Source: a virus
Taxonomy: Duplodnaviria > Caudoviricetes
Virus record (IMG/VR): IMGVR_UViG_3300027851_000027
Coordinates: 1-63,688 of that record
Reading direction: 5' to 3' (one strand)
Length of the DNA stretch: 63,688 bases
This document shows, piece after piece, positions 1 to 63,688 of the stretch. The notes beneath the pieces were generated by a model. The model had not been told where the DNA came from. It ran no database searches and saw only the letters and a list, made by a program, of their open reading frames with translations. The translations under genes and the position numbers were made by a program. Numbering within the stretch: the first letter of the stretch is position 1; the number at the start of each line of letters is the position of its first letter.

Positions 1-31
1 GCTGATCATTTGCATGGTTGGAGACAGCATG

Positions 32-397
32 TCAGTCTCCTTTCTTGGACCAAGGGAGGATGTCTGACAGCTTGGTGGTGCGGATCAATTCCACCGCCCG
101 TTCACGACTGGCGTCAACGAGGTTGAGGCCGAACAGGCCTAGTGCGAATGCCATCACGGACATCATCTCTGGATCGCTGATCGCAAACCACGCAGCGAGG
201 GCCGGCGTCCCGATGCCAGAGATGACCATGCCGCTCATCGCATTGAAGTACCGCACGCGCCACGTAGCACCAGGGATGCCGCGCAGGGAAATCACGGCAC
301 CGACAAGCCCGATGAAGAAGTGACTTTGAAAGACCTTGAGGACGAATGCGCCGATGGCACTCATGGCGGTATAGAAGCTGTTCGGGTCTTCGTTCAC
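32..397 (-). CDS. Putative holin (allele A)
   Basis: 121 aa, three hydrophobic segments, basic C-terminus (PWSKKGD), lies upstream of endolysin in circular order. Confidence 0.7.
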   Translation of the reverse strand: MNEDPNSFYTAMSAIGAFVLKVFQSHFFIGLVGAVISLRGIPGATWRVRYFNAMSGMVISGIGTPALAAWFAISDPEMMSVMAFALGLFGLNLVDASRERAVELIRTTKLSDILPWSKKGD

Positions 398-750
398 TGC
401 GCAGCCTCCGGCCAGACCATCGGCGGCAGTTCGGCGATGAACGCTTCAGGAGTCGGCATGGTGCACGCGCCGGCCATCACGTCCGCAAGCACTTGCCTCC
501 CTGCCGAGTAGCAGGATTCCATCCACAGTGCGAAGGCCTTCCCTTCGTCCTGTAGCGGTCCCGGGTAGCCAGCGCGCAGAGTGCAGGTCACGCGGTTGTC
601 GTAGCCGCGCATCTTGGCCGTGGCGTCTATGAAGGCGTCCAGCGTGGCGGTGTACTGGGCCTGCAGTTCAGCAGGTGACGGAGGCACAACCGGTAGATCG
701 GCGTGCTCGGTGGTTTGGCCTGTCTGGGCGTTGTATTCGTAGCGCGCCAT
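394..750 (-). CDS. Tail fibre assembly chaperone-like protein (allele A)
   Basis: Directly follows fibre gene; motifs LDAFIDATAKMRGYD and ELPPMVWP typical of fibre chaperones; start taken at MARYEY. Confidence 0.7.
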   Translation of the reverse strand: MARYEYNAQTGQTTEHADLPVVPPSPAELQAQYTATLDAFIDATAKMRGYDNRVTCTLRAGYPGPLQDEGKAFALWMESCYSAGRQVLADVMAGACTMPTPEAFIAELPPMVWPEAAQ

Positions 751-751
751 C

Positions 752-2197
752 TCAGCTCCAAGTGGCCCATATGGATCCAGCGTCAAAGGCGTCAGCCCCG
801 GAGCGAGACAGCGCGATGCGATCCAGTGCGCCAGGGAGATCAATGTATCCTGTGGTCCAGACAAGGCCACCTGCCACACGCGATGCCAGCCCTTGGCACT
901 CCCACCGGTTTGTGCCGGGCTTTCTGAACAGAGTTACCATCCCGCGCATCGTGGTTGCGGCTGCATTTATGGATACCGGGAATCCATCAGTGATGGCGCC
1001 TGAGAATGTCCCGGCTAATATGTCATAGGACGCAGATTCAGCGTACCCGGTGACAACTACCCCGGCCGATGTTCCGGCCTGCACCAGCATGGGCTGCGTG
1101 CCAGTGGTGCTCACCGCATCCAGATGCAGTTCCACGCGGGTTGCGTAAGCCGGGATGCCTGTGATGACATGAGACGTCCCAGACGTGGTGGCGACGACAG
1201 CAGAAACCTGGCGTTTTGCCTGGATCCACTCGGTGCCGTTCCACGTCTCGTTGCAGCCCAGCGTTGAGTTGAACCGCGTGTATCCAGCGGCCGGAGATCC
1301 ATCGCGCTGCGCCGTGGTGCCGGATGGGAGCTTCGCGCTGCCCGTGGCACTGGTGATGCCGACCACTTCGCTAACTCTCGGGGCCTGCGATCCAGTGGCG
1401 CCAGCGGGAACGGAAACAGCGCCCGCGAACGTCGCTCCAACAAGAAGCGCAACCTCGGAAGCCCGGGGAACGTTTGCCCCGGTAGCACCAGCAGGAACAG
1501 CCAGCGTGCCCGTCATGGTCACGCCACCAGCCAGCGGAACCACCTCAGATGCCCGCGGCACGTTGGAGCCTGTGGCTCCTGCAGGTACCGCCAGCGTCCC
1601 GGTCATCGTCACGCCGCCCGCCTTTGGAACGAACAGCGCAGGGTCGAACGTCGCCGCCGTAACCGCGCTGGCCGCAGCCTCTGCCGCCTTGGTGGTTGCG
1701 ATGACGGCCTGAGCTGTTGCGATCACCGCCTGAGCCGTCGCGTCATCCTCTGACGACTGCGCCGCATCTCTCGCGGCCAGCGTCACGTCCCGCGCTTCCA
1801 GCGTGGTGTCCATCGCCGCAACAGCCGATTGCTTGGCCTCGATGGCCGCGTCCATCTGCGTCTGGAAATCAGGTTTCCCGGGGTACGGCGGCAGCATGGC
1901 GATGTCGTGCAGGAACGCCGCGGCCTCGTTCGGTACCGATGCCGTGATGCGCTGCGTCTTGCCCGTGGTGCTGCGCATCTTCACGTCGTAGACCGATTCC
2001 GTGGTGCCGAGCTGGTTCGGCCACAGATCGATCACGCAGGAACCGGTTTCATCCGCAATGCCGCTCACCCGCTCGGGCACCACGAAGCCTTCATAGACCT
2101 CGTACCGGTTCAGGCTGAATTCGAACGAAGCGCCCGGTTCGGGCTCTCCATCCTGGCCGTGCATGGTGCACGTCACTGAGCAAACTGGAAGACTCAT
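752..2197 (-). CDS. Tail fibre protein (allele A)
   Basis: 481 aa; Ala-rich coiled stalk, 30-aa repeats, LPSGTTAQR..G.RFN..E.WNG fibre motif, C-terminal head domain. Confidence 0.85.
   Translation of the reverse strand: MSLPVCSVTCTMHGQDGEPEPGASFEFSLNRYEVYEGFVVPERVSGIADETGSCVIDLWPNQLGTTESVYDVKMRSTTGKTQRITASVPNEAAAFLHDIAMLPPYPGKPDFQTQMDAAIEAKQSAVAAMDTTLEARDVTLAARDAAQSSEDDATAQAVIATAQAVIATTKAAEAAASAVTAATFDPALFVPKAGGVTMTGTLAVPAGATGSNVPRASEVVPLAGGVTMTGTLAVPAGATGANVPRASEVALLVGATFAGAVSVPAGATGSQAPRVSEVVGITSATGSAKLPSGTTAQRDGSPAAGYTRFNSTLGCNETWNGTEWIQAKRQVSAVVATTSGTSHVITGIPAYATRVELHLDAVSTTGTQPMLVQAGTSAGVVVTGYAESASYDILAGTFSGAITDGFPVSINAAATTMRGMVTLFRKPGTNRWECQGLASRVAGGLVWTTGYIDLPGALDRIALSRSGADAFDAGSIWATWS
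1365..1632 (-). repeat. Three ~90-bp (30-aa) tandem repeats in tail fibre (GGVTMTGTLAVPAGATGxNVPRASEV)
   Basis: Visible in translation; third unit is degenerate and differs between alleles. Confidence 0.9.
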
Positions 2198-2388
2198 TGC
2201 AGCCTTTCTGTGATGGCGTTGAGGCGGTCTATGATTTGTGCGGTCGTGGCCGTGGCCGGCAGCGGCGCGAGCCGGACAGCGTTGCGCGCCTGACCGGTGA
2301 TTTCGTCCAGCGTCTGTTTCACGGCGGACATCACCAGATCAGTTCGGATGTCGCCCGTGTGAACGCTGGGGATGGCTGGCTTGCTCAT
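2194..2388 (-). CDS. Small virion/tail-associated protein
   Basis: 64 aa, ATGA overlaps with both neighbours. Confidence 0.7.
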   Translation of the reverse strand: MSKPAIPSVHTGDIRTDLVMSAVKQTLDEITGQARNAVRLAPLPATATTAQIIDRLNAITERLQ

Positions 2389-4637
2389 TGCGAAGCCCTG
2401 GCGAGTTCGGCCGTGGACTCGGCCACCGTCACGCTGTAGACGCCGACCGATGCGCCGATGCCGATCCTCAGAATCTCTTGCTTGAGACCGGCCGGCAGCT
2501 TGAACGGTTTCGAGTTGCTGACCTCGCGCGAGAAGATCGGCGTGTCACCGTCGTAAATCGTGAACTGCACGCGACGGAACGACAGCAGGTCCAGCAGCCA
2601 CAGGTGCGTTCCCCCCACAGGAAGCACGCCGAACGGTTCGCTACCGAAGTAGCCGCCGACCGCATCCGGCCCGCCCGCGAATATCACAGCGTTGGCATCG
2701 TCCAGCGTGGTGTCTGGTTCCACGATGTCGCCGAACCGGGCGTGCACCTGGGCGACGGAGAAGTTCCTTGGCTTGTCGAGTTGAATCTCCGAGCTGCGCC
2801 ACTCGGAAGGGTAACGCGCATCGTCGCGCGCGTCCCAGCGGTAGACCTTTTGATCCTTCAGGATGTACAGCTCGCCGTCGTAGTCGTTGCGGTACAGGTG
2901 CTCCGCCGTCTCGTCCACGAACACCACGGAATCGAGTTCCGGGATGTCGGCCACCATCATCCTGGCGCGCTCGGAGCCGACCGGCGTGTGCACGGCGTAG
3001 TACTGGCCGTCGTGGTAGGCCGCATCGAACGTGGCCGGCGAGTTGGTGCGCCACTCATCCTCGCGGTACAGGCGCTTGGTCAGGTTCTCCACCCGGCCAG
3101 CCGTAGCCAGCCACAGGCCATCGTGGCTCGGGTAGATGCAACCACCGCCCACGTCCACGGCACCGCGCTTGCTCACGCACGGCGCATAGGTCTCCATGAT
3201 CGACGGGCTCATGGATTCCGGATCGGAGCCGGTCAGCAGCACCGGGTATTTGTCGGTCAGCACGATCACCGAGTTGCCGGCCGGGAAGATCGCCACGCCT
3301 CGACCAACGAAGCTGTACCGGTTGGAGACCGGGTAGCTGTGCGGCTGGTATGGGACCGAGAAACACACTTCATTCCCGGCCAGCAGCACCGTGCAGCCGT
3401 TGGGCAGCGTGATCATGCTCGTCGCGTTCTTTGGCGGCGGCAGGTGGTCAGCGGTCTGGATCGGGTCGCCCGTGAGAACGATCGTCGTGTCGCTGTAGGT
3501 CGTCGTGGCGGCTGGAATCTCGGCCAGGAAGAAGAATTGCGCAGCGGTTCCGTCGGTGCGGTAGATGCGCTTGACCATGCCCGTCGTGTTGATCGGCGCA
3601 TCGCGGTCCCACGTCCCGCCCGACGTGTAGGTCTGAGCGGTTTCCAGCTGGAACACCACGTCGTCTCCGTCCACGCTGGAGATGCGGTGCGCTCCGTTCA
3701 GGTCCGTCATGCCGCCGACGCTGGCCATCGTGAGCGTGTCGAACGCTGCCAGGCCGAAGGCGGTGTCGAACGTGGCCGTCACGTAGCCGGGCGACGGCGT
3801 GCTGTTCGCCACCGCGGTGATGGTGCCGCTGTTCGGTGGCGCGGTCTGGATGCCTGTCAGTTCCCATGCACCATTGACCAGTCCGCTGCGCAGTGTGGTT
3901 GCCGGCGACGGCCCGGACTCTTCGCCCAGCGCGGTGACGAACGTGAAGGCATAGGAACGATCCACTGTGATGCCGGCGCGCGACCACGTACCGCCCGAGG
4001 TGTAGACCTGTGACGTGACCAGCGGGAACACCACGTTCAGGCCAGTGATGCTCTCGACCACCAGCGTGGTGTTCAGGGAGGTCATGCCGCCCACACTGGC
4101 AAACGTCACCGAGTCGCCGATGGCCAGGCCCTCGACGGTGTTGAACGTGACTTGCACCTTGTTGGCCGATGGCGTGTTCGCGACCGCCGCCGTGATTGTT
4201 CCTGACGACACGTCGGCCGTCAGAACCGGTGCAGAGGATGGCAGCGGAAGACCGAGCGCGTACCACGCATCCGGGTAAGGCCCGCCTCCGTTGATCGCCA
4301 CCTCGTAGGTGCTCATGCGAGGCTCGTGATCGTCCGAGGTCCAGAACACCCGCCCATCGGCATCGTTCGCGATCAGGCTGGCCACCACATCGGCATCGCC
4401 GGGAAACGTGAACCAGTTGTCCACCGTCGAGCGGTCAGCCTGGGTGAACCGGTAGCGCCAGATCGTCCTGATCGCAGCAGCGAGCGAGGTGTGCGACAGC
4501 GCCAAGCCACGCAGCGGATCGATGCGACCTGACGTGATCTTGATGTTCGTCGCTTCGCTGGCGAAGTTCGGCGTCAGCAGGCGCCCGCTGGTGCGTGGGA
4601 CTGTCCCACGGAAGCCCTTGATGGTGATCGCTGCCAC
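2385..4637 (-). CDS. Tail nozzle/stabilisation-type protein with two inserted beta-rich repeat domains
   Basis: 750 aa beta-rich, podovirus tail position; duplicated SGTITA...SVGGMT.LN...YTSGGTW domain. Confidence 0.7.
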   Translation of the reverse strand: MAAITIKGFRGTVPRTSGRLLTPNFASEATNIKITSGRIDPLRGLALSHTSLAAAIRTIWRYRFTQADRSTVDNWFTFPGDADVVASLIANDADGRVFWTSDDHEPRMSTYEVAINGGGPYPDAWYALGLPLPSSAPVLTADVSSGTITAAVANTPSANKVQVTFNTVEGLAIGDSVTFASVGGMTSLNTTLVVESITGLNVVFPLVTSQVYTSGGTWSRAGITVDRSYAFTFVTALGEESGPSPATTLRSGLVNGAWELTGIQTAPPNSGTITAVANSTPSPGYVTATFDTAFGLAAFDTLTMASVGGMTDLNGAHRISSVDGDDVVFQLETAQTYTSGGTWDRDAPINTTGMVKRIYRTDGTAAQFFFLAEIPAATTTYSDTTIVLTGDPIQTADHLPPPKNATSMITLPNGCTVLLAGNEVCFSVPYQPHSYPVSNRYSFVGRGVAIFPAGNSVIVLTDKYPVLLTGSDPESMSPSIMETYAPCVSKRGAVDVGGGCIYPSHDGLWLATAGRVENLTKRLYREDEWRTNSPATFDAAYHDGQYYAVHTPVGSERARMMVADIPELDSVVFVDETAEHLYRNDYDGELYILKDQKVYRWDARDDARYPSEWRSSEIQLDKPRNFSVAQVHARFGDIVEPDTTLDDANAVIFAGGPDAVGGYFGSEPFGVLPVGGTHLWLLDLLSFRRVQFTIYDGDTPIFSREVSNSKPFKLPAGLKQEILRIGIGASVGVYSVTVAESTAELARASQ

Positions 4638-4639
4638 GT

Positions 4640-5560
4640 TCAGCCGCCCTTGATGATCGGGAGGTAGGCCCGGGCGTAAGGTCGTGCTTCCGTCGCGTCT
4701 CCGCTCGATGTGACGCTGACCGTGTGGGCGTGGGAACCGGCAGATGATGTGCTCGCGCTGGCTGCGGTCACGCCCGTGACGTAGTTGATCGAAAGGCCAC
4801 CGGATGCATACCCTGCGCTGGACGTACCAACGGAACCAAGGCGCGACTCGCTGTGCGTGTGCGCACCGGTGCTACCTGTTGATGCCGCGTGCGTGTGGGT
4901 CAAGTTCACAGGCGCCTGAATGGCACCGACAGCCAGCGCCCCACCGGACGCCCGGATAAACCGGTTGTTCGTCACATCGTTGGGCAGGTTGAACGTCGTG
5001 GTGCCGTCTCCGATGCCGTGGTCTGTTCCGATGAGTGCGAACAACAGAGGGTGATCTGTGCGCGAAACAGCCTGTCCGTTTCGGATCAGCCAACCCACAG
5101 GAGGCGTTGCAGCCGGCCAGTAGGCGATGACACCCGGAGGGATAGAACCACCACTGACCAGCGCCAGCGCATTGGTTGCCACCGTCTCGGCTTCCTGCGC
5201 CGCGAGCAAAGCCGCCTCAGCGTTGGAGATGGCCGACACCAGATCGTTGGCGCTGAACGCCTGATAGGCCACAGCCCCCACGCCCCAGATCCTGGCCGTG
5301 GTCCCGTCCAGCGCCCGGACCACGTTGCTCATGACATCCGAACCACCGGCCCGGGTGCGAACGCCGACGATTTCGATCTGACCAGAGACATCGGTGATGA
5401 ACAGCTTGAACCAGTCATCCACGCTGAACAGCGGACCCGTGTCGGTGTCTGCCACCGGGAACAGATCACCGTCGCCTGACTGAACGCTCAGGGATGTGTC
5501 CGCCGCCGAGATGCCAGCGGCAAGCACCGTGCGCGCGTTGTTGGAGAACTTCTGGGTCAT
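4640..5560 (-). CDS. Tail fibre/collar-domain protein
   Basis: Tail collar motif PPGVIAYW...GWLIRNGQAVSRTDHPLLFALIGT...GDGTTTFNLP; HTH/HAH His repeats. Confidence 0.85.
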   Translation of the reverse strand: MTQKFSNNARTVLAAGISAADTSLSVQSGDGDLFPVADTDTGPLFSVDDWFKLFITDVSGQIEIVGVRTRAGGSDVMSNVVRALDGTTARIWGVGAVAYQAFSANDLVSAISNAEAALLAAQEAETVATNALALVSGGSIPPGVIAYWPAATPPVGWLIRNGQAVSRTDHPLLFALIGTDHGIGDGTTTFNLPNDVTNNRFIRASGGALAVGAIQAPVNLTHTHAASTGSTGAHTHSESRLGSVGTSSAGYASGGLSINYVTGVTAASASTSSAGSHAHTVSVTSSGDATEARPYARAYLPIIKGG

Positions 5561-5585
5561 GCGAATTCCTAGTGTTCAGAATGCA

Positions 5586-5609
5586 AAAACCCGCCGAAGC
5601 GGGTTCTTT
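5586..5609 (-). terminator. Intrinsic terminator, probably bidirectional
   Basis: aaaaacccgccgaagcgggttcttt hairpin (UUCG loop on minus strand) flanked by A/T runs. Confidence 0.8.
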
Positions 5610-5732
5610 GAGGGTGTGGCAGTGACTCTATTGCTGGGTCAGCACGCCCGATCTGGCGGGGATGGAAGCCGTCGCTGGAGGGCTTCGGTATGGCGGGGTG
5701 GGAGGTGGTTACGCCCATATGAAAGCATGTGG

Positions 5733-7280
5733 CTATTCCCGCAGCAACTCGTTAACCGTCACGGCAATTGCTTGGTTTCCCGGCGTCGTGTAGTGGGTGT
5801 TGTCCGTGCCAAGGAAAACTGCACGAGTGCCCGTCCCGCTACCTGCATTCCCCGTACCATGCAGCCATTTCGTGCGCTGCTTCCACCAATGCGGCCTAGG
5901 ACCAGCGTCCGTTCCCATTGGCCCCTGAGTCGGCGTAAGCGACACCGGGGCATATGCAGCCAGCTCCCAGATCGCGTTATTCACTACAACTCTGGCCCCG
6001 TTCGCCATCAATCCACCCGGATACGCAGATGGTGTGACAGCCTGATCAGCGCCACCAATGGGATCAAGATATTTATCGACGTAGGAATTTCCGTTTACCG
6101 CAGAATAGACCAGTCTCGCAGTGACAAGTGATGCGAGCAACGTCTTGTCTGTGCCGGTCGGTTGCGGTCCGATAACACTTGTGGGGCAATTATGCGCCGC
6201 TCTATATGCGGTGATTGTTGAGGACACTGCTTCGGCGATCCCTGAAAGCCCGTTGTCGTTGATTCCTCCGAATAGCATGTGCTCATCAGGTGCAAACAAT
6301 TCAACGTTCTTGATCCGTGACGCATGGCCATATGTTTTCAGGATTGATGCCCCTCCGTCATTCACATATCCGGTGCCACCATACCCGTTGTTCAGAACGT
6401 CGAACCCGTAACGGACAGCAAGTATGCCTGTAAAAGCGTTGAATGCGTTTGACGAGTTCATCGCAGACCCAGTCACAAAGGAATCACCAGTTATGGCGAC
6501 TTTTCTGGCCTGTCGCTCAGACGGGATGATTGCACCGTTCGCACCACACGCGACTCCGACGAGGCCCAGAACATTGCTCGCATACACAGTGACAAGATTC
6601 GGCCCGTCATCTGGCAAATCGATGTCCAGAGACGTGAAGATGGTGAATCCACCGGATGTGTATGCGACTGGCTCAGCGGTGGCGGGTTTGTCGTTTACAA
6701 AAATCCAATAATGCCGCTCAACAGGATTCCTCGCATAAAACCTGAGTGACAGTTTGTTGCCAAAGACCATTTGTTCAACGCCGATTAGCGCATCTTGTGG
6801 ATTTGCAGTCAGGCAGAAGTGCATATCCGTCGCTGGTGCTATCTCTGTCGCGCAGCCCAGAACCTTACAAGACGTAAGCGGAGAAAACGCCACTGTGAAT
6901 CCTGCCGCTATCGAATTCGCAAGTGTCCTGATCGTTGTGGTTACGCCAGCAACAACTACCGACAGGTCGCGCATCAAAGGATACGGTTGGGGGACTTTCG
7001 GTGTCCTGTCTGCCCCAATCCCCGCCCGCACGCTGGCACGCTGCGCAAGGGTCGGAGCAGCTCCGCCGATCTGCATTGCGCCGGTGGTGGGGTCGAGGGT
7101 GAGGCCGTTCACGACGGCTTGTGAGTCGCCAGCGTCTTCGAACTCCGCGAAGCGCAGCATCTCTGTCGCCACGGCATCATCGAGCACCGTGTCAACCTTG
7201 CCCGGCGTCCAGATGATCTGCGTGCGGTCGAAGAAAGCGTCTTCGGTGGGCTTGGTGCCGATGTACTTGATGTTGCGCAT
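5733..7280 (-). CDS. SGNH/GDSL hydrolase (esterase) fused to a virion-protein-like N-terminal domain
   Basis: Blocks GDSF, GYGGTG, GGIND and DNTH; body visibly lower GC than flanks. Confidence 0.8.
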   Translation of the reverse strand: MRNIKYIGTKPTEDAFFDRTQIIWTPGKVDTVLDDAVATEMLRFAEFEDAGDSQAVVNGLTLDPTTGAMQIGGAAPTLAQRASVRAGIGADRTPKVPQPYPLMRDLSVVVAGVTTTIRTLANSIAAGFTVAFSPLTSCKVLGCATEIAPATDMHFCLTANPQDALIGVEQMVFGNKLSLRFYARNPVERHYWIFVNDKPATAEPVAYTSGGFTIFTSLDIDLPDDGPNLVTVYASNVLGLVGVACGANGAIIPSERQARKVAITGDSFVTGSAMNSSNAFNAFTGILAVRYGFDVLNNGYGGTGYVNDGGASILKTYGHASRIKNVELFAPDEHMLFGGINDNGLSGIAEAVSSTITAYRAAHNCPTSVIGPQPTGTDKTLLASLVTARLVYSAVNGNSYVDKYLDPIGGADQAVTPSAYPGGLMANGARVVVNNAIWELAAYAPVSLTPTQGPMGTDAGPRPHWWKQRTKWLHGTGNAGSGTGTRAVFLGTDNTHYTTPGNQAIAVTVNELLRE

Positions 7281-7295
7281 GGTGGTCCTTGTTGA

Positions 7296-7952
7296 TCAGT
7301 TCTTTGGAGCGACAGCGGCGCTCGATTGCAGTTGCACGCCCAGCAGTTGTTCTGCGCGCGCCAGGTAGCTGGATGCGAGACTGGGGTTCGCTTCACCCTC
7401 CAGATCGGTCAGCATCGCGTAGGAGGTCGAGACGAAGATCAGGGCGGTTGCCCATTCATCGCGTAGCGAGATGTTCCCGGTCGCCGTGCTGGAAGCTGCC
7501 CCAGTGGGCTGTGTGATGTCGATGGGGTAAAGCGAGGCTTCTAGTTCGATCGACACACCGGTTGCCGCGGCTGGCGGGTAGAGCCAGAATGACCTCGGAA
7601 CCCGCTGGTCGTGCATGAAGTGCTTGATTTCGATGGAACCCTGCTTGCTGCGCCAGTTCGGCTCGCTGGCGTCCAGCATCTCCATGTCCACCTTGGTGAT
7701 TCGGCGCTGATTGCCTTCTGCATTCGCAGGCACGTCGATCAGCACAGAGGCTTCCTGAGGCAGCGCCTGCTTGGATCCGGCTACCGGGATGAACTGGAAG
7801 TTCGAAGCCGTCACGTCCGGCCGCACGCTGTGAATGTCGCGCTGCGCCCGGTTGACGAAACCCGCCACGTCGGTAGCCGGGTAGCGGTCGCCGTTCAGGT
7901 CGTTCAGGTTGCGCTGCACCTCGCGGATGATGTAGGCGGACGTGGTTGCCAT
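7296..7952 (-). CDS. Head-tail adaptor-like virion protein
   Basis: 218 aa; N-terminal helix pair (LNDLNGDRY...VNRAQRDI) and FWLYPP motif typical of podovirus adaptors. Confidence 0.65.
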   Translation of the reverse strand: MATTSAYIIREVQRNLNDLNGDRYPATDVAGFVNRAQRDIHSVRPDVTASNFQFIPVAGSKQALPQEASVLIDVPANAEGNQRRITKVDMEMLDASEPNWRSKQGSIEIKHFMHDQRVPRSFWLYPPAAATGVSIELEASLYPIDITQPTGAASSTATGNISLRDEWATALIFVSTSYAMLTDLEGEANPSLASSYLARAEQLLGVQLQSSAAVAPKN

Positions 7953-7953
7953 G

Positions 7954-8559
7954 TCAGAGCCCTGCTTTCGTCACGCGGTGGTGTTTCGAGCGCATGAAGT
8001 TGAGGTTCGCCGCGTAGTTGATGCGGCTCATGAACGCCTGACCATCCACTGCAGCCTGCGTCATGTCGAACCACGCGGTACGCGGCATGCGCTGCAGCAT
8101 CGCCCTGGCGCCGGCTGCGATGGCGTCGGAGTACATCGAGAACACCTCATCGTCCACACCGATCCCGTCCGCCGAAGGCTTGAGGTGCAGCGTCATGCTG
8201 ATCTCGTCGGCTGCGGTGGGCACCGGGAAGATGCGGTATTCGAGCTGGTTGTCCTGATACAGCGTGTCGTCGTCGGGCGTGTTGCTGTCCCAGTCCTCGG
8301 GCAGATCGTCCGAGGTCTTGATGTCGTATTCCTTGCCGTTGACGCGCACGCGGCCGACCTTCACCAGCTCGGTGCCGAACGGCATGTCGAACTCGAACAG
8401 GGTCTGGCCGGAGACATAGACCAGTTCGGTCTGCTTCCAGCACAGCGTCTTGTGGCAGAACTCGCGCGCCGCATCGATCAGGGCCGTGTCCACGACCGGG
8501 ATCGGGCAACCCAGCACGTAGGGCATCACACGCGGGTGGAAATCGACCCAGAGCTTCAT
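7954..8559 (-). CDS. Head-tail adaptor-like virion protein
   Basis: 201 aa; GCP..V..ALIDAAREFC..T..W and IFPVP motifs; position after capsid genes. Confidence 0.65.
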   Translation of the reverse strand: MKLWVDFHPRVMPYVLGCPIPVVDTALIDAAREFCHKTLCWKQTELVYVSGQTLFEFDMPFGTELVKVGRVRVNGKEYDIKTSDDLPEDWDSNTPDDDTLYQDNQLEYRIFPVPTAADEISMTLHLKPSADGIGVDDEVFSMYSDAIAAGARAMLQRMPRTAWFDMTQAAVDGQAFMSRINYAANLNFMRSKHHRVTKAGL

Positions 8560-8560
8560 A

Positions 8561-9004
8561 TCAGCTCTTCACGGGGAATGCTTCGGCCAGCTTCTGGCGA
8601 ATCTTCTCTTCGCCGGAGTTGCCCACGGCGATGTCGAGTTCTTTGGCCAGGGCTTTAAGCGTGTCCTTGTCGAGGCCGTCCAGTGCGAGCGGGCCGCTGG
8701 AGGTCTGCATGACGTGCTTGCCGGCCAGCTCTTCAGGGCCTTTGTCGCCTTCCGGTGTGGCGACTTGTTCGTGATCGGGTTCGACCGGGATCGGTTGCAC
8801 CGTCACGGCATCGGTCAGCGTCAGCGCTTCAGGCTCTTTCACAGCAGCACCATCGATCAGGGAAAACACGTCCTGGTGCTTGAGCATGCGAGCGCACAGA
8901 CCAGCGTCTTCGATGTCGTGCTCAACGCCTGGCCCCCAGGTCTTGCCGGTCTCGCCCTTGAATGCGTCCTCAAAGCCCTTGAGGCCAACGTACTTGATCT
9001 TCAT
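8561..9004 (-). CDS. Head-module protein with C-terminal HeH/Rho-N-like helix pair
   Basis: LDKDTLKALAKELDI...EEKIRQKL tail; N-terminus shared with the SGNH protein. Confidence 0.6.
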   Translation of the reverse strand: MKIKYVGLKGFEDAFKGETGKTWGPGVEHDIEDAGLCARMLKHQDVFSLIDGAAVKEPEALTLTDAVTVQPIPVEPDHEQVATPEGDKGPEELAGKHVMQTSSGPLALDGLDKDTLKALAKELDIAVGNSGEEKIRQKLAEAFPVKS

Positions 9005-9017
9005 TTGGTGCTCCTGT

Positions 9018-9054
9018 GAAAAAGCCCCCCGGCCTTGTGGGTCGGGAGGCTTCT
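9018..9054 (-). terminator. Intrinsic terminator after capsid/decoration genes
   Basis: Minus strand aagcctcccgacc-cacaa-ggccggggggcttttt. Confidence 0.75.
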
Positions 9055-9064
9055 CGGTTCCTGC

Positions 9065-9505
9065 TTACTTCACGCCTTCGGCAGCGCCGACAGCGATCAT
9101 GCAGATGTCGCCGGCAGCGAACGTGGCCGAGTTCGTGGCGATGGTGATCGTCACGTAGACGTCCTCTTCGAACTTGATGGGTTCGAAGGAGCAGTGCAGC
9201 GTGCCGCCACCCTGCGCCGTGGTCTGGCCGGCGGCGGCAAAGTAGGTGGCATTGGCCGACAGCGAAGAACCGGTGGTAGCTGCGCGGTAGCCCACGCTGA
9301 ACACGATTTCCGGGGTTCCGGTGTCGAGGTCATCGCTGCGGATGTCCAACATGCCCAGGCGCAGGCCAGCGGGCAGCAGGAAGTTCACCACGTCGCCATC
9401 GGTGGGGTTCGCTGCCACCGAGTAGGTGTCATCGATCATCACCGCGCGGCCGTCGCCGGGCATGTTCTGAGGCGCTTTGGCCTTTTTGCCGTAAAGATGT
9501 GCCAT
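9065..9505 (-). CDS. Capsid decoration/cement-like protein
   Basis: 146 aa beta-rich, directly after major capsid gene and before terminator. Confidence 0.6.
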   Translation of the reverse strand: MAHLYGKKAKAPQNMPGDGRAVMIDDTYSVAANPTDGDVVNFLLPAGLRLGMLDIRSDDLDTGTPEIVFSVGYRAATTGSSLSANATYFAAAGQTTAQGGGTLHCSFEPIKFEEDVYVTITIATNSATFAAGDICMIAVGAAEGVK

Positions 9506-9566
9506 GTTTGGCTCCTATGAATGTGAGGGGTTGGAAGCAGCGGGCGTCAACCCGCCGCTGTGTTCA

Positions 9567-10868
9567 TCAGACGTTGCGCTTGCGCACCACGCTGTTGATG
9601 ACGGCCACACCGAAGTCGGTGGGCTCCAGATCGCCATCGGCGTTCGGCAGGCTCCAGCGGAGCTTTTCTTCCACGCCCATGATTTCGCCGGCCAGTTCGA
9701 GGTTGCGCTCGAAGTTGGTGCGGGCTTCCAGCAGCGAGTAGGTTTCCTCGCTGGTCTGGTTGCCACCGGAAACCACGGCCAGGGCTTGGGCGCCCAGGAA
9801 GATCGAGGTCGCCACCTGGTGGGTGGTGGACAGGCCTGCGGCCACGGTCACATCGGTCTCGGTGGCCGTCAGGCGGTTGGCCGAGGTGATGTGCTTGACC
9901 AGATCGCTCGCGTCGTGGCGGATGGCGTACTGCATCTTGCGGTGCAGGATGCCGTTCCAGAAGATCGGCGCGCCACTGAACAGCGGGTGCTTGCCCAGTT
10001 CGCCGTACTTCGCGCGCTGCATGGCTTCGGCTTCGAACTTGCGCAGGTTGCCGGTCGCCGTGGTGTCGGTCAGCAGAGCGTCCCAGGCCAGGGAGTCGTG
10101 GTACATCACGCCCTTGATCGGGTCATCGCCAGCGGCCGGGTCACCGGGGATCATGATCGGCGCCATGCGCACGGTCATTTCGTCCCAGATCGCAGCGAAC
10201 TCGTCCAGATGCGACAGCTTCAGGGCGTCGGTCGTGGCCACGGAAGCCAGTTGCGCGCCGCCTTGCGTCAGGCTGGAGCCGTTGACCACCCAGTGGCGGT
10301 TGTAGGTCGGTGCCTTGATGGCGTTGACCATCATGTCAGCGAACTCGGCATCGCTGGCCAGGGGCAGAACCCAGTCGGTGCCGTCCTGCTTGCCGCGAGC
10401 GCCGGCCAGGAGGGCCAGGCAACGCTGCCAGCGGAACGCCGGGATACCTCGCTTGAGCTGGGCCAGGGCATTCAGGCGCATGCTGTGGGGCGTGCGTTGC
10501 TGAGTCATGCGACCGCCAGCGGACACCGGGATGGTGGCCATATCGAGCGTGATGTCCTTGGAGCTGTACTTGAGCGCGGCGCCTTTGCCTTCGGCGTTGG
10601 TGTCACCCATCACCGGGCGCAGCTTGACAACGTGTGCGCAGTCGATCTGCACCACATCGCCAGGGCCTTTGCTCAGTTCATCGACGCGGACGATGGGCAT
10701 CTCGGTCGTGGACTGCTGCTTGAGCTTGCGCATCGCGCCGTCGTGGGTGGGCATCGGGCCGGTCAGGGCCGTCATGGGGGTTGGCTGGCGAACAGCCATG
10801 GCGGACAGTGCCTTCGAGAACTGCTTGTTCGCGAGTGCGGAGCCGCGGGGAACGGAAGTCTGGGACAT
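9567..10868 (-). CDS. Major capsid protein (N4-gp56/DUF4043-like)
   Basis: 433 aa; ELSKGPGD.V, AGGRMTQQRT, HPLFSG, GAQAL and DFGVAVI motifs. Confidence 0.9.
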   Translation of the reverse strand: MSQTSVPRGSALANKQFSKALSAMAVRQPTPMTALTGPMPTHDGAMRKLKQQSTTEMPIVRVDELSKGPGDVVQIDCAHVVKLRPVMGDTNAEGKGAALKYSSKDITLDMATIPVSAGGRMTQQRTPHSMRLNALAQLKRGIPAFRWQRCLALLAGARGKQDGTDWVLPLASDAEFADMMVNAIKAPTYNRHWVVNGSSLTQGGAQLASVATTDALKLSHLDEFAAIWDEMTVRMAPIMIPGDPAAGDDPIKGVMYHDSLAWDALLTDTTATGNLRKFEAEAMQRAKYGELGKHPLFSGAPIFWNGILHRKMQYAIRHDASDLVKHITSANRLTATETDVTVAAGLSTTHQVATSIFLGAQALAVVSGGNQTSEETYSLLEARTNFERNLELAGEIMGVEEKLRWSLPNADGDLEPTDFGVAVINSVVRKRNV

Positions 10869-10900
10869 GGAAAACTCCTAGATGGATGTGTCCCCTGCCT

Positions 10901-11815
10901 TCACTGCGTGGCCGACAAACTGGCGAGGACTTCCTCGTCGGTCATACGGCTGTAGTTCAGGGTCGGGGCGGATGCGGGTTGACCACCGCCGAAGTCGCTG
11001 ATGCTTTTCGGCCTAGCGGGCTTGAGCGCAGCAATGGCGGCGGCGGGATCGGTACGTGGTGCGGGTGGTGCCGCTGGATTGGGAGCAACGGGCTTCACAC
11101 CGAACGCGCGCTTGGTGCGTTCGACGGCTTCAGCGAAGCGTTCAAGAATCGGCTTTCCGGCCCAGTCGGGATCGACAAGCAGCGAGGCGTCGTAAGCGAT
11201 GGCGCGCTGCAGCTTGTCTTGTGCATCTGGGTCGTGCTGCCAGTTCAGGAGGTCCGGCACTTGGTCCACGAGTTCCTGCATTGCAGTGTTGAACTCGATG
11301 GGTTGAAACTCGGTGCTGGTGGTCGCTGGCTGCGGCACTGCGGCGCGCGTCTCGGCGATCTGCTTGGCGAGTTCCTGCTGTTTGACGTAGAGCTTGTACT
11401 GGGCCGGGAAATCGACTTGCATCGATGCCAGCTCTTCCGGGGTGAAGTCCTGCTCGCTGGCGGCAACGGGTACCGCCTTGCGCAGTTCTTCGATTTCCTG
11501 GCGCGCCTTTTCGAGTTCCGCCTTGGTCCGCGCCTCGGAGCGGCGTGCGGCGCGCAGTGCGGCCTTCACATCGCCTTGAGGATGTTCCGTGGCGGGTTTG
11601 TCGTCGGAGGGCTTCACATCGGACGGTGCCGGTGCGCTCGCGTCAGGCGTGACAACTGGTGCAGGGTCTGGCGTTGCCACTGGGGCGGCGTCGGCCGGTG
11701 CACCGTCTCCCGTGGCTGCATCGACGGCTTGCATCTCACCGTCGTCGTCGGCCAGGATGGCGCTCAGGATCTGTTGCTCTTCACTGTCAAACGTGGGGTG
11801 TGCGGATTCGTTCAC
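10901..11815 (-). CDS. Scaffolding protein
   Basis: Acidic Pro/Ala-rich N-terminus plus coiled coil, between portal and capsid; GTG start with aggag RBS. Confidence 0.75.
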   Translation of the reverse strand: MNESAHPTFDSEEQQILSAILADDDGEMQAVDAATGDGAPADAAPVATPDPAPVVTPDASAPAPSDVKPSDDKPATEHPQGDVKAALRAARRSEARTKAELEKARQEIEELRKAVPVAASEQDFTPEELASMQVDFPAQYKLYVKQQELAKQIAETRAAVPQPATTSTEFQPIEFNTAMQELVDQVPDLLNWQHDPDAQDKLQRAIAYDASLLVDPDWAGKPILERFAEAVERTKRAFGVKPVAPNPAAPPAPRTDPAAAIAALKPARPKSISDFGGGQPASAPTLNYSRMTDEEVLASLSATQ

Positions 11816-11958
11816 TGGTTGCTCCTGTCTCGTTTACGGTCGATCACCGAGCCTTGCGGCACCGTCCTGATCCACACCCGGCGCGTGGACGATTCGCTTC
11901 CGGGTGGCTTCCGCGGGGTACACATCCATGCAGTGCGGGGCTGCGGGATGGCGCAATG

Positions 11959-11985
11959 CAAAAAGCCCGCACTGGGCGGGCTCTT
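11959..11985 (-). terminator. Intrinsic terminator after portal
   Basis: Minus strand agcccgcccagtgcgggctttttg. Confidence 0.75.
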
Positions 11986-12005
11986 GCGATTGATGGGGGT
12001 GGATG

Positions 12006-14141
12006 TCAGGCTGCGGCTTCTGCCAGCACCTGTTCCAGAATCTGGTCTTCGTTGGCCGCGGCGTCGGCGCGTATGGCCTGCTCGGTCTTGGCCATGGTTT
12101 CGGCGACGTTCGCCTGAGGTTCGCCGGCTTCGATGCGCTGTTGGATCAACGCGGCGTTGGCCAGGGCCTGCTGTGCACTGGCCCGGTTGCGCTCAGCAGC
12201 GGACACCTGAACGTCCAGCGTGGCAGCGGCGAGTTGTTCCTGTTGCTCCATCTGAGCCTGCTGCATGCCTTGCTGCTGCTTCTCGGCGTTGGCCACGGCT
12301 TCCTTGTCGCTCGGGTCGGGCAGGCCGGACACCTTGCGCAAATCGGCGGCGACCTGTTCGCGGTTGTTGACGCTGGTCGATTCGATGTAGGCCGGGGCCA
12401 GCACAGCGATGGCCTGCGGGTTGTTTCCCAGCGCCTGGATGATCTGGGCAAGCTGCTGCTGGCTCTGCTGACGGTAAGCTGGGGTGTTCGGGACTTCGGC
12501 CAGCGAGGTCTTGATGTGGGCGTCACCGACCTGATTGACCGGCATGCCTTCTGGCGTCCAGTCGTTGAGCACCACCACGCGGCGGGTCTTGCCGGTGCCG
12601 ACCGGAACCTGTGTGCGCTCGCCCTTCAGGTCTTCCAGAATCTCGTCCACAGCCAGCTCGAACGCGATGCGGCGCGCATAGCTGTAGTTGTCGTTCATCT
12701 CTCCCATGGACTGCTCGCCCTGCTCGATCAGCATGGAGTTGGCAATCCCGGACTGCACCTGAGCGCTGCCCAGTTGGTTGGTGTAGCGGCCGGCCGTGGC
12801 CTGGATCAGTTCCTTGCTGTCGGCCATGATGGCGAACTGCTCGGGCTGCATCTGCAGGTCGTTGCGGATCTTGATGGCCGTCTGGTTGCGGTTCTGACGG
12901 TTCGGGTTCGTGATCGCCACGAAGTCCGGGCGCATGACGTTGGCGGCGATGTCGTCAATGGTGTTGAACTCGGTGTCCAGCGCATCGCTGTCCATCTCAA
13001 CCTGGCGGGCCTTGAGCATCCACTGAACGCGCAGTCGGCGCTCGTTGTATTCGTCCTGCGGCGCGATCATGCCTTCGATCAGGCCGTAAGGGCTTGAGTC
13101 CTCGTCGTCTCGGAAGGCGAAGAACGGGACATAGGGGAAGTGGCGCTTCGTCGTGCCTTCATCGATCAGTCGGTGCGGGCCGGCGTACAGCGCGCGGCGC
13201 ACCTGGCTGGTGATGCCCTTGGACAGCTTGACAAGACCGCGGGCAACTGCTTCGACGTGGCGCGGGTCCTTGGCGTCGTAGGGCACATTGCGCCCGCCCA
13301 GGTGCAGCACCACGACTTCAGCCGGCACACGGTACCAGACCTCGTACAGCCGGATCATCTTGCGCGCGCTGTCGAGCCAGTCCCATTTCTTGACGGTCAG
13401 GGCGAAGCGGGATTCGTTCTCATAGGCGCTGGCTAAGTCGTAGCTCTCGGGCTGGCCCAGATGCGATCCGTCGTCGTCCATGCCTTCTGACCAGCCGGAA
13501 ACGCTCTGACGCAGGATCGCGCGGTGTTCCGGCATCCCGGCTTCCACCTCATCCAGATCGACCATGCGCGAGCGAACCACCCAGCGGCAGCGGTGATCGA
13601 GCGTGACGCCCTTCTGACCGCGCCAGTCCCACCACATTTCATCAACCGGCACGGACTCAAAGCGGTACGGGTAGGCCAGCGGGTCGCTGCTGCGGCTCAC
13701 ATGGACCCAGCCAAGGCCCTTCTTCACCATCGAGGCGTAGGCTTCCGAGACGGCCATGTGGGCTCGTGTCTCGCGCTCCAGTTCCTTCAGCTTGTAGCTG
13801 GTGACTTCGGCCACGTCGGTGTGGCTGTCGTCGTCGGCTTCCACCTTCACGTCGGTTCGGCTCTTCGCTTCCTGGCCCAACACCGAGTTGATGACCGGGC
13901 GGATCAGGTTGATCGCGCGCTCTTCAAGGTCTTCCTGGCGGATGTTCCAGCGCTGGGTTTCGCTCAGTTGCTTGCCGTCGTAGTAGGCGTTGGCCAGCTT
14001 GGCGCGAAGCCTCCATTCAGGCTGCTCCATGCAGTCGCGGAGCATCCTTTCGAGGGCGAAAAGTGAGAACGCACCTTTCCCAGCGAAGTCGCGCGACGTG
14101 TCGCCGGAGCGGTCTTCGTAGGGGGTGGTTGGTTTCATCAA
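12006..14141 (-). CDS. Portal protein (P22/933W-type with long C-terminal barrel)
   Basis: 711 aa; YYDGKQL, INLIRP.IN.VLG.E, FPYVPF, YGLI..M..PQDEYN; Gln-rich tail. Confidence 0.9.
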   Translation of the reverse strand: MMKPTTPYEDRSGDTSRDFAGKGAFSLFALERMLRDCMEQPEWRLRAKLANAYYDGKQLSETQRWNIRQEDLEERAINLIRPVINSVLGQEAKSRTDVKVEADDDSHTDVAEVTSYKLKELERETRAHMAVSEAYASMVKKGLGWVHVSRSSDPLAYPYRFESVPVDEMWWDWRGQKGVTLDHRCRWVVRSRMVDLDEVEAGMPEHRAILRQSVSGWSEGMDDDGSHLGQPESYDLASAYENESRFALTVKKWDWLDSARKMIRLYEVWYRVPAEVVVLHLGGRNVPYDAKDPRHVEAVARGLVKLSKGITSQVRRALYAGPHRLIDEGTTKRHFPYVPFFAFRDDEDSSPYGLIEGMIAPQDEYNERRLRVQWMLKARQVEMDSDALDTEFNTIDDIAANVMRPDFVAITNPNRQNRNQTAIKIRNDLQMQPEQFAIMADSKELIQATAGRYTNQLGSAQVQSGIANSMLIEQGEQSMGEMNDNYSYARRIAFELAVDEILEDLKGERTQVPVGTGKTRRVVVLNDWTPEGMPVNQVGDAHIKTSLAEVPNTPAYRQQSQQQLAQIIQALGNNPQAIAVLAPAYIESTSVNNREQVAADLRKVSGLPDPSDKEAVANAEKQQQGMQQAQMEQQEQLAAATLDVQVSAAERNRASAQQALANAALIQQRIEAGEPQANVAETMAKTEQAIRADAAANEDQILEQVLAEAAA

Positions 14142-15625
14142 ATACCTCGTCTGCGTCGGAACGCTGCAGCGCTCGACTTGCTTTGTGTGAGTCCGCGCAT
14201 CTCGCGGTAGGCCTTTGCAACCTCTTCGGTGTCCGTCGAATGGACCGTGATCGCCGCAGTGCCTTCGCCGCCACCCAACATGAGGTATTGGCCGGCTTCC
14301 GCGCTGTGACTGAAAGAGTTCTTCTCAGGCACGTCGCGATAGCGCTCTTCGCCGGCAATCTGCATGCGGCGGAACTTATAGGCGCCCTGCATGGCCTTGC
14401 GGGTCACCTTGCAGTCGCTGTGGATCAGGAAGCCTGGTTCACCATCAATCAGCCGGCGCAGCGGGTTCGCCACAGCCTCGGTTCGGATCGCGAAGTCGTT
14501 CGTGTGCGCCGGCTCTGACTTGAGCCCGTTGGCCTCCAGAAGCTGGAACACTGTGCGCTCTTCGCTGTCGCCGACCTGGCGCTGATCGCCGGCCGGGTCG
14601 CCCGTGATGCGTCCAATCGTGAAGCCTTCCAGGCGCTCGCGGATGAAGTCCTTCAAGGCGTTGGCGAAGCGGATAACCCCGGTGTCGGTGGTCACCAGCT
14701 CATGCCGCCAGCGCCATTGCCCGTTCACCATGCGTTGACCGAAGATCGCGGCCGGCGTCAGACCGAAGTCCAGGCCGATGTGCACCGGCAGGCCTTTGAC
14801 CAGCTCGAAGTCCTTACAGTGCACCGAATCTCGATAGTCCGGGTAGACCGGCTTGCCATCGGCCACGAAGCCGTATTCGTTGGCCAGGTTGACCTTGATC
14901 CAGCTTTCCGACTTGCCCTGTGCTCCCTTGACGTAGTATCCCAGCGGCAGGTTCTGCACGTTCTCGGCCAGCGGGTTCAACTCCCACGGCGCATCGGCGC
15001 TCTTGCGGGTCAATCCGCCCGGCTGCTTCAGGAACAGCCAGCCCTCGGGTTTGAGTTCTTCGCTCAGGCGGTAGAGCCAGTGGTCGGTGTCGGGTGCATT
15101 GGTGTCTCCGAACATCCCGTACCACGTCGGGTTCATCGGGAATCGGCCGATCCGCAAGTCCACCATCTCCAAGATCGGGAACATCAGTTCCTTGACCTCG
15201 TTGAGCCATGCGAACGTGAGCTGCATGCCGCGCAGCTTCTTGACGTGATCCGGTCGGTCCAGCGCCAGGAAGATCATCTCGGCGTCAACCGTGGTGCCGT
15301 CGTCCAGCTTGAACTTGAGCCGATGGGTCGGAGGCTCCAGACCACCCTTGGAGAACTTCCCCAGGTCGCCGAACATCTCCAACCAATCCTTGATCGTCGT
15401 ACCGAACAGGTCCGGGTAGGTGTTCCGGATGGCCAGGCCACGAGTTCTTCGCACGCCTTCTGCGTCGGGCTCCTGATCCAGCATCACGCGGAAGCTCTTC
15501 CAGCAGCTCGCGTTCGTCTTGGACGATCCAAGCGGGCCGGTGATGATGGTCCGCTGCTCTTTGCTCAACAGGTAACGCTCAAGCGTCGGCCCCTGTGGCT
15601 TGTAGGCGTACTCGATTTCAGCCAT
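14138..15625 (-). CDS. terL: Terminase large subunit
   Basis: Walker A-like GPLGSSKT, Walker B AWLNE, coupling DTN, nuclease GLDFG and GDPAG; start at MAEIEY. Confidence 0.92.
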   Translation of the reverse strand: MAEIEYAYKPQGPTLERYLLSKEQRTIITGPLGSSKTNASCWKSFRVMLDQEPDAEGVRRTRGLAIRNTYPDLFGTTIKDWLEMFGDLGKFSKGGLEPPTHRLKFKLDDGTTVDAEMIFLALDRPDHVKKLRGMQLTFAWLNEVKELMFPILEMVDLRIGRFPMNPTWYGMFGDTNAPDTDHWLYRLSEELKPEGWLFLKQPGGLTRKSADAPWELNPLAENVQNLPLGYYVKGAQGKSESWIKVNLANEYGFVADGKPVYPDYRDSVHCKDFELVKGLPVHIGLDFGLTPAAIFGQRMVNGQWRWRHELVTTDTGVIRFANALKDFIRERLEGFTIGRITGDPAGDQRQVGDSEERTVFQLLEANGLKSEPAHTNDFAIRTEAVANPLRRLIDGEPGFLIHSDCKVTRKAMQGAYKFRRMQIAGEERYRDVPEKNSFSHSAEAGQYLMLGGGEGTAAITVHSTDTEEVAKAYREMRGLTQSKSSAAAFRRRRGI

Positions 15626-15732
15626 TTTCAGGCGTTTTGAATACTTGAGAATTACACGCACTGCCTATGCAATGGTGTTTTCCCGAGATTTCCGAGACCT
15701 GAACGGCGCGCACTGAACACATTGGTATCAAT

Positions 15733-16539
15733 TCACGCCTTGCCGGTGAAGTCTTTGACTCGGACGGTCGGCATCGTCAGCTCGATCTTGTCGTTGTACA
15801 GACCCATGTGCCGGAACATCTTGTCCATGGCCGAACTCTTGTCGTGAAGCTTGACCTCAAGGCCATCCTTCGTCTCTTTGATGCCGGCGAACAGGCTGGC
15901 TGCGGCCTTACTGACCTTGCTGGTGTCCTTGAACACTGTGCGGCCAACGCCTTCGCCGAAGCATTCAGGGCATTCAGGGTTCGCTTCCAGCCGCTTGTCG
16001 TAGCCGATTCCGCCCTGCGGATCGAACTCACCGGGAACAGGCTTGCCGTCCTCAATGGCCTTCTCGCACCTGTCGGAGTAATCCGCCTCGTAGCGCTCAA
16101 ACTCGCCGGCTGTGCGCTGGTAGCGGTGATCCTTGCCCCAGCAGTGCCTGCAGCAGCCGACGCGGTATTCCATGAACTCGCGCGGGTCGGCGGTCATGAT
16201 CGCCCAAGCCTCCCGCAAAGTAGCTTCTGCCGATACTTGTGCCGCTTCAATGGCCGGTTTCCTCAAAGCCGTGATACGTGCTGCAATCTTGCTGTCATCA
16301 ATCAGGTCTTTCGCCCTGCGATTGATCGTGGCTGTATTGCTCTTGGATGCGTCGTATGCCCTGCGATAAGCCTCGCTTGCGTTCCCTGTTTCAAGGTACG
16401 CGATGCAGAACGCTTCCTGCTTTGGCGTGAGCGTCGATGGAGCGGGTGCTGATGCCTGCGGCTTGGCCTTTGTCGAACGTGAAGGCTTGGTTCTGCTTAA
16501 TTTTTGAGCAGAAGCCAGTTTCGCAGCCAGTTTTGACAT
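15733..16539 (-). CDS. terS: Terminase small subunit
   Basis: LTPKQEAFC..YL...NASEAYRRAY HTH; CCRHCWG...CPECFGEG zinc insert. Confidence 0.9.
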   Translation of the reverse strand: MSKLAAKLASAQKLSRTKPSRSTKAKPQASAPAPSTLTPKQEAFCIAYLETGNASEAYRRAYDASKSNTATINRRAKDLIDDSKIAARITALRKPAIEAAQVSAEATLREAWAIMTADPREFMEYRVGCCRHCWGKDHRYQRTAGEFERYEADYSDRCEKAIEDGKPVPGEFDPQGGIGYDKRLEANPECPECFGEGVGRTVFKDTSKVSKAAASLFAGIKETKDGLEVKLHDKSSAMDKMFRHMGLYNDKIELTMPTVRVKDFTGKA

Positions 16540-16540
16540 C

Positions 16541-16945
16541 TCAGAACGCGGCGATGCGCTCGGCCAGGACGGAGCTGAGTTGGCGCTGCAGGTTCAACTG
16601 GCGGACCAGGCGGTGCTGTTCGGCGAGGTCGAGCGAGCGGAAGGTGTCCGAGCCGGTGAAGGCGTGCAGGCGATCGATGTTACCTTCCAGATCAAGGCGC
16701 TCGGCGATGACTCGCATCTGGTGCAGCGGCTTTTCAGTTGCATCGAGCACCTTGACGGCGTTCTCTTCAAGGAACGTCATCTTCCTTCCGCTGCGCTTGC
16801 TGCAGACGTGAAGGCGGTGGAACTCCACTCCATCAACGCTGTCATTCTCCACGTCTTGCACAACGAATTTTCCCCATCCTGGCTCTCCTTTGAACTCGAC
16901 GGTATCGCCGACTTCGAACCGGCTGGCTTCGATGGTTTCGCTCAT
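16541..16945 (-). CDS. KOW/SH3-like domain fused to crAss001_48-like helical hairpin; candidate anti-defence protein
   Basis: C-half HQMRVIAER..L...I..L..F....F..L...EQ..L..Q.......VL.ERIAAF. Confidence 0.65.
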   Translation of the reverse strand: MSETIEASRFEVGDTVEFKGEPGWGKFVVQDVENDSVDGVEFHRLHVCSKRSGRKMTFLEENAVKVLDATEKPLHQMRVIAERLDLEGNIDRLHAFTGSDTFRSLDLAEQHRLVRQLNLQRQLSSVLAERIAAF

Positions 16946-16964
16946 GGCTCAGACCTCTGGGTGT

Positions 16965-17005
16965 AAAAAAGCGCCCGGGTCCGGGTGGTCCGGTATCCGG
17001 GCGCT
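16965..17005 (-). terminator. Intrinsic terminator ending the late leader
   Basis: Minus strand agcgcccgg...cccgggcgct followed by T run. Confidence 0.75.
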
Positions 17006-17245
17006 GTGAAGGGCTGCGCGTGAAAAAGCCTGTGAAAGCCACGCAACCAGGAGACTCTGTTCAGGGCAGGCCCGCCACGGCGACCGGGGGATTGGTTACC
17101 GGTGTTGACCGTGGCGGGTTCTGCTGGGGTGCCGGGGGTTTGCGCACCTCGGCGATTGGGCCGATTGGACCCGGCTGGCGCCCAGCCTTGCCTTTCCGCA
17201 TTCCTCTGAGCAAGGGCGGATCAGTTTGTGCTGCTGGGGTTTGAA

Positions 17246-17321
17246 TGGCGGGCCGAGGTGGAATCGAACCACCAACCTTCGGTTTTGGAGACCGACGCTC
17301 TGCCAGTTGAGCTACCGACAC
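17246..17321 (-). tRNA. tRNA-Trp (CCA) with encoded 3' CCA
   Basis: 76 nt; D arm TAGCTCAACTGGCAGAGC, anticodon loop CTCCAAA, T arm GGTGG-TTCGATT-CCACC, G73; U2.C71 mismatch. Confidence 0.93.
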
Positions 17322-17547
17322 ACGATGAATTCGGAATCCTCTGACCCCTACAGATAGACGGGGTTTACGAGGCGGCGGCTGGGGCGTGGTCTTCTGAGCG
17401 AGATCCTCACTCGGCGCCGTTGGCGCTTTGACATCATCCAGCCGGCTGTCACCGAAAGTTGGCGGGCCTGCGATCCTCGCGCGCGCTCGCTTAGGGCTGG
17501 TCGTGGGCGTCGATTGCCACGGTTCAGCTTGCTTTGGCCCAGAAACG

Positions 17548-17572
17548 GGAAAACCCGCACGGGGCGGGCTTC
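17548..17572 (-). terminator. Terminator-like hairpin within late leader
   Basis: Minus strand aagcccgc-cccgt-gcgggtttt. Confidence 0.55.
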
Positions 17573-17781
17573 TGTGATCTACCGGGTTTCGCCTTGCCAG
17601 TGCTGGAGTTTCCCGTGTCCTTCTTCGGGGATTGCTCCCCCGGCTGGCGTCGGCCTGATGGCCTTTCGTGTTATCTGGCTCCGGGCGCTTTCACCCAGAT
17701 GCGTTGTCAGGCTCTACCCTGCTCGGATGGTGGCCGGCTCTGTGGCCCCGACTCGTTGTTTTCGCAGACTACCGAAAAACA

Positions 17782-17894
17782 CCATCGCGACTGCGGGCTG
17801 CCACTGGCCAGTGCGCTACCGACGGTATCCCGGATCTGCCAGTGCCCCGGCATTCACACGTCCCGTTCTCGCTGCCAGCCCGCATGCGTGATGG
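17782..17894 (-). ncRNA. C4-antisense-like multibranch RNA
   Basis: Closing stem ccatcacgcatgcgggctg/cagcccgcagtcgcgatgg enclosing internal hairpins; family assignment from memory. Confidence 0.45.
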
Positions 17895-17997
17895 CCTTCG
17901 TTTGAAGGCGGCTGACCATCGAAGAGGACGGTTTACCGTCATCGCCTGGGGCCAGCTGTCAGTAGCGCGGAACGAATCAAGTGCTACCGGTGGCAGG

Positions 17998-18026
17998 ATT
18001 CTATGCGGTGCTGTTTTTTTGTGCAA
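17998..18026 (-). promoter_or_regulatory. Late promoter (pR'-like)
   Basis: TTGCAC-17 bp-TAGAAT downstream of Q-like gene, facing the late operon. Confidence 0.8.
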
Positions 18027-18336
18027 CTGGTTGTTTCTGCACGTCGCCAACCTCGTCCATCCACATCGCATCGGCTTCCAGGCCTTTGAACTTGTGGCTG
18101 GGTTTGTCTGGTGGCGTCAGGTGAATCCTAGGAAGCCTCTCAGCAGTTTCGTCTGGGATGATCTTGATCCCGAAGATGTTGTTGAACGGGCCGGTGGACT
18201 TTTCATGCCTGAACCTATCGCGCAGTTCGTTGATGTCGTCTGGGTGCATGCGTTGTTCTGTCTGGATCGGCGGCAGGGCGTCCATCGCCCGCTTTGCTTC
18301 GACCATCCGGGCCAGGATTTCGGTCGCGGTGCTCAT
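18001..18336 (-). CDS. Hypothetical protein
   Basis: 111 aa, ATGA-coupled; 3' end overlaps late promoter. Confidence 0.55.
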   Translation of the reverse strand: MSTATEILARMVEAKRAMDALPPIQTEQRMHPDDINELRDRFRHEKSTGPFNNIFGIKIIPDETAERLPRIHLTPPDKPSHKFKGLEADAMWMDEVGDVQKQPVAQKNSTA

Positions 18337-18746
18337 ATTGCAGACCCAGCGAGCGCCCTGGCATCCGCCAGGGCGTTGTGAGGGATGGCCGATGTGGTAG
18401 CGGTGTCCGGGAGGTCGCGCCGCACCTCGAAGGTCATTCGGTCAGGCCCGATCCGATCACCCGGAGCGTACTCCAGAAAGTTGCAGAAGTGCGCGATGTC
18501 CCCGGGCCAGTCCGAAACGATGTGCACGCAATCGAATTGGCGCAGGAAGCTGTCCAACGAAGCGCGCAGGGCGCTATCCCGCTCAGGCTCTTTCCCGAGA
18601 TACGGCATGACGTGCTCTTTCACCCACCAGCCAGGGTCATCGCAAAAGCGCACGCCGTACCACTCGCATCCATCTTCAGCCACCAGTGCCAGAGAAATCA
18701 ATGAGCCTCGGTACTCATTGAACTCGGTGTCTATCCACATTTTCAT
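18333..18746 (-). CDS. DEDDh 3'-5' exonuclease (Rv2179c-like)
   Basis: IDTEF...LISLALV and HNALADAR motifs. Confidence 0.85.
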   Translation of the reverse strand: MKMWIDTEFNEYRGSLISLALVAEDGCEWYGVRFCDDPGWWVKEHVMPYLGKEPERDSALRASLDSFLRQFDCVHIVSDWPGDIAHFCNFLEYAPGDRIGPDRMTFEVRRDLPDTATTSAIPHNALADARALAGSAI

Positions 18747-19318
18747 GCCAACTGCCTCCGAATTTCAATCTCAGCGAAGCTGTACGCGCCGGCCATGGCG
18801 TGCATCAGGTCGGCGGCGAATTCCTTCTGCGTGAAGTCCAGCCCTACGGCGTCCTTGGCCTTCCCAGATCCACCGCAGCGCCGGCAGATGTTCTGAATGC
18901 TGCCATCGTACCCGCCGATCAGGCCGGTGCCGCTGCACGTTTGGCATGTCGGGCTCAGGAACGAACCCAGGCACCCGCCTACGATGGCGGCGATCTGCTT
19001 GTCAGACAGCATCACCCGGCGCTTTGTCGCGCGGTCCAGTGCCCACAGGTGCAGCGCTTCCTTGGTTTCGCGCAGAGTTCGCAGCTCCATCAGGATCAGC
19101 AGCATGCCGGTCAGGTCGTTGTCGGCCGTCCTGCGCACGTCTTGGGCCACGGAGTCGTATTCCTGCATGAGCCTGAGCAGCTTCGGGCCGATGCCGTGCA
19201 CCATGCCTGCGGCTGCGATCATGTCCACATCCCCCTGCCGGTGCTCGCTCATACCGAGGTGACTGGTGTGCGCGGCGCGGGCGTAGCGCTCGGCTGTTGT
19301 GGGTTTGTCGTCGCTCAT
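18743..19318 (-). CDS. Late antiterminator Q-like protein
   Basis: CQTCSGTG...CRRCGGSG zinc motif; near the end of the PR arm before the late promoter. Confidence 0.7.
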   Translation of the reverse strand: MSDDKPTTAERYARAAHTSHLGMSEHRQGDVDMIAAAGMVHGIGPKLLRLMQEYDSVAQDVRRTADNDLTGMLLILMELRTLRETKEALHLWALDRATKRRVMLSDKQIAAIVGGCLGSFLSPTCQTCSGTGLIGGYDGSIQNICRRCGGSGKAKDAVGLDFTQKEFAADLMHAMAGAYSFAEIEIRRQLA

Positions 19319-19569
19319 GCGCTGCCTTTCTTGTGTTGGGATATTTTTTTCGACCACTCGCGCACACGCGCATGGCCGGCTTCCTCGTTGCCTTCGCCGA
19401 ACATCTGGCTCAGGGCCTTGGCGTACTCCGGGGACTTGATGCCGGCGCGCTTGCTTTCGAACAGCTCACGGCCCTGGGCCAGTGCGCGGGCGCTGCATTC
19501 ATCGCAGCCGGCGTGGAATCGCCCGGTGGTAGGGTTGTGGCTGGCGTGTCCGCAGGCTTCGCAGGTCAC
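19315..19569 (-). CDS. Small Cys-rich hypothetical protein
   Basis: CEAC...CDEC; ATGA-coupled. Confidence 0.65.
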   Translation of the reverse strand: MTCEACGHASHNPTTGRFHAGCDECSARALAQGRELFESKRAGIKSPEYAKALSQMFGEGNEEAGHARVREWSKKISQHKKGSA

Positions 19570-19766
19570 ATCTGACCTTTCAGCCTCATGTTTTCTTCGC
19601 GCAGCTCGAACACCAGCTTTTCCAGTGCCATGGTGTATGCCGCTTCATGGCCTTGCTCTCCAGTGAACTGGTCGATGCGATAGATCTGCTCGCGCAGCCA
19701 CCGCTGATCTTCTGTTTCGGTCTTGATGAGGTCGGCCGGGATGTCTTCGTAGACGGGTTCGATCAT
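19566..19766 (-). CDS. Hypothetical protein
   Basis: aggag RBS, start MIEPVY. Confidence 0.6.
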   Translation of the reverse strand: MIEPVYEDIPADLIKTETEDQRWLREQIYRIDQFTGEQGHEAAYTMALEKLVFELREENMRLKGQM

Positions 19767-19779
19767 GTTGGTACTCCTG

Positions 19780-20244
19780 TTAGAACTCTTGCGCCAGACT
19801 GGCGTGCACGTTGTCCCAGAACATCCGGTCATCGACGCGCAACAGATAGCCCTCGTTTGCTTGGTCACCGCCTTGGCTGGCGATGTGGGCGGCACATGTC
19901 CAAGCCTTCGCGGTGTCGGAGTCGGCGGGTTCGCAGCGGTCCAGTTTTTCCAACGCCAGCAAGTGAGGACATTCGCGGGTCTTCACACCAAGGCAGCAGG
20001 ACAGGTGGTTGTCCTTCACCGGTACGGGTGCCTGCATGCTGCACTGCTGGTGCGTCTGCGGAAGAGCGTTCTCGCGCTCTTGGCGGAACAGCATCACCAT
20101 GCGCGGCACCTCGTCGGCCATCTTCAACCCGTCGTACATGAAGCGCGCTTCGCTCCATTCCTTGCCAGCCGCGCGTTGGGCGTCTTGATGACGGTTCACA
20201 GCAGCGTGCCATTCTTGGTTCAGCGGGTATTTCAATCGGTCCAT
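19780..20244 (-). CDS. Hypothetical protein
   Basis: 154 aa with aaggag RBS. Confidence 0.7.
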   Translation of the reverse strand: MDRLKYPLNQEWHAAVNRHQDAQRAAGKEWSEARFMYDGLKMADEVPRMVMLFRQERENALPQTHQQCSMQAPVPVKDNHLSCCLGVKTRECPHLLALEKLDRCEPADSDTAKAWTCAAHIASQGGDQANEGYLLRVDDRMFWDNVHASLAQEF

Positions 20245-20263
20245 GTTGTTGCTCCTTAGTTGT

Positions 20264-20794
20264 TCAATGGGTTGCTTCGCGCATGGCTTCGAGAATCTTC
20301 ATCCGGGCCTGAGTCGCCAGAACCATCTGCTGCGGGCTGCTGGCCTGCAAGATGGCCTCATAGACCAGAATCGCTTCACCCAGCGCCAGTTGCTCCGGGC
20401 GGGTGGTCGCCCACTTGCCCAGCGTGTTGCGGCGGGTCTGGATGCTGCGCAGCGCTTCTGCACCGGCCCTGCAGTCGGCCACCGGCTGGCAGTCATCACC
20501 ACCGATTTCGATCGATCGGATCAAGGCAACGCCGATGGCGTGCGCCAACAGGTCGAACTCTGCGGATTCCTCGGGCTTGAGCTTGTGGCTCACCAGAGCA
20601 CCAAGCGCGCGGTTCACGATGTTGCGGGCGTTGTCGGCGGCGTCCTGCGTTCCTTCGAGCCAGCTACCGGGCAGCGGTTCATCGGTGTAGGATCGGCAGC
20701 GCTGCAGGGTGTTCAGGAACTCGGCGCCATTGAACGTCCTGGCGGCGGGGTTGCCCAGTCGCTTGCGGGCGTAGGCTGTCATTTTCTTGCCCAT
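20264..20794 (-). CDS. Hypothetical protein
   Basis: 176 aa helical, coupled to upstream gene. Confidence 0.7.
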   Translation of the reverse strand: MGKKMTAYARKRLGNPAARTFNGAEFLNTLQRCRSYTDEPLPGSWLEGTQDAADNARNIVNRALGALVSHKLKPEESAEFDLLAHAIGVALIRSIEIGGDDCQPVADCRAGAEALRSIQTRRNTLGKWATTRPEQLALGEAILVYEAILQASSPQQMVLATQARMKILEAMREATH

Positions 20795-21339
20795 CAGCGC
20801 GCTCCCAAGCCAGAGAACGGGTTCGCCCTGCGGAACCGTCCAGCCTTGCCAAGTCGGTAGGCGGAAATCAGTGACTGGTCCACACCGAGTTCCTTTGCAA
20901 GGTGCACACCCTTCTCTTCACCGTCCATGATTCGAATGATCGCGGCGTCGTCAAGTTTCCCAAGCCTCTTTGTCTGGGTCGCGGATATCTTCGCGGCGCG
21001 CGCTTCCTGATTCGTGTTCTTGCGCGTGCGGATCAACATCTTCGACTTCGTGATGTTCCTGGCGTGCTCAGGGTTGACGCACCAGCTGTTCTCGCATGAT
21101 GTGCTGGCCACATGGCCCGGTGGCGTAGGTCTGTCTTTCAAACCAGCCATGATCAGCGCGCGCACGGGACGGCGGATTCCCTGGTGGTACATCATTGGAA
21201 CGCTTCCGCTGGTGAACGAACCGCCCCACTCCCAGCAGTCGCCGCACTCTTTGCTTCGTGAACGGATGACTTGCAGCAGGTACGGGCCTGAGAGGTCTTT
21301 TGGCGGGCCGATGAGGCCCTTCTTTTTCGGTGTGCTCAT
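20794..21339 (-). CDS. Degenerate His-Me finger (HNH-like) protein with C-terminal HTH
   Basis: CWEWGG...SCEN..CVNPEH; LAKELGVDQSLIS HTH; usual catalytic His before C is absent. Confidence 0.65.
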   Translation of the reverse strand: MSTPKKKGLIGPPKDLSGPYLLQVIRSRSKECGDCWEWGGSFTSGSVPMMYHQGIRRPVRALIMAGLKDRPTPPGHVASTSCENSWCVNPEHARNITKSKMLIRTRKNTNQEARAAKISATQTKRLGKLDDAAIIRIMDGEEKGVHLAKELGVDQSLISAYRLGKAGRFRRANPFSGLGAR

Positions 21340-21686
21340 GCTTCATCCACCCGGCACGGCGAAGGGTTCTCATCGAACCGCACCGCCTTGATTGTTGGGA
21401 ATCCCTTCCACATGCACTTCATGATCCGGTGCCGGCCATCCATGATTTCTCCGTCTTCGTCCAGAATGATCGGCATGGCCAAGTCGGCGGCTTCGATGGC
21501 CTTGATGTGCATGACCAACTCGCGCATGGTCAGTTTGTTGTAGTAGTGCCAGACGTTCAGGTGAGCGAGCGGAACTTCCATCACGGGGAGGTCTTTCGAT
21601 AGCTCGAACAAGCGGGGCACGCTCCAGTGGTGCCGCCCGATCTGAGACATCTGGTCTACGGGGTCGGTCCAGGGTTTGATCTTCAT
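21336..21686 (-). CDS. ParB/Srx-like domain protein
   Basis: PIILDEDGEIMDGRHR motif. Confidence 0.75.
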   Translation of the reverse strand: MKIKPWTDPVDQMSQIGRHHWSVPRLFELSKDLPVMEVPLAHLNVWHYYNKLTMRELVMHIKAIEAADLAMPIILDEDGEIMDGRHRIMKCMWKGFPTIKAVRFDENPSPCRVDEA

Positions 21687-22021
21687 GATCGGCTGATCCT
21701 CGTCATCTTTCCGCAGTGGTCGCACTTGGTTTTTGAACGCTCTGCCAAGCGTTTCATCTGGTCTTGGTAGGTCGCTGCTGACTGCATCCATTGGCTCTCT
21801 TGCTTCATCAGGTTTTCCAGAACGAACATCGGGGACACCTCTCCGCCACAGGAAAGGCACTTGCACTTTCCGCCTTTGACATTGACCTCGAAAGGCCCTC
21901 TCCAATGGCTGCATGTCCCAATGGGCACCGGCTGCAGAAAGGCCTCTCCTATCGGCTGGCGTTTCTTGACCGGCAACTTGAGGATGTTTTCCCCACTCAC
22001 ATCAACTGGCGGCAGGTTCAT
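21683..22021 (-). CDS. Zinc-ribbon hypothetical protein
   Basis: CLSCGG and CDHCGK; ATGA-coupled. Confidence 0.7.
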   Translation of the reverse strand: MNLPPVDVSGENILKLPVKKRQPIGEAFLQPVPIGTCSHWRGPFEVNVKGGKCKCLSCGGEVSPMFVLENLMKQESQWMQSAATYQDQMKRLAERSKTKCDHCGKMTRISRS

Positions 22022-22473
22022 GCGGGCCACCTCGGGAGATTCGCAGGCCACTGGCCAGATTCTTCGATCTGCGCGCGGGTTTCGGCGGCCCACTTCCTGC
22101 CCATTCGGATGTGCTCAGCGCGGTCGATGAACAAGGCGTAGCGGTCGAAACGTGAGTGGCATCCCAGCGATCCGGGTTCATCGGCGCAAAGTGGCATGGC
22201 GCGTCTGTCATCCAGCTTCAAGGCCTTGCCCTTGCCTTCGTTTTCGTGGGCGTGCTGACTGCGGCCTTCGCGCCGGCAGTTCGCGCAAGGCAGCGCGGCC
22301 ACCAGGCGGCGGTAGGGTTCGCTGCGCACCGGGTTTTCTTTCTCGATGGCCTCATGCACTGCGGTGACAGGTCCCATGCTGGCGTTGCGGCGCAGATGCA
22401 AAGGGATCGGTGTGTGGATGGTCCGCTTGCGCTCGATCTGCGGGCGCTTGAAACTGGAACGTTTTAGCGTCAT
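22018..22473 (-). CDS. DUF968-like putative nuclease
   Basis: LPCANC...QHAH...DD..AMPLC...CH..FD. Confidence 0.7.
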   Translation of the reverse strand: MTLKRSSFKRPQIERKRTIHTPIPLHLRRNASMGPVTAVHEAIEKENPVRSEPYRRLVAALPCANCRREGRSQHAHENEGKGKALKLDDRRAMPLCADEPGSLGCHSRFDRYALFIDRAEHIRMGRKWAAETRAQIEESGQWPANLPRWPA

Positions 22474-22574
22474 GCGGCCTCCCTCATGGCATTGACCGCC
22501 TCGACAGCCTCAATGCGCCTACCGATCCAAGCGGCCACGGGTACAGCCCAGCTATTTCCGAGCGCCTTGTAGCG
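22470..22574 (-). pseudogene. Orphaned original 3' end (motif X) of the C5-MTase
   Basis: Encodes RYKALGNSWAVPVAAWIGRRI...EAA*, 18/21 aa identical to the MTase segment at 23239..23301; retains ATGA coupling to the next gene. Confidence 0.85.
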
Positions 22575-22610
22575 TATAGAATTTAGGCAATTCATCTGAA
22601 AGGGTTTTGT

Positions 22611-23261
22611 ATGGTTCTTTGTTCGATTGAAGGCTGTGGTCGCAAGCACGCAGCTCACGGTTTCTGCTTGATGCACTACAAGCGCGTTCAGAAGCACGGG
22701 ACGCCCGAATACCGATGGGGCGGCAAGGAAGTTGGTCGGCAATGCCTTCACTGCGATAGGCCCGTGACGGCTCGCGAACTTTGCGTTCGGCATTACCAGA
22801 TGTGGCATCGACATGGAGATGCGCTCTTCGCGGACAGCAAGAAGGTTGATGGCATGGCTGCTGGCGAGCACATGCGGCGCGGATACAAGATGGTGACGCC
22901 TTCCGCTACGGCGCTGAAAGCTGTAAGCGCCAGCCTTGCGACGGTCGAGAAGACGCACAAGGCGCACGCCGCCAACTTTGAGGCAAAGGGGCTGCGAGAT
23001 GGAAGCAGCAGGAGCCGCCGACAATGGGAGCATCGCAAGATCGCCGAGGCCAAGTCGGGGCAGATCGTTCACCATATCGACGGCGACCCGTTGAACAATG
23101 CAAGGGAGAACTTGCATGTGTTCAACTCCCCAGCGGAGCACGCGCGTGCTCACCGTTCGTTGGAAAAAGCCGCGTATGGCTTTCTGCGTTCGGGGTTGCT
23201 TGTGTTTGACGCTGAGAGTGGATGCTATCTACCAGTGCAATCCTCTCGCCAATCCACCTAG
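22611..23261 (+). CDS. HNH homing-type endonuclease with two N-terminal Cys/His zinc repeats
   Basis: EHR...VHHIDGDPLNNARENL...EHARAH; antisense to its operon; gaaaggg RBS. Confidence 0.88.
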   Translation: MVLCSIEGCGRKHAAHGFCLMHYKRVQKHGTPEYRWGGKEVGRQCLHCDRPVTARELCVRHYQMWHRHGDALFADSKKVDGMAAGEHMRRGYKMVTPSATALKAVSASLATVEKTHKAHAANFEAKGLRDGSSRSRRQWEHRKIAEAKSGQIVHHIDGDPLNNARENLHVFNSPAEHARAHRSLEKAAYGFLRSGLLVFDAESGCYLPVQSSRQST

Positions 23262-24654
23262 CTACTGGCACGGCCCAACTGTTACCCAAACTTTTATACC
23301 TTGGCCCATCCGGGCACTGGTCTGCTGGCTTCTTTCTCCATGGGATTTGTGTGTGGCCGGGAGAAAATCCTTGGAGTTTTTCGCATTCCTCGGGCGTAAG
23401 GCGGCGCACTTGCATCCCGGCTTGCGGTTGTACGGCGAATGGCGATTTCTCAAAAGCTCGCAAGCAATCCGTCCGGTCTTCACTGATGCCCATGCTGCTG
23501 GCATCGTTGCCGCTCTTGTGCATGTTGAATGCGACGGCTGTAGGGTTTACAGCACACAGTGATGGTCTCAACTCTTCCGAGCTGGCGCACTGCGTAGCAC
23601 TCATGCGACCAGGGAACGCAATCGCAGGCGCATGCGCCCCAGCGGCCAGCGGGTGGCAAGGATCGCCCGCCTTCGGGTTGCTGTAGTTCGCTTTGCTGGT
23701 GATCTGGGTGGTGTCGAAACAGACCGCCTGCACCTCTGCCCGTGCTTCCAGCGTGTACGCATGGTCGGCCTGCACGCCCACTCCATCCGGTCCACTGTTT
23801 GGGTTGGTGCGCAGTGCGCCAGCCTGGATAGCGAACGAAACTGGCACCAGTGGCGTTCCGCGCCCCGTGCCGTCCTCACTGGCGTCAAAGCCCTCGCCGC
23901 GCAGGCTGTGCGCAACATACGGAGCTTCGTGGTTGCAGTTCAGCGTCGGAGCCATGTCGGCACCGATTTCGGCACCGGCCTGACCCGTGGCTACGCAGAT
24001 AGTTTTATCAATCAGATGGCCGGCTCTTGCGTGATCGACATCGCTACCGCCTTGAGTGCTTCTGAGAGTGCCGGCGGTAGATCCTTTCCGCGCTTGTCGG
24101 CTCGGCGCAGGATGCCCTTGCAGGCTGTGGCGCTCAAAAAGAACCGCTGCGGCACTGCGCCAGTCTCCAAGACATCCGACAACGAACACACGGCGGCGGC
24201 GCTGGGCCACTCCAAAGTACTGAGCGTCCAGAACCCGGTAGGCGAACCCATACCCGAGTTGGCCCAGCATCCCGAGGAAGGTTCCAAAATCCCTTCCTCC
24301 GTTGCTGGACAGGACGCCGGGGACGTTCTCCCAAACCAGCCACTTGGGCCGATACTTTGCAGCAATGGCACCGTAGGTAAGCATGAGGTTGCCACGCGGG
24401 TCATCCAGTCCCTTTCGGAGTCCTGCGACGCTGAATGATTGGCAGGGGGTTCCTCCGCAAAGAAGGTCAATTGCATGGTCGGGCCAGTCCTTGAATTTGG
24501 TCATGTCGCCGTGGTTCGGCACATCGGGGTAGTGGTGGGCCAGCACGGCGCTGGGGAAGGGTTCGATTTCGCTGAACGCCACAGGCTTCCACCCGAGCGG
24601 CTTCCATGCGGAACTCGCGGCCTCGATCCCTGAGCAGACGGATAGGAATCTCAT
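23122..24654 (-). CDS. C5-cytosine DNA methyltransferase (alpha chain) with long multi-unit variable region
   Basis: Motifs I (SVCSGIEA), IV (GGTPCQSFS), VI (ENV), VIII (QRRRRVF), RRLTPEECEKLQGF and X (LGNSWAV). Confidence 0.93.
   Translation of the reverse strand: MRFLSVCSGIEAASSAWKPLGWKPVAFSEIEPFPSAVLAHHYPDVPNHGDMTKFKDWPDHAIDLLCGGTPCQSFSVAGLRKGLDDPRGNLMLTYGAIAAKYRPKWLVWENVPGVLSSNGGRDFGTFLGMLGQLGYGFAYRVLDAQYFGVAQRRRRVFVVGCLGDWRSAAAVLFERHSLQGHPAPSRQARKGSTAGTLRSTQGGSDVDHARAGHLIDKTICVATGQAGAEIGADMAPTLNCNHEAPYVAHSLRGEGFDASEDGTGRGTPLVPVSFAIQAGALRTNPNSGPDGVGVQADHAYTLEARAEVQAVCFDTTQITSKANYSNPKAGDPCHPLAAGAHAPAIAFPGRMSATQCASSEELRPSLCAVNPTAVAFNMHKSGNDASSMGISEDRTDCLRAFEKSPFAVQPQAGMQVRRLTPEECEKLQGFSPGHTQIPWRKKPADQCPDGPRYKSLGNSWAVPVARWIGERIALVDSIHSQRQTQATPNAESHTRLFPTNGEHARAPLGS
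24012..24476 (-). CDS. Nested alternative-frame ORF resembling the M.EcoHK31I beta polypeptide
   Basis: SSGCWANSGM...WTLSTLEWPS....CSLSDVLE.....FFLS......ILRRA..RG..LP; AAGGA 11 nt upstream of ATG. Confidence 0.7.
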   Translation of the reverse strand: MQLTFFAEEPPANHSASQDSERDWMTRVATSCLPTVPLLQSIGPSGWFGRTSPASCPATEEGILEPSSGCWANSGMGSPTGFWTLSTLEWPSAAAVCSLSDVLETGAVPQRFFLSATACKGILRRADKRGKDLPPALSEALKAVAMSITQEPAI

Positions 24655-25139
24655 GCGGCCACCTCTTCCCGCTTCGGCGCGCGGCGCAAGTCGATCAGCT
24701 TCCCGGTGCTCGGGTCGATGGCCTTTTCAGGGATGTCGTGCTCCATCGACACCCCCCAAAAATAGATCCACTCGATCAGGTCTGCCATATCGCGCCCGCT
24801 CATTTCAGAGGTCTTGAGGAACACGATGTCGATGCCCTTTCCATCCAGGGCCGGCAGGTACTCGATGGCCTCTCCTTTGGCGCGCGACCATGCGGACACC
24901 GTGAGCCTCTTCCATTCATCGATCGATCGGTATTCGCCGGCCCATGGCACGTTCTTTGACAGCCATCCCAGCATTGCGTGAAGGCGCGCGCTGTGTTCTG
25001 CGCTGCGCTTGGCCGGGCGCACCACCAGCTCCAGCTTGTGGCCTGCGATGTTCATCGCCTTGCACCACTCTTTCACCGGGCCAGCAAGAACCTTGTGGCT
25101 CTCGACCCAGTTCGGCGTCAGGATGAAGGTCTTGTTCAT
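24651..25139 (-). CDS. ninB: NinB/Orf-family recombination protein
   Basis: KRS..HSARLHAML...EWK...TSEMS...MADLIEWI. Confidence 0.8.
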   Translation of the reverse strand: MNKTFILTPNWVESHKVLAGPVKEWCKAMNIAGHKLELVVRPAKRSAEHSARLHAMLGWLSKNVPWAGEYRSIDEWKRLTVSAWSRAKGEAIEYLPALDGKGIDIVFLKTSEMSGRDMADLIEWIYFWGVSMEHDIPEKAIDPSTGKLIDLRRAPKREEVAA

Positions 25140-27676
25140 GCGGCCTCGCTCAGTTCTTCGGGTTCACAGAGGTCAAAAAGAGTCGGCATCGAGAAATCGC
25201 GTTCAGCCGCCTGCAGGTAGTGCACCTGATCCTTGAAGTAGTCGGCGTTCAGCTCAGACCCTGCAGCGCGTCGACCCTTCTTGATCGCGCGCACGCCCAC
25301 CGTGCCAAGTCCGTGAAACGGGTCATAGACCACCTCGCCGGCCATGCTGTAGCGCTCGATCAGGCGGTCCACGATGTCGAACTGCAGGGGGCACACATGC
25401 TTCTCGACCGCGCGGTTCGCCTGCTCCCCATTGAGCGTGCGCATGCGGTTGATGTCGTGCCACACGTCCGGGTGATGCGACCCCGGCGCCAGGCTCATGA
25501 AGGTGGACGGAAGTGCGTTGCGATCCTGCAGTTGCTCACCAATGCTGACGTGCTTCTCGTAGTCGTAGACGTTGCGCAAGCTGTCCTCTGTGAAGAACTT
25601 GGCCAGCTTCGCAGGACCCATCTGCGCCATCTCTTCGGCGGTCATCAGGCGGTTCCCGTTGGAGCGCCAGAAGGCATGCGCATCAACTTGCCAGCGCGCC
25701 AGGCTGTATTCGCTCTTGTCCTTGCGGATCGGAGTGTCGGCGTAGCCGCGCGAGCGGTCGCTCTGTGGCTTGTGGAAGATCAGCACGTACTCTGGAGAGC
25801 CGACACCCATCTTGGAACCGTCCTTGCACATTTCGGTGTAGCCCAGGCGGTAGGTCTGGTTGTTCTCGCGCACCACGTCCGTGTTGACGGTGATCATCCC
25901 CATGTAGTCGAAGCCGTGCTTGATGCCGTGGAACAGTGCCTCAGCATGGAACGGGCTCACGGTCGGAATGCCGGCGCCGGTCACGTTGCCGAAGTTGATC
26001 CGGTCCTTGACGTGGCAGGCGTAGATGCGGCCAGGCTTCAAGATGCGCAGGAGTTGCGGTGTCAGGAAGTCCATCTGAGCCCAGAAGTGCGGGTTGCCTT
26101 CTGTGTGGCCGAAATCGTTGTAGCTCGGGCTGTACTCGTAATGGTTGGCAAACGGGATCGACGTGACGATCAGGTCCACCGAGTTCTCTCCACGGTGCGC
26201 AGCCTCGGCAACGCAGTCGTTGTGCGCCACGTCGAAGCGCTCGCCCTTCACTGCTGTGCGCGTGCAGCCGATGGTGCGTGCCAGCGTGTCCTGCATGGCC
26301 AGGTGACTCAGGCCATAGGTGCGGATGATTTCGGCCATCTTGGCCTGCATCTCGTTGTGCTGGTCCCACTTCTTTTGCAGCGTCGCCAACACCTCTCGCT
26401 CGCTCTCGGTGTGCACGATGTCGATGCGAACGGCGTGCTCTTGCCCGAAGCGTTGAACCCGGTGCAAGGCCTGGATGAAGTCATTGAACTTGAACCCGAT
26501 GCCGGCGAATATTTCGCGGTGGCAATGGCGCTGGAAGTTGCAGCCACTGCCGGCGATGATCGGCTTCGTGGACAAGATGCGGTGCTTGCCATCGCTGAAG
26601 TCCACGATGCGCTGTTCGCGTTCGTCCAGATCCTGCGTTCCCCACACGCTCAGAGCTTCCGGGATGGCTTGTTGGATTGAATGGCGCTCGTCTTCTAGGT
26701 CGTGCCAGACGATGAAGTGATCTTCCGGCGCTTCGGCGATCAGCTCACGCACCTTCTCGACCCGGGCCGGCATGCTCTGGCGCTTCTCGGTTGCCGCGGC
26801 GCTCAATCCCATGGCCACGTCAGGTATCAGCAGGCCCTGGCCGTTCTTTTCCTCGCCGGCCGCGTCGTAGTCGCTGGGCACTTCGTGATACCGCACGTCC
26901 AGATCGGGCAGGGCGTACCCCTCGTCGCTGTGGCCAAGGTCGCTCGGGCGCTGGATGAAGACCGCCCAACTCGCAACCCACATCCAGAATTCCTGTTCCT
27001 TGTGCGGGTACAGCGTGAGGTTGCCAGCCTGTGAGCTGTCCCGCTGGAAAAAGCGCGTCAGGGCCTGGCCGGTGTCCATCACGCCCAGATATCCCGCGTA
27101 GTGAATCAGCTCCTTGAAGCGGTTCGGGCTTGGCGTGGCCGTGGCCACGAACTTGAATTCGACAGGCGCAAATGCCGGCAGGAACTCCTGATAGGTCTTG
27201 CTCCCGTAGCTGCGCAGCACGCTCGCCTCGTCCAGGCTGGTCGCACGGGCCTTGGACACGTCGAGCTTGCCGTCGCGGATGCTCTCGTAGTTCGTCATGT
27301 AGACGGTGCGCTCGTCGTCAATCTCGGCGTCGGAGCGGATGAACTTCAGGTCCATCGCGAAGTCGCCAGCAAAGCGCTTCACCACCTCCTGCTTGAACTC
27401 CTGGCGCACGCCAAGCGGCATGCAGATCACGCGCAGGCCTGGCCGATGGATGCCGATCAGGCGCATCAGCTCCAACTGAGTAGCGGTCTTGTGCAGGCCG
27501 AAGCTGGCGAAGATCGCGCGGTTGCCACCCTTCACGGCCCACTTCACGATGTCGCGTGTGTGCGGCTTCAGCTCCGGGTTGATCTGGTCGAGTTCAACGT
27601 CGAACCCATCGAAGCTGGCCAGCTTGATTTTGTTCCTCAGGAACTGTTCGTAGTCGCTTAAAATTTGTGCAGTCAT
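25136..27676 (-). CDS. SNF2-like helicase fused to N4C/N6A DNA methyltransferase
   Basis: FGLHKT, LDEAS, TATP and QALHRVQRFGQ helicase motifs; TSIPF and DPFHGLGT MTase motifs (beta order). Confidence 0.9.
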   Translation of the reverse strand: MTAQILSDYEQFLRNKIKLASFDGFDVELDQINPELKPHTRDIVKWAVKGGNRAIFASFGLHKTATQLELMRLIGIHRPGLRVICMPLGVRQEFKQEVVKRFAGDFAMDLKFIRSDAEIDDERTVYMTNYESIRDGKLDVSKARATSLDEASVLRSYGSKTYQEFLPAFAPVEFKFVATATPSPNRFKELIHYAGYLGVMDTGQALTRFFQRDSSQAGNLTLYPHKEQEFWMWVASWAVFIQRPSDLGHSDEGYALPDLDVRYHEVPSDYDAAGEEKNGQGLLIPDVAMGLSAAATEKRQSMPARVEKVRELIAEAPEDHFIVWHDLEDERHSIQQAIPEALSVWGTQDLDEREQRIVDFSDGKHRILSTKPIIAGSGCNFQRHCHREIFAGIGFKFNDFIQALHRVQRFGQEHAVRIDIVHTESEREVLATLQKKWDQHNEMQAKMAEIIRTYGLSHLAMQDTLARTIGCTRTAVKGERFDVAHNDCVAEAAHRGENSVDLIVTSIPFANHYEYSPSYNDFGHTEGNPHFWAQMDFLTPQLLRILKPGRIYACHVKDRINFGNVTGAGIPTVSPFHAEALFHGIKHGFDYMGMITVNTDVVRENNQTYRLGYTEMCKDGSKMGVGSPEYVLIFHKPQSDRSRGYADTPIRKDKSEYSLARWQVDAHAFWRSNGNRLMTAEEMAQMGPAKLAKFFTEDSLRNVYDYEKHVSIGEQLQDRNALPSTFMSLAPGSHHPDVWHDINRMRTLNGEQANRAVEKHVCPLQFDIVDRLIERYSMAGEVVYDPFHGLGTVGVRAIKKGRRAAGSELNADYFKDQVHYLQAAERDFSMPTLFDLCEPEELSEAA

Positions 27677-27703
27677 AGCTTTTTGCTCAGGTTGAAGTTG
27701 TGA

Positions 27704-27907
27704 TCAGAGGCCCCGCTGTTCGCGCAGCGGGGTTTCGTTTTTTGTGGTGTCGAAAAGGTCAGCTGTCTTGTCGTCGCGCGCTGGAGCTGCCTGCTTTGCG
27801 CCTGGCATGAGTCCCCACTTGGCAGCGCAGCGTGGGCCATATGCCGCATGGCCGTGCTTGACGGCTGGCTTCTTCAGGGGGCGGTGGCAGGCGGCGCAGA
27901 TGGTCAT
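27704..27907 (-). CDS. Small zinc-binding protein (DUF6011-like)
   Basis: CAACHRPL...YGPRCA. Confidence 0.6.
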   Translation of the reverse strand: MTICAACHRPLKKPAVKHGHAAYGPRCAAKWGLMPGAKQAAPARDDKTADLFDTTKNETPLREQRGL

Positions 27908-28125
27908 GCGAGGCCCCACTGAATCAGCGCACCGCGCAGGTAGACCAGCGTGTAGGCGGCGACCAGAACCAGCAGGCCCCATGCACCAGCGTCCAGCGCA
28001 AAAACGAACCAGAACGGCTGTCCTGCGAGGCCCACAATCGGCGCCCACTTGCGCAGCGTGAGATTGCGGCCCATGGCGAACCAGATGCTTGTCAGGCCGA
28101 AGCCGGCCATGAGGAACTGCGTCAT
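27904..28125 (-). CDS. Small membrane protein
   Basis: 73 aa, hydrophobic, GLAGQPFW motif. Confidence 0.7.
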   Translation of the reverse strand: MTQFLMAGFGLTSIWFAMGRNLTLRKWAPIVGLAGQPFWFVFALDAGAWGLLVLVAAYTLVYLRGALIQWGLA

Positions 28126-28592
28126 GCGACCTCCAGCAAGTCGGGCTGCACGATGGCCTTTACGATCTGCGAAATGGTCACGACAAGGCAAGCCTCGCGG
28201 CCGTCCGGCTCCATCACCTCGCCGCTGTCGCGCCAGATGCATTTGTCATCGCCGAAAACGATGTCCTTGAGAGCGTCGTTAACCACCTTGCGGCAGTTGT
28301 CCAAGTCAAGGCGCTGCACAGAGTCAGCCCAGTACAACGGGTCAGCCTTGGCGCGCTTGGCCCAGTCCAGCGGGCGGTGCGGGTACAGCTTGATGTCCAC
28401 CTGCACACGACCCTGCAACGGCTGGCGCACACCGGCTGCGCGCATCAACCATCCGACCTGTTCCTTGAACTTCTTCGCTTCTGGCGTGACGTAGGTCATC
28501 GCCATGGGCCGGCCACCCTTCGGCGTAACCACGCGGGTAGCCCAGTACCTATTCGCACTGATCGGGTACGGAAGAGTGACCGTGATACTCAT
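28122..28592 (-). CDS. rusA: RusA-family Holliday junction resolvase
   Basis: LPYPISANRYW and DLDNCRKVVNDAL....GDD. Confidence 0.9.
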   Translation of the reverse strand: MSITVTLPYPISANRYWATRVVTPKGGRPMAMTYVTPEAKKFKEQVGWLMRAAGVRQPLQGRVQVDIKLYPHRPLDWAKRAKADPLYWADSVQRLDLDNCRKVVNDALKDIVFGDDKCIWRDSGEVMEPDGREACLVVTISQIVKAIVQPDLLEVA

Positions 28593-28595
28593 GGC

Positions 28596-29225
28596 TCAGT
28601 GCACTGCTGCAGCTTCGGTACCGGGCACCACGCCGGCCGTGAAGATGTCGCCCGCGGTCAGCGGCGCTTCTTCCTCGTCCATGCCTGGCAGGATCAGGCT
28701 GGGCTCTTCTTCCACCTCGGCCTTCACCTCGGGCGGCGTCAGCGTCACGCGCACTTCCTGGCTGATCAGCATGGCCAGCTTGCCGATGATCTGTTCCGTC
28801 AAGCCGCTGTTGGCCTGCACGCGGAATTTCATGGACACCGTGCCGCCCTCTTTCAGCTCCAGCGAGAACTTGCCCACATTGACGGCCGGCAGCACGATGC
28901 CGACCTCTTCGTCTATGCCGTACTCAACAGCGAAGCGGTGCCCGACCATTTCGGTGCCCAGCTTCTGTGTGCCCAGGTTGTTGAAGCGCAGCAGCGGTTT
29001 GGCGCTGATTTCGAAGCCGTCCATCGTGGCCTGGCTGTCGTCGCCGGCTTCGGCGGCTTTGTAGAAGGCATCCAGCAGGCCGGGCTGAAAGTCGTCAAGG
29101 ATGGTGTTCGGCGCGTCGTAGTTGATCGACAAGTCGATGGCGCTCACGCTGTCGTCGCCGTGTTTCTCGACGCGGGTGTTCAGGTTGCTCAGGGTGACGT
29201 AGGTCGGCTTCAGGAGGGAAAACAT
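28596..29225 (-). CDS. Conserved phage hypothetical protein
   Basis: 209 aa, LNTRVEKHGDD...AIDL. Confidence 0.7.
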   Translation of the reverse strand: MFSLLKPTYVTLSNLNTRVEKHGDDSVSAIDLSINYDAPNTILDDFQPGLLDAFYKAAEAGDDSQATMDGFEISAKPLLRFNNLGTQKLGTEMVGHRFAVEYGIDEEVGIVLPAVNVGKFSLELKEGGTVSMKFRVQANSGLTEQIIGKLAMLISQEVRVTLTPPEVKAEVEEEPSLILPGMDEEEAPLTAGDIFTAGVVPGTEAAAVH

Positions 29226-29266
29226 GGTGGTGCTCTTTCTCAGGTGGGTTGGTGGTGGGTGATGGG

Positions 29267-29779
29267 TCAGGCGAACTTGGCGAGGCGAGGTGCTTCGTAC
29301 TCCAAGAAGTCGGCGCAGAGTTCATCTGTCAACGGGACGGATGCAGAAATTCGGTGAAGTCCAGCGATCACTTTCAGGCGTCCATATGTGGTCCCGCCGT
29401 AGCTGTCGAAGTCTTCCGTTGCCTGCTTGCACTCGCGCCCGGTGAACCGGTAGACGGTCCATCCAAGCGACTGAATTTCCTGCTGTCGGCGCTTGTCGGA
29501 CTCAACGTCTTGGTGGTAGGCGGCGCCGTCGCACTCAATGGCGACATGCGCCTTCGGGTTTCCAAAGTCCACGAAAAAACGTCCGACCGGGTACTGCGGA
29601 TACATGACGATGCCAAGCGACCGAAAGTCGGCCCAGAGCGCTTGCTCAATCGGTGTGAGCGTCAGGATTCCATCCCATGCGTAGGCGCCGATTCCAAACT
29701 TCCCGCGGCCTGCGTTCATGATTCGCTCGCTGTGCATGGCGTAGTGCGCGCGGATGGCGCTGTAGTTCTGCGTGTGCAT
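29267..29779 (-). CDS. DUF559/Vsr-like endonuclease
   Basis: QYPVGRFFVDF....AIECDG..YH....D..R...I...GW.V.RF. Confidence 0.85.
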   Translation of the reverse strand: MHTQNYSAIRAHYAMHSERIMNAGRGKFGIGAYAWDGILTLTPIEQALWADFRSLGIVMYPQYPVGRFFVDFGNPKAHVAIECDGAAYHQDVESDKRRQQEIQSLGWTVYRFTGRECKQATEDFDSYGGTTYGRLKVIAGLHRISASVPLTDELCADFLEYEAPRLAKFA

Positions 29780-29781
29780 GA

Positions 29782-30720
29782 TCAGAACGCCTCTTCCGGT
29801 GTTTCGATGGCGGTCTGCAGATCGATGTAGGTCGGGCGCTGGCCTGCGTGTTCGAGGTACTGCTGCGACTCAGGGTCGAACCAGAATGCGAAGCTGCCCT
29901 CCCATGAGTGGTGGCGCTGCTTGGCTATGCGGACAAAGGCGTCCGGGTCGTCTTCCTTGCGGTCCTTCTCTGCCAGACCCAGCTTTCGCACGTTCTTCCA
30001 GCAGATAACGAGGTTGTCCACGAGGTCCACGATCTCGCTGGCGCCTTTCACGTCGAACTTGTCCGGGGCGCTGCGCTCGTTCTCACCCTTGCGCATGTGC
30101 ACCACCAGATGGATGCCCAAGCCGGTTTCCTGCGCAACGCTGCACAGGTCGTTCACAAAGTCCTTTTGCGCGGTGTAGTCGTCGGTACCGATGCCGCACT
30201 TCATGAGGCTGTCGATCACCATGTGGTCGATGCCGAGTTCCTTGCGCATGTAGGTCGCAACAGCCAGGACGCGCTTGGTCGCAACACGTCCGACGTGGTC
30301 ATAGATCCACAGGCGGTCATCGGTCCACTTGTGGAACTCGCGGATGTACGGGATCGCCGGCTTTCCCACGCCCGCGGCCTGGCGGCTCATCTTCGCCATG
30401 GACACGGCCGGCTTCATTTCAAAGCTGGCCAGGCCGGCGCGCTGGCCAATCTGCATCGTGTTCAACAGGATGTTTGACAGCAGCGTGGTCTTGCCGTGGC
30501 CGTTGATGCCGGCCCACAGCGTCACCTCGCCGGGGCGCATGTCGAACTTGTCGCGCATCTTGTCGTAGCCGGTGGGCACCCAATGGCCGGCAGAGTGCTC
30601 GCCATAGAAGCGGTCGATCACATCGGCGCACCAGTTCGATGCGGGTTTGACCTTGGCGCTTTCGTTCTCCTGCTGGTCGAAGTAGGTTTCAAAGTCGATG
30701 GTGTCGGGAAGAAGATTCAC
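29782..30720 (-). CDS. DnaB-like (SF4) replicative helicase
   Basis: GINGHGKT, SFEM, VIDSL, LVVH.RK, KGAS and KQRH; GTG start coupled to upstream stop. Confidence 0.88.
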   Translation of the reverse strand: MNLLPDTIDFETYFDQQENESAKVKPASNWCADVIDRFYGEHSAGHWVPTGYDKMRDKFDMRPGEVTLWAGINGHGKTTLLSNILLNTMQIGQRAGLASFEMKPAVSMAKMSRQAAGVGKPAIPYIREFHKWTDDRLWIYDHVGRVATKRVLAVATYMRKELGIDHMVIDSLMKCGIGTDDYTAQKDFVNDLCSVAQETGLGIHLVVHMRKGENERSAPDKFDVKGASEIVDLVDNLVICWKNVRKLGLAEKDRKEDDPDAFVRIAKQRHHSWEGSFAFWFDPESQQYLEHAGQRPTYIDLQTAIETPEEAF

Positions 30721-31181
30721 AGACGTGCTCCGGGTTTGTGGTTTTTGTGAAGAGCGGCCTTGATCCGGTAGCCCAGATCGGTGGCGCCCAGGTTGATCGG
30801 CTGCCACAGGAATTCGTGGCTTGCCGGGATGTCCATCACGGCCGGCCGGTGCCACCCAGATCCGCAATCGATCAGGTGGCACGTTTCGCCGTGAACGAAA
30901 CAAAGCTGAAGCTCTTTCGGCCTGGCCTGCGAAATGCCGAACAACACCGCGTCAACGCGGTCGAACGGGGTCTTCGAGTTGGCCCAGACCACCACCTGCA
31001 GGTTGACCAGCATTCGCCAGTCCATGCGGTCGGCTGGCATGTTGTCGCGCACGAAAAGCGTCGTGCCTTCTGCGACGTTGCCCATCATCGAAACCGTCAC
31101 CGGCTCGTCGGGAGACAGGCCGTTTTGCCGTGCTTCAAGCAGGGAACGGGCGTTGCTGGCGAACCATGGGCGGGCGTTCAT
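30717..31181 (-). CDS. Hypothetical replication-module protein
   Basis: Coupled between initiator and helicase. Confidence 0.65.
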   Translation of the reverse strand: MNARPWFASNARSLLEARQNGLSPDEPVTVSMMGNVAEGTTLFVRDNMPADRMDWRMLVNLQVVVWANSKTPFDRVDAVLFGISQARPKELQLCFVHGETCHLIDCGSGWHRPAVMDIPASHEFLWQPINLGATDLGYRIKAALHKNHKPGARL

Positions 31182-31954
31182 GCTGCAGCCCTCGTCCAAT
31201 CGGATGCGCCATCGGCGAATGAATCGTCGTCTTGCCACCGGCCCTCGTTGAGCCACGTCGAAGGGTGCGGGATGTACTGGCCACCATCCTTCAGCCAAGC
31301 CTGTGAACTGGCCTGATGGCGGATGGCCTCGACCATTTTTCCCAGCAGTTCGTCGTCGGGCCGGCGCTTGTCGAAAGCCTTTCGGGCTGCGTCCTTCCCA
31401 ACCTTCCGTGGGTATGCAGTCCAAAATTCTCCGAACCTACGGTCAGCCCCCATCGGGGGTTGGGGGGTATCCGAAGATGAAGATGAAGAAGAAGAAGAAG
31501 GGGGGGGATATTCAAAGCCCGGAAGGGGGGTTGAAAGGGGGGTTTCAAAACCCCCCTTCTGGACCTTTGGACGGCCACCTTTCGACCCAGATTCAGCACC
31601 CTTCGCACCATGCTCTGCACCAGCCTTACCACCGTTTGCGCGAGCGTTCCTGATCTGCTCATCACGCACCATGCGCTTGTTGAAAATGATCCCGGCGTCA
31701 GTGGTTCTAGCTACGCCGTTCTCGATCAATTCGGACAGCATCTTGCGCACCGTGGCGACGTTCCCACCGATCTGATTGACGATCTGCTCGGGTGTCATGG
31801 GGCGCCCGTTTGTGGTCAAGTGCCCGTATGGCTCGCAGTCGTGCATCACGCAAATCAGGTCCATCCACAAACCTCGTGCGGCGAACGAGCAGGACCTCAG
31901 TTGAACGTCCTTGCGCCAGTCGGATGGGTAGAACTGGAATGCTGGGCGTTTCAT
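31178..31954 (-). CDS. Replication initiator protein
   Basis: PAFQFYPSDW N-terminus; F.EFW.AYPRKVGK...YIPHP.TWLN..RW.D C-terminus. Confidence 0.85.
   Translation of the reverse strand: MKRPAFQFYPSDWRKDVQLRSCSFAARGLWMDLICVMHDCEPYGHLTTNGRPMTPEQIVNQIGGNVATVRKMLSELIENGVARTTDAGIIFNKRMVRDEQIRNARANGGKAGAEHGAKGAESGSKGGRPKVQKGGFETPLSTPLPGFEYPPPSSSSSSSSSDTPQPPMGADRRFGEFWTAYPRKVGKDAARKAFDKRRPDDELLGKMVEAIRHQASSQAWLKDGGQYIPHPSTWLNEGRWQDDDSFADGASDWTRAAA
31450..31560. other. Candidate replication origin within initiator gene
   Basis: Repeated aaggggggtt units, inverted gggggg-tttcaaaa-cccccc and (GAA)n purine tract in the linker-coding region. Confidence 0.55.
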
Positions 31955-32247
31955 GACAGCCCCCGAGCAAGTTCCATCGCCCGCACCATCTCAGGCGAGC
32001 GCAGCGCCACCAGGCGGCGTACCTCATCGAAGGCCTCGCGTGCCTTCTGGCTGTGCCCGGCGTTGACGTGCTTCTCAACGATGGCGCCAGCGGCCAGGAT
32101 GGCGGTCTCCAGCTCATCAGGCGTGAGCGTCGATACATCCTGTTTCTGTATGTTCGATGGCGAACTGACAGACGCTGTTGAGGAAATCAGAGTACGTTGG
32201 TCGGAACTGCGTCCGTCCGATTTTTCGGGCTGAAAACGGGCGTGCAT
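31951..32247 (-). CDS. Hypothetical protein (start uncertain)
   Basis: Stop coupled to initiator start. Confidence 0.5.
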   Translation of the reverse strand: MHARFQPEKSDGRSSDQRTLISSTASVSSPSNIQKQDVSTLTPDELETAILAAGAIVEKHVNAGHSQKAREAFDEVRRLVALRSPEMVRAMELARGLS

Positions 32248-32552
32248 CAGATTCCGCCCCGCTTGATCTGGTCGCCGCGGCTGCTGTTTCGCGGTCCGAT
32301 GGTGATCGACTGCGGAGCGTTGTTCAGCAGCTTCTTGCCGCGCTTGGACAGGCCTTTGAGGGTGGCGTGACCGAAGCCTGTACCGCGAGCCTTCTGGGCT
32401 TCCTTGGAGTGATCTGCAGCGTTCTGCTTGCGTGCCAGCGTGGCCTTTCCGGCCTCGACCGGATCGTTTGCATAGACAGAGTTCTTCGGGATCGTGAATC
32501 CGTTGTTGGTGGACTTCACGATGCTTGTTCCGGGCCAGTAGATGGGGTTCAT
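32247..32552 (-). CDS. Basic hypothetical protein
   Basis: Start MNPIYW coupled to upstream stop. Confidence 0.6.
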   Translation of the reverse strand: MNPIYWPGTSIVKSTNNGFTIPKNSVYANDPVEAGKATLARKQNAADHSKEAQKARGTGFGHATLKGLSKRGKKLLNNAPQSITIGPRNSSRGDQIKRGGI

Positions 32553-32797
32553 GCTGCAAGTCCCGACAAACCGCACACCCCGACCATGCGCTGTTGTTCC
32601 ATAGTGAGCACATGGCCCACACCGTACAAACTCGCACTCAGCAGGCGCTCGATGAAATCGCTCTCGGTCATTCCGAGTTCGTGACATCGGCGTGCCAGAT
32701 CCAGTTTCAGTTCATCGGATACGCGGGACTCGACTCGGGCGCTGCGCTTGGCTCCGGTCAGGCTGCGTGCGTACTGGGTTTCTGTGTTGTTGCTCAT
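32549..32797 (-). CDS. Ribbon-helix-helix DNA-binding protein at the cII position
   Basis: RVESRVSDELK..L...C...GMTESDFIERLL. Confidence 0.65.
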   Translation of the reverse strand: MSNNTETQYARSLTGAKRSARVESRVSDELKLDLARRCHELGMTESDFIERLLSASLYGVGHVLTMEQQRMVGVCGLSGLAA

Positions 32798-32811
32798 GTT
32801 CTTGTCTTTGA

Positions 32812-32842
32812 GAAAGACCCCCAGCCGTCAGGCCGGGGGTTT
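32812..32842 (-). terminator. tR1-like terminator
   Basis: Minus strand acccccggcc-tgac-ggctgggggt-ctttct. Confidence 0.6.
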
Positions 32843-32899
32843 GAAACACACCGGGCGCTCAGGGAGGAGAAGCGCCGCTACGGGGGTGTGTTCTTTCTG

Positions 32900-33214
32900 T
32901 CAGGTGACGGGTGCTGCAGGGCCTCGCAACTTGTTGCAGCTTCGGCACACTGGCTCGACGTGAAGCGGCTTGGAGTAGTCGCGGTGGTCATAGTCCGTGG
33001 CGCCATTTCCGCAGTCGGCGCAAGTGCAGGTTCTCGGATGCGGGAGAACCCCGTTCTTGATGGCTTTATTGACAGCCTGATGGGCGCCGCGTCCGGGATG
33101 GTTTCGCTGACGAAACTCAGCGCACTTGAGGCAATAGACGGCATGGAAATGCCGCTTGGAAATGTCGCAACCACAACGACCGCAAGCTCTTGCTGCTACT
33201 TGGCGCCGCGTCAT
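32900..33214 (-). CDS. Small Cys-rich HNH-like protein
   Basis: CADCG....YDHRDYSKPLHVEPVCRSCN. Confidence 0.7.
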   Translation of the reverse strand: MTRRQVAARACGRCGCDISKRHFHAVYCLKCAEFRQRNHPGRGAHQAVNKAIKNGVLPHPRTCTCADCGNGATDYDHRDYSKPLHVEPVCRSCNKLRGPAAPVT

Positions 33215-33472
33215 TCAAACCACCGCCTTTGCTGTTTTTGTTTTCTTCGGCTCCGGGAGGTCCGGCCAGAACCTCCAGAAGTCATCCGGTCGGAGTTCTT
33301 GGCGGGAAACAGCACCACCGGTCTCTTTCTCGATGGCGACGGCGTACTCGGGTGCGCAAGGCTTGTATCCGTACATGACGTTCCGAAGGTGCCCAGCGGT
33401 CGTTCCGCACTTTTTCGCGAATGGCTCTCGCTCCGGCTCGGGCAAGTTGGATAGGTATGTTTTGAGGTCCAT
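33215..33472 (-). CDS. cro: Cro/YdaS-like repressor
   Basis: FAKKCGTT.GHL HTH and IEKETGGAVSRQELRPD; divergent from cI. Confidence 0.85.
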   Translation of the reverse strand: MDLKTYLSNLPEPEREPFAKKCGTTAGHLRNVMYGYKPCAPEYAVAIEKETGGAVSRQELRPDDFWRFWPDLPEPKKTKTAKAVV

Positions 33473-33478
33473 GCAGCC

Positions 33479-33522
33479 ATTACACCATTCAGTGATATGA
33501 AGTGTCAACACCTTTTAGTGAT
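33479..33522 (-). promoter_or_regulatory. PR promoter and OR operators
   Basis: TTGACA-18-TGTAAT on minus strand; CACCattcAGTG (33483) and CACCttttAGTG (33509). Confidence 0.8.
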
Positions 33523-33544
33523 GTCTGTGCGATGAACTTCGCGT

Positions 33545-34192
33545 ATGAGCGACCTTGCCGCCGTCTACCGCGAAAACCTGAATGCCTACTGCATCAGCAA
33601 GGGGTGGGTGAGCGCGAAGAACGCAAGCCGTGGTTCTCCTGCTGAACTTGTGAAGCGTCTCGGAAAAACGTCATCGTTCTGGAGTGACCTCCTAGCCGGA
33701 CGGAAGTCGTTCAGCACCGACCTGGCCTATGAGATTGAAGATGGTCTAGATCTGCCGCGCTTGTATCTGGCCGGCGATCAAATGGATTTCGTGGACGTGG
33801 CCCGGGTGGATGTGCAGATTTCAGCCGGGAATGGACGTGTCGTCGGGATTGAAGAGGTCGTCGGGCACTTGAAGTTCTCGGCGTCCTTCCTCAGAAGTTG
33901 TGGCGTGTCGCCGGGTGGCGCCCGCGTGGTCGATGTTCATGGCGCCAGCATGGAGCCCACGATCAAAGACGGCGCCGTGTTGCTGGTCAGCACCAACAAC
34001 AGAGAACCGGTCGAGAACCAGATTTTTGCGATGGCCAGGCCCGGCGATGGGTTGATCGTCAAGCGCCTGGTGCGAACAGCAAACCATTGGGTTGCTCGAT
34101 CAGACAACCGGGACTTTCAAGACTTCATCATTGACGACGGCGACCCCATCACGATCATCGGAAGAGCGGTGTGGATGGGCGCTCGGTTATAG
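33545..34192 (+). CDS. cI: CI-like repressor with S24 autopeptidase domain
   Basis: HTH, AG cleavage site (ISAGNG), GASMEPTI, IVKRL and IIGRAV. Confidence 0.92.
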   Translation: MSDLAAVYRENLNAYCISKGWVSAKNASRGSPAELVKRLGKTSSFWSDLLAGRKSFSTDLAYEIEDGLDLPRLYLAGDQMDFVDVARVDVQISAGNGRVVGIEEVVGHLKFSASFLRSCGVSPGGARVVDVHGASMEPTIKDGAVLLVSTNNREPVENQIFAMARPGDGLIVKRLVRTANHWVARSDNRDFQDFIIDDGDPITIIGRAVWMGARL

Positions 34193-34202
34193 GGCTGGAC
34201 TT

Positions 34203-34400
34203 GTGGACCAAAAGAACTCTTTCCGATGGGTTGCATCTGCGCTCATCGTCGTCATCCTGACGGCATTTTTCATCGCTGTTTTCCTGAGGTTCGAGCTGGT
34301 TCCAACCGGAGCACATAAAGCCTACCTGCTGGACAGGTTGACGGGTGAAGTTCACTTGATCGACAACGAATACAAGACGCGAGTCGTGCCAGAAAAGTGA
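34203..34400 (+). CDS. Small membrane protein in cI operon
   Basis: One TM helix then YLLDRLTGEV; start uncertain. Confidence 0.6.
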   Translation: MDQKNSFRWVASALIVVILTAFFIAVFLRFELVPTGAHKAYLLDRLTGEVHLIDNEYKTRVVPEK

Positions 34401-34452
34401 CATCGGCAACCTGGCGGCCGCTCATGCGCCAGCATCTTGAGGGATTGAGTGA

Positions 34453-34803
34453 ATGTTGAAGCTATTGAAGCCGGGGGCCCTGTGCGCCGCATCCTTGACC
34501 GTCGCCGCGTGCGCGAGCACTGGCATCATCCCTTTCTCCCAGGATACGTACTTGATCGGAAAGAAGGATGCCAGCCCAGGCAGGGGGGTTTCCCTTTCAA
34601 CGAAGGCCGAGGTGCTCAAAGAGGCGCACGCGTTTTGCGCCAAGAAGGGGCAAGAGACAAGCATCGTTCGGGTGGAATCAACACCCACAGAACCGTTTCA
34701 ATTTGGCTCTACAGAGCTGGTCTTCAGATGCGTTGCGCCGGGCGGATCGGCCCCCACGCTGATGAAGGACGCTGATCAAGTGATCGAGATTCGGGCGAAG
34801 TAG
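34453..34803 (+). CDS. Lipoprotein in cI operon (candidate superinfection exclusion)
   Basis: Signal peptide with lipobox VAAC; two further Cys. Confidence 0.7.
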   Translation: MLKLLKPGALCAASLTVAACASTGIIPFSQDTYLIGKKDASPGRGVSLSTKAEVLKEAHAFCAKKGQETSIVRVESTPTEPFQFGSTELVFRCVAPGGSAPTLMKDADQVIEIRAK

Positions 34804-34905
34804 CAATGCACCGACTCATGCGCCGCGCTCTGCCATGGGCGTTTTTGTGCGCACTCCTGCTGGGCATCTTGTTGCAACTGACTGACTGAGCGCCGCGCAC
34901 AGCGG

Positions 34906-34931
34906 AAGCCGCCTTCGGGCGGTTTTTTTTT
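34906..34931 (+). terminator. Terminator of cI operon
   Basis: gccgcc-ttcg-ggcggt followed by long T run. Confidence 0.9.
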
Positions 34932-34960
34932 CGCCTGTCAGAAGTTTTTTCACTATATGT

Positions 34961-35001
34961 CACCTTTTGGTGTTGACAGTGATATCACCGTCTGGTGTAA
35001 T
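34961..35001 (+). promoter_or_regulatory. PL promoter and OL operators
   Basis: TTGACA(34973)-17-TGTAAT(34996); CACCttttGGTG (34961) and CACCgtctGGTG (34986). Confidence 0.85.
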
Positions 35002-35063
35002 CTCCCCATCGGTTCCAAAACCCGCAGCAACCCGCAGCGGTGCCGACAGAGGGGTGAAACAAG

Positions 35064-35480
35064 ATGAGCTACAGCAGCAATCCTGTCATCGATGCGATGC
35101 GTCACTACGACGCGCTCTATGAGGCATCGGACGCACAAGTCGAAGCCGAGTCCGATCTGGCCGGTGACTTTCTCAAGGCCTGCCAGAAGGTCGATGCGAA
35201 TTCCCTGGCACCGTGGGCTGGCCGGGTGAACGATGACGAGCAGCGCAAGGCTTTGGGTCTGGACTGGTCGGCGAAGAACCTTCCGCAGCGCCAGCAGGCC
35301 CTGCACGAGGTCATGGTCGAGTCGCTGGACTACCCCGATGGCCCAACGATGTGCGAGGCGATGCAGCTCTTGCTGAACGTCGCGTACAGCGCTGATCTAG
35401 TGAACACCCCATCGATGGCGCGCGGCCTGATCGAGCGCATGGGCCGCAGCTTCGCGTTTCACAACAGCGGGGTGGAGTGA
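35064..35480 (+). CDS. Hypothetical protein, first PL gene
   Basis: 138 aa with gagggg RBS. Confidence 0.7.
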   Translation: MSYSSNPVIDAMRHYDALYEASDAQVEAESDLAGDFLKACQKVDANSLAPWAGRVNDDEQRKALGLDWSAKNLPQRQQALHEVMVESLDYPDGPTMCEAMQLLLNVAYSADLVNTPSMARGLIERMGRSFAFHNSGVE

Positions 35481-35764
35481 TGGACGCGCAGAACACACCT
35501 GGGCCGTGGTGGGTCACCGATAACGGCATCCGTGACGCTGGCGGCTACATCGCCCACACAAACAGCGTGCAGCGCTACGAAGGCCAGGAAGCACGTTATG
35601 CCTTCGAAGTTGCTCAACGCGAAGCCGACAAGCGCCTGATCGCCGCCGCTCCTGATCTGCTGAAGCAACTGCAGCACGTTGTGCGCTTCTTCGATCAGCT
35701 CAACCAATCCGACATAGATCGCTACAGCGCAGCCATCGCAAAAGCCACCGGGAGCGCCACATGA
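35477..35764 (+). CDS. Hypothetical protein (TPGPW...LIAAAPDLL family)
   Basis: Common phage early-protein motifs. Confidence 0.75.
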   Translation: MMDAQNTPGPWWVTDNGIRDAGGYIAHTNSVQRYEGQEARYAFEVAQREADKRLIAAAPDLLKQLQHVVRFFDQLNQSDIDRYSAAIAKATGSAT

Positions 35765-36192
35765 TCCGCGCCCTGATCGCATCCGCCCTGATCTGCGCCA
35801 GCGCTCAAGCCGAAGGCATCGCGCCTTCCACGGTCGGCCTGCACATCGGCAGTCACCACTTCACGGCCCGCGAGTCCGGTACATGGAACGACAGCAACCC
35901 TGGTCTGTACGCCCGCTGGGATTCCGGCCTTGTCCTGGGAACCCTGCACAACAGCGAGCGCCGGCAGAGCGTTTACGCGGCCTACGTCATGGAGTCGCAG
36001 CGCTGGAACGGATTGTCTGCTGCCGTAATGGTCGGCGGCATCACCGGGTACTCGCGCAGCGTGTCGCCGATGGCCTCGGCCAGCGTTGCAGCGGCTGTCA
36101 CTGATCGCGCATCGGTGCGTGTTTCTCTGCTGCCAAAGGCGTACCCGAAAGGGTCTGCTGTTGTGCACCTGTCAACTGAGTGGGTGTTTTGA
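35761..36192 (+). CDS. Outer-membrane beta-barrel, PagP-like
   Basis: Signal peptide (AQA), SHH...N..NPG...NS...S.Y pattern, terminal EWVF. Confidence 0.6.
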   Translation: MIRALIASALICASAQAEGIAPSTVGLHIGSHHFTARESGTWNDSNPGLYARWDSGLVLGTLHNSERRQSVYAAYVMESQRWNGLSAAVMVGGITGYSRSVSPMASASVAAAVTDRASVRVSLLPKAYPKGSAVVHLSTEWVF

Positions 36193-36193
36193 A

Positions 36194-36454
36194 ATGAGCA
36201 AGCCATTCGACTGGATGAGCCACCTCGGATTCGAGGTGCAAGACGCTGGTGGCGTGACCGTCATCAACGAAGAAGGCGACATGCGCGAGGCTGACTTGTG
36301 CCATCAGGTCTTGTGGGACGAAATGGTCCAACTCAAGGCCCAGCACGACGCGCTGCTGAAGGCTTGCAAACAAGCCCTGGCCGCGCTCAAGGGCCGTGAG
36401 CATGACCAATTCCTTCGTGACGCCATCGCATCCGCAGAGAAAGGCGGTGCGTGA
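36194..36454 (+). CDS. Hypothetical protein
   Basis: Start MSKPFDW, tightly packed in operon. Confidence 0.65.
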   Translation: MSKPFDWMSHLGFEVQDAGGVTVINEEGDMREADLCHQVLWDEMVQLKAQHDALLKACKQALAALKGREHDQFLRDAIASAEKGGA

Positions 36455-36618
36455 TGTCCCTCGCAAACCTCTTCACCGAACACCTGCTGCGCGCCCGCAT
36501 CTGGTTCTACGAACTGGCCCTGCAGCAGATCGACCCATGCCATGCCGACGTGCCGGAAATCGTCCTGCGCCTGTGCAACCTCTACGACCAACTCGAAGAC
36601 CTGAAAGGACTGTCATGA
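36454..36618 (+). CDS. 54-aa hypothetical protein missing from the ORF track (MSLANLFTEH...)
   Basis: TGATG and ATGA overlaps on both sides. Confidence 0.6.
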   Translation: MSLANLFTEHLLRARIWFYELALQQIDPCHADVPEIVLRLCNLYDQLEDLKGLS

Positions 36619-36941
36619 ACAACACCCAACGAATCAGCGAAGGCCCTGCATCGGCAGCACGCCTGATCGGTGCAGCCCGATGGGAGGCCCACGAGTGCGG
36701 TCACGGGACCTGTGCCGCGGCGGTGGATTGCATCGGCGAGTGCGAGCTGAAAGCTGCAGTTCTGAACCTTCCCGTCATCGACGTCCCGTTTCTCGACTCG
36801 CAGCTCAAGTGCGATCTGCCCATCGAAATGATCGAGCCCATCCCGTCCGTGTTCCGCTGGGCCGAACACCTCAAAACTGCCGCCCTAGTCATCGCCGCAA
36901 TGCTGGCGCTGGCCTGCACTTTCTACGTTTCATCCATCTGA
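36615..36941 (+). CDS. Hypothetical protein with C-terminal TM helix
   Basis: Start MNNTQR with aaagga RBS. Confidence 0.6.
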   Translation: MNNTQRISEGPASAARLIGAARWEAHECGHGTCAAAVDCIGECELKAAVLNLPVIDVPFLDSQLKCDLPIEMIEPIPSVFRWAEHLKTAALVIAAMLALACTFYVSSI

Positions 36942-36962
36942 GCAACACACCGGAGAAATCAC

Positions 36963-37505
36963 ATGCTGAACATCAATGAGCAAGAGCTGAAAGAAGCCAT
37001 CGCACAGAAGGCTGCCGACGAGATTCTGCGGTCGGACGACGACCTGACATCCATGGTTTCAAAGGAGGTGAAGTCACGGCTGGATGTGATCTTCATCGAC
37101 CGCGCCGATAAGCAAATTCAGGCCGCTATCGATCACGCCGTGCAGACCGCATTCGACCGCGAGTACCAGCGCGTCACATCTTGGGGAGAGGCGGACGGCC
37201 CGAAGACCAGCATCCGCGCTCAGATCGACAAGGTGATCACCGGCTACTGGAGTGAGCAGGTCAACGCGAAATCCGGGAAGCCAGATTCTGGCTATGGGGA
37301 CAAGGTGACCCGTGCTGAATTTCTGGTCACGCAGATGTGCGCGAAGGACTTCAGCGAGCAGATGCGCAAGGACGCCACAAACATCACAGGCGCCCTCAAG
37401 GACGGCCTCAGGAACCAGCTCGCCGCCGTCATGGACAAGATGCTCAGCGAGCTGTTCCACGTCAGGAGCCTGCAGGACCAAGGCAAGGTCGAAAAGCCCT
37501 ACTAA
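36963..37505 (+). CDS. Hypothetical protein
   Basis: 180 aa with ggag RBS. Confidence 0.75.
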   Translation: MLNINEQELKEAIAQKAADEILRSDDDLTSMVSKEVKSRLDVIFIDRADKQIQAAIDHAVQTAFDREYQRVTSWGEADGPKTSIRAQIDKVITGYWSEQVNAKSGKPDSGYGDKVTRAEFLVTQMCAKDFSEQMRKDATNITGALKDGLRNQLAAVMDKMLSELFHVRSLQDQGKVEKPY

Positions 37506-37533
37506 GCCACGACCAACCACACAAGAGAGCCAC

Positions 37534-38439
37534 ATGAGCAACGAACTTCAAACCAAACAAACCGGCGCGCTGGCACAGGCATCTGGCCGCATGGCTGTCG
37601 CCGACATCATCAGCCACGTCGCGCTGGTGCAAGAGGTGATGCGCGCGGTGATGAAGCCCGATGTGCATTACGGGATCATCCCGGGCACCGACAAGCCCAC
37701 GCTTTACAAGCAGGGCGCCGAGGTGCTGTGCATGGCCTTCCGCGTGGCTGACACCTATCAGGTCGAGGACCTTTCGACTGCCGACACCGTGCGCTACCGC
37801 GTGACCTGTACCGGAGTGCATCAGGTAAACGGTGTTGTTCTCGGCACCGGCATGGGTGAGGCGTCCAGCGGCGAGGAAAAGTACAAATGGCGCAAGGCCT
37901 GGGACGAGGAATTCGACGCCACCCCTGCAAACATGCGCCGCATCAAGTCTGGCAAGTACAAGACCAAGCAGGTCCGCACCGAGCCAGCCGATCTGGCCAA
38001 CACCATCCTGAAGATGGCGAATAAGCGCGCCAAGATCGCCATGACCATCAACGTGACGGCCTGCGGCGACATGTTCGGCCAGGACCTTGAGGACATGGAT
38101 GAAGCGCTGCGCGACCACCTTACGCGGCATGGGAAGGATGCACCGCCGCAAGACCAGGATCAAGGTCGCCAAGCCCCGCCAGAGTGGCCCGCCGAATCCT
38201 TCGCCGCCCAGCTTCCGCGCTGGACCAAGGCAGTGCAGACCGGAATGAAGTCCGTGGACGACATCCTGACGATGGCCAGATCCAAGGGCGCGCTGTCTGC
38301 CGATCAGGAAAAGTCGATCAAGGCAATCAAGGCCGCGCCCGCCGCCGATGTCACCGACGTGCAGCCCAAGGGCGAGCCTGCCATGAGCGCTGCAGAGCAG
38401 GAAGCGCACGCCGAGTTCCTGGCTGGGCTGGAGGGCTGA
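37534..38439 (+). CDS. Putative single-strand annealing/recombination protein
   Basis: DVHYGIIPGTDKPTLYK.GAE...NTILKMA.KRA; adjacent to YqaJ exonuclease. Confidence 0.6.
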   Translation: MSNELQTKQTGALAQASGRMAVADIISHVALVQEVMRAVMKPDVHYGIIPGTDKPTLYKQGAEVLCMAFRVADTYQVEDLSTADTVRYRVTCTGVHQVNGVVLGTGMGEASSGEEKYKWRKAWDEEFDATPANMRRIKSGKYKTKQVRTEPADLANTILKMANKRAKIAMTINVTACGDMFGQDLEDMDEALRDHLTRHGKDAPPQDQDQGRQAPPEWPAESFAAQLPRWTKAVQTGMKSVDDILTMARSKGALSADQEKSIKAIKAAPAADVTDVQPKGEPAMSAAEQEAHAEFLAGLEG

Positions 38440-38442
38440 ACG

Positions 38443-38685
38443 ATGGACTGGAAAGCGCATAGCAAAAAGATAGCGGATCACACCGCGATGCTGAAAGCCC
38501 TTCAATCCGGGACTGCAACCCCTGAGCAACAGCAAGCCGCTTTTGCGCACCTGCAGTCCGTCAAAAAGCAGCACAACGACGATCTGCGTGATGCGGAACG
38601 CGATGCCCGCAGTGCGTACAGCGAAGGCCGGTCAGAAGGCTACGGGGAAGCTCGTGGCGACATCTGCGGCCCCGGCATTTACTAA
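38443..38685 (+). CDS. Hypothetical protein
   Basis: 80 aa with ggaggg RBS. Confidence 0.6.
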   Translation: MDWKAHSKKIADHTAMLKALQSGTATPEQQQAAFAHLQSVKKQHNDDLRDAERDARSAYSEGRSEGYGEARGDICGPGIY

Positions 38686-38697
38686 TCGGAGAACACC

Positions 38698-40380
38698 ATG
38701 AACATCAAAGCCACCATCGTCCCATTCCAGCAGGGAACCGCTGAATGGATGCAGCACCGAAGCCGCAGCCTGAACGCCAGTGAACTCGCCGTCGCCATGG
38801 GAATTTCCAGCAACATGCAGCGCAATGAGCTGATTCGATGCAAGGCCACCGGCATCCAGTTTGAGCACAGCGATTTTGTCGAGAAGCGCGTTTTCGCACC
38901 GGGTCACCAGTACGAGGCCATTGCCCGCCCGTGGGCGGAAGAAATCATCGGAGAAGACCTGTACTGCAGCGTGTTCGCCGCCGAGGTGGACGGTTTGCAC
39001 GTATCCGCCTCGCTGGATGGTCACACGCTGTTGAACGAAGTGACCATGGAGCACAAGCAGCTCAATGACGAACTGGCCGCCAGCCTTGACCGCGGCATCA
39101 TCCCGGATGAATTCCATCCCCAGATGGAACAGGGCCTGATGCTGACCGGCGCCACGCGCTGCCTATTCATGGCATCCAAAGGCGACCGCGAAACCATGCG
39201 CTGCGCTTGGTACGAATCGCGACCAGAGCTGCGCGCCAAGATCATCCCGACGTGGAAGCAGTTCATGGCCGATGTTGCGGCCTACGTTCCCGCCGCCGTC
39301 GAAGTCAAGCCAACCGGAAAGGCCCCGGAAACCCTGCCGGCCCTGCACATCGTCATTCAAGGCGGCGTGTCGGCCAGCAACTTGGACGAGTTCAAGGAAA
39401 CAGCGCTGGGCGCGATCCGCTCGGTCAACCGTGAGCTGACCACCGATGTGCACTTCGCAGATGCCGAGAAGGCCGTCAAGTGGTGCAGCGACATCGAGGA
39501 CCGCATCAAGGCCGCGAAGGACCACGCACTGAGCCAGACGGCCAGCATCGACCAACTGTTCCGCACCATGGACGAAATCAGCGCCGAAGCGCGCCGCGTG
39601 CGTCTGGACCTCGACAAACTGGTGAAGGCTCGCAAGGAATCCATGAAGGCCGACATCGTGGCCAGCGGTGTTTCCGCAATGGCGAAGCACATCCGCGAAC
39701 TGAACGCATCCATGCCGGCGAATTACATGCCGGTGGTTCCTGCTGACTTCGGTGGTGCCATCAAGGGCCTGCGGACCATCGACAGCATCACGAACGCCGT
39801 CGACACGGAACTGGCCCGGGTCAAGATCGCCGCCAACGACATCGCGAACCGCATCCACGCGAACGTCAAGACGCTGCACGAATCCGGCCTTGTGGTGCAC
39901 GACACCGCTGCCCTGGTGCTCAAGCAGCCAGACGATCTGGCTGCGGTGATCGCCCAGCGGGTTGCAGCAGAAAAGGTGCGAGTCGATGCGATCCGCGCTG
40001 AAGAGCACGCCAAGTTGATGGTGACCGAGAACAACAAGGCCCAGACCGCAATTCAAGAGGCTACACAAGCCGGAGAGCTGCCAAAAGTGCTTGCCGATGC
40101 ACTGAGCGAAACTGCAAACTTCCTGACGGCCAGCTCAGTCGCTGACGCAGCCATCAAGACCGCCGCCAAGAATCCCGACAGCGGCGCCCGCCTCACGCTC
40201 GGTCAACTGAACGACCGCCTTGCCCCGGTCAGCATCAACGTCGCCGGCCTGCATGAACTTGGCTTTGATCCTGTCGAGCAGGTGAAGTCCGCGCGGTACT
40301 TCCGTGAATGCGACTTCCCTGCGATCTGCCGGGCCATCAGCGCGCACGTCCTGGCTGCTTGCGCTACGGAGGTGGCATGA
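38698..40380 (+). CDS. YqaJ/lambda-exonuclease family protein with coiled-coil extension
   Basis: QGT.EW...R....ASE, GH..E..AR, ASLDG, EHK and Q..Q motifs. Confidence 0.88.
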   Translation: MNIKATIVPFQQGTAEWMQHRSRSLNASELAVAMGISSNMQRNELIRCKATGIQFEHSDFVEKRVFAPGHQYEAIARPWAEEIIGEDLYCSVFAAEVDGLHVSASLDGHTLLNEVTMEHKQLNDELAASLDRGIIPDEFHPQMEQGLMLTGATRCLFMASKGDRETMRCAWYESRPELRAKIIPTWKQFMADVAAYVPAAVEVKPTGKAPETLPALHIVIQGGVSASNLDEFKETALGAIRSVNRELTTDVHFADAEKAVKWCSDIEDRIKAAKDHALSQTASIDQLFRTMDEISAEARRVRLDLDKLVKARKESMKADIVASGVSAMAKHIRELNASMPANYMPVVPADFGGAIKGLRTIDSITNAVDTELARVKIAANDIANRIHANVKTLHESGLVVHDTAALVLKQPDDLAAVIAQRVAAEKVRVDAIRAEEHAKLMVTENNKAQTAIQEATQAGELPKVLADALSETANFLTASSVADAAIKTAAKNPDSGARLTLGQLNDRLAPVSINVAGLHELGFDPVEQVKSARYFRECDFPAICRAISAHVLAACATEVA

Positions 40381-40742
40381 AATTCAACCTAATCAACCCC
40401 AGCGATGCCTACCACTTCGAGGCTGACGACCTGCAGATCGCTTCCGTGATGGTCTGCATCCTGGGCAACGGCAAGTACGGCGCCGACGCACTGGGCGCCG
40501 ATTCCGGTGATGAGAACAACGTGCCGATGTTCCTGTTTGGCGGCCATGACGAATGGTTCACCAAGACCTTCGGCATGGACTTCGAGGCCGTAGCCACTAA
40601 ATGCATTGAGCATCGCGCCGACGCAATGGCCCGTGCGTTCGATTCCGTGACACTGACCAGTCCACCACGCAGCAGCATGAACAACATCGGCGGCCGAGCT
40701 CGGTCTTTTGCCGATGGTGTGCGCCGGCAGGCTGCAGCGTAA
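40377..40742 (+). CDS. Hypothetical protein
   Basis: ggaggt RBS, ATGA overlap. Confidence 0.7.
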   Translation: MKFNLINPSDAYHFEADDLQIASVMVCILGNGKYGADALGADSGDENNVPMFLFGGHDEWFTKTFGMDFEAVATKCIEHRADAMARAFDSVTLTSPPRSSMNNIGGRARSFADGVRRQAAA

Positions 40743-41194
40743 TGCCAACCCACAACGACGAAACCCTGCTAGAGCGCTACCAGCGCGAGCACCGGGTATA
40801 CGAGGGGATGAAGATGAGCGAACAAACGATGAAGTGCTACAGCACAGATGACGAAACATACAACCACGCGGATGACTTCTGCGGGTTCATTGACTCCCTC
40901 GACGGCGCAGAAGTTGGTCAGACCTACTACGTGGCCGAGTGCAAAACGCTGGAGCCAACCGAGCCGATCAGCCAGTTCACCGTGGACCACATCCTTGAGC
41001 AGTTTGACGAGGCCATCTACGAAGAAATTGGCGAGGTCTACGACAACGAGTGCAGCTCGGTGGATGGCGTGGCAAAGCTTGAGTTGCGCGAGCTGCTGGA
41101 GTCGTGGGCGCGAAAGCATCTGAAGCTTGGCAGCTACTTCAAGATCATCGGCAAGCCGCAGGCCGTTCAGTTCACCGCCGAGGAATTGCCATGA
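40742..41194 (+). CDS. Acidic hypothetical protein (start may be ~40808)
   Basis: Operon packing. Confidence 0.6.
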   Translation: MPTHNDETLLERYQREHRVYEGMKMSEQTMKCYSTDDETYNHADDFCGFIDSLDGAEVGQTYYVAECKTLEPTEPISQFTVDHILEQFDEAIYEEIGEVYDNECSSVDGVAKLELRELLESWARKHLKLGSYFKIIGKPQAVQFTAEELP

Positions 41195-41415
41195 GCAAAG
41201 CTGAAGAATTGGCGGACAAACTGCTGACCATGCAGCAGTCCGGCCTTTGGTACAGATCGCAAGATGCCGCAGCCGAACTCCGCCGCCTGTCCGCAATCAA
41301 TGTGGAACTGTTGGAGGCGCTGACAGGATTTGTTGATCATGGAACATGCTTCGATGAAATCGATATGGCGAAGGCCCGCGCAGCGATTGCCAAAGCACAA
41401 GGAGAGCAAACATGA
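41191..41415 (+). CDS. Hypothetical protein
   Basis: AAAELRRL...ELLEAL...ARAAIAKA motifs. Confidence 0.65.
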   Translation: MSKAEELADKLLTMQQSGLWYRSQDAAAELRRLSAINVELLEALTGFVDHGTCFDEIDMAKARAAIAKAQGEQT

Positions 41416-41732
41416 TTGACGAACAGAAGCTGCGCTGGCTGGCGCACAAGTTCCTTTGCGAACCGGTCAGCCGGAGCATCACCGAAGTCGAGCAAGGCGG
41501 TGAAGCCATCCTCGCCCTGCTTGACGAACTGCAATCGCTTCGCTCCGAGCGCACGGCATGGCGGGTGACTGCGGAGAACGCGGAGAAGGAGCTTGCCGCT
41601 CTGAAGGCTTCGCTTGGATATCCTGTGGCATATGCGAACCCAGACGACATGCTTTGCGCCGATACATCTTTCAGGTGGGTCCGAATTGGCCGCTGGACCA
41701 ATCCTGTTTACGCAATGAAGGAAACACCATGA
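41412..41732 (+). CDS. Ead/Ea22-like hypothetical protein
   Basis: AILALLDEL coiled coil and PVAY. Confidence 0.55.
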   Translation: MIDEQKLRWLAHKFLCEPVSRSITEVEQGGEAILALLDELQSLRSERTAWRVTAENAEKELAALKASLGYPVAYANPDDMLCADTSFRWVRIGRWTNPVYAMKETP

Positions 41733-42331
41733 AGCGAGTAACCGTAGCCGACGCACCGGCTATTTTGGACACACACGAAAAGGCGTTCTGGGCTATCGGC
41801 TGGAACGCCTGCGCAGAAGCCATCGAGGCCGACCGGGTAAGCCGGGATGTGCCTGAAACGCCGGAACGTGATGCGATTGCGGTGAACCTGTTGCGCCATG
41901 CTGGCATAGATAAGCACAAAGCTCGTGAGTGCGCTGACCTCGTGCTTCTCATGCTCGCAGCATCCACTCAGCCGCAGCCAGTGCAGCGGGGCGAGGTGGC
42001 GTGGCTTGACGACTGGTCTCCAGCACCCCAGCCGCAACCAGTGGCGCAGCCAGTGCAGACCGGCTGGACTAAGGCGCTTGAAATCAGGACTGAGCAAGGG
42101 TGGGACTTGAAAGGAACGGCGGTGCCTGTGCTCTACACCGACTCGATCAACGGTGAGCAGGTTTGCCGTGATGACGTTTGGCTGTGTACAACCGCTGCGC
42201 TTGAGAAGACGCAGCCAGTGCAGCAATGGACGACGGGTTGTATCGAGTGCGGCGGCGTGCTCGGCCACACCCGTATGTGCAGCCAGTTCAGCGGGTACAC
42301 GAACAAGCCAGCCAACCAACAGAAGGAGTGA
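41729..42331 (+). CDS. Mosaic hypothetical protein with QPQPVQ linkers
   Basis: aaggaa RBS, ATGA overlap. Confidence 0.6.
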   Translation: MKRVTVADAPAILDTHEKAFWAIGWNACAEAIEADRVSRDVPETPERDAIAVNLLRHAGIDKHKARECADLVLLMLAASTQPQPVQRGEVAWLDDWSPAPQPQPVAQPVQTGWTKALEIRTEQGWDLKGTAVPVLYTDSINGEQVCRDDVWLCTTAALEKTQPVQQWTTGCIECGGVLGHTRMCSQFSGYTNKPANQQKE

Positions 42332-42333
42332 AC

Positions 42334-42522
42334 ATGCTGACATGCCCAGAATGCGGAAGCGAAGAAGTCGCCGTTACCGCAGAACAGATGTTCATGGCGA
42401 ACACCGGCGATCACTATTGCCACAGCGTCAAGGCGCAGGATAGTGATGCGAAAGCAACGTGTTTAGCGTGCCGATGGACAGGACAGCGGTCTGACCTAAT
42501 TGGCAAACTTGAGGAGGAGTGA
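42334..42522 (+). CDS. Small zinc-ribbon protein
   Basis: CPECGS...CLAC.W; aaggag RBS. Confidence 0.7.
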   Translation: MLTCPECGSEEVAVTAEQMFMANTGDHYCHSVKAQDSDAKATCLACRWTGQRSDLIGKLEEE

Positions 42523-43721
42523 ACATGGCTCTTACCGACACCGAAATTCTTGATGCCTACAAATCCAAAGAAAGCCTGCAAGGGCGCGTAGCGATCACAT
42601 GGGTAGACCATGAAAACAAGACCGTGCTTACAGATGTTGGCCGAATGGCGGCCCGCGCCATCGAAGCCGCAGCCACCACGCCCCTACTGGAGCGCATCGC
42701 AGCCCTTGAGGCAGAGAACCACAACCTCAACTGGGCGCTTGGAACCGAAGGCTTCGACCAAATGGCGACACCGGAAGAACAGGCCGAGCACGAGAAGGGC
42801 CACGCGGAAGTCATGGCCAACATCGACAGACTGAAATCCCGCAGGGAACGACACGACCAGCTTGTTCCAGATGGTGTCGATTACCTAGATTTGATCGAAG
42901 CCCTGACCGCGCAAGTCGAGAAGTCGGAAGTTAAAACCCACGAATCCGGGGGAATTAAAACAGGGCAAGTCGAGCAGGCCGCGCAGCCATTCGGCTATTG
43001 GCATGTCGGCGAGACAGAGGAAGAAAGCGACTTCTTTTTGCATTCAGAGTCTGGCGATGTTTCGTGCGAAAACTGCGTGAAGCTATACACATCGCCACCA
43101 AAGGCGGCGCCACTGACCGATGAGCAGCACCCAGATGATGCCGCCGTGGATCACTTCTCGGTGGCTATGAAAGCCAAGCTTTCCGAAGCGCGTGCGAAGG
43201 GTCGTGGCGGCTGGGAGAACTGTGATCCCTACGTCCTGAGCGACATGCTCCGCGCTCACGTCGAAAAAGGAGACCCCCGCGACGTGGCGAACTTCTGCAT
43301 GTTCCTGCACCTGCTTGGCCACGGAATTTACAAGCCGTCAATCCGGCCTGACTTGGCTGCTGTGTTGCAGGAACTGGACACACCGATAGCTGGGCACCTT
43401 GGTAGCCACAGCGGGGAATTTGTTCCCGGAGCGTCGAATGACTCTAGAGCATTCGACGCCTTCGAGTCGGCTATCCCGTTGGTCAGTTGGGCAGATCATG
43501 AACGGTCGTGCCGGAAGATTGCAGCGCTGTCGTCAGCACCACAAACGAACTCCGCGCAGCTACAGATGCTGAGTGAGTTTGAAGAAGGAACTCTTGTCAT
43601 CGAGCACATGGGCCCTGCAGCACTGGCTGGCGACAGCATGAGCCTGATGGATGCATTTGACAAAGGTGTGAAGGCTGGGCAATCCGCACTCGCGGCAAAG
43701 AACAGAATGGAACTCAAATGA
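42519..43721 (+). CDS. Mosaic protein with conserved phage helical domain
   Basis: HPDDAAVD.F..AMK.KL..AR.KGRGGW...HVEKGDP.DVANFCMFL. Confidence 0.7.
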   Translation: MNMALTDTEILDAYKSKESLQGRVAITWVDHENKTVLTDVGRMAARAIEAAATTPLLERIAALEAENHNLNWALGTEGFDQMATPEEQAEHEKGHAEVMANIDRLKSRRERHDQLVPDGVDYLDLIEALTAQVEKSEVKTHESGGIKTGQVEQAAQPFGYWHVGETEEESDFFLHSESGDVSCENCVKLYTSPPKAAPLTDEQHPDDAAVDHFSVAMKAKLSEARAKGRGGWENCDPYVLSDMLRAHVEKGDPRDVANFCMFLHLLGHGIYKPSIRPDLAAVLQELDTPIAGHLGSHSGEFVPGASNDSRAFDAFESAIPLVSWADHERSCRKIAALSSAPQTNSAQLQMLSEFEEGTLVIEHMGPAALAGDSMSLMDAFDKGVKAGQSALAAKNRMELK

Positions 43722-44113
43722 CAGACCGTGAACTACTTGAGCGCTCTGCGCGGGCGGTTGGAATCGTTGGGTCTTGGGAGAAAGATACAGCCTTCATCCA
43801 AGACCGTTACTACTTCAACGTGCCATATGACCACCACAACATGCTGACCGGCTTTCGATGGAATCCACTCGCTGAAAGCGGCGAAGCTCTCAGGCTTGCG
43901 GTGAGGCTTGGAATGGTCGTTCAGATCGACATTGATGCCGGGGCTACCAGGATACTCAACGAGTACTTCGAGGTGCTGCTTATCCACCTGCACGTCGATG
44001 GAGGCGCAGAGGCAGCCACCAGAAAAGCCATCGTGCGGGCTGCTGCGTCTATGGCACCCGAAGGAGTAGAAGCCGCCCACGGAATCACACCGGCCACGGT
44101 CGAGAAAGGATGA
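43718..44113 (+). CDS. Hypothetical protein
   Basis: DRELLE..ARA.G...WNPL...G.ALRLAV.L...ATR.AIVRAAA family. Confidence 0.75.
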   Translation: MTDRELLERSARAVGIVGSWEKDTAFIQDRYYFNVPYDHHNMLTGFRWNPLAESGEALRLAVRLGMVVQIDIDAGATRILNEYFEVLLIHLHVDGGAEAATRKAIVRAAASMAPEGVEAAHGITPATVEKG

Positions 44114-44343
44114 CCATGAAGATCACACACATAGGAACACCGGCCGCAGAGCGCGTTTGGGTCGGAGCCTGCCGAGGATGCAAGTCTGAAGCCGAAGCCA
44201 CCGAATCTGAGATGACCCACATCACCCACGATCAGCGCGAAGGCGGATCATTTTCTTGGGAAAAGTGCCCGGTCTGCGGAAACGGCGACAAGGGCGGATA
44301 CGGCGGAATGCTGTTCTACCCAAAGTCTAAGAAAGGAGCCTGA
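44110..44343 (+). CDS. Small zinc-ribbon protein
   Basis: CRGC...CPVCG. Confidence 0.7.
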   Translation: MTMKITHIGTPAAERVWVGACRGCKSEAEATESEMTHITHDQREGGSFSWEKCPVCGNGDKGGYGGMLFYPKSKKGA

Positions 44344-44344
44344 C

Positions 44345-44680
44345 ATGCCAACTGACGCACAACGCCGGAACCTTGCCAGCGCTCACCATGCAGAGGTGCG
44401 GGCTTTGAATGAGCGTATCGCACTGCTTGAGCAGCAGCTTTCAGAGGCAAAACGCCAGATGGAAATCCAGAAGGACGAATGGCTTGCTTGGGAATCGAAG
44501 CGGTCGGTCCTTGAGTCGGATGCATCCATGTTCCGATTCATGCTGGACAACGACTGCGACTTCCTGATCCATTCCGATTGCCGTGGCGCATACCTTCCAC
44601 AAGGCGAGCCTTTGAAGGACTACCTTCGCGCAGCCATTACCAGCACACAGGAGCAGACATGCGGCCCAAGCGCAAAGTAG
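44345..44680 (+). CDS. Coiled-coil hypothetical protein
   Basis: aaggag RBS. Confidence 0.6.
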   Translation: MPTDAQRRNLASAHHAEVRALNERIALLEQQLSEAKRQMEIQKDEWLAWESKRSVLESDASMFRFMLDNDCDFLIHSDCRGAYLPQGEPLKDYLRAAITSTQEQTCGPSAK

Positions 44681-44835
44681 CGCCTCCAAAAACCGGATGG
44701 CCTCCAGGAATGCTTCAAGACGACTGCCGAGAACTGAGCATCTGGCTTTCAACTCGCCTTGATGCTAGATACATCGTGCGATGCATGGCGAAGAACCAAC
44801 TGCCGCGCACGCTCTGCCAAGGACAACGACCATGA
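44659..44835 (+). CDS. Small hypothetical protein
   Basis: aggag RBS; TGWPPGMLQDD.R.LS.WL. Confidence 0.5.
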   Translation: MRPKRKVAPPKTGWPPGMLQDDCRELSIWLSTRLDARYIVRCMAKNQLPRTLCQGQRP

Positions 44836-44873
44836 CCACCGAAACAACGCAAGATGTACAAGGCGGATAAACC

Positions 44874-45110
44874 ATGACAGCAACAACACTTGAAACCGTA
44901 GCGGTGGAGCTTCGTGCAATCCGCGAGTTCATGGCAACCATGGCCGATCGTCGCCTTGACCGCAAGGAGTTCGCTGATCGCCTTGGTGTGTCGCCGTCCA
45001 CCCTTGACCGCCGAGTGAAAGCCAAGACCGTGCCGGCGCCAACAAACGGTCGATGGCCTCTTTCGGAGATCATCGAATGGGAGATGTCACAGAAGGGCAG
45101 CAAGCTGTGA
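44874..45110 (+). CDS. xis: Excisionase/AlpA-like HTH protein
   Basis: EFADRLGVSPSTL.R.V.....P.P...RW..SEI..W; converges on integrase. Confidence 0.75.
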   Translation: MTATTLETVAVELRAIREFMATMADRRLDRKEFADRLGVSPSTLDRRVKAKTVPAPTNGRWPLSEIIEWEMSQKGSKL

Positions 45111-46070
45111 GGCGGTCGGGTTGAAGTACGTCATGGCCTGTTTCGGGTTCTTCCACCCGAAGATCCGGCAGAGCTGCAGCACATCCACACGGCCAGACAT
45201 GGCCAGGCGCGTTGCGGCCGTATGGCGAGCGTCGTGGAACGTGAATCCCTTCAAGCCTGCGCGGTCGCGGTACTTCCTGAAATTCGCGTCCAGAGATTGC
45301 GAACTGATCCCGAACACCAGCATCGGGTCATAGCCCCTCATTCTGGCCAGTAGGCGTCGCACGTAGGGCGACTGAGGAACATCCCTCCCCTTGCCAGTTT
45401 TGCTGGTCCTGACGCGCACATAGTCATCGTGCACATCATCCCATCGCAGGGCGCACAGTTCACCGGCCCGCATCCCGTTTGTCAGCGCCACCAAGAAGCA
45501 CATGGCGCAGGATTGAGCCACCGTCCGCACCGGCACACCGTGGCCCATCGCTCGCAGCACTCGGCGAATCTGCCAGCCGTGAATCACAACCTCTCGGTGG
45601 TCCGGGTTCTGCGGTCGTCCAACATCCCGCATGGGGTTCGATGCTATCCACTGCCACTCACGGCGCGCAATCTCGAACACGTTTCCAAGCAGCGTCATGT
45701 CGCGCAGAACCGTGCCGCGTGCATTCTTCTTGAGCCTGGAGTCTCTCCACGCAACCAGATCGGCAGTGGTGATGTCTGACAGCTTGCGATTCAGTGGAAG
45801 AGCATGCTTGCGGTAGGCGTCCAGCCGGATGATTTCCTTGGCTTCTCCGCGCTTGCGCGGGCTTACCTCTTCAGAGTACCGGGTTAGTGCCTGGTTGAGT
45901 GTGAACACAGACCCTCCAGCACCTGACGACACCGCCAGAATCTCAGCCGTGCGCCGCGCCCTGTACTCGTTCGCCTCGCGCGCAGTCTGGAACGTGCCTC
46001 CGTCCCGCTGGCCATTGACCATGAACTGGATACGCCACGTCCCCTCTGCGGTCTTCTTGGGCTTTGCCAC
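45087..46070 (-). CDS. int: Tyrosine integrase
   Basis: GMRAGE, SKTG, FHDARH, FGW and catalytic TYFN. Confidence 0.93.
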   Translation of the reverse strand: MAKPKKTAEGTWRIQFMVNGQRDGGTFQTAREANEYRARRTAEILAVSSGAGGSVFTLNQALTRYSEEVSPRKRGEAKEIIRLDAYRKHALPLNRKLSDITTADLVAWRDSRLKKNARGTVLRDMTLLGNVFEIARREWQWIASNPMRDVGRPQNPDHREVVIHGWQIRRVLRAMGHGVPVRTVAQSCAMCFLVALTNGMRAGELCALRWDDVHDDYVRVRTSKTGKGRDVPQSPYVRRLLARMRGYDPMLVFGISSQSLDANFRKYRDRAGLKGFTFHDARHTAATRLAMSGRVDVLQLCRIFGWKNPKQAMTYFNPTASQLAALL

Positions 46071-46273
46071 CGTGAAAACTCCCGTGTGATTTCCGTGAAC
46101 TGCCGTGCAAACGAATGGTGAACGCAGTCATCATACACATCCATCAAGTGCTTCAACCCGTTGTTTTGATTACGTTTGATGCTTGCACGTCATCATTTGC
46201 TAGCGTATAGTGGTGCCTCGAACCGGGGTCGGGAATGGCGCAAACACTAGTGTTCTTGGCGATTCCGTGAAAT
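46070..46273. repeat. Putative integrase arm-type sites (CCGTG repeats) flanking the att core
   Basis: Four CCGTG units at 11-12 bp spacing at 46070-46110 and ttccgtgaaat at 46263. Confidence 0.65.
46211..46231 (-). other. attP core matching a tRNA 3' end (probably tRNA-Leu)
   Basis: Minus strand CGACC-CCGGT-TCGAGGC-A-CCA = T-loop half, T-stem, acceptor strand, discriminator, CCA. Confidence 0.8.
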
Positions 46274-46351
46274 ACCCGGGCAAGCAAGAAGACGAAACCC
46301 GCAAAGGACGGCTATCCGATGCTGGCTTCTGACCACAAGCGAAAGGACAGC

Positions 46352-46870
46352 ATGATGGCTACCCCGTATGTTACCGCTGAACGATTGAAACACCTTCTTG
46401 ACTACAACCCTGAGACGGGTGACTTCTTCTGGAAGGTCCAGCGTCGCGGAAAGGCAAGGATTGGGACAAAAGCCGGAACTCATGCCCGTCGTGGTTACTG
46501 GGAAATATCAATCGACAGCCACTCATACGTCGCACACAGGCTGGCATGGATGTACGTTCACGGAGTGATGCCATCTGGCGTGATCGATCACATCAACAGA
46601 AACAAGCTGGACAACAGAATATCCAATCTCAGAGACGTTACGTCATACCTGAACTCCAAAAATACTGGTCTTTTCAGCAGCAACAGCAGCGGAGTAAAAG
46701 GGGCGTACTTCCATAAAAAGCAAGGCACCTGGATCGCCTACATCGCCGATCTCGGGGAGCGTCACCATCTTGGATGCTACTCAACGAAAGAAGAGGCTGA
46801 AGCTGCAAGACAGGGAGCCGAGAGGATTATCTTCAAGATCCGAGGAATCAAGGACCTTGAGTTGTACTGA
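46352..46870 (+). CDS. HNH-AP2 endonuclease
   Basis: YNPETG.F.W, AHRLAW.Y, IDHINRNKLDNRISNLR, NSSGVKG and HLGCY...EEA. Confidence 0.9.
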   Translation: MMATPYVTAERLKHLLDYNPETGDFFWKVQRRGKARIGTKAGTHARRGYWEISIDSHSYVAHRLAWMYVHGVMPSGVIDHINRNKLDNRISNLRDVTSYLNSKNTGLFSSNSSGVKGAYFHKKQGTWIAYIADLGERHHLGCYSTKEEAEAARQGAERIIFKIRGIKDLELY

Positions 46871-46894
46871 GCCAAAGTCACACACCGATGCCGA

Positions 46895-46943
46895 CAAAAA
46901 GAAAATCCCACCAGCCCGAAGACCAGCGGGCAATTTCTTGGGA
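46895..46943 (-). terminator. Terminator-like hairpin between convergent HNH and giant gene
   Basis: Minus strand tccca..gcccg..cgggc..tggga-ttttcttttt. Confidence 0.5.
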
Positions 46944-46952
46944 CTCGAACGG

Positions 46953-49900
46953 TCAGGGCGCAGCAGCCAGCGACTTCCTCAGCTTCTCCCCCAGCGTAGC
47001 GTCCCGCCGCGGTGCGTCAATCTCTGCCGCTGCCTCGTTCAGATCGCGCATGACCGCGGTGCGCTCTTCGTCTAGGGCCTTGATGGCTTCGCTGTCGCCC
47101 ACGGTTTCCATCGCCTCTTTGTTGAGTTCGCGCAGATCCTTGACGACCCGGTTCTTCTCCTTCTTCAGCATCGCCTCGGGCTTGTCGGCCTCGATGCGGT
47201 CGGCCGCGTCCAGATCACCCTTCTTCTCGGCAGCACGGATCAGCTTTTCCGCCTTCTCGATGGCGGTCAGGTTGTCGTAGTACCGGCTGCGCTGCACCGA
47301 TGCGTCGTCCACCTCGCCATAGAAGCGGCCGAACACCGGGAGTCCGGTCGGCTTGGTGTCTTCGCCTTTGGACATGGCGATGCTGGTGTTCACGGTCTTC
47401 TCAATTTCTCGCAGAAGGCCACCGCCGACCACCTGGGCCAGGTAGCGCACCATCTCCGGCGTCGGGCTGACCCGGCCGGCCTCGTACTCGTCGCCGCCGC
47501 TGACCTTGTTCAGGATGCGGCTGATTTCTAGGTAGGCCTGACCGGTTGGCGCGCGCAGCGTTCCTTCCCGGGCGCGCTCGAAGCCTGGTCGCGGATCGTT
47601 GCCGTAGCCCTCGCGCTCGATGGCGGCGCCGGCAAAGTTCTTGTTCGACAGAACCTCGATCACCGGGTCGATCACGGTCGGCGCCACGGTGCGCAGCGCG
47701 CCATCGGCGGTGAAGATGTTGCCGCCACCCAGTGGGTTGAACGCGCCGGCAATCTCTCCAACGGCTGCGAAGCCCTTGGTGATCGCATCCTTGCCGCCGT
47801 CCATCGTGAGTTCGGCCAGCACCCGCCCGGTGTTCGGCAGGACGTGCAGGCCCAGCGGCAGCGGGATTGTGAAGTACCGCTTCTTGCCTTCGTCGTCGGT
47901 GCCCAGCGGGATGATGATCGCACGCGACTTCACGAACTCCGGGATTTCGTCGTCATCGTAGCCAGCGGCCAGCAGCATCACCGCCTGCAGCACGCCCAGC
48001 GACACACCGCCTGCGATGATCTTGGCGCCATCCGGTCCGGCCAGGGTCTGCAGCGTGCGCGCGGAGCCCTGAACCGATGCGTTGAAGAAGGCGTACAGCG
48101 GCCCCAGCTCCCGGCCCATGCGACCTTTGCGGTTGAAGTCGACCGTCAGCTCGCGCCCAAGGCGCGCGGCTTCCGGCCGGCTCATGCCTTCCTGCAGGGC
48201 CTCGCGGTACGCGGCCAGGCGGACGGCGTTTTCCAAGGTCGTGTTGAAGATGTCCAGCGCACCCAGCACCTTTCCGGCCACCTTGTCCGTGGTCAGCTTG
48301 CCGGCCTTCTCCATCGCCTTGAGTTCGGCTTCCAGTGCCTTGGCGCGGTCGTTGGCGTCCTTGAACATCTCGCGGTAGCCGGTCTGCCCGCCGTCCTGCT
48401 GGAACTGGCGGAACAGCCGGCCCCACTCGCCGGACTTCTTGCCGGACAGCTCCAGACCGATGCCCTTGAGTGCACCGGGTGTCATGGCCAGGACCTTCAA
48501 GGTCTTGCCGCGCAGCTTGGTCGAGCTCAGGTTGATCGCGCCGCCCAGCGTGTCGCGCGTCAGGTTCACCAGACCGAAGGCCGGGTTGTACTGCGTGTTC
48601 ACGCTGGCCAGCCAGCGCGTCGTCTTGCCGACGATGCTCCCGGCGATGTCGAACTTCGTCAGGCCGTCCATGTTCTTCAGGTTCTCGGCCATGCGCAGCC
48701 CGCGCGGGTCGTTGACGTTGACCATCAGAACCCGGTCTTCGCCGTTCACCTTGAGCACGATGGCGCCTGGCAGGCTCTTGTACATCGGGTTCGGCCGGCT
48801 GACCACGCGGCCCAGCGTCGGGTCCACGGTCTTGATCGTCGGAACGCCCATCATCCCGGCTTCTGCCACGGTCGGGTCAACGCCCATGCGTTGCAATTCC
48901 CTGCCGATGGCTTCCGGTCTCATGCCGGGTTTGATCGTGGTCCAGAAGTCGGGGTTCGGGTTCGTCAGGGCCAGGCCGTACAGCGCCACCGCCACGCGGT
49001 TTTTCTCCGCCCGGGTGATCGCGGCTTCCCGCTGCATCAGGACGTGCGCCAGGATGTTCGTCGCCTGCTTGGTCGAGCCCACGGCGCGCTTGCTGCTGCC
49101 ACCGCGCACGCTCATGCCTGAACCAGTCGGGTGCTGGTTGCCGTTCTCGGCCTCGTCGCGGAACAGCGGGACATAGCTCTTGTATGCGCCGGTCCATGCA
49201 TCGATCGTTTCCTGCTTCTCCAGACCTTCGTCCACCAGCAGTTTCGTCGTGCCCTGGGTGATCGCGTCGACCCGCTTGGCCATGGCAGTCAGAACCATGC
49301 GCTTGCCTTCGGACAGCGCGGCGATGTGCTGCTTCGCTGCCTCGGTGGTCATCAGCACGCCCTTGCTGTTCTTGCCGGCGCCGCCGTCTGGCAGATCAGG
49401 GTTCACCTTGGCGATCTGCTTGTTCCGTTCCTCGGCGTGGCGCGCGTGCAGGTAGTCGGCCAGATCGACCATGGTCACGTTGTTGCGTGCCATGGCGTCC
49501 AGCAGCGGCTTGGCCTCGTCGTCAAGGAACTGCTTGGCGCGTGTCGCAACCCGGCCCGGGTACAGCGTCTCCTGCAGGCGGGCGTCGAACTTCTCTGGGA
49601 TGGTATTGGCCTTGGTGATGGCTTCCTGCACCCGCTTGAGGTCAATGCGGCCGTCCTGCAGCTCATAGACGATGTTGTCCAGTCGTGTTTCCTGCGGGGC
49701 ATCCCAGAACCCGGGCTGGAACATCTCGGCCTGTGCCGGCTTCGCGGCGCCTGCGGCCTTCTCGGCTTCGATGGATGCCGGGGCCTTGGCGGTGCGGCTG
49801 AACCGGATGTCTGGGTTCTGTGGGTCGAAGGCTCCGCGGTTCTTCGTAGCCGACTTCACCTGTGTTGCATCCTTGAAGATGAAGCCCGTGAAACTTCCGT

Positions 49901-52900
49901 CGCTCTCTGGGAGGACCACTCCGTCATAGCCCATGCGCTCAAGCTCATCAACGCCGTACTTGTCGTACTCTTTCCATCCGGCCGGGTTCTCGATCTTTGC
50001 GTAAAGCTCCATGATGTTCTTGGAGCCTTGAGCGCCAGCATCACCGGACTCGATGGATGCGCGATCAGACGTGAACCAGAACAGGCCTTGCGCTCCCTTC
50101 TTGAAGTTCACCTTGTTGAACGCTCCGTCCGTGCCGTGGTACACAACTTGAGGATTCCCGTCAGCGTCAACCACTTTCGAGTCGCCGAACCATGCACGGA
50201 AGGCTGGGGTCTGGGTCTGGTCTTCGCGCATGAACACCGGCTCTTTCGCTGCGCGCGCACTGTCCGCCTTCTTCCCGACTTCAAGGAACCGCTGCGCATT
50301 CACCAGCGCGCCCTGCAGCTCGGCATGGGTCATCTTCACGTCGATGCCGATGGAGCGCAGGAACTCGACCACCTTCGCATAGACCGACTTCACGAACCAG
50401 AAGCCTGGGCGGAAGTTGCCGTCTGCGTCCACAGCCTGCTCGACCACCTTCGCGGCAATCTCGTCGGCTTCCTGCATCTCGGACAGGTTGAACTTTCCGG
50501 CGTCGTCAACGTAGGCTGCGCGCACGTCCTTGCGGATCGCGGCCAACGGCTTGTTGCCGGTCTTCAGGGCGAGCTGGATGTTCCCCATGAACTTCTTCCA
50601 GTCGTCTTTCCCCAGCATCTCTCGCAGGCCGTGGTGAGCGATGGCCTCATGGGTCAGCACCTCCATGGCCTTGGCCTTGTCGCGGATGTTCTGCGCCACG
50701 AGGTAGACCTTGCCGCCGAAATACACGCCGTGCACGTCGCCCGGGGCAGGCATGGGAAGGTCTTTCGTCGTCGCCACCACCGTGACGTTCGGGCCGTTCT
50801 CCCAGCGCTTGAGCACCGGGGCGATGGCCTTCTGCAGATCGGCGGTCTTCATGCCACGCTGCATCGGCGTGGTCATCTGGCGGAAGAGTTCGGCGGTCAG
50901 CGGTCGGCTGTAGAAGATCCGTTCGTCTTTGGAGGTCGATGCAAGTTGCGCTCGTTGGCGAACAAGTTGGTCCAGTAGGCTTTCACCCGCACCGGCCCGC
51001 CCTGATCCATCGCCACCCGTTCCCCGTCCGCGTAGAAGGGAACGGAACACAGCGCCTCGCGCAATCGTTCGCCACCCTGCTCCAGCAAAAGCCGCTCGGC
51101 GTCCAGCTCCTCGTCGGTCGGCAATGGGGCCTCCGGAAAAAAGATCCTTGACCCCTGCCGGATCAAGTCGTTTTTTGTCATCGGCTGAGAAGGTGCCGGA
51201 TTCTGGGTCATAGGTGAGTTGAGCAGCTTCGGGATATGCGCTGTCCAGCGCCTTGACGTTCAGCTCAACCAACCGCTGGATGTTGCCCACGTCATCGCCG
51301 TAGACCCATTTTAGGGCCGGAATCCCCAAGCCGGTAGCCCCGTCCGTCTGCCTCGGGTGCGGCGCCAGGTGGCGTGTCGTGCCGAACTTGAGTGCGCTCG
51401 ACAGCATGTGCTCGGCGCGGCGGCGCATGGCCTCATCCGACAAGCCGGCCGGGTCACCGATGAACATGCGTCCGGTGTTGTGAGCGAACGTGGCGGCGAT
51501 GTTGTAGACCCGGGCACCGTTTTGACCTGGCTTCAGGTTCGACACGTCGATCCACACGTCTTCCATGTCGTCCGGTACATCCTCAGGGTTTTCACCCGGG
51601 CGGCCGGTTTCCCATGTCGTGTTGTTGTCGGCGTCAGTCTCTGCGCCGTAGACGCTTCGCGGGCCGGACTTGCGCACCGTGATCCTGGCCGGCGTTCCGT
51701 CCGGCATGGTCAGGGTGTACATCGTCTCGTTGCCCGGCAAATCGGTCTTGCGGACCTTGATTTCCGGGTCGTGATCGGCCGTGATGCCTTCGATGGTGTC
51801 CTTGTCGGACTTCGGCATCGAATACAGGTCATCGGTTTCGGAGAGGATGGCCAGGGGGTCGGCGCTGCGGGAGAACATCGGCTTAGTACCGCCGTCGCGC
51901 CCATCCTCGACCGTCAGCGTGAAGCTGTCGGCGCCGGACTCGCTCTCGCGCTTGACCTGGGCGCGCGCATCCAACTCATCAGCGCGGCTTACACGTTCCT
52001 GCTGGGCTTCGATGTCGGCGCGCGTCGGTGATTTCAGCGCTGCATCCTCGCGGCGCTTGAGCATCGCAGCCATCTCGCCAAAATTCGGAGCGTCATCCTC
52101 CAGTCGCTGGGTGATCGAGAACATCACGCCTTCCTGCAATCCGGACTTCTCCAAATGGTCCAGCAGAGCGGTTCGCGTGATGTCTCCGTTCATGTAGTCC
52201 ACGACTTGGCGCATGGCCTTCGTCTGGTTTTCCGGCTGTCCTTTCAGCGGTGTGCCGTACTGCCATCGGTCCTGTCCGGTCAGGCGCTCTCGGCGCTCTT
52301 TCCTGCGGTCGCCTAGCGTCAGGTAGTCCACCTGTTTTTGCAGCATGGCATCGGCGATGGCCTTCGCCTCGGCCAGCGTCTTGGCGCTGCTGTCGTTTGA
52401 TCCAGTGCCTTTGCGGATGCCGCCCTTCTGGTAGGACCCGACGTAGAAATTCCCGTCCGTGGTCCGTTGCGGCATGATGGACATTTCAAGTCGCCCGCCG
52501 TCTTGCAGTTTGGCGATGCGCTTGAACAGATCCTTGGCGCCTTCGATGCCCTTCTCTGCCGTCCAGTCGTCGCCAAGCTCCTGCAGAGCAAGACTGCGGC
52601 GGGTCTTGGTGTCTAAGATGGTTGGGCTGTAAGCGGATTGCTCGGCAGGTTCCAGCAGATCGCGCGCCTTCTGCGCCTGGGTCCGACCAACAACCACGCC
52701 GGTAGCGCTCGGGAGAATGGACTTGGCCGGGATTCCGGCAGCGGTCAGGCGTTCGCGCAGCGCCTTCGTGTCGCCCCTGACGGATAGGGTTTCGTCCGGG
52801 CGGTCGGTCAGGCTTTCGCCGGTTCCTTCGCGCGCTTGGCCTTGTTCGCCATCATCTTGGCCAGGATCGCCACGGCCTGCGGGCTTGGCTGCTTCTGCGA

Positions 52901-55900
52901 CGGCTGCGGTGATGGCTGCTTTGACGTGCTCATGGTATTCCTGCTGTGTGGCGTCAGGGTACTGTAGCGCAACACGCTCCAGAATGGTTTCGGAATCTTC
53001 GCCCATCGCCTCCAGTTGAGCGGACAGCGCGGCGACTTCGGCTTGGATTTCCGGGCTGGCCTGTTCGTAGCCGGTGCCCTGGGCGTCATCTTCGGTGTAG
53101 CCGTCATCGTCCAGCGAGGCGAACGGGTCTTCTTCGCTCTCCTGCTGGGCCTTCAGGTGGTCCTCGAACCGGGTCTGGGCCTCGGCTTCGGCCACGGCTT
53201 CCCAGCCTTCTGCGGTGTACTGCGGGCTGGCGATGCTGCGGCGGATGATGTCGCTCGCGGCGTTCTCGGTTTCATCGGTGATGAAGCCGGCTTCCTTGAG
53301 GTCCTGCCCGGCCTGCGCCAGGGTCTTGCCGCTGTCGGTGAACAGCCAACGGTTGCCGATGCGCACGTTCTTGTCGAACCCGGAGTCGGCCATTGAGGAC
53401 TTGGCCAGCCCACCGCGCGCCAGGATGAACCCATGGGCGGACAGCGGGCCTTTGTCTCCCGTGTCGGCGCCACGGATGCGGCGTGCCGCGGATTCCTGCG
53501 CAGCGATCTGCTTCGCGCTCATGGGCTTGAGGATGAACCCCTTGCCGTCCGGCGACTTCACCACGCGCTTGTCGGGGTGCAGCTTCTTTTCCTTGCGCGC
53601 GGCCAGCTCAGTCTTGAAGGGCTTTCCGCCTTCGCTCAGGGGTTGGCTGTTCTGGCCGAGCAGTTCGGACTGTGATAGCGATGGCGAGCTTTTCGCCATC
53701 TCGACGCGCTCCTTCGCGATGACGGATACAGATTCATCAAGGCGCCTCCGAACGCTCTCGCGCAGCGCTTCAACACGCTTGGCGCGCTCCGGGTCTGTTG
53801 CAAATTTCTCCGCAAGATACTCGCCAGCCCGCCGACCACCCCTGGCGATTACTGGATCAACGTCCGTCACCCCATCCGCTTGAACGTCACCGGCTCCAGT
53901 CGCTGCGGGTAGTCCTGCGGCTGCGGCTGCATTGATTCCTGCTGGCGCTGGCGCTTCAACTGGCGCGGCGGCTGCTTGGGCTTCGGTTCCTGGCGCTGCG
54001 TTTTGGACATTGGATTGCTCGGTGGTCGAACTCGGGAACTCATGCACCAGCGGGATCAGTTCTTCGGCGGTCGCATTCAGGCGGATCGCGCGCACCGGCT
54101 TTCCGTTCTGCAGCTTGGCAATCGCTTGGTGATGCCCGTCGATGATGTGCCCGTCAGCGGAAATCAGGATCGATCGATCGGTGTCGCGGTCGGCGGCTTC
54201 CTGAACCTTGGTCTGCGAGAACTCGGCTTGTGTCGGCTTCAGTTCGGCGGGGTCCACCTCGACCTGTTCATGCGTCACGCCCCGGGCGTTCAGGAAGTTG
54301 ACCATCGGCCCCCTGTGGGCCGTCTTCACCTGCGGCATCTCGGCGCGCGGCACGTTCAAGGTGCCGGTCTGCTCGGGGAATTGCTGCCACTCGGTGTTCA
54401 GTGCCGGTACGGCGCCCGGTTGATCGATTCCATCCACACCAGCGCCGCCCAGTCCTTGCGCTTCTGCTGCTGCGGTGTCAACGGCGGCTGGGCCGGCTTC
54501 TTTGGGTGCATCCTGTTGCTCCAGTGATTCGATGTCGGCCATGGTCGACAAAACAGAGTCAAGCATGGCGTCACGCTGCTGCTCGATGGTCGTCGCCAGG
54601 GTGTCAAGGCCGTCGAATGGCTGGGCCTGTCCGGCGTTCACCAGTCCTGTGACGGCCTTTTGAATGAAGCCTGGCACCTTGTCGGCCGGCACCTCGGCCA
54701 GCTTGTTGGCGATGGCTTCCTGCGCCTTGGGAGACAGGCCGGCCAGTTGCGCAGCCTGCTCGAAGTTCCAGCGCGCGGCGGTCTGCACCACGGCGTCACC
54801 TGTCTTGGCGCCGGCCATGCGCGTGTCGCGGTAGCGTTGCTGCAGATCGGGTCCGAAGTCGGCCAGCGCCTCGGTCTCTCGCTCGGTTGTGAACGCGGCC
54901 ATCTCGGTGTTCTGGCGGCGCTCCAGCAGCGCGGCCGCAGTCTCGTCGCCGGTCTTGCGCAGGGCTTCGATCTGGGGCGTGCGGTCCACTGGGCGGGCGA
55001 ACTGCTTGCGCGCCTCGCTGATTGCCACCGGACCACCACCCATGACGGCCGTCTGTCCGATGGTGACTTTCAGCGTGTCGCCGGCCTGCTGCAGGTAGTC
55101 GGACAGCGCGGCCTCGGGGTTCTGCGCGCCCGGGCCGTACTTGTCGCCCAGGAACTGCACCAGCGTGGTCAGTTGCTCGCCTGGGATTTCCTTCATGATC
55201 TGGCGCGCGAAGATCGGTGCCAGCTCTTCGGCTGGGATGCGCGCGGTCAGGCCCTTCAGGATCTTGATCTGTTCGCCAAAACCGAAGCGCTCGCCCAGCA
55301 CCTCGGCGCCAGCCATGACGCCAGCGCGCGCGGCGGCGGTTCCGCCGTCGAGTCCAGAAGCGCGGCCCTGGCTGTACTCCTGCGCGGCCGACTGCCCGAA
55401 CAGGGCCGTCATCGCCGGCCCGCCACCAAGCCCAATGATCAGCGTCGGCGCCGTCTGCGTGATGCTGTTGGCGATGTCGAACACCAGCTTGTCGTTGCCG
55501 GCCTTGGGCTGCAGCGGTGCTGCGATCTGGCGCCCGGTGCGCGCCGTGCGAGCGGCCACATCGGCCACGCCATCGGCACCAACGAAATCGGCAGCGGCCT
55601 CAACGGCGCCCGGAAGCACCTGGCCCAGACCGGTGAAGCCGGCCACCACACCACGCGCGGCCGGGTTCTTGATCGAATCCCGGATGTCCATGCCGATTCC
55701 GGCGGAAGTCGGTACCGGTGTCGCGATGGATTCACCGCGGCGGACGGGCATGTCGTCAATGGCGCGGCGCGTCTCGCTGGCTTCGCGGAAGCTCCACGAC
55801 TTCTCTGGCTGCAGTTGCACGCCCTCCAGCACACTGACCTTCTTGGCCGCTGGTGCCGCGGTGTCGGCCATCAACTGGTCGGCGTGGTCCTCCCATGCAG

Positions 55901-56111
55901 CGCGCACCGGGGCGGCAGTCTGAGCGTCTTCCTTTGCGCGGTAGTCGGACAGACCCGCATTGCCGCGGCCAGCGCCGGCCGTCGATGGCGTGACGCCAGC
56001 GGGCAAGTCCTGCTGTGCTGCAGGCTTGTCAGAAAGCCAAAAATCCCCGCCAGATTCGGCAGGGACTGAGGTTTCAGCAGGGGCGTCGTCTTCCCAGAAT
56101 TCTTTTGCCAT
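46953..56111 (-). CDS. Giant polyvalent internal virion (ejection) protein: ParB-like, GNAT-like, zincin peptidase, ADP-ribosyltransferase and LPD38-like domains
   Basis: 3052 aa; LKPTQ...IIDGHH; HEAIAHHG; WFGDSKVVD.DG.P.VVYHGT...GYDGV...QVKSA..N.G.FD; TVDFNRKG...LYAFFNASVQG. Confidence 0.85.
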   Translation of the reverse strand: MAKEFWEDDAPAETSVPAESGGDFWLSDKPAAQQDLPAGVTPSTAGAGRGNAGLSDYRAKEDAQTAAPVRAAWEDHADQLMADTAAPAAKKVSVLEGVQLQPEKSWSFREASETRRAIDDMPVRRGESIATPVPTSAGIGMDIRDSIKNPAARGVVAGFTGLGQVLPGAVEAAADFVGADGVADVAARTARTGRQIAAPLQPKAGNDKLVFDIANSITQTAPTLIIGLGGGPAMTALFGQSAAQEYSQGRASGLDGGTAAARAGVMAGAEVLGERFGFGEQIKILKGLTARIPAEELAPIFARQIMKEIPGEQLTTLVQFLGDKYGPGAQNPEAALSDYLQQAGDTLKVTIGQTAVMGGGPVAISEARKQFARPVDRTPQIEALRKTGDETAAALLERRQNTEMAAFTTERETEALADFGPDLQQRYRDTRMAGAKTGDAVVQTAARWNFEQAAQLAGLSPKAQEAIANKLAEVPADKVPGFIQKAVTGLVNAGQAQPFDGLDTLATTIEQQRDAMLDSVLSTMADIESLEQQDAPKEAGPAAVDTAAAEAQGLGGAGVDGIDQPGAVPALNTEWQQFPEQTGTLNVPRAEMPQVKTAHRGPMVNFLNARGVTHEQVEVDPAELKPTQAEFSQTKVQEAADRDTDRSILISADGHIIDGHHQAIAKLQNGKPVRAIRLNATAEELIPLVHEFPSSTTEQSNVQNAAPGTEAQAAAAPVEAPAPAGINAAAAAGLPAATGAGDVQADGVTDVDPVIARGGRRAGEYLAEKFATDPERAKRVEALRESVRRRLDESVSVIAKERVEMAKSSPSLSQSELLGQNSQPLSEGGKPFKTELAARKEKKLHPDKRVVKSPDGKGFILKPMSAKQIAAQESAARRIRGADTGDKGPLSAHGFILARGGLAKSSMADSGFDKNVRIGNRWLFTDSGKTLAQAGQDLKEAGFITDETENAASDIIRRSIASPQYTAEGWEAVAEAEAQTRFEDHLKAQQESEEDPFASLDDDGYTEDDAQGTGYEQASPEIQAEVAALSAQLEAMGEDSETILERVALQYPDATQQEYHEHVKAAITAAVAEAAKPAGRGDPGQDDGEQGQAREGTGESLTDRPDETLSVRGDTKALRERLTAAGIPAKSILPSATGVVVGRTQAQKARDLLEPAEQSAYSPTILDTKTRRSLALQELGDDWTAEKGIEGAKDLFKRIAKLQDGGRLEMSIMPQRTTDGNFYVGSYQKGGIRKGTGSNDSSAKTLAEAKAIADAMLQKQVDYLTLGDRRKERRERLTGQDRWQYGTPLKGQPENQTKAMRQVVDYMNGDITRTALLDHLEKSGLQEGVMFSITQRLEDDAPNFGEMAAMLKRREDAALKSPTRADIEAQQERVSRADELDARAQVKRESESGADSFTLTVEDGRDGGTKPMFSRSADPLAILSETDDLYSMPKSDKDTIEGITADHDPEIKVRKTDLPGNETMYTLTMPDGTPARITVRKSGPRSVYGAETDADNNTTWETGRPGENPEDVPDDMEDVWIDVSNLKPGQNGARVYNIAATFAHNTGRMFIGDPAGLSDEAMRRRAEHMLSSALKFGTTRHLAPHPRQTDGATGLGIPALKWVYGDDVGNIQRLVELNVKALDSAYPEAAQLTYDPESGTFSADDKKRLDPAGVKDLFSGGPIADRRGAGRRAAFAGAGWRTIARGAVFRSLLRGRGTGGDGSGRAGAGESLLDQLVRQRAQLASTSKDERIFYSRPLTAELFRQMTTPMQRGMKTADLQKAIAPVLKRWENGPNVTVVATTKDLPMPAPGDVHGVYFGGKVYLVAQNIRDKAKAMEVLTHEAIAHHGLREMLGKDDWKKFMGNIQLALKTGNKPLAAIRKDVRAAYVDDAGKFNLSEMQEADEIAAKVVEQAVDADGNFRPGFWFVKSVYAKVVEFLRSIGIDVKMTHAELQGALVNAQRFLEVGKKADSARAAKEPVFMREDQTQTPAFRAWFGDSKVVDADGNPQVVYHGTDGAFNKVNFKKGAQGLFWFTSDRASIESGDAGAQGSKNIMELYAKIENPAGWKEYDKYGVDELERMGYDGVVLPESDGSFTGFIFKDATQVKSATKNRGAFDPQNPDIRFSRTAKAPASIEAEKAAGAAKPAQAEMFQPGFWDAPQETRLDNIVYELQDGRIDLKRVQEAITKANTIPEKFDARLQETLYPGRVATRAKQFLDDEAKPLLDAMARNNVTMVDLADYLHARHAEERNKQIAKVNPDLPDGGAGKNSKGVLMTTEAAKQHIAALSEGKRMVLTAMAKRVDAITQGTTKLLVDEGLEKQETIDAWTGAYKSYVPLFRDEAENGNQHPTGSGMSVRGGSSKRAVGSTKQATNILAHVLMQREAAITRAEKNRVAVALYGLALTNPNPDFWTTIKPGMRPEAIGRELQRMGVDPTVAEAGMMGVPTIKTVDPTLGRVVSRPNPMYKSLPGAIVLKVNGEDRVLMVNVNDPRGLRMAENLKNMDGLTKFDIAGSIVGKTTRWLASVNTQYNPAFGLVNLTRDTLGGAINLSSTKLRGKTLKVLAMTPGALKGIGLELSGKKSGEWGRLFRQFQQDGGQTGYREMFKDANDRAKALEAELKAMEKAGKLTTDKVAGKVLGALDIFNTTLENAVRLAAYREALQEGMSRPEAARLGRELTVDFNRKGRMGRELGPLYAFFNASVQGSARTLQTLAGPDGAKIIAGGVSLGVLQAVMLLAAGYDDDEIPEFVKSRAIIIPLGTDDEGKKRYFTIPLPLGLHVLPNTGRVLAELTMDGGKDAITKGFAAVGEIAGAFNPLGGGNIFTADGALRTVAPTVIDPVIEVLSNKNFAGAAIEREGYGNDPRPGFERAREGTLRAPTGQAYLEISRILNKVSGGDEYEAGRVSPTPEMVRYLAQVVGGGLLREIEKTVNTSIAMSKGEDTKPTGLPVFGRFYGEVDDASVQRSRYYDNLTAIEKAEKLIRAAEKKGDLDAADRIEADKPEAMLKKEKNRVVKDLRELNKEAMETVGDSEAIKALDEERTAVMRDLNEAAAEIDAPRRDATLGEKLRKSLAAAP

Positions 56112-56114
56112 GGC

Positions 56115-57647
56115 TTACTGCTTGATGCGGACGGACCCGTCAGGGGCGGTGTAGCGCGTGCCCTTGGGCAGCGCCGCGTGTTCTGCGGCTGTCGTGACAG
56201 TCACCGGGCCAGCTTGTCGCGCGGGTTGTTGCGCAGAAGACAGGCCGGCGCCCTGCCCTTCGATGTTCGCAAGCTGGCGCTGCATGTTCGCGACGTGATC
56301 GGCCAGCATCTGCTTGGAGGCTTGATCGGGAACCTTGGCGATGTCGGCCGTCGCCGCGGCAATCTCGCGCCGGATCGCAGCCGGGTCTGCGCCCATGCCG
56401 CCCTGAACCTGCTTTGCCATGTCGCGCTCGCTGGCGTTAGGAGCTTTTGAAGAACCGAGTCCATGGCCTTTCGCTCCAGCGCCTTCAGCCAGCATCGACT
56501 GATAGGTTTTGCGCTCTTCGCCGTACTGCTTGATCGCATCCCGGATGGACTGCAGCTCTTCGTGCTGCGGCGTGCCGGGCTTGGCGTTCGCGTAGGCGCG
56601 CTCCTTCAGCAGGGTGTTCAGCGTCTTCTGGGCCTCGGACTGGCGTCGGCCGGCATCGCTGAACAGCGAGGTGTAGCGCAGGCGCTCTTCACGGCCGATT
56701 TCCTTGTCGCCTCCGGTCTGGCGCCGGTAGTCGATGGTCTTGCGCTCTTCATCACCGCGGGCCTTGATTTCCGCAAAGGTCAGTTCGCTCTTGGCGCCGG
56801 CCTTCTCAAGTTCGCGCTCGAACTTCATGTTTTCGTTCAGCCATCCGAGCTTCGTCTTGAAGTCCACCCGGGCGGAATCGCGCACCCACTGCTCGGCGCC
56901 GCGCTCGCTGTTCTCGTAGTTGCCGACGATCTTGGTTTCCCCGCTGGGCAGCACGACCTTGAATGAAACCGTCTTGCCATTCTGCGAAATAGCGGGCTCA
57001 ACCTGCATTCCCTGCAGTCCTGGCGCGTTGGATTTCGTCAGCGCTTCGGAGGCGCGCGCAGACCAGTCCGGGCCGGACGATGCGATGCTGAGGATCTGGC
57101 GGTTGAACAACTCGTTCACCTGGGCAATCTCTTCGTCCTTCAGCGCCTTCTGGGTCTTGGCAGCGGTCGATGCGCTGTCGGCCAACTTCAGGCCGCGCTC
57201 GGCGTCGATGGGCATCGCGGCTTCGCTCATGCGACCCAGCGTGGCCGGCGTGCTGTTGTACTGCTGCTCTGCGGCCTGTGCCTGCTTCGGATCGCGATAG
57301 GCGGTGTCTTGCACGCGGGTTGCGCTGGCGAGGCTCGGGCGCTGATCGGCCACCATGTCGCCCATGACGGCCGCGGCGTCGGCATCCTTCGTGAACGCAT
57401 TGCTCCCGGCGTCGTCGGTCACCTGATACCCGGCGTCCACCTGGGCCGGTCGGGCGGCTGCGGCCAGCGATGTTTTGAGCTGCTGCTTCTGGGCGCGATC
57501 TTCTCGGATGGCGGATCGCTGCTCGTTCTGCCATGCGATATCTTCGTCCTCTCGCGACAGGCGGCGCTTCTTTTCCACCTCGTTGTCGTAGGTTTTCAAA
57601 CCGGCTGTGCCCATGTTGGCCAACCCCAATACCAATGCTGCACCCAT
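56115..57647 (-). CDS. Internal virion protein
   Basis: Helical; C-terminal LPKGTRYTAPDG motif; precedes giant protein. Confidence 0.7.
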   Translation of the reverse strand: MGAALVLGLANMGTAGLKTYDNEVEKKRRLSREDEDIAWQNEQRSAIREDRAQKQQLKTSLAAAARPAQVDAGYQVTDDAGSNAFTKDADAAAVMGDMVADQRPSLASATRVQDTAYRDPKQAQAAEQQYNSTPATLGRMSEAAMPIDAERGLKLADSASTAAKTQKALKDEEIAQVNELFNRQILSIASSGPDWSARASEALTKSNAPGLQGMQVEPAISQNGKTVSFKVVLPSGETKIVGNYENSERGAEQWVRDSARVDFKTKLGWLNENMKFERELEKAGAKSELTFAEIKARGDEERKTIDYRRQTGGDKEIGREERLRYTSLFSDAGRRQSEAQKTLNTLLKERAYANAKPGTPQHEELQSIRDAIKQYGEERKTYQSMLAEGAGAKGHGLGSSKAPNASERDMAKQVQGGMGADPAAIRREIAAATADIAKVPDQASKQMLADHVANMQRQLANIEGQGAGLSSAQQPARQAGPVTVTTAAEHAALPKGTRYTAPDGSVRIKQ

Positions 57648-57681
57648 GATGAGGTCCTTCTCTTTCGTGTTCTTGCTGGGG

Positions 57682-58545
57682 TTATCGAGCTGCGGCTCTT
57701 CCGGCTGCTTGTCCAGCCAAACCGAACATGGCTCCAGATGCCTGACCCCATTCATCAGCCTCTCTCTGCTGCGAGGAAATCAGCAGGCGGTTCGCTCCGC
57801 TCATGCTGTTTTGGTAATCCTGCAGCGCGTTGCCCATCAACTGCGTCGATTGGTTGGCTGCATTGACCGGGGCATAGGCAGCGCTCACGGCGCCATTTCC
57901 TGCCTGTGTGGCGGTGCTTGCTGCTGTGGCCTGAGCGCTGGCCAATCCGCGCCCGAGGCTGGCGGCATCCATCTTGCGGGCAAATCCTTGGGTTTCGATC
58001 TTGTCGCGCGCCGCGGTTGCGGCAGACCCTTTGGCCGATGCTGCGGCAAGGCTCATCTGGTTGTTCATGGCCAGTGAATTGCCGCTGCTCGGGTTCACGC
58101 CCATGCGCTGCTGATTACGCACCATGGCCTGGCGCTCGCCGTCTATCTGCAGACCGACATCGGCAACCGCCTTGCCGGCTTCAGCCTCGCGACGTGCTGG
58201 CGTGTCGTACTCGTTTGCGTTCTTGACGATGGAGTTTTCCAGCGGCCAGAACACCGACTTGTTGCGCGTGTGGTACTCGCCGGAAATCTGGCGCTGCTGA
58301 TCCATCAGAGCAACCTGCGAGTTCGCGACCTTGCCGGCGATGGCGTTGGCTTGCCGCTGAAGGCCTGCGCTCTGAGCGTCCCTTTCGCGGTAGTAATCCA
58401 GCGTCTCGCGCGCCAACTCCCTGTCTTGGTCAGCCCCTGCAGCCGCTGTTTGCTGTGCATTCTTGCTGGCTTTGCTGGCCTTGTTCGAGGAATAGAGACC
58501 TCCAACAACACTTACAGCAGCCACACCAACGTTCCACCATGCCAT
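57682..58545 (-). CDS. Internal virion/DNA pilot-like protein
   Basis: Hydrophobic Gly/Ala N-terminus, A/Q/S-rich helices, RMGVNPSSG. Confidence 0.7.
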   Translation of the reverse strand: MAWWNVGVAAVSVVGGLYSSNKASKASKNAQQTAAAGADQDRELARETLDYYRERDAQSAGLQRQANAIAGKVANSQVALMDQQRQISGEYHTRNKSVFWPLENSIVKNANEYDTPARREAEAGKAVADVGLQIDGERQAMVRNQQRMGVNPSSGNSLAMNNQMSLAAASAKGSAATAARDKIETQGFARKMDAASLGRGLASAQATAASTATQAGNGAVSAAYAPVNAANQSTQLMGNALQDYQNSMSGANRLLISSQQREADEWGQASGAMFGLAGQAAGRAAAR

Positions 58546-58546
58546 A

Positions 58547-59143
58547 TCAGGCCTCCAGTTCTTTCAAGGCGGCACCTGACCGCAAAAGTTGTGCGTTCTT
58601 CGGCCCGCCGCCGAGTTCATCAGCGGTCGAAGTCGTGTAGCGCTCCGCAAGCACAGAAAGGTCTTGCTCGTTGTCAGGGTTGCTGTGAATGTTCGTCCAC
58701 GTTGCATCCTCGATCACCGTGACTGCATTCTTGGTTCCAGGCTCGCAGATGAACGTATCGCCGGCATGCACCAGCTCTGCACCGTCCTCGGTCGCAACAG
58801 CGATCACGCCCTTTGAAACGATGATGAGGTTCTGCTCTCTGTGCACGGCTCCCATGACGACAGAATCCTTTTTCAGGTTGATCTGTCGCGCGTACACCCC
58901 TGGGACAAAGTAATGAGAGAGTCCGCAGTCGATCTGAGGGAGTTGCTCAAGCACATCCTGCAACCGGTTCAAGCGGTCCATGTGCCTCGCCTTGCGCCGG
59001 CTCACAGCGAACTCGATGCGCGCGGCGAGTTCTGGCGTGATCGTCTGACCCAAGCATTCAGACAGAAGCTCCCGAATGTCGTTCTGCTGCGGCATCGCAA
59101 GGATGGACTGCAGATCGGTGTCGGTGGCGCTGTCTGTTTGCAT
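58547..59143 (-). CDS. Cupin-fold protein
   Basis: HYFVPGVYAR...G..H...N....KG...PGTK...ED..W.N.H.N. Confidence 0.65.
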   Translation of the reverse strand: MQTDSATDTDLQSILAMPQQNDIRELLSECLGQTITPELAARIEFAVSRRKARHMDRLNRLQDVLEQLPQIDCGLSHYFVPGVYARQINLKKDSVVMGAVHREQNLIIVSKGVIAVATEDGAELVHAGDTFICEPGTKNAVTVIEDATWTNIHSNPDNEQDLSVLAERYTTSTADELGGGPKNAQLLRSGAALKELEA

Positions 59144-59182
59144 GCTCTATATCCTCTTGGATGGCGGCGGAAAAGTCACGCT

Positions 59183-59761
59183 TTACGGTGTCGCAGGTGC
59201 GCGGAGCTGGTCGGCCTCTGCCCGGCTGCGGTTGGCTTCATCGGGCCGGGTGCCTGACAGGTCGCGGATCAGGTTGTTGTTCTCGCGCTGCTCGGTGGTG
59301 GCGCGGTTGGTGCTCAGGCGGAAGCGCTCGTTGTCGGCTTCCATCTGGCGCTGGAATCGAGCGCCGGCCCGGTTCTCACGGTAGAGCTCGACGCCGAGAT
59401 TCAGGATGTTCGACTCGCCCAGCATCAGTTCCACGGCGCCCTTCTTGCGCGCGACGGTGCAACCGATCTTCGGGCCGCCCTGGCCGGCTTTGAAGGCCAT
59501 GATCAGTGTGGCGCCGTACTGGGTTTCCTTGCTGCCGCTGGACAGGCCAGCCTGCAGGGCCTCGCTTTCGGCTTTGGCGGCGTCCGCCTGCGCCTTCACT
59601 TCGGCGCGGCAGTGGGTCAGGTAGTTCTTGTAGTCCGTGTCCGGTCCGGTCAGCACGTCAGAGACAGCGGCCACGCCAGTGGTGAGGGCTTCGCCACCTG
59701 GGATGCCGGCGCAGCCGGTGAGGCCAAGCGCGAGGGCCGCGAGAATCAGAAAACGTTTCAT
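59183..59761 (-). CDS. Lipoprotein in lysis cassette (spanin candidate)
   Basis: MKR-hydrophobic-LTGC lipobox; coiled-coil segments. Confidence 0.65.
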   Translation of the reverse strand: MKRFLILAALALGLTGCAGIPGGEALTTGVAAVSDVLTGPDTDYKNYLTHCRAEVKAQADAAKAESEALQAGLSSGSKETQYGATLIMAFKAGQGGPKIGCTVARKKGAVELMLGESNILNLGVELYRENRAGARFQRQMEADNERFRLSTNRATTEQRENNNLIRDLSGTRPDEANRSRAEADQLRAPATP

Positions 59762-59763
59762 GG

Positions 59764-60129
59764 TCAGTCCTTCGGGGTTGTGGTTGGGGTGATGAATCGG
59801 CAGTACACGCGGCGTTCCCAGCGGTCTTTGCAGGTGGTGCCGGCGCAAGACTTGATCTCAACGGGAAGCCACTGCAGGTTGAAAATCGCATCGGCGCCCC
59901 CGCAAATTAATGGCACCACATGGTCAAGGTGCCACCGCGGGCATGCGCCAGACTGAAGCCCGGTAGACGGGCACGGGTGGATGCGCTGGAACTCACGCAG
60001 CACGGCGCGCGAGCGCTTGATCGATCCGTCTGCATCGCGCTCCGGTGGACCGCCGTAGCGCGGGTCTTGCGCCAGCGCCAGCGAAGCAACCAGCAGCAGG
60101 AAGACCAGCAGAGTGATGGCTCGGGTCAT
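59764..60129 (-). CDS. HNH-motif protein with N-terminal signal peptide
   Basis: LLVFLLLVASLALA then DHVVPL.CGGAD...NLQWL.....KD.WE. Confidence 0.7.
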   Translation of the reverse strand: MTRAITLLVFLLLVASLALAQDPRYGGPPERDADGSIKRSRAVLREFQRIHPCPSTGLQSGACPRWHLDHVVPLICGGADAIFNLQWLPVEIKSCAGTTCKDRWERRVYCRFITPTTTPKD

Positions 60130-60551
60130 GGCGCTGTCAACACGGATGTGTCGTGCATCTGCATGTAGGTGCCGCCGAACCAGCGCACAGCAGCATAGAC
60201 CCACTGCGCACGCACGGCCTCCCAGCGCGCGCCGTCTTTGATCAGGATGTCTCGCAGCAGGCGGTCGGCGATCACGCGGTCATCCGTGGCCACCACGCCG
60301 AGGCGGATCAACTGGTACAGCGCGTCATGCACCAGGCTCGCGCGAACGAAGCTCTTGGTGTTGATGGCCGGGCCGCTGGCGCCGTCCCATGCGTAGCCGG
60401 CCTTGACGAACAGAACACCATCGTTTCCCATCGTCACAAAGCGGTTTCCACCGGGCGCAATGGGCTTGATGCCAGTAGGCCACTCGAAGTTTTCCTCGGT
60501 CTGGTAGAGGTAGCCTTCGGTGTAGTGGACGAGCTGTAGGTCCTCTGTCAT
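60126..60551 (-). CDS. DUF1353-family protein
   Basis: GYAWDGAS...ASLVHDALY...AD.L...Y.AVR.FG. Confidence 0.8.
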   Translation of the reverse strand: MTEDLQLVHYTEGYLYQTEENFEWPTGIKPIAPGGNRFVTMGNDGVLFVKAGYAWDGASGPAINTKSFVRASLVHDALYQLIRLGVVATDDRVIADRLLRDILIKDGARWEAVRAQWVYAAVRWFGGTYMQMHDTSVLTAP

Positions 60552-61057
60552 CAGGACCTCCCCACGAATTGCACCGCCTGGGCGTAGAAGCCGGGCCATG
60601 TCTCAGGGTGGAACTTGCCCGGTCGCCATGTGCGCCGATACAGCCGGCGCGCGCCATCCTCATCACCCAGCACCGGAAGGCGCTTCGGATCAGTGAACAG
60701 GAGCAGGCGGGCGGCAGCAGCGGCCAGGATGTCGTCGGTCTTGAGCGCGTTCCACAGGGCGGTTGCGTTGAACTTCACACCGCGGACTTGGCAAACGCTG
60801 TGCATCCAGTACCGGCTTGCCTCGTGGTTCACTACTCCGGTCGCGCCGCCGCCGCGCTCGAACTGCCACAGGCCCTTCGCCGGCCCGGTAGGTGTCGGCG
60901 GGTTGCCGACCAACTGCTGGCGGTGCTTGAATCGACTCTCCTGCAGCCCGATGGCCAACATCATCACGCGGGCTTCTGGTGTGTCCATGCGGGCCGGAAG
61001 CAGCGCCAACGCGGCGTCGATGGCGATCAGTGCGTCGGATGGGATTGGCGTGCTCAT
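60551..61057 (-). CDS. Putative endolysin (lysozyme-like fold)
   Basis: AIGLQESRF catalytic-Glu motif, GLWQFE, Y.RTWRPG; follows holin-like genes. Confidence 0.7.
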   Translation of the reverse strand: MSTPIPSDALIAIDAALALLPARMDTPEARVMMLAIGLQESRFKHRQQLVGNPPTPTGPAKGLWQFERGGGATGVVNHEASRYWMHSVCQVRGVKFNATALWNALKTDDILAAAAARLLLFTDPKRLPVLGDEDGARRLYRRTWRPGKFHPETWPGFYAQAVQFVGRS

Positions 61058-61431
61058 GGCTTGTCGTCCAAGTCGGCCCAGTCGCTTTTCAGCATGTCGG
61101 CCATGTCGTCAGCGAGACGAACGGATTTCTTGCTGCTGCCTTCCCGGCTGCGGCGCAGGTTGCCCAGCAGGTGAGCGCGCCAGACGATGCCGGCGCAGGT
61201 GATGGCCAAGCCAACCCGCAGCGACAGACCGGCGTTCACCCAGCCCTGTGCTGGTGCGTGCTCCTGCATCGACATGATCAAGCTGGCCAGCAGCGACATG
61301 CATACGAATATGAGGCCGATCTTGATGACAACGCCCTCTCTGATGTCGTTGCGCATGATCACCGCCACCAGTACCGCGACCACGAACATGCTCGAAAGCA
61401 CGCTGATCATTTGCATGGTTGGAGACAGCAT
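61054..61431 (-). CDS. Membrane protein (holin/antiholin-like)
   Basis: Three hydrophobic segments, charged tail. Confidence 0.65.
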   Translation of the reverse strand: MLSPTMQMISVLSSMFVVAVLVAVIMRNDIREGVVIKIGLIFVCMSLLASLIMSMQEHAPAQGWVNAGLSLRVGLAITCAGIVWRAHLLGNLRRSREGSSKKSVRLADDMADMLKSDWADLDDKP

Positions 61432-61432
61432 G

Positions 61433-61798
61433 TCAGTCTCCTTTCTTGGACCAAGGGAGGATGTCTGACAGCTTGGTGGTGCGGATCAATTCCACCGCCC
61501 GTTCACGACTGGCGTCAACGAGGTTGAGCCCGAACAGGCCGAGTGCAAAGGCCATCACGGACATCATCTCCGGATCGCTGATCGCAAACCACGCCGCGAG
61601 GGCTGGCGTACCGATGCCCGAGATGACCATTCCGCTCATCGCATTGAAGTACCGCACGCGCCACGTAGCGCCCGGGATGCCTCGAAGGGAAATCACGGCA
61701 CCGACAAGCCCGATGAAGAAGTGGCTTTGAAAGACCTTGAGGACGAATGCGCCGATGGCACTCATGGCGGTGTAGAAGCTGTTCGGGTCTTCGTTCAC
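61433..61798 (-). CDS. Putative holin (allele B)
   Basis: Protein identical to 32..397 despite many silent changes. Confidence 0.7.
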   Translation of the reverse strand: MNEDPNSFYTAMSAIGAFVLKVFQSHFFIGLVGAVISLRGIPGATWRVRYFNAMSGMVISGIGTPALAAWFAISDPEMMSVMAFALGLFGLNLVDASRERAVELIRTTKLSDILPWSKKGD

Positions 61799-62148
61799 AG
61801 CCCGCCCTCCGGCCATACCATCGGCGGAAGTTCGGCGATGAACGCTTCAGGAGTCGGCATGGTGCGAGCTCCGGCCATCACGTCCGCAAGCACTTGCCTC
61901 CCTGCCGAGTAGCAGGATTCCATCCACAGCGCGAAGGCCTGACCTTCGGCCTGCAGCGGTCCCGGGTAGCCGGCGCGCAGAGTGCAGGTCACGCGGTTGT
62001 CGTAGCCGCGCATCTTTGCCGTGGCGTCGATGAATGCGTCCAGCGTGGCGGTGTACTGGGCCTGCAGGTCAGCAGGTGACGGTGGCACAACCGGTAGATC
62101 GGCGTGCTCGGTGGTTTCACCCGTCTGGGCGTTGTATTCGTAGCGCAT
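61795..62148 (-). CDS. Tail fibre chaperone-like protein (allele B)
   Basis: Near-identical to 394..750. Confidence 0.7.
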   Translation of the reverse strand: MRYEYNAQTGETTEHADLPVVPPSPADLQAQYTATLDAFIDATAKMRGYDNRVTCTLRAGYPGPLQAEGQAFALWMESCYSAGRQVLADVMAGARTMPTPEAFIAELPPMVWPEGGL

Positions 62149-62150
62149 GG

Positions 62151-63617
62151 TCAGCTCCACGTCGCCCAGATATCGCCAGCATCGAGAGTGTCAGCCCCGG
62201 AGCGAGACAGCGCGATGCGATCCAGTGCGCCGGGAAGGTCGATGTAACCCGTGGTCCAGCACAGTCCGCCTGCCACGCGTGATGTCAGCCCCTGACATTC
62301 CCACCGGTTTGTGCCGGGCTTTCTGAACAGCGTTACCGTCCCGCGCATCGTGGTTGCGGCTGCATTTATGGATACCGGGAATCCAGCAGTGATGGCACCT
62401 GAGAATGTCCCGGCGAATATGTCATAGGACGCAGATTCAGCGTACCCGGTGACAACTACACCAGCAGATGTTCCGGCCTGTACCAGCATGGGCTGAGTGC
62501 CAGTGGTGCTCACCGCATCCAGATGCAGTTCCACGCTGGTTGCGTAAGCCGGGATGCCTGTGATGACATGAGACGTCCCCGACGTGGTGGCGACGACAGC
62601 AGAAACCTGGCGTTTTGCCTGGATCCACTCGGTGCCGTTCCACGCCTCGTTGCAGCCCAGCGTTGAGTTGAACCGCGTGTATCCAGCGGCCGGAGATCCA
62701 TCGCGCTGCGCCGTGGTGCCGGATGGAAGCTTCGCGCTTCCCGTGGCACTGGTGATGCCGACCACTTCGCTGACTCTCGGGGCCTGCGATCCTGTGGCGC
62801 CAGCCGGGACAACCGGCGAACTGCCGAAAGTTTTTATCCCGTTGATGGTCTGATCGCCAGCAAGAAGCGCAACCTCGGAAGCCCGGGGAACGTTTGACCC
62901 GGTTGCTCCAGCCGGAACAGCCAGCGTGCCCGTCATGGTCACGCCACCCGTCAGCGGAACCACCTCAGATGCACGAGGCACGTTGGAGCCAGTGGCTCCT
63001 GCAGGGACAGCAAGCGTACCGGTCATCGTCACGCCGCCAGCCTTGGGCACGAACAGCGCAGGGTCGAACGTCGCCGCTGTAACCGCGCTGGCTGCAGCCT
63101 CTGCAGCCTTGGTGGTTGCGATGACGGCCTGAGCTGTTGCGATCACCGCCTGAGCCGTCGCGTCATCCTCGGAAGACTGCGCAGCATCGCGCGCCGCCAG
63201 CGTCACGTCCCGAGCTTCCAGCGTGGTGTCCATGGCCGCGACAGCCGACTGCTTGGCCTCGATGGCCGCGTCCATCTGCGTCTGGAAGTCGGGCTTCCCG
63301 GGGTACGGCGGCAGCATGGCGATGTCGTGCAAGAACGCCGCAGCCTCGTTCGGTACCGATGCCGTGATGCGCTGCGTCTTGCCCGTTGTGCTACGCATCT
63401 TCACGTCGTAAACCGATTCCGTTGTGCCGAGTTGGTTCGGCCACAGATCGATCACGCAGGACCCGGTTTCATCCGCAATGCCGCTCACCCGCTCGGGGAC
63501 CACGAAGCCTTCATAGACCTCGTACCGGTTCAGGCTGAATTCGAACGAAGCGCCAGGTTCTGGCTCTCCATCCTGGCCGTGCATGGTGCACGTCACTGAG
63601 CAAACTGGAAGACTCAT
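62151..63617 (-). CDS. Tail fibre protein (allele B)
   Basis: 488 aa; third repeat replaced by GDQTINGIKTF unit; substitutions cluster in C-terminal domain. Confidence 0.85.
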   Translation of the reverse strand: MSLPVCSVTCTMHGQDGEPEPGASFEFSLNRYEVYEGFVVPERVSGIADETGSCVIDLWPNQLGTTESVYDVKMRSTTGKTQRITASVPNEAAAFLHDIAMLPPYPGKPDFQTQMDAAIEAKQSAVAAMDTTLEARDVTLAARDAAQSSEDDATAQAVIATAQAVIATTKAAEAAASAVTAATFDPALFVPKAGGVTMTGTLAVPAGATGSNVPRASEVVPLTGGVTMTGTLAVPAGATGSNVPRASEVALLAGDQTINGIKTFGSSPVVPAGATGSQAPRVSEVVGITSATGSAKLPSGTTAQRDGSPAAGYTRFNSTLGCNEAWNGTEWIQAKRQVSAVVATTSGTSHVITGIPAYATSVELHLDAVSTTGTQPMLVQAGTSAGVVVTGYAESASYDIFAGTFSGAITAGFPVSINAAATTMRGTVTLFRKPGTNRWECQGLTSRVAGGLCWTTGYIDLPGALDRIALSRSGADTLDAGDIWATWS

Positions 63618-63688
63618 TGCAGCCTTTCTGTGATGGCGTTGAGGCGGTCGATGATTTGTGCGGTCGTGGCCGTGGCCGGCAGCGGTGC
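63614..63688 (-). CDS. 3' part of small tail-associated gene (truncated by window end)
   Basis: Matches 2194..2268. Confidence 0.7.
   Translation of the reverse strand, partial: APLPATATTAQIIDRLNAITERLQ

What the first reader, a model, noticed from the sequence alone, without database searches (positions are those of the whole stretch)
16960..17991. About 1 kb of densely folded non-coding RNA with an embedded tRNA at the head of the late operon
Seen (minus strand from the TTGCAC/TAGAAT promoter): gtagc..gctac; gctggcc..ggtcagc enclosing gacgg-taaa-ccgtc; gccttc-aaac-gaaggc; a 113-nt multibranch fold; gggga-GCAA-tcccc and other GAAA loops; ggctgg..ccagcc enclosing two hairpins; tRNA-Trp; cccgccacgg..ccgtggcggg; and two terminators. 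It is by far the longest gene-free stretch of an otherwise ATGA-packed genome. Known: large phage ncRNAs such as GOLLD and ROOL are tRNA-associated, and HK022 put RNAs antiterminate. Inference: a polycistronic ncRNA cluster, probably transcribed even in lysogens up to the first terminator and released by tRNA processing, possibly containing undescribed motifs.
Basis: partly seen in the sequence, partly recalled or inferred. Interest (0 to 1): 0.7.

Follow-up and report, generated by a model that had tools for sequence, protein, structure and literature searches.

The report
Mosaic late-operon leader carrying tRNA-Trp
The 1-kb gene-free stretch is the untranslated head of a temperate phage's virion-gene operon, made of a promoter, a conserved hairpin leader, swappable non-coding inserts, a tRNA gene and a closing terminator cassette, and not one large folded RNA.

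Summary
Window 16946-18000 is non-coding and is the longest gene-free stretch of the record. It holds a sigma-70-like promoter, many hairpins, one tRNA-Trp and U-tailed terminators, all on the minus strand.

Folding beats shuffled controls only at the two ends. These are the 103-nt three-hairpin leader (z -4.0) and the 3' hairpin/terminator cassette (z -2.6 and -4.7). The roughly 700 nt between them fold no better than shuffles (z +0.2 to -1.75). Rfam finds only the tRNA.

Relatives show a patchwork. A sibling Hydrogenophaga prophage keeps the promoter, leader, first terminator and last terminator. It carries a two-piece tmRNA and a T5orf172-domain ORF where this phage has tRNA-Trp. Four metagenomes show at least seven breakpoints.

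A strong terminator ends 19 nt before the first late gene, in 4 of 4 relatives and ahead of three different genes. Late expression must therefore pass it.

Best reading: a lambda/Stx-type antiterminated late leader that serves as a cargo slot for RNA genes. No Q-family gene was found, and no RNA data exist. Interest is moderate to low.

The parts
18001..18336 (-). Last gene before the gap (111 aa, no family). Its final ~35 codons belong to the block conserved with the sibling prophage.
   Evidence: ORF list. No PHROG, Pfam or NCBIfam hit. 57% aa identity to the sibling over residues 39-109. DNA of 18107-17895 is 93.5% identical to the sibling.
17998..18026 (-). Sigma-70-like late promoter. -35 at 18021-18026, 17-nt spacer, -10 at 17998-18003 overlapping the stop codon.
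   Evidence: The scan found one site, scored with the register shifted by 1 nt (9 of 12 matches). In the sibling both hexamer positions are kept while the spacer differs. This is a consensus match only; no transcript data.
17894..17989 (-). Conserved leader of three hairpins: 17960-17989, 17911-17956, 17894-17909.
   Evidence: z -4.03, 0 of 200 shuffles, MFE frequency 0.42. 4 differences to the sibling in 103 nt. 5 of 5 variable positions are unpaired or pair-compatible, and two of them extend helices in the sibling.
17570..17892 (-). About 325 nt of orphan non-coding insert between leader and first terminator (modules B, C, D). Includes the 'multibranch fold' and the GCAA/GAAA-loop hairpins.
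   Evidence: Absent in the sibling, where the first terminator follows the leader directly. Replaced or partly replaced in runs X2, X3 and X4. z -0.48, -0.72 and -1.75. No Rfam hit. No match in 131 + 401 genomes.
17541..17572 (-). First intrinsic terminator, T1: GC stem, 5-nt loop, U-rich tail.
   Evidence: Sequence and fold. The 20-nt core is identical to the sibling's post-leader terminator except for 2 loop bases. Runs X2 and X3 carry those same two loop changes.
17322..17540 (-). Non-coding modules F and G upstream of the tRNA. Includes the 17376-17444 stem that encloses two hairpins.
   Evidence: z +0.19 and -0.90. 17468-17535 is replaced by 13 or 7 nt in X3 and X4. 17322-17467 is kept in X2, X3 and X4, with changes only in hairpin loops.
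17246..17321 (-). tRNA-Trp (anticodon CCA), 3' CCA encoded.
   Evidence: ARAGORN. RF00005 at 58.2 bits with one non-standard pair, U2-C71, against 73.3 bits for the host tRNA-Trp. D arm, anticodon arm, variable and T loops are identical to the tRNA-Trp of Hydrogenophaga aromaticivorans, the sibling prophage's host (this window's own host is not known). Two T-stem pairs are changed on both sides and the acceptor stem differs.
17176..17248 (-). Segment directly 3' of the tRNA, shared with the segment directly 3' of the sibling's tmRNA.
   Evidence: 81% identity over 73 nt. Present in X2, X3 and X4 contigs. Function unknown.
17066..17124 (-). Hairpin J: a truncated copy of a long inverted repeat.
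   Evidence: z -2.59. Metagenome contig L039 has a perfect 23-bp stem (z -11.7). The window keeps the outer 3' arm but not its 5' partner. The breakpoint at ~17129 also appears in X1, and X4 has a 252-nt insertion at 17057/17058.
17012..17048 (-). Hairpin T2: 9-bp outer stem with a nested 4-bp hairpin followed by U5. Not a canonical terminator.
   Evidence: Fold. In L039 two changes turn U-G pairs into U-A pairs. One X2 change breaks an inner pair.
16964..17005 (-). Intrinsic terminator T3: 9-bp GC stem with a nested hairpin, then U6. It ends 19 nt before the first late start codon.
   Evidence: z -4.67 together with T2. Conserved in 4 of 4 sequences (window, L002, L039, L040), upstream of three different first coding sequences.
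16541..16945 (-). First late gene (134 aa, crAss001_48-related C-terminal domain), followed by terS, terL and portal.
   Evidence: PF21825 at 52 bits. terS PF03592, terL phrog_2, portal PF16510, capsid PF13252.

Best explanation
The gap is the untranslated leader of the late (packaging and virion) operon of a temperate Hydrogenophaga-type phage. It is built like the lambda/Stx-phage pR'-tR' control region, but it is about 1 kb long and is used as a cargo slot.

Read on the minus strand, the parts are:
- a sigma-70-type promoter overlapping the stop codon of the last early gene;
- a conserved, stably folded three-hairpin leader;
- a ~325-nt insert;
- a first intrinsic terminator, T1, about 450 nt from the predicted start;
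- more filler and a tRNA-Trp gene;
- a truncated long hairpin;
- a conserved hairpin plus a strong terminator, T3, ending 19 nt before the first late start codon.

Shown:
- the parts and their order;
- the lack of coding potential;
- that only the two ends fold better than chance;
- that the interior is exchanged piecewise among relatives, with tRNA-Trp here and a two-piece tmRNA plus a T5orf172-domain ORF in the sibling.

Inferred:
- Without a phage factor, transcripts from the promoter stop at T1 or T3.
- During lytic growth an unidentified antiterminator lets RNA polymerase read through into the late genes.
- The tRNA is cut out of that read-through transcript by the host's tRNA-processing enzymes.
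- The interior modules are passengers, some of which may be small RNAs. They are not domains of one large structured RNA.
For: Position between early genes and packaging genes.

Promoter-like site, 1 found against 0.3 expected. Both hexamers are kept in the sibling while the spacer varies.

Non-coding by codon-position GC. 0 family hits in the 14 of 25 frames scanned.

Leader z -4.03 and terminator cassette z -4.67, each 0 of 200 shuffles. The sibling's leader plus T1 scores z -4.79.

T3 is conserved in 4 of 4 relatives ahead of three different first genes, and leaves no room for a promoter.

The T1 core is shared with the sibling, where it follows the leader directly.

Patchwork: the sibling shares only 18107-17895, 17248-17176 and 17060-16501. 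Metagenome contigs show joints at about 17997, 17889/17893, 17786 (two runs), 17676, 17558/17568, 17535/17536, 17467/17475 and 17057/17058.

The sibling slot holds a permuted tmRNA (RF01850 93.6 bits, RF04321 96.5 bits, ARAGORN) and a MUG113/T5orf172 ORF.

Of 15 variable positions, 11 are unpaired, 3 keep a pair and 1 breaks one.

Known analogue, from passages of PMC7547250: the Stx-phage pR' is constitutively active and is terminated at tR' 258 nt downstream, giving an sRNA. tRNA genes lie between tR' and the late genes.
Against: No antiterminator was identified. PF03589 and PF06530 give no six-frame match in the window at E<=1, and the six upstream ORFs have no Pfam or NCBIfam family above cut-off.

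The promoter and terminators are sequence predictions only. The terminator scan flagged neither T1 nor T3; I call them from stem-plus-U-tract by eye and from the folds.

Run X2 seems to join ~17997 directly or indirectly to 17786 ('between: not known'). The leader may therefore be dispensable in some relatives.

High identity of the conserved blocks could reflect recent recombination and not selection.

The tRNA has a U2-C71 mismatch and scores 15 bits below the host copy.
Confidence: 0.6

Rival explanations
1. A polycistronic cluster of several independent, functional small RNAs. Each interior module would be a selected RNA gene, released by tRNA processing and terminators.
For: Modules recur nearly unchanged in contigs of different studies. 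The 6 interior substitutions fall in predicted loops (5) or keep a pair (1). Module D plus T1 looks like hairpins followed by a terminator. The StxS precedent shows that terminated late leaders can evolve into sRNAs (PMC7547250, passages).
Against: Interior modules fold no better than shuffles: 12 to 108 of 200 shuffles fold as well. No Rfam family. No relatives in 131 + 401 genomes or in IMG/VR. Modules are freely deleted or replaced among close relatives. The sample of substitutions is tiny. No internal promoter-like site.
Confidence: 0.2
2. Mostly non-functional filler. On this view the stretch holds scars of repeated illegitimate or homologous recombination at the early/late junction around a captured host tRNA. 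Only the promoter and terminators have a role.
For: At least seven breakpoints among six relatives. Hairpin J is a half-lost inverted repeat. Interior z-scores match those of coding DNA. The tRNA core is identical to the host tRNA-Trp.
Against: The rest of the genome is tightly packed, so 1 kb of filler would be unusual. Substitutions avoid predicted stems: 14 of 15 are non-disruptive. The tRNA T stem has two compensatory pairs, which argues for a working tRNA.
Confidence: 0.15
3. One large ornate structured RNA of the GOLLD/ROOL kind that spans most of the gap.
For: Length, absence of ORFs, an adjacent tRNA, and many GNRA-type loops. The whole 674-nt upstream part scores z -2.11 on the minus strand against -0.77 on the plus strand, from 20 shuffles each.
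Against: No Rfam hit at E<=10. The z-signal comes from the leader alone. The interior is cut and swapped in pieces among close relatives, and is missing altogether in the sibling. A single tertiary fold would not survive that.
Confidence: 0.03
4. A DNA-level element such as a packaging (cos/pac) site or a recombination site just upstream of terS, with the long inverted repeat as its core.
For: A perfect 23-bp inverted repeat in L039. It lies upstream of terS. Two metagenome contigs start in or at this repeat. Breakpoints cluster around it.
Against: The window's copy is truncated, yet CheckV rates the record complete. Contig starts at inverted repeats are a common assembly artefact. X1 and X4 contigs run through the site. 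This would not explain the promoter, the tRNA or the U-tailed terminators.
Confidence: 0.05

Closest known systems
Lambdoid and Stx-phage late control region (Q, pR', tR'; 6S RNA and StxS sRNA)
   Same: A promoter directly after the last early gene. A short structured leader ending in an intrinsic terminator. Further terminators before the late genes. tRNA genes between the first terminator and the late genes in Stx phages (PMC7547250, passages; PMC6266700, passages).
   Different: No Q-family gene was found. The distance to the first terminator is about 450 nt here (about 135 nt in the sibling), against 258 nt for StxS. The whole leader is about 1 kb. The late genes that follow are packaging genes, not lysis or toxin genes. 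There is no experimental evidence of any kind.
GOLLD and ROOL large phage-associated ncRNAs (association with tRNAs recalled, not checked in a paper here)
   Same: A long non-coding stretch in a phage next to a tRNA gene.
   Different: No match to any Rfam model except tRNA at E<=10. That both families are in Rfam is my recollection. The interior is not conserved as a unit and does not fold better than shuffles.
HK022 put RNA (cis-acting antiterminator RNA; recalled, no paper read here)
   Same: Stable stem-loops directly downstream of a promoter, followed by terminators, with no recognisable protein antiterminator.
   Different: Three hairpins, not two. No sequence or model comparison was possible. 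put acts on early operons. A constitutive, factor-free antiterminator on a late operon would be lethal in a lysogen unless the promoter itself were regulated.
Phage-encoded two-piece tmRNA (for example OM43 phage Melnitz)
   Same: The sibling prophage carries a permuted tmRNA at the same slot. PMC9004378 (passages) reports 53 two-piece forms among 133 unique phage tmRNA structures.
   Different: This concerns the sibling, not this window, which has tRNA-Trp instead. In Melnitz the gene lies after an early promoter; here it lies in the late leader.

Membership tests
tRNA (Rfam RF00005) | Cloverleaf scoring above the gathering score, with an anticodon loop | tested here: met
   58.2 bits against a gathering score of 29. 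ARAGORN calls tRNA-Trp CCA. One non-standard pair, U2-C71. The T stem is compensated relative to the host copy.
GOLLD / ROOL large ncRNAs | Match to the family covariance model | tested here: not met
   cmscan of 16800-18150 at E<=10 with permissive filters gave tRNA plus two chance-level hits only. That the library contains both families is recalled.
GOLLD / ROOL large ncRNAs | Conserved multi-domain fold kept as one unit among relatives | tested here: not met
   The interior is absent in the sibling and is cut at 7 or more points among metagenome contigs.
Lambda-type Q antitermination cassette | Promoter immediately downstream of the last early or regulator gene | tested here: met
   One promoter-like site at 17998-18026, with both hexamers conserved in the sibling. 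Prediction only.
Lambda-type Q antitermination cassette | Intrinsic terminator(s) between that promoter and the first late gene | tested here: met
   T1 at 17541-17572 and T3 at 16964-17005, by stem plus U tract. T3 is conserved in 4 of 4 relatives. The scan did not flag them: its loop limit is 8 nt for T3, and T1's tail is interrupted.
Lambda-type Q antitermination cassette | A Q-family antiterminator gene (Pfam PF06530 or PF03589) | tested here: not met
   0 six-frame matches at E<=1 in the whole window. No hit for the six upstream ORFs. The only lead is for the 191-aa zinc-finger protein, where one protein-atlas neighbour cluster has PF03589 on 16% of its members. Foldseek gave nothing at E<=0.001.
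Lambda-type Q antitermination cassette | Short terminated transcript in lysogens and read-through after induction | not testable with these tools
   No RNA run was listed among the 22 runs.
HK022 put RNA | Two-stem-loop RNA that makes RNA polymerase terminator-resistant in cis | not tested
   I know of no model in the libraries used, and no put sequence was fetched. Only the general resemblance (promoter-proximal stable hairpins) is noted.
StxS-type sRNA from a terminated late leader | Stable 3' fragment with terminator, chaperone binding, and base-pairing targets | not testable with these tools
   Needs RNA data. The precedent was read in passages of PMC7547250.

The most novel reading that the evidence does not exclude
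The late promoter is constitutively active, as in lambda and Stx phages. Lysogens would then continuously make a ~450-nt RNA consisting of the conserved leader, a swappable ~325-nt payload (17570-17892) and T1. On this reading the payload slot is a general way for this phage group to deliver different regulatory RNAs to the host, a modular and larger version of StxS. A bolder sub-variant is that the three-hairpin leader itself is a protein-independent antitermination element.
Probability: 0.2. Interest if true: 0.6.

Novelty: new variant of a known kind. Interest (0 to 1): 0.35.

Why it matters
If the reading holds, the late-operon leader of these freshwater and soil Comamonadaceae-type phages is a recombination hot spot for translation-related RNA genes and orphan non-coding inserts. 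The RNA genes are tRNA-Trp in one phage and a two-piece tmRNA in its sibling. They are swapped in and out between a fixed promoter/leader and a fixed terminator cassette.

That gives a concrete, testable case for two questions:
- How prophages acquire and express RNA cargo.
- Whether terminated late leaders commonly become host-directed small RNAs, as proposed for StxS.

It also flags a phage group with lambda-like late-control architecture but no recognisable Q protein. As it stands, this is an ordinary kind of region with an unusually long and patchy layout.

Tried and rejected
**Searches for relatives of the interior**
- Phage GenBank collection, blastn: 220 records matched, all through the tRNA only, and 0 covered 80% or more of the query.
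- 131 Hydrogenophaga genomes: 109 matched, all through the host tRNA-Trp except the sibling host G001. Six matches were not listed.
- 401 sampled family genomes: 55 had short 20-60-nt hits, best E 3e-5, mostly on the terminator.
- The 3' module: 1 of 131 and 1 of 401 genomes, G001 both times.
- IMG/VR: 8 scans found the sibling contig or nothing. One search was a pattern I miscounted by one base, so its zero means nothing.
- Genome contigs found 1 locus. Metagenome contigs found 2 short contigs.

**Expression**
- No RNA holder was listed among the 22 runs.

**Covariation**
- Not possible. The contigs of runs X1-X4 can be laid on the window but not fetched. This includes a 'same length, diverged' copy of 17786-17889 in X3.

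**Self-similarity**
- No second copy of any module in the window.

**Antiterminator hunt**
- Pfam, NCBIfam and PHROGs on the upstream ORFs.
- PDB sequence search: best E 1.6.
- AlphaFold model of the zinc-finger protein (pLDDT 67.5) with Foldseek against the PDB: best E 0.45.
- Protein atlas: leads only.

**Other**
- Weak Rfam hits in the sibling (int-alpA 26.4 against 35.8 bits; Trp_leader and isrK at E 0.5-0.7) are below threshold and were not used.
- Earlier-scan notes for this genome: none.
- Supplementary files of the papers were not seen.

Full report
**Setting.** The window is a 63.7-kb IMG/VR virus record that CheckV rates complete. On the minus strand, early genes run into the gap. 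They include NinB (24651-25139), a C5 methyltransferase, a helicase-methylase, an RNase H-like protein (18333-18746) and a 111-aa orphan (18001-18336). After the gap come a crAss001_48-domain gene (16541-16945), terS, terL, a P22-type portal and the capsid gene. The gap 16946-18000 therefore sits at the early/late junction.

The closest relative is a prophage of Hydrogenophaga aromaticivorans D2P1 (L004, the same element as IMG/VR contig L002). Its first late protein is 96% identical to the window's.

**Observation.** The listed elements are present.

The gap is non-coding:
- Eight flanking genes show GC2 of 0.36-0.49 and GC3 of 0.70-0.86. Eleven ORFs in the gap show GC2 of 0.51-0.68 and GC3 of 0.45-0.72.
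- Of 25 stop-to-stop frames of 35 aa or more, I scanned the 14 that lie mostly inside the gap. None matched PHROGs or Pfam at E<=0.01.

It is also the longest gene-free stretch. The bigger 'gaps' from my crude gene caller are filled by long ORFs that its filter missed: 5733-7280, 752-2197, 57682-58545 and 31178-32637.

**Is it densely folded beyond chance?** Only at the ends. The table gives z-scores per module, each against 200 dinucleotide shuffles.

| Module | Window coordinates | z | Shuffles folding as well (of 200) |
|---|---|---|---|
| Leader | 17893-17995 | -4.03 | 0 |
| B ('multibranch') | 17786-17892 | -0.48 | 58 |
| C | 17676-17785 | -0.72 | 46 |
| D | 17570-17675 | -1.75 | 12 |
| T1 | 17536-17580 | -1.72 | 11 |
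| F | 17468-17535 | +0.19 | 108 |
| G | 17322-17467 | -0.90 | 35 |
| tRNA | 17246-17321 | -0.90 | 32 |
| I | 17131-17245 | -0.87 | 34 |
| Hairpin J | 17045-17135 | -2.59 | 3 |
| T2/T3 | 16960-17062 | -4.67 | 0 |

A sliding 120-nt scan gave a mean z of -0.94 for 24 gap windows against -0.34 for 86 flanking coding windows (one-sided Mann-Whitney p 0.02). The windows overlap and are not independent, and the signal sits at the two ends. The true tRNA also scores only -0.90, so this test has little power to exclude real RNAs. It does remove the claim that the hairpin density is itself remarkable in 63% G+C DNA.

**Known families.** Rfam at gathering thresholds finds only the tRNA in the whole window. 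At E<=10 on 16800-18150 it adds two chance-level hits.

**Comparison with relatives.** The sibling shares only three blocks with the window:
- 18107-17895, at 93.5% identity: the end of the upstream gene, the promoter and the leader.
- 17248-17176, at 81%: directly 3' of the tRNA.
- 17060-16501, at 94.7%: T2, T3 and the first late gene.

In the sibling the leader is followed at once by a terminator. That terminator's 20-nt core equals the window's T1 except for two loop bases. The window's 17570-17892 is therefore an insert between leader and T1.

Further on, the sibling has about 410 nt of unrelated non-coding sequence and another terminator. It then has a permuted two-piece tmRNA (RF01850 93.6 bits, RF04321 96.5 bits, ARAGORN) exactly where the window has tRNA-Trp. 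This is followed by the shared 73-nt segment, then a MUG113/T5orf172-domain ORF (28 and 27.2 bits, above the cut-offs), then T2/T3.

Two metagenome contigs keep hairpin J, T2 and T3 almost unchanged. Different genes follow: two extra ORFs in L039, and a different N-terminus in L040.

Contigs from four metagenome runs of four different studies were laid on the window. They show joints at about 17997, 17889/17893, 17786 (two runs), 17676, 17558/17568, 17535/17536 and 17467/17475, plus a 252-nt insertion at 17057/17058. No readable collection holds the interior.

**Weak evidence for RNA-level constraint.** I compiled 15 variable positions within 16960-17995. Fourteen come from table 3 and one. 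I left out indels and 16957/16958. Against module-wise MFE structures, 11 are unpaired, 3 keep a pair and 1 breaks one. The unpaired fractions of the modules are 0.35-0.53.
- In the leader, two sibling changes lengthen helices.
- In T2 of L039, two U-G pairs become U-A pairs.
- In T1, the only changes are in the loop.

The numbers are small.

**The tRNA.** Relative to the tRNA-Trp of H. aromaticivorans (the sibling's host), the D arm, anticodon arm and both loops are identical. Two T-stem pairs are changed on both sides. The acceptor stem is different and contains U2-C71. The phage copy scores 58.2 bits against 73.3 for the host copy. The compensated T stem argues for a working tRNA, while the mismatch leaves some doubt.

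**Mechanism.** T3 is a 9-bp GC stem with U6 that ends 19 nt before the start codon. It is conserved in 4 of 4 relatives ahead of three different genes. Late transcripts must therefore cross it, and before it T1. This is the architecture of lambdoid late control. Passages of PMC7547250 describe a constitutively active pR', termination at tR' 258 nt downstream yielding the sRNA StxS, Q-dependent read-through, and tRNA genes downstream of tR'.

I therefore infer antitermination-dependent late expression here. The regulator is unknown:
- PF03589 and PF06530 are absent in six frames.
- The upstream ORFs match no family.
- A model of the 191-aa CxxCxGxG zinc-finger protein (pLDDT 67.5) found no PDB fold.
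- One protein-atlas neighbour cluster carrying PF03589 on 16% of its members is only a lead.

**Verdict.** This is a real, non-coding, regulatory and cargo-bearing late leader. It is a variant of a known kind. It is not a GOLLD/ROOL-like RNA, and it is not shown to be a set of functional small RNAs.

Three earlier AI notes on other genomes reached similar readings of late leaders. They are not independent evidence.

Noticed in passing
L002:2798-3127 (same element as G001:C11:1007999-1008290): The sibling prophage carries a permuted two-piece tmRNA with a 16-residue tag ending in AA. It is the only match to the beta two-piece tmRNA model above cut-off in that Hydrogenophaga genome. The prophage tmRNA therefore appears to be of a different type from the host's own, which I did not locate.
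   Followed up: partly
L002:3341-3875: A MUG113/T5orf172-domain ORF (145 aa, above the Pfam cut-offs) sits inside the sibling's late leader. A sub-threshold int-alpA RNA hit precedes it (26.4 against 35.8 bits). It looks like a small mobile passenger.
   Followed up: partly
L039:1-72 and window 17066-17129: A perfect 23-bp inverted repeat (z -11.7) lies upstream of the terminator cassette in a metagenome relative. The window keeps only a 10-bp core plus the orphan outer 3' arm, so a recombination breakpoint lies inside the hairpin. It could be an RNase III site or a DNA-level site; this was not tested.
   Followed up: partly
window 18743-19318 (-): A 191-aa protein with two CxxCxGxG-type zinc-knuckle motifs is conserved in 15 metagenomic homologues, all unnamed. 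It is a possible late regulator, but the only support is a weak protein-atlas lead.
   Followed up: partly
window 17246-17321 (-): The phage tRNA-Trp has a U2-C71 mismatch and an acceptor stem unlike the host's, while its anticodon arm is identical. Whether this alters charging or sensitivity to tRNA-targeting enzymes is unknown.
   Followed up: no
window 46953-56111 (-): A single 3052-aa ORF with a coding signature, presumably a giant virion or injection protein. The minus-strand late genes appear to continue across the ends of the record, so the record looks circularly permuted.
   Followed up: no
window 5733-7280 (-): A 515-aa ORF in a low-G+C island (0.52 against about 0.62) within the tail region. 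It may be an exchanged host-recognition gene.
   Followed up: no

Follow-up and report, generated by a model that had tools for sequence, protein, structure and literature searches.

In the window, i.e. the whole 63,688-nt stretch of a Caudoviricetes phage record that was analyzed here, positions 22575-23328 constitute a free-standing HNH endonuclease cassette that lies antisense in a C5-cytosine methyltransferase (methylase) gene. The cassette is inserted exactly 5' of the Arg-Tyr-Lys codons opening methylase motif X and supplies a substitute motif X (X'), a new tail, and a new stop codon, and the 510-aa methylase ORF stays whole (Table 1). Taking the data as a whole, we consider it probable that the cassette is an intron-less and intein-less homing element carrying a recoded rescue end for the methylase.

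Organization of the locus and its nuclease

The methylase ORF finishes with the cassette-borne X' and new tail, with motif X in frame (...RYKSLGNSWAVP...), and this new tail overlaps the HNH 3' end in antisense over 140 nt. The native motif X (the orphan) lies untranslated outside the methylase frame, moved 727 nt downstream, and its first codon forms the left boundary of the insertion, as established by comparison of two related loci (L127 and L129). The orphan tail holds an SD-like GGGAGG and an ATGA stop/start overlap with the next gene, and the orphan finishes in an SD-like ...gggaggccgcATGA junction with that gene (22018-22473). A preliminary description of this DNA had placed a plus-strand HNH gene between two copies of motif X, of which the orphan keeps the coupling to the next gene while the in-frame copy is AT-richer and runs antisense to the HNH 3' end; the coordinates of both copies, the SD-like/ATGA junction at 22470-22511, and the difference in GC content (0.49 for the in-frame copy versus 0.62 for the orphan) were all reproduced.

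Table 1. Coordinates of features at the methylase/HNH locus of the window
Feature	Position	Strand	Remarks
Next operon gene, 151 aa, phrog_18962	22018..22473	-	Weak matches to DUF968 and an HNH-like family; start overlaps orphan stop
Orphan native tail (...EAVEAVNAMREAA, stop)	22470..22511	-	Same ending in HNH-less L004, L005, L006, L007, and L009
Open frame, codon-aligned antisense of the whole HNH gene, into the orphan	22470..23228	-	
Orphan native motif X (RYKALGNSW...)	22512..22574	-	Second methylase match, E = 5.3e-11
Estimated mobile unit: part of orphan, HNH gene, X', 9 codons upstream	22527..23328	.	Block ~97.5% identical in run X6
AT-rich cassette end between orphan and HNH start codon; sharp left insertion boundary	22575..22610	+	
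Free-standing HNH endonuclease gene, 216 aa	22611..23261	+	PF13392
C5-cytosine DNA methyltransferase ORF, 510 aa, intact	23122..24654	-	PF00145, E = 1.1e-50
New methylase C-terminal tail, 38 aa + stop	23122..23238	-	Antisense of HNH 3' end; unrelated to native tail
X', in-frame AT3-rich substitute motif X (RYKSLGNSW...)	23239..23301	-	Within cassette block shared with three other runs, 96-98% identity
Probable co-conversion tract upstream of X'	23302..23406	-	Codons -35 to -1 track L005

The HNH gene is present as a single copy in the record, and its product matches the Pfam family HNH_3 (PF13392) at residues 141-171 with a score of 28.0 bits, above the curated cut-off of 24.8, as well as seven PHROG HNH families. 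The N-terminus carries two Cys/His-rich C..GC..C..HY.R...HG repeats, the HNH domain being C-terminal, and residues H154, H155, N163, N167, H169, H177, and H181 are invariant in seven aligned family members (51-63% identity). A PDB sequence search with the protein gave no match; its AlphaFold model (mean pLDDT 60.7) is confident only at residues about 140-210, and a Foldseek search of this model against the PDB returned nothing at E<=0.001, the best hit being I-HmuI (E = 1.4). A scan of positions 22300-23500 revealed no sigma-70-like site and a single terminator-like site that was no better than those of shuffled sequences; the idea, formed by eye, of an HNH promoter lying partly in the cassette end and partly in the orphan was dropped.

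The native methylase end and its recoded substitute

The ends of HNH-less relatives are of the orphan type, as had been predicted. Five of them (L004, L005, L006, L007, and L009) end in ...WIGxRIE/Q..EAA and a stop codon, followed by gaggcNgcATGA. The HNH-less L004 methylase is 79% identical to that of the window over residues 1-483, and its end matches the window orphan at 89/105 nt, as compared with 57/105 nt for the in-frame copy and tail; for motif X alone, the match is 53/63 nt for the orphan and 41/63 nt for X'. On the evidence of these alignments, the orphan is the ancestral methylase end. HNH-less relatives with an AT-rich copy as their normal end, which would have contradicted this view, were not found: 69 of the 71 distinct HNH-less genes carry a canonical GC-rich motif X. 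In the two exceptions, L005 and L071, only the first 5-6 codons are AT-rich, the X' signature being confined to codons 0-4 or 0-5, and are followed by the canonical sequence and a native-type tail; we list both as putative scars of partial homing or loss. Codons -35 to -1 of the window methylase gene follow L005 almost codon for codon, and the sequence further upstream is L004-like, giving a mosaic tract at codons -35 to +5 that is common to the window and L005 and would fit co-conversion, as would the junction inside the orphan in run X6 described below. The HNH gene is present in none of the 80 closest methylase loci; an HNH-less copy of the same phage with both flanks identical was not found, the closest empty site lying in a 79%-identical methylase. 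In a blastn search of GenBank phages, relatives were recovered only for the 5' two-thirds of the methylase (69 records, 60-80% identical, none covering 80% of the query), and the HNH and orphan parts had no match.

The two copies of motif X in the window encode 18 of 21 identical residues and differ at 15 of the 16 shared degenerate codons, in keeping with the counts first reported; the sole identical degenerate codon is the final Ile, 37 of 63 bases are identical, and the longest exact run common to both is 5 nt. The divergence between these copies exceeds chance: among 2373 pairs of motif X drawn from 71 different HNH-less methylase genes, shared degenerate residues carry the same codon in a mean fraction of 0.39, and only 0.17% of the pairs are as unlike as 1/16. 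This recoding of X' extends throughout the HNH family. Across eight loci, X' and its own orphan have 17 of 111 degenerate codons in common (15%, versus 39% for HNH-less pairs). Codon identity of X' is 23% to the orphans of other loci and 21% to natural high-GC3 copies, as compared with 31% for natural pairs of low-GC3 and high-GC3 motif X. In the window, the GC3 of X' is 0.52 versus 0.66 across the 200 codons upstream; family-wide, it is lower than that of its own methylase gene in 15/15 loci and of the HNH gene in 14/15, and motif X differs in GC3 from the 200 codons preceding it by a mean of -0.233 in 14 HNH-bearing genes as compared with +0.077 in the 71 HNH-less genes. X' copies also share a codon signature, with AGR at codon 0 in 9 and TAT at codon 1 in 11 of 14 copies, versus 14 and 9 of 71 HNH-less copies. 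Because the family members are related, these family-wide counts, and the Mann-Whitney P of 1e-8, represent non-independent trials.

One possible reading, although we hold it to be rather doubtful, is that the layout and mobility of the cassette are as set out here but its recoding is without function. X' would then be the hitch-hiked end of a low-GC donor gene that has not yet become host-like, and immunity would come simply from the insertion splitting the target. This would be in line with an A/T shift that touches nearly all wobble positions of X' rather than a few, with HNH genes that are often lower in GC3 than the host methylase genes, and with the codon identity of X' to its own orphan being near that to other orphans. 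The AT3 shift can be accounted for equally well by such a legacy of composition and by selection, given that distant HNH relatives live in DNA of 32-45% GC. On the other hand, the low GC3 of X' relative to the co-travelling HNH gene would mean that X' has changed less than its neighbor, and X' shares fewer codons with natural high-GC3 copies than natural low-GC3 copies do. Furthermore, once the cassette has inserted, the junction of the upstream sequence with X' restores the coding site in full, so that some change in X' would be needed if the enzyme reads motif X, and it is precisely the recoded first codons that both HNH-less scar alleles have retained.

In two family members, L086 and L087, X' and the local orphan share odd residues (TY and PKF, respectively) encoded by different codons, so that a simple model in which X' always comes from outside fails and has to be supplemented by prolonged residence in a single methylase subfamily or by exchange between the copies. 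The same shared residues are what speaks for a tandem duplication of the methylase 3' end, with a native in-frame copy and an HNH gene that settled between the copies later. We nevertheless judge this scenario very improbable: it is the orphan, not X', that matches the HNH-less relatives, the codon signature common to X' copies from different loci is seldom seen in HNH-less genes, and X' lies inside a block that is 96-99.5% identical between loci with differing orphans and flanks.

Distribution, mobility, and decay in the HNH family

The same HNH family with a duplicated motif X, which the preliminary description had proposed to look for, recurs in other loci. The insertion is site-specific: in all 16 loci with a contig extending beyond the HNH stop (the window, L084-L089, L124-L127, and L129-L133), the HNH 3' end adjoins or overlaps a methylase motif X encoded on the opposite strand, and X' is complete in all 16 testable loci. 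The host methylases share only about 35-60% identity with that of the window. The orphan, on the other hand, is intact in 12 of 18 testable loci; another 4 retain a remnant with deletions, and the remaining 2 lack it. In the four old orphans (L084, L089, L130, and L134), the internal deletions start right after Gly-Asn, at the same place as the scar boundaries of L005 and L071, a coincidence that predicts a cut near Gly-Asn. A search of the genome collection gave one real relative only, L119 (36% identity), a distant member whose methylase ORF continues across the antisense HNH gene to reach a native motif X that is present only once. In a sense-strand clade of the wider family, the host ORF likewise crosses the nuclease gene, in a different reading frame.

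Direct comparison of loci points to mobility. For example, L127 and L129 share a block of ~740 nt (leader, HNH gene, X', and ~7 codons) at ~99.5% identity, whereas outside this block nothing relates the two upstream flanks, the native tails are different, and similarity between the orphans is only ~80%. The cassette of the window is also found at 96-98% identity in sequencing runs from three other studies (X3, X6, and X20). In the X6 contig (record 24), both flanks are unlike those of the window, with loose ends at 22527 and 23328, and it is the Trp codon of the orphan that holds the left junction. The X3 contig has 280 different nt in place of 184 nt of the upstream sequence. Among the joints in the four sequencing runs analyzed, none bypasses the cassette. 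The same element thus occurs in different methylase alleles, and some related genes have it at the site in question while others do not; these comparisons lend good support to its mobility and to its carrying a gene end. It is true that the HNH and methylase genes are always adjacent and that HNH identities of 52-67% accompany diverged methylases, as might suit an old immobile resident that co-diverged with the methylase and was perhaps domesticated, e.g. as a partner nuclease. However, near-identical cassettes in unlike flanks (both among the contigs and in the three other studies), the absence of the HNH gene from the 80 closest methylase loci, and the existence of scar alleles leave very little room for this explanation.

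The intron-less character ascribed to the element in the preliminary description was borne out, no intron model matching the region. Rfam gave no match at E<=1 in window positions 21500-25000, and the 14 related loci contained no intron or other RNA family and no group I intron; Pfam recovered PF00145 and PF13392 only, and an intein domain emerged neither from Pfam nor from any other search. The HNH ORF, antisense to its host gene, therefore appears to lie in neither an intron nor an intein. The frame antisense to the HNH gene (22470-23228) contains an ATG at 23115-23117, 4 nt past the methylase stop, with GGGGAG 8 nt upstream, and may be a "bridge" ORF or the relic of a read-through ancestor. 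Selection for a bridge ORF finds little support, since codon-aligned antisense frames are open in 47% of 210-codon stretches of the same phage and the HNH genes contain, family-wide, 35 TTA, CTA, and TCA codons against 40.1 expected. A programmed +1 frameshift at the methylase stop was also considered and rejected, as a canonical slippery site was not seen by eye. These data bear on the notion that the orphan is still the working methylase end, reached by RNA or protein splicing, by a +1 frameshift, or by translation across the antisense HNH gene, with X' being dispensable. The orphan frame is indeed open across the antisense HNH gene in 7/8 loci, always +1 from the X' frame, and the methylase ORF of L119 really does read through to its native motif X. 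However, with neither an intron model nor an intein domain matching an HNH ORF that is antisense to its host, with open antisense frames being common, with no canonical slippery site seen by eye, and with orphans that are internally deleted or gone where X' is always complete, we find this notion scarcely credible.

A homing model and its relation to known systems

The family layout and the ends of HNH-less relatives agree with the earlier proposal of a selfish cassette that enters motif X without splicing and brings its own recoded 3' end. In the model that we favor, the HNH enzyme probably cleaves motif X of HNH-less methylase genes. The predicted cut lies ~20 nt to the 3' side of the insertion point, close to the Gly-Asn|Ser codons, and the break would be repaired from an HNH-bearing genome. 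The conserved upstream stretch (codons for ...PADQCPDGP) would provide one homology arm and the orphan of the donor the other; a role of the orphan as homing arm has some direct support because the X6 recombination junction lies inside the orphan. The AT3-rich synonymous spelling of X' would stop recutting of the restored gene, and, with runs of identity to the orphan of at most 5 nt, the cassette would not easily be lost by recombination between the copies, so that recoding may protect both against the nuclease and against deletion. Intact orphans, however, should be cut if the enzyme site is wholly within motif X, a consideration that counts against this mechanism. A stronger and more tentative version, to which we give limited credence, is that of a natural "home-and-rescue" gene drive specialized on the linker before C5-methylase motif X, in which every part is an evolved device. 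Selection would then keep X' recoded against its own nuclease, partial homing, and deletion; the orphan would be a portable homology arm for jumps between methylases only 35-60% identical; and the antisense frame, with its SD and ATG, would be a translated bridge keeping the coupling to the next gene. If this were true, the family would show a series from read-through insertion (the sense overprinted clade and the antisense L119) to duplication rescue.

Intron-less homing of free-standing nuclease genes between or beside phage genes is exemplified by SegB, SegF, SegG, and MobE of T4-like phages, which are present or absent among relatives and spread by break repair with co-conversion of flanking markers. 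To our knowledge, these T4-like genes sit intergenically or split genes and carry no replacement for the displaced part. As far as the available accounts of them go, the cassette is like these genes in its presence/absence pattern and unlike them in carrying a replacement gene end. It shares with intron-encoded HNH enzymes of the I-HmuI type the HNH motif and a conserved coding target in a phage gene but has no intron and no significant similarity to them in sequence or fold, the latter judged from a model with a mean pLDDT of 60.7.

The closest known kind is the mORF of fungal mitochondria, and the phage cassette works like an mORF without being a member of that group. In the part of the mORF report available to us (PMC3630166), these elements make "gene hybrids" in atp6 of Allomyces macrogynus and in atp6, atp9, cox2, and nad3 of Glomus sp. 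As in the cassette, an endonuclease ORF in the 3' part of a gene comes with a foreign in-frame C-terminal part, the native part being kept downstream, and it is the native part that by far better matches element-free relatives at the DNA level, although the proteins are similar (PMC3630166, same part). The cassette differs in its phage host, its HNH nuclease, and its target, a motif in the catalytic domain of a DNA methylase, whereas mORFs belong to organelles; its ORF is antisense and overlaps the new tail, whereas mORFs are described there as being in phase with or downstream of the gene (PMC3630166). Family-wide AT3 recoding, scar alleles, and an orphan decay series are not among the mORF features described in that part of PMC3630166. 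A parallel is also offered by engineered "recoded rescue" homing drives which, according to the portion of PMC8996256 consulted, insert in a needed gene and restore it with a synonymously recoded copy. The recoded copy prevents recutting and partial homing, the latter leading to resistant element-free alleles, which L005 and L071 resemble (PMC8996256, same portion). Such drives, as presented there (PMC8996256), are man-made, RNA-guided, and used in insects, whereas the cassette is natural and would rely on protein recognition, with a putative role for its recoding.

In the open-access literature searched, no report was found of an HNH gene in phage C5-methylase motif X with a duplicated recoded end. 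At a practical level, genome annotation would mis-call both the orphan and the long antisense frame, and the methylase end would look chimeric. The sense-strand clade raises the question of how much insertion a methylase hinge tolerates, and the sequences yield testable predictions of the cut site. Natural populations appear to show already the outcomes that are a concern in drive modeling, namely element-free resistant scars (L005 and L071), decaying orphans, and transfer between alleles. Homing endonuclease genes are generally regarded as requiring an intron, an intein, or an intergenic gap for harmless residence in a genome. This family would represent another route in phages, namely to insert where the coding sequence is most conserved, the best target for spread among diverged relatives, and to carry a respelled copy of the part displaced.

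Anatomy of the element and its native gene end

On this virus record, complete at 63,688 bases, a C5-cytosine methyltransferase (methylase) gene and an HNH endonuclease gene converge and overlap by 140 nt at their 3' ends, the C-terminal 38 residues of the methylase being the HNH 3' end read antisense and its in-frame motif X (X') lying just outside the HNH stop. Downstream of a second, orphan copy of motif X come a 14-codon tail, a stop codon and a Shine-Dalgarno-like GGGAGG, and the next gene is joined through an ATGA overlap. The preliminary description had counted 18 of 21 residues as common to the two copies, with 15 of the 16 shared degenerate codons different, and we obtained the same figures; 37 of 63 bases are identical.

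Coordinates of the features discussed (window unless a related contig, L, is named)
Feature	Position	Strand	Remarks
C5-cytosine DNA methyltransferase ORF, 510 aa	23122-24654	-	PF00145, E=1.1e-50
In-frame motif X (X')	23239-23301	-	
HNH endonuclease ORF, 216 aa	22611-23261	+	PF13392 28.0 bits (cut-off 24.8); seven PHROG HNH families
Second motif X copy (orphan)	22512-22574	-	36 nt ahead of HNH start codon
Open frame antisense to whole HNH gene, ending in orphan	22470-23228	-	ATG and GGGGAG just past methylase stop
Gene downstream of orphan	22018-22473	-	phrog_18962; HNH PHROG family phrog_131, E=9e-12; DUF968 weakly
NinB-family gene	24651-25139		
846-aa ORF	25136-27676	-	two genes upstream of methylase
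ORF of 3052 codons	46953-56111	-	
Motif X of HNH-less methylase	L005 5180-5242		GC-rich context
Motif X of HNH-less methylase	L071 5372-5434		GC-rich context
Methylase ORF reading through antisense HNH gene	L119 2845-4854		bacterial MAG contig
EndoVII/HNH-type ORF, 217 aa	L014 5661-6314 (region 5560-6320; also L015)	+	phrog_1035
Additional bases inside HNH-less methylase gene	L010 1386-1981		right after motif IX region
Additional bases inside HNH-less methylase gene	L013 5203-5660		
Additional bases inside HNH-less methylase gene	L039 4951-5738		

The product of the gene downstream of the orphan is a second HNH-like protein adjoining the element. Upstream, the NinB-family gene lies between the 846-aa ORF and the methylase gene and overlaps the end of the former and the start of the latter by 4 nt each, which makes the three a tightly coupled operon. 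Burkholderia phage Bcep22 is among the weak matches of the methylase.

A search for methylase relatives in viral contigs found 367, of which the best 80 loci were kept, and a window-type HNH gene occurs in 0 of these best 80. In the closest of them (L004, at 79% identity, L005, L006, L007 and L009), motif X continues into ...WIGxRIE/Q...EAA and a stop codon, then gaggcNgcATGA, and the window orphan has the same ending; the EAA-stop end is conserved on account of the next gene's ribosome-binding site and start codon. The L004 end is matched at 89/105 nt by the orphan and at 57/105 nt by the in-frame copy with its tail. The orphan is thus closer than X' to the ends of HNH-less genes: it is the native end, and X' is the newcomer. 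These comparisons establish the anatomy of the element and the ancestral state; the anatomy and the match to L004 support the earlier structural proposal that a cassette brought its own recoded gene end and left the orphan as the old tail, and the five relatives run directly into an orphan-type tail, as had been predicted. Several hundred additional bases are present within three HNH-less methylase genes (L010, L013 and L039), between parts that align to the window methylase protein, and may stem from other insertions or belong to variable regions of target recognition.

Site specificity and movement between alleles

With the HNH protein and a seven-member alignment as queries, close relatives, 52-79% identical to the window HNH, were found in 6 viral contigs and 13 further metagenomic contigs. 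In all 16 loci that reach past the HNH stop, window included, the strand opposite the HNH gene carries a methylase motif X at the HNH 3' end, either adjoining it or overlapping it by 83-161 nt, and the host methylases are diverged, with about 35-60% identity to the N-terminal 430 residues of the window methylase. The duplication of motif X that the preliminary description expected across this HNH family was found at most of the 18 loci with sufficient upstream sequence: an intact orphan lies directly ahead of the HNH start in 12 (window, L085-L087, L125-L127, L129, L131, L132, L135 and L136), a remnant in four (L084, L089, L130 and L134), and no recognizable orphan in two (L088 and L133). The 5' boundary of the orphan is invariably at the Arg-Tyr-Lys codons or at most 2 codons away, and each of the four remnants lacks about 6-8 codons through an internal deletion that recurs at one place, starting right after Gly-Asn. 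The specificity of the HNH element for the methylase motif X region is well established by these loci.

Comparison of alleles demonstrates, at the level of sequence, that the HNH gene has been transferred together with X' between methylase alleles. For example, L127 and L129 have in common a block of about 740 nt, about 99.5% identical, which starts at the base after the first codon of the orphan, takes in the leader, the HNH gene and X', and ends about 7 codons further upstream in the methylase gene, whereas their orphans are only about 80% alike, their native tails beyond differ and their methylase sequences upstream of the block cannot be aligned. The window's own cassette is present in contigs of three sequencing runs (X3, X6 and X20) from three other studies. 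The X6 contig spans 22527-23328 with 20 differences and resembles the window on neither flank beyond; on the left, the junction falls at the Trp codon of the orphan, beyond which lies a different native tail, homologous to that of the window (15/24 bases identical), and on the right it falls 9 codons upstream of X'. The X3 contig spans 22469-23316 with 31 differences, 9 of those listed falling within 50 nt of the orphan, and past 23316 it has 280 other letters in place of 184 window nt, and the X20 contig spans 22561-23281 with 14 differences. A further run, X2, contains the same phage as the window, with 0 differences in the cassette pieces. In the window methylase itself, codons -35 to +5 are a near codon-for-codon match to L005 and the sequence further upstream follows L004, a mosaic that looks like a conversion tract.

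Recoding of X', candidate scar alleles and the antisense frame

X' and the orphan of the same locus, pooled over 8 loci, have an identical codon at only 17 of 111 shared degenerate residues (15%), as against 21% for X' and natural high-GC3 copies, 23% for X' and orphans of any locus, 31% for natural low-GC3 and natural high-GC3 copies, and 39% for pairs among the 71 distinct HNH-less copies. The spelling signature is strongest close to the insertion point: AGR stands at codon 0 in 9/14 X' copies vs 14/71 natural copies, codon 1 is TAT in 11/14 X' copies and TAC in 62/71 natural copies, and codon 5 is GGC in 1/14 vs 50/71. The GC3 of X' is below that of the 200 codons upstream in 15/15 loci and below that of the accompanying HNH gene in 14/15. 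The mean GC3 of motif X minus that of its gene is +0.077 in HNH-less genes (n=71) and -0.233 in HNH-bearing ones (n=14; Mann-Whitney P=1e-8, which overstates the evidence since the loci are related), and a difference of -0.2 or less is seen in only 2 of the 71 HNH-less genes, one of which (L014) has a different endonuclease. Together, these data show that the recoding is real and a property of the element; it may be either kept by selection or a slowly fading donor composition, the shift of nearly all wobble positions being consistent with both.

Traces of X' spelling also occur in HNH-less genes. Motif X of L005 and L071 opens with X' spelling, for six codons in L005 (AGG TAT AAA AGT TTG GGT) and five in L071, and then returns to canonical GC-rich codons (GC3 = 1.00 for the remainder in L071) and a native-type tail. 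Both genes resemble products of partial homing or cassette loss, and would count as resistant alleles in the terms used for engineered drives (PMC8996256). The spelling switches at codons 5/6, which is where the internal deletions of the four decayed orphans start, and from this coincidence the enzyme is predicted to cut native motif X near the Gly-Asn/Ser codons, at a distance of about 20 nt from where the cassette is inserted. Intact orphans would themselves be targets if the site lay wholly within motif X, so recognition probably requires codons upstream of it too.

The orphan frame runs antisense to the HNH gene in codon register and stays open over 654-720 nt in 7/8 loci. An ATG in this frame, preceded by GGAG at a distance of about 8 nt, faces the His codon (CAT in 12/14 loci) of the invariant NLH motif; in the window and L127 it follows the first base of the methylase stop by 7 nt, and in L085, L086 and L087 it lies 8 nt before it. 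The frame could serve as a translated bridge, with ribosomes staying on the operon mRNA until they reach the native ATGA junction. Selection for it finds no support in the statistics, the feature being no more than base composition would produce: TTA, CTA and TCA codons number 35 against 40.1 expected, and antisense frames of this kind are open in 47% of similar stretches elsewhere in the phage. It may, on the other hand, be the relic of a read-through state such as that of L119, where the methylase ORF continues through the antisense of an HNH gene 36% identical to that of the window and reaches the only motif X present, a native one, an arrangement that may be ancestral for the window's clade.

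Wider family, proposed mechanism and known systems

More distant HNH relatives (26-38% identity) occur in DNA of 32-45% GC (e.g. L097, L099, L139, L141, L155 and L157), on the same strand as the methylase and between its motifs IX and X (24 loci). Across the HNH gene, 22 of these 24 have 0 stops in the frame one base ahead and 13-30 in the third frame, and the stop-free frame is the methylase ORF. One such methylase extends 234 residues from motif IX to its stop, as against 36-53 in 18/18 HNH-less relatives, which lack the insert of about 190 aa. No intron model matched in 14 related loci, this clade included. The host protein is apparently translated straight across the nuclease gene in a different frame, and the nuclease gene looks overprinted on a read-through insertion. 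A GC-rich relative, L138 (38% identity), shares the antisense arrangement seen in the window's clade. L014 and L015 carry an unrelated EndoVII/HNH-type ORF on the sense strand after a methylase with an AT3-rich motif X (in L014, GC3 0.38 vs 0.75 upstream), and its C-terminus continues in frame into an orphan native tail ending in RWIGERIQAVEAINAMKEAA and a stop, with the usual ATGA junction. On this sequence evidence they are a second, independent case of a spare gene end at motif X.

We propose that the HNH enzyme would cut HNH-less methylase alleles and that repair of the break would copy the cassette from an HNH-bearing genome. The conserved ...PADQCPDGP codons would serve as one homology arm and the donor orphan as the other, its common GC-rich motif X spelling matching many recipients; such repair would leave a junction within the orphan, as seen in X6. 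X' would restore the methylase, so that the phage would lose little, and its spelling would protect the rebuilt site from being cut again. Continuous identity between X' and the orphan is at most 5 nt, which is far below the requirement of homologous recombination, and orphans that are not refreshed by new homing events would decay. The functions assigned to the recoding and the orphan in the preliminary description, namely destroying the cut site, removing the homology that could delete the element and providing a homing arm, are plausible. In L086 and L087, X' has unusual residues in common with the local orphan in different codons, which suggests long residence in one methylase subfamily, or copy exchange followed by respelling.

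The free-standing endonucleases of T4-like phages share the idea of intron-less homing with this element but are not known to bring a replacement gene end. Our literature search, with subscription journals and supplements outside its scope, found no report of this arrangement. The nearest described kind is the mobile endonuclease ORF (mORF) of fungal mitochondria, in which a foreign C-terminal part is inserted and the native one left downstream (Allomyces atp6; Glomus atp6, atp9, cox2 and nad3; PMC3630166). The element in the window works in the same way, but it differs in its phage host, its HNH nuclease, the antisense overlap with the new tail and its methylase-motif target, and is therefore no member of the fungal group. 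The sense-strand clade, the antisense clade and L014/L015 together make the linker before motif X a repeated landing site, and the spare gene end arose at least twice. From the sequences compared here, we consider the element a new variant that extends the known mORF-like kind, with added interest from its family context.

Follow-up and report, generated by a model that had tools for sequence, protein, structure and literature searches.

The window analyzed here, the 63,688 nucleotides of IMG/VR virus record IMGVR_UViG_3300027851_000027, carries a gene for a C5 cytosine DNA methyltransferase (alpha) in which a second long open reading frame (beta) runs on the same strand. The locus raises two questions: whether the nested frame is a gene at all and, if it is, whether its product works as a subunit of the enzyme that it overlaps. 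A first-pass annotation, made from the sequence alone, had leaned toward a yes on both by analogy with the two-chain enzyme M.EcoHK31I, while calling the role of beta uncertain.

A second open reading frame inside a phage methyltransferase gene

The features that bear on these questions are as follows:

23122–24654, minus strand: C5 cytosine DNA methyltransferase gene (alpha), 510 aa, from the ORF list, PF00145, TIGR00675, and phrog_116
24501–24503, minus strand: TGA stop of the +1 frame immediately ahead of beta, forced by main-frame codons
24488–24492, minus strand: AAGGA resembling a Shine-Dalgarno site, lying 11 nt upstream from the ATG of beta and formed by main-frame Lys-Asp codons
24012–24476, minus strand: nested gene (beta), ATG start, 154 aa, +1 frame, wholly inside 23122–24654
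24439–24447, minus strand: motif IV catalytic Pro-Cys-Gln, alpha residues 70–72, within the overlap
24036–24182, minus strand: most conserved part of beta, residues 99–147 (SLSDVLE ... GILRRADKRGKDLP ... L..AL), from invariant and near-invariant columns of alignment A1
23365–23409, minus strand: motif IX of alpha, residues 416–430, VRRLTPEECEKLQGF, main frame, outside the overlap
23263–23307, minus strand: motif X of alpha, residues 450–464, GPRYKSLGNSWAVPV

The alpha ORF matches PF00145 (E = 1.1e-50), TIGR00675 (E = 1.4e-48), and phrog_116 (E = 9.9e-90). Its motifs follow the canonical order, I (SGIE), IV (PCQ), VI (ENV), VIII (QRRRR), IX, and X, with a long variable region between motifs VIII and IX, and their positions coincide with the invariant columns of alignment A2. 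The first-pass annotation had conceded that the main frame already contains an RRLTP.E...LQGF motif, and indeed both RRLTPEECEKLQGF and the GNSWAVPV of motif X are present. Alpha has every canonical motif, IX and X included, and leaves no obvious gap for beta to fill.

With its start at base 179 of the alpha gene, the nested ORF is in the +1 frame; it overlaps enzyme codons 60–214, beginning shortly ahead of the PCQ of motif IV and ending ≈60 codons beyond the QRRRR of motif VIII. Both the ORF list and a three-frame printout contain the 154-codon frame across motifs IV–VIII that had been described, together with the quoted string W.NSGM...TLEWPS...CSLSDVLE, and the AAGGA said to precede its ATG lies 11 nt upstream. 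Most homologs have AAGGAG (Lys-Glu codons) instead, 7 nt upstream of the nested ATG. The TGA that closes the +1 frame ahead of beta is forced by conserved main-frame Asp-Met-Thr codons. The predicted protein has a pI of 4.9, with acidic N-terminal and middle parts and a basic C-terminal helical hairpin. An antisense ORF of 268 aa also occupies this place.

The nested frame is kept open and conserved

The main-frame N-domain alone served as the query for homologous loci, of which the best 80 of 599 were kept. Three (L057, L077, and L079) were dropped because the frame ran off the locus, and the remaining 77, taken together with the window, make up a set of 78 genes with a GC content of 0.45–0.64. 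As a null model, we used exact synonymous-codon resampling, which keeps the amino acids of the enzyme and its codon usage. In the window gene alone, P(open) is 0.02 by this resampling; together with the antisense ORF, this makes the length of the nested ORF by itself weak evidence in a 60% GC gene. The first-pass annotation had named interruption by stops in close homologs as evidence against its reading; instead, the +1 frame stays open for at least 153 codons in 77 of the 78 genes, and the +2 frame is typically open for 30. Resampling leads us to expect 4.28 stops per gene in the +1 frame, as against 0.013 seen (one stop in 78 genes, in L016, where alpha is intact), with a median per-gene P(open) of 0.0067. 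The +2 control fits the null, with 6.59 stops per gene expected and 7.32 seen.

The start region is maintained as well. In 73 of the 78 genes, base 154 (0-based) is where the +1 frame becomes open; the remaining five (L016, L030, L073, L080, and L081) have the opening elsewhere. Among the 71 unique genes, the first ATG falls at base 160–190 in 55, a Shine-Dalgarno-like string lies no more than 20 nt upstream of the ATG in 63, and AAGGAG or AAGGA precedes it in 36.

Site variation, computed on the same 71 unique genes, bears out the suppression of synonymous change in the overlap that the first-pass annotation had proposed looking for. At third codon positions, the entropy amounts to 1.34 bits ahead of the overlap and to 1.48 over motifs IX–X, compared with 0.77, 0.64, and 0.47 bits within the overlap. 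At four-fold sites of conserved residues, the entropy is 0.467 bits inside the overlap (n = 39) and 1.706 outside (n = 24; Mann–Whitney p = 1.3e-10). Over codons 160–214, the periodicity switches to that of the +1 frame (0.86/0.52/0.47), and over codons 160–205, pairwise identity is 0.717 in the +1 frame, 0.589 in the enzyme frame, and 0.515 in the +2 frame. The enzyme frame is the dominant one across motifs IV–VIII, with the nested frame taking over beyond motif VIII.

Three sequence marks of an overlapping gene are present: a frame open beyond main-frame constraint, synonymous suppression, and periodicity in the second frame. These sequence comparisons show purifying selection on the predicted beta amino-acid sequence and indicate that the nested ORF is a real overlapping gene. 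A chance ORF in GC-rich DNA is ruled out by the comparison of homologs, through the open frame, the synonymous suppression, and the recurrence of the arrangement in distant relatives.

Beta accompanies the enzyme in phages and bacterial genomes

Two database searches returned 2420 and 3713 relatives of beta. We opened seven of the 140 phage records with a tblastn match, and in every one of them, the match falls within a C5 methyltransferase gene, in its +1 frame. The frame is held open in low-GC phages too, in Streptococcus phage MM1 for 161 codons (8.3 stops expected, P = 2.2e-5) and in a Brochothrix phage for 156 (7.2 expected, P = 4.2e-5). It spans 163 open codons in P1 dmt, 159 in Omega gp127, 145 in CobraSix, 152 in zjk6, and 160 in CRP-821. 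Gene callers forbid long same-strand overlaps. The suspicion that they would overlook the nested gene proved largely right, as among the seven opened records only that of MM1 annotates it.

In prophage loci of bacterial genomes from many phyla, beta lies +1 inside the enzyme N-domain in 80 of 80 cases (the best 80 of 500). No stop interrupts it in 77 of these 80, a count biased toward intact copies since the loci were retrieved by beta motifs. The 78 viral genes and 80 genome loci are also mutually related and so do not amount to independent trials. The three genome loci with a stop in beta (L090, L108, and L132) have an intact alpha; these copies and L016 may mean that beta is dispensable, or they may be sequencing errors. 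No stand-alone beta outside a methyltransferase gene was found in the 80 genome loci (best 80 of 500) or the seven phage records, and beta accompanies the enzyme in clades as far apart as the CSGIEAAS-type and the FAGIGG-type. Across the loci compared, sequence placement shows the putative protein always at the same place within the enzyme family.

Beta is predicted to bind the methyltransferase

Searches by family and fold gave beta no assignment. It matched no family in Pfam or NCBIfam; against the PDB, the single sequence returned only a chance ribosomal-protein row (E = 0.071) and the profile returned no hits, and a Foldseek search of the monomer model against the PDB found no fold match (best E = 5.6). 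Neighbors in the ESM Atlas, short clusters labeled as DNA cytosine methyltransferase family, were set aside as uninformative since a wrong frame over a real gene can yield the same.

The monomer model of beta is mediocre (mean pLDDT 68.2, pTM 0.36) and confident in its helices only. Residues 99–147 form two such helices (pLDDT 84–97, pI 9.1), and residues 70–104 are poorly modeled. In the predicted complex with alpha, residues 70–104 make the best-defined contacts, with alpha residues 136–150 and 165–186 as their predicted partners. Co-folding of the two chains, as the first-pass annotation had suggested, predicts binding: the score, which expresses model confidence and is not a measurement, is 0.71 (runs of 0.71, 0.60, and 0.83), and the best of three controls scored 0.00. 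Of 80 solved complexes, 58 attain the mark used for this score, as do two of 110 mismatched pairs; these rates apply only roughly to alpha and beta, whose alignments were self-made. The runs share at least 53% of contacts, with a partner pLDDT of at least 61.

Motif IX of alpha is among the regions predicted to touch beta, and the basic two-helix hairpin is mostly free of the predicted interface. This hairpin would probably touch DNA or stabilize the small domain that reads the target; the DNA contact is suggested only by its charge and its near absence from the predicted interface. A resemblance to motif IX within beta (RFFLSATACKGIL compared with RRLTPEECEKLQ of alpha) was considered and dropped: an hhalign comparison of the beta and alpha profiles shows no motif IX likeness, its best match (E = 0.73) lying elsewhere.

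A proposed dual-coding gene and its alternatives

We favor, with reasonable rather than full confidence, the view that this is a dual-coding methyltransferase gene whose 154-aa product is a partner subunit of the enzyme. From one mRNA, ribosomes would make the 510-aa methyltransferase and, from an internal Shine-Dalgarno sequence and ATG ≈178 nt downstream in the +1 frame, the 154-aa protein, which we infer to be the beta subunit. Its acidic N-terminal and middle parts, poorly folded alone, may wrap onto the catalytic domain, where contacts are predicted with the strand region flanked by motifs VI and VIII, with the residues that follow motif VIII, and with motifs IX/X. The most conserved part, the basic two-helix hairpin, would be left mostly free, probably for DNA or the small domain. 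Nesting would fix both co-expression and co-inheritance with the enzyme. The arrangement would thereby work like the alpha and beta chains of M.EcoHK31I, without replacing a missing motif IX. The earlier claim of a two-chain enzyme fares unevenly: the conserved nested gene, the predicted binding, and the homolog called a beta subunit in MM1 speak for it, and the presence of a motif IX in alpha itself speaks against it.

The strongest competitor, which we consider unlikely but by some distance the most serious, holds that beta is translated without being an enzyme subunit. It would be an early-operon regulator, an anti-defense factor, or a DNA-binding protein that sits where it does only because overprinting began there, phage genomes being compact. 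Such a protein would account for an enzyme that is complete on its own, for the lack of any family or fold match tying beta to methyltransferases, and for a most conserved part that is a basic helical hairpin mostly free in the complex model. It fits poorly with the confinement of beta to C5 methyltransferase genes in every genome locus (80 of 80, the best 80 of 500) and phage record (7 of 7), with the joint occurrence of beta and enzyme from CSGIEAAS-type to FAGIGG-type clades, and with a complex prediction that passes while its controls stay at 0.00.

Far less probable is programmed ribosomal frameshifting, in which an N-terminal catalytic fragment would be fused to the C terminus of beta with no independent initiation. 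Two database chimeras, P0247 and P0236, do follow the main frame past motif IV before continuing in the beta frame. Against this, the +1 frame has its own conserved Shine-Dalgarno-like site and an ATG right after the closing TGA, P0236 has several frame changes of the kind typical of assembly error, and ≈4 of the 78 IMG/VR genes are frameshifted elsewhere (L037, L047, L049, and L081), so such chimeras are expected as errors.

Least probable of all, and strongly disfavored, is an untranslated frame left open as a by-product of codon choice, nucleotide constraint (RNA structure or avoidance of the phage's own target sites), or enzyme conservation: the N-terminal third of beta does overlap the highly conserved motifs IV–VI, so that its conservation is partly forced, and the window gene alone gives a P(open) of only 0.02, but resampling expects 4.3 stops where 0.013 are seen while the +2 frame conforms to the null, low-GC phages keep 156–161 codons open, the +1 periodicity and a +1 protein better conserved than the enzyme emerge after motif VIII, and the Shine-Dalgarno sequence and ATG are conserved.

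The subunit reading can be extended to a class, a proposal that we make tentatively and hold to be more doubtful than the reading of this locus. Orphan phage and prophage C5 methyltransferases, P1 Dmt included, might as a class be two-protein enzymes in which a ≈150-residue +1 subunit encoded across motifs IV–VIII docks on the catalytic domain, shows its basic hairpin to DNA, and is required for the enzyme's full activity, its processivity, or its choice of target. If so, few long genes that overlap another on the same strand would be as widespread in bacterial viruses, and beta would go unseen by standard annotation in thousands of genes.

Long overlaps between genes on one strand are, to our knowledge, considered uncommon in DNA phages and bacteria. 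Here, one such overlap is conserved across thousands of methyltransferase genes, in many bacterial phyla and in the model phages P1, Omega, and MM1. Should the product be a subunit, beta was present unnoticed in the published studies of these enzymes, because cloning the alpha gene brings beta along, and engineering, codon optimization, or recoding of alpha genes would silently destroy it. The locus also offers a tractable test case for two proteins sharing 460 nt, in which the overlap shows where each frame yields, with P1 dmt in E. coli as a candidate system.

Comparison with known two-chain methyltransferases

According to PMC2836561 and PMC3404938, M.EcoHK31I from E. coli HK31 is an alpha/beta C5 methyltransferase for YGGCCR in which beta supplies the motif IX that alpha lacks; the former source reports that methylation is abolished once the beta starts are silently removed. 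The window gene resembles that system in having a small second polypeptide wholly inside a methyltransferase gene, on the same strand in another frame, with its own internal starts, and in the two chains' association, here a predicted one. It differs in that its alpha has its own motifs IX and X and its beta has no detectable motif IX. The analogy holds for gene layout and fails for one defining feature, that of motif IX. The name M.EcoHK31I is absent from the 120 matches listed for each of two database searches. A literature search, with subscription journals and supplements outside its range, found no nested-ORF family of this kind beyond EcoHK31I, and methyltransferases are not mentioned in PMC8788219.

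M.AquI, as PMC3404938 describes it, is a C5 methyltransferase whose two subunits are divided within the variable region. Omega shows a related arrangement, with gp127, which carries motifs I–VIII and the nested beta, together with gp128, and in L047 and database proteins such as P0132 and P0231, an in-frame fusion joins beta to the variable region and motifs IX–X. We do not accept these fusions as a genuine architecture: the L047 junction is a G10 run, and because of this run and the frameshifts in ≈4 of the 78 IMG/VR genes, error or slippage fits the fused forms as well as design does. Unlike M.AquI as described there, the window enzyme is one chain, and the extra protein is overprinted and not a piece of the canonical fold.

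An annotated counterpart exists in Streptococcus phage MM1 (DQ113772.1), where orf13 is labeled C5 methyltransferase alpha subunit and orf14, of family phrog_16143, beta subunit, the latter label being an annotation. As in the window, orf14 lies +1 inside orf13 at the same place, across motifs IV–VIII. Window beta matches MM1 by tblastn with 34% identity over residues 3–128 (126 residues, E = 1e-6) and matches phrog_16143 with E = 5.7e-8. The MM1 enzyme differs from that of the window in belonging to a distant clade, with a FAGIGG-type motif I and a GC content of 0.41, and its beta ends right after SLSDILE...YFLS, without the basic GILRRA.KRGK hairpin.

The bifunctional C5 and Dam methyltransferase of coliphage P1, Dmt (NC_005856.1, dmt), differs from the window enzyme in its C-terminal Dam domain and an N-domain insertion. 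Its C5 domain has the same +1 ORF, which is unannotated in the record and is 57% identical to window beta over residues 86–145.

A second reading frame within the phage methyltransferase gene

The virus record, complete at 63,688 bp, encodes a 510-aa C5 cytosine methyltransferase in which motifs I, IV (PCQ), VI (ENV) and VIII (QRRRR), a long variable region, and motifs IX and X (GNSWAVPV) can be read. Within its gene, in another frame of the same strand, we find the ATG-started ORF that the first-pass annotation had described as a nested beta subunit. Because it begins at base 179 of the enzyme gene, this ORF lies in the +1 frame, and it overlaps enzyme codons 60-214. The AAGGA reported upstream of its ATG is likewise present, 11 nt away, and a TGA shuts the +1 frame just before it.

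Features of the methyltransferase locus
22473-22583, minus strand: orphan methyltransferase motif X fragment (IRYKALGNSWAVPVAAWIGRRIE...), downstream of the HNH gene
22611-23261, plus strand: HNH endonuclease gene (HNH_3, E 1.6e-6), neighboring the enzyme gene on the opposite strand
23122-24654, minus strand: C5 cytosine methyltransferase, 510 aa (PF00145, E 1.1e-50; TIGR00675)
23632-24438, plus strand: antisense ORF, 268 aa, across the methyltransferase gene
24012-24476, minus strand: nested ORF, 154 codons, ATG start, +1 frame of the enzyme gene
24651-25139: NinB gene, neighboring the enzyme gene
25136-27676, minus strand: 846-aa protein with an N6_N4 methylase domain (PF01555, E 2.7e-13, residues 500-815)

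The 846-aa protein adjoins NinB, and its methylase domain is C-terminal, the N-terminal half having no assigned domain; given this N6_N4 DNA methylase domain, the phage has a second DNA methyltransferase, located two genes from the C5 enzyme. On the other side, the HNH gene overlaps the 3' end of the enzyme gene in antisense. The motif X fragment shares 57% identity with enzyme residues 447-483 over 37 aa (E 4e-14), has no similarity to the enzyme gene at the DNA level, and looks like a spare 3' end left by HNH insertion or allele replacement.

The +1 frame is kept open beyond chance expectation

A long alternative ORF in a 60% GC gene is unremarkable by itself, and GC-rich coding DNA typically contains long antisense ORFs. 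Relatives were gathered for comparison because a 268-aa antisense ORF occupies the same place and because, in the window gene alone, synonymous resampling gave P(open) = 0.02 for the +1 frame. We selected them by the main-frame N-domain only, taking the best 80 of 599 (identity 69-91%). L057, L077, and L079, in which the enzyme frame extends past the end of the locus, were left out; the remaining 77 plus the window make 78 genes, with GC from 0.446 to 0.639.

In 77 of the 78 the +1 frame stays open over 153 codons or more, from about base 154 to base 613-697, so that the stops in close homologs that would speak against a nested gene are confined to a single case, locus L016. By an exact calculation that holds the amino acids and codon usage of each enzyme fixed, 4.28 +1 stops are expected per gene and 0.013 are observed, against 6.59 expected and 7.32 observed for the +2 control; over motif VIII the +2 frame typically runs 30 codons without a stop. 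Per gene, P(open) has a median of 0.0067, and the genes, being mutually related, amount to fewer than 78 independent trials. Their synonymous sites are near saturation outside the overlap.

Start signals recur as well. The first +1 ATG falls at base 160-190 in 55 of 71 unique genes, and most of the others have TTG or GTG there and ATG at base 250-253. A Shine-Dalgarno-like string lies within 20 nt upstream of the first +1 ATG in 63 of the 71 (a raw count), most commonly AAGGAG, 7 nt upstream and formed by enzyme Lys-Glu codons.

Selection acts on both frames

Suppressed synonymous variation in the overlap, proposed earlier as a check, is found in the codon alignment of the 71 unique genes. At four-fold degenerate codons whose residue is conserved at 90% or more, the third position has an entropy of 0.467 bits within the overlap (n=39) versus 1.706 outside (n=24; Mann-Whitney p 1.3e-10). 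Over codons 160-214 the entropy periodicity switches to the +1 frame.

Entropy (bits) at codon positions 1 / 2 / 3, 71 unique genes
Enzyme codons 1-51 (before the overlap): 0.52 / 0.41 / 1.34
Enzyme codons 60-110: 0.39 / 0.24 / 0.77
Enzyme codons 110-160: 0.33 / 0.20 / 0.64
Enzyme codons 160-214: 0.86 / 0.52 / 0.47
Motifs IX-X: 0.76 / 0.55 / 1.48

The enzyme prevails across the catalytic motifs (identity 0.84-0.89 versus 0.63-0.69 in motifs IV-VIII), and the nested protein prevails after motif VIII: averaged over gene pairs, the +1 protein reaches an identity of 0.717 in codons 160-205, compared with 0.589 in the enzyme and 0.515 in +2. Constraint is therefore shared out between the two proteins.

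The nested ORF is widespread in phages and bacteria

Among 2480 candidates of 84-270 aa, 2420 are relatives of the nested protein at E <= 1e-3; 3713 cluster representatives match it, 123 of them at E <= 1e-30. Of 140 phage records with a tblastn match, we opened seven, and in all seven the match lies +1 inside a C5 methyltransferase gene. The enzymes of Streptococcus phage MM1 and the Brochothrix phage carry a motif I of the FAGIGG type, so the nested ORF spans very distant enzyme clades.

Open +1 codons in the seven phage records
P1 dmt (coliphage): 163
Omega gp127 (Mycobacterium phage): 159
CobraSix: 145
zjk6: 152
Roseobacter phage CRP-821: 160
Streptococcus phage MM1: 161; gene GC 0.41; stops expected 8.3; P(open) 2.2e-5
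Brochothrix phage: 156; gene GC 0.42; stops expected 7.2; P(open) 4.2e-5

Bacterial genomes were scanned by two beta motifs, and the best 80 of 500 loci come from Beta-, Alpha- and Gammaproteobacteria, Acidobacteriota, Actinomycetota, Planctomycetota, Verrucomicrobiota, and others. In this motif-retrieved set, which is biased to intact copies, the match lies +1 inside the enzyme N-domain in 80 of 80, and 77 have no stop within it, the exceptions being L090, L108, and L132 with one each. No stand-alone beta was found among these 80 loci and the seven phage records. Taken together, we regard the nested ORF as very probably a genuine, ancient, and widespread overlapping gene.

Several relatives depart from the usual layout. 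The Omega enzyme is annotated as adjacent genes, gp127 (motifs I-VIII) and gp128, with the 159-codon nested ORF within gp127 (L086). In the IMG/VR locus L047 a G10 run occupies bases 624-633 of the methyltransferase gene, exactly where the frames part: the enzyme frame ends at 218 aa and the nested frame continues for 436 codons, taking in the variable region and motifs IX/X. Removing one G would restore the usual layout, and the run may reflect a sequencing error or act as a slippage switch. In L037, L049, and L081 the enzyme frame is broken in the variable region, motifs IX/X lie in another frame, and the nested ORF is intact. Eight of the 150 best cluster representatives (P0132, P0163, P0187, P0189, P0204, P0216, P0230, and P0231) lack motifs I-VIII and have the nested protein fused in frame to the variable region and motifs IX/X. 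For P0132 and P0231 the dcm C-terminal match was verified; P0236 and P0247 are chimeras in the opposite order. The fusions are either real M.AquI-like split enzymes or frameshift artefacts.

The nested protein and its predicted binding to the enzyme

Neither Pfam nor NCBIfam yielded a family for the nested protein; among PHROG families it matches phrog_16143, which carries the label 'DNA methyltransferase' (E 5.7e-8). No PDB relative was found by sequence, nor any fold match for its model. In an 82-row alignment, the acidic N-terminal and middle part (pI 4.3) varies, and conservation is strong in the basic C-terminus (pI 9.1), which reads SLSDILE ... YFLS..AC.GILRRAEKRGK.LP..L..AL. The AlphaFold2 monomer (mean pLDDT 68.2, pTM 0.36) has confident helices at 18-30, 35-42, 116-129, and 135-147 and is poor over 70-104, a pattern that would be expected of a chain folding on a partner.

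Co-folding of the two chains, another of the checks proposed, used this alignment and one of 55 rows for the enzyme. The prediction supports binding without demonstrating it: the score is 0.71 (runs 0.71, 0.60, and 0.83) versus 0.00 for the best of three controls, with contact agreement between runs of at least 53% and partner pLDDT of at least 61. The score mark is reached by 58 of 80 solved complexes versus 2 of 110 mismatched pairs, counts that hold only roughly here because we used custom alignments. The best-defined predicted contacts join beta 73-76 and 87-90 to enzyme strand 138-143; the interface also includes enzyme 75-77, 112-134, the stretch following motif VIII (165-186), motif IX (413-427), and motif X with the last helix (449-482), and from the basic hairpin only residues 119 and 139-144. 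From these interface residues, the acidic part would wrap around the catalytic domain close to its hinge with the small domain, and the conserved basic hairpin might stay free for DNA or the target-reading domain. The best-supported function for the product, and a fairly probable one, is that of a partner subunit of the enzyme.

EWPSAAAV in the nested protein (residues 89-96) resembles DWRSAAAV in the enzyme (164-171). The strings lie at 24186-24212 and 24138-24164 (minus strand), 48 nt apart in different frames, and are the top, insignificant hhalign match of the beta and alpha profiles (E 0.73); they reflect either coincidence or the remnant of an old duplication.

Comparison with known systems

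The nearest annotated relative is MM1 orf14, 'C5 methyltransferase beta subunit', nested +1 in orf13; its Streptococcus relatives are sometimes called 'methyl transferase' in NCBI records. In the literature searchable outside subscription journals and supplements, no account was found of how widely the family occurs or of selection on the nested gene. In M.EcoHK31I, the published case of such nesting, the beta frame lies entirely inside the alpha gene; alpha has motifs I-VIII, X, and the target-recognition domain, beta has motif IX, and methylation was abolished when the beta starts were silently removed (PMC2836561, PMC3404938). The gene layout is the same here, as the first-pass annotation had proposed, but the division of labor differs. 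The phage alpha has its own motif IX, reading VRRLTPEECEKLQGF (a caveat raised at the outset and borne out), and hhalign detects none in beta; the defining division of labor of M.EcoHK31I is therefore absent. The nested gene is a variant of the EcoHK31I kind rather than a demonstrated member of it.
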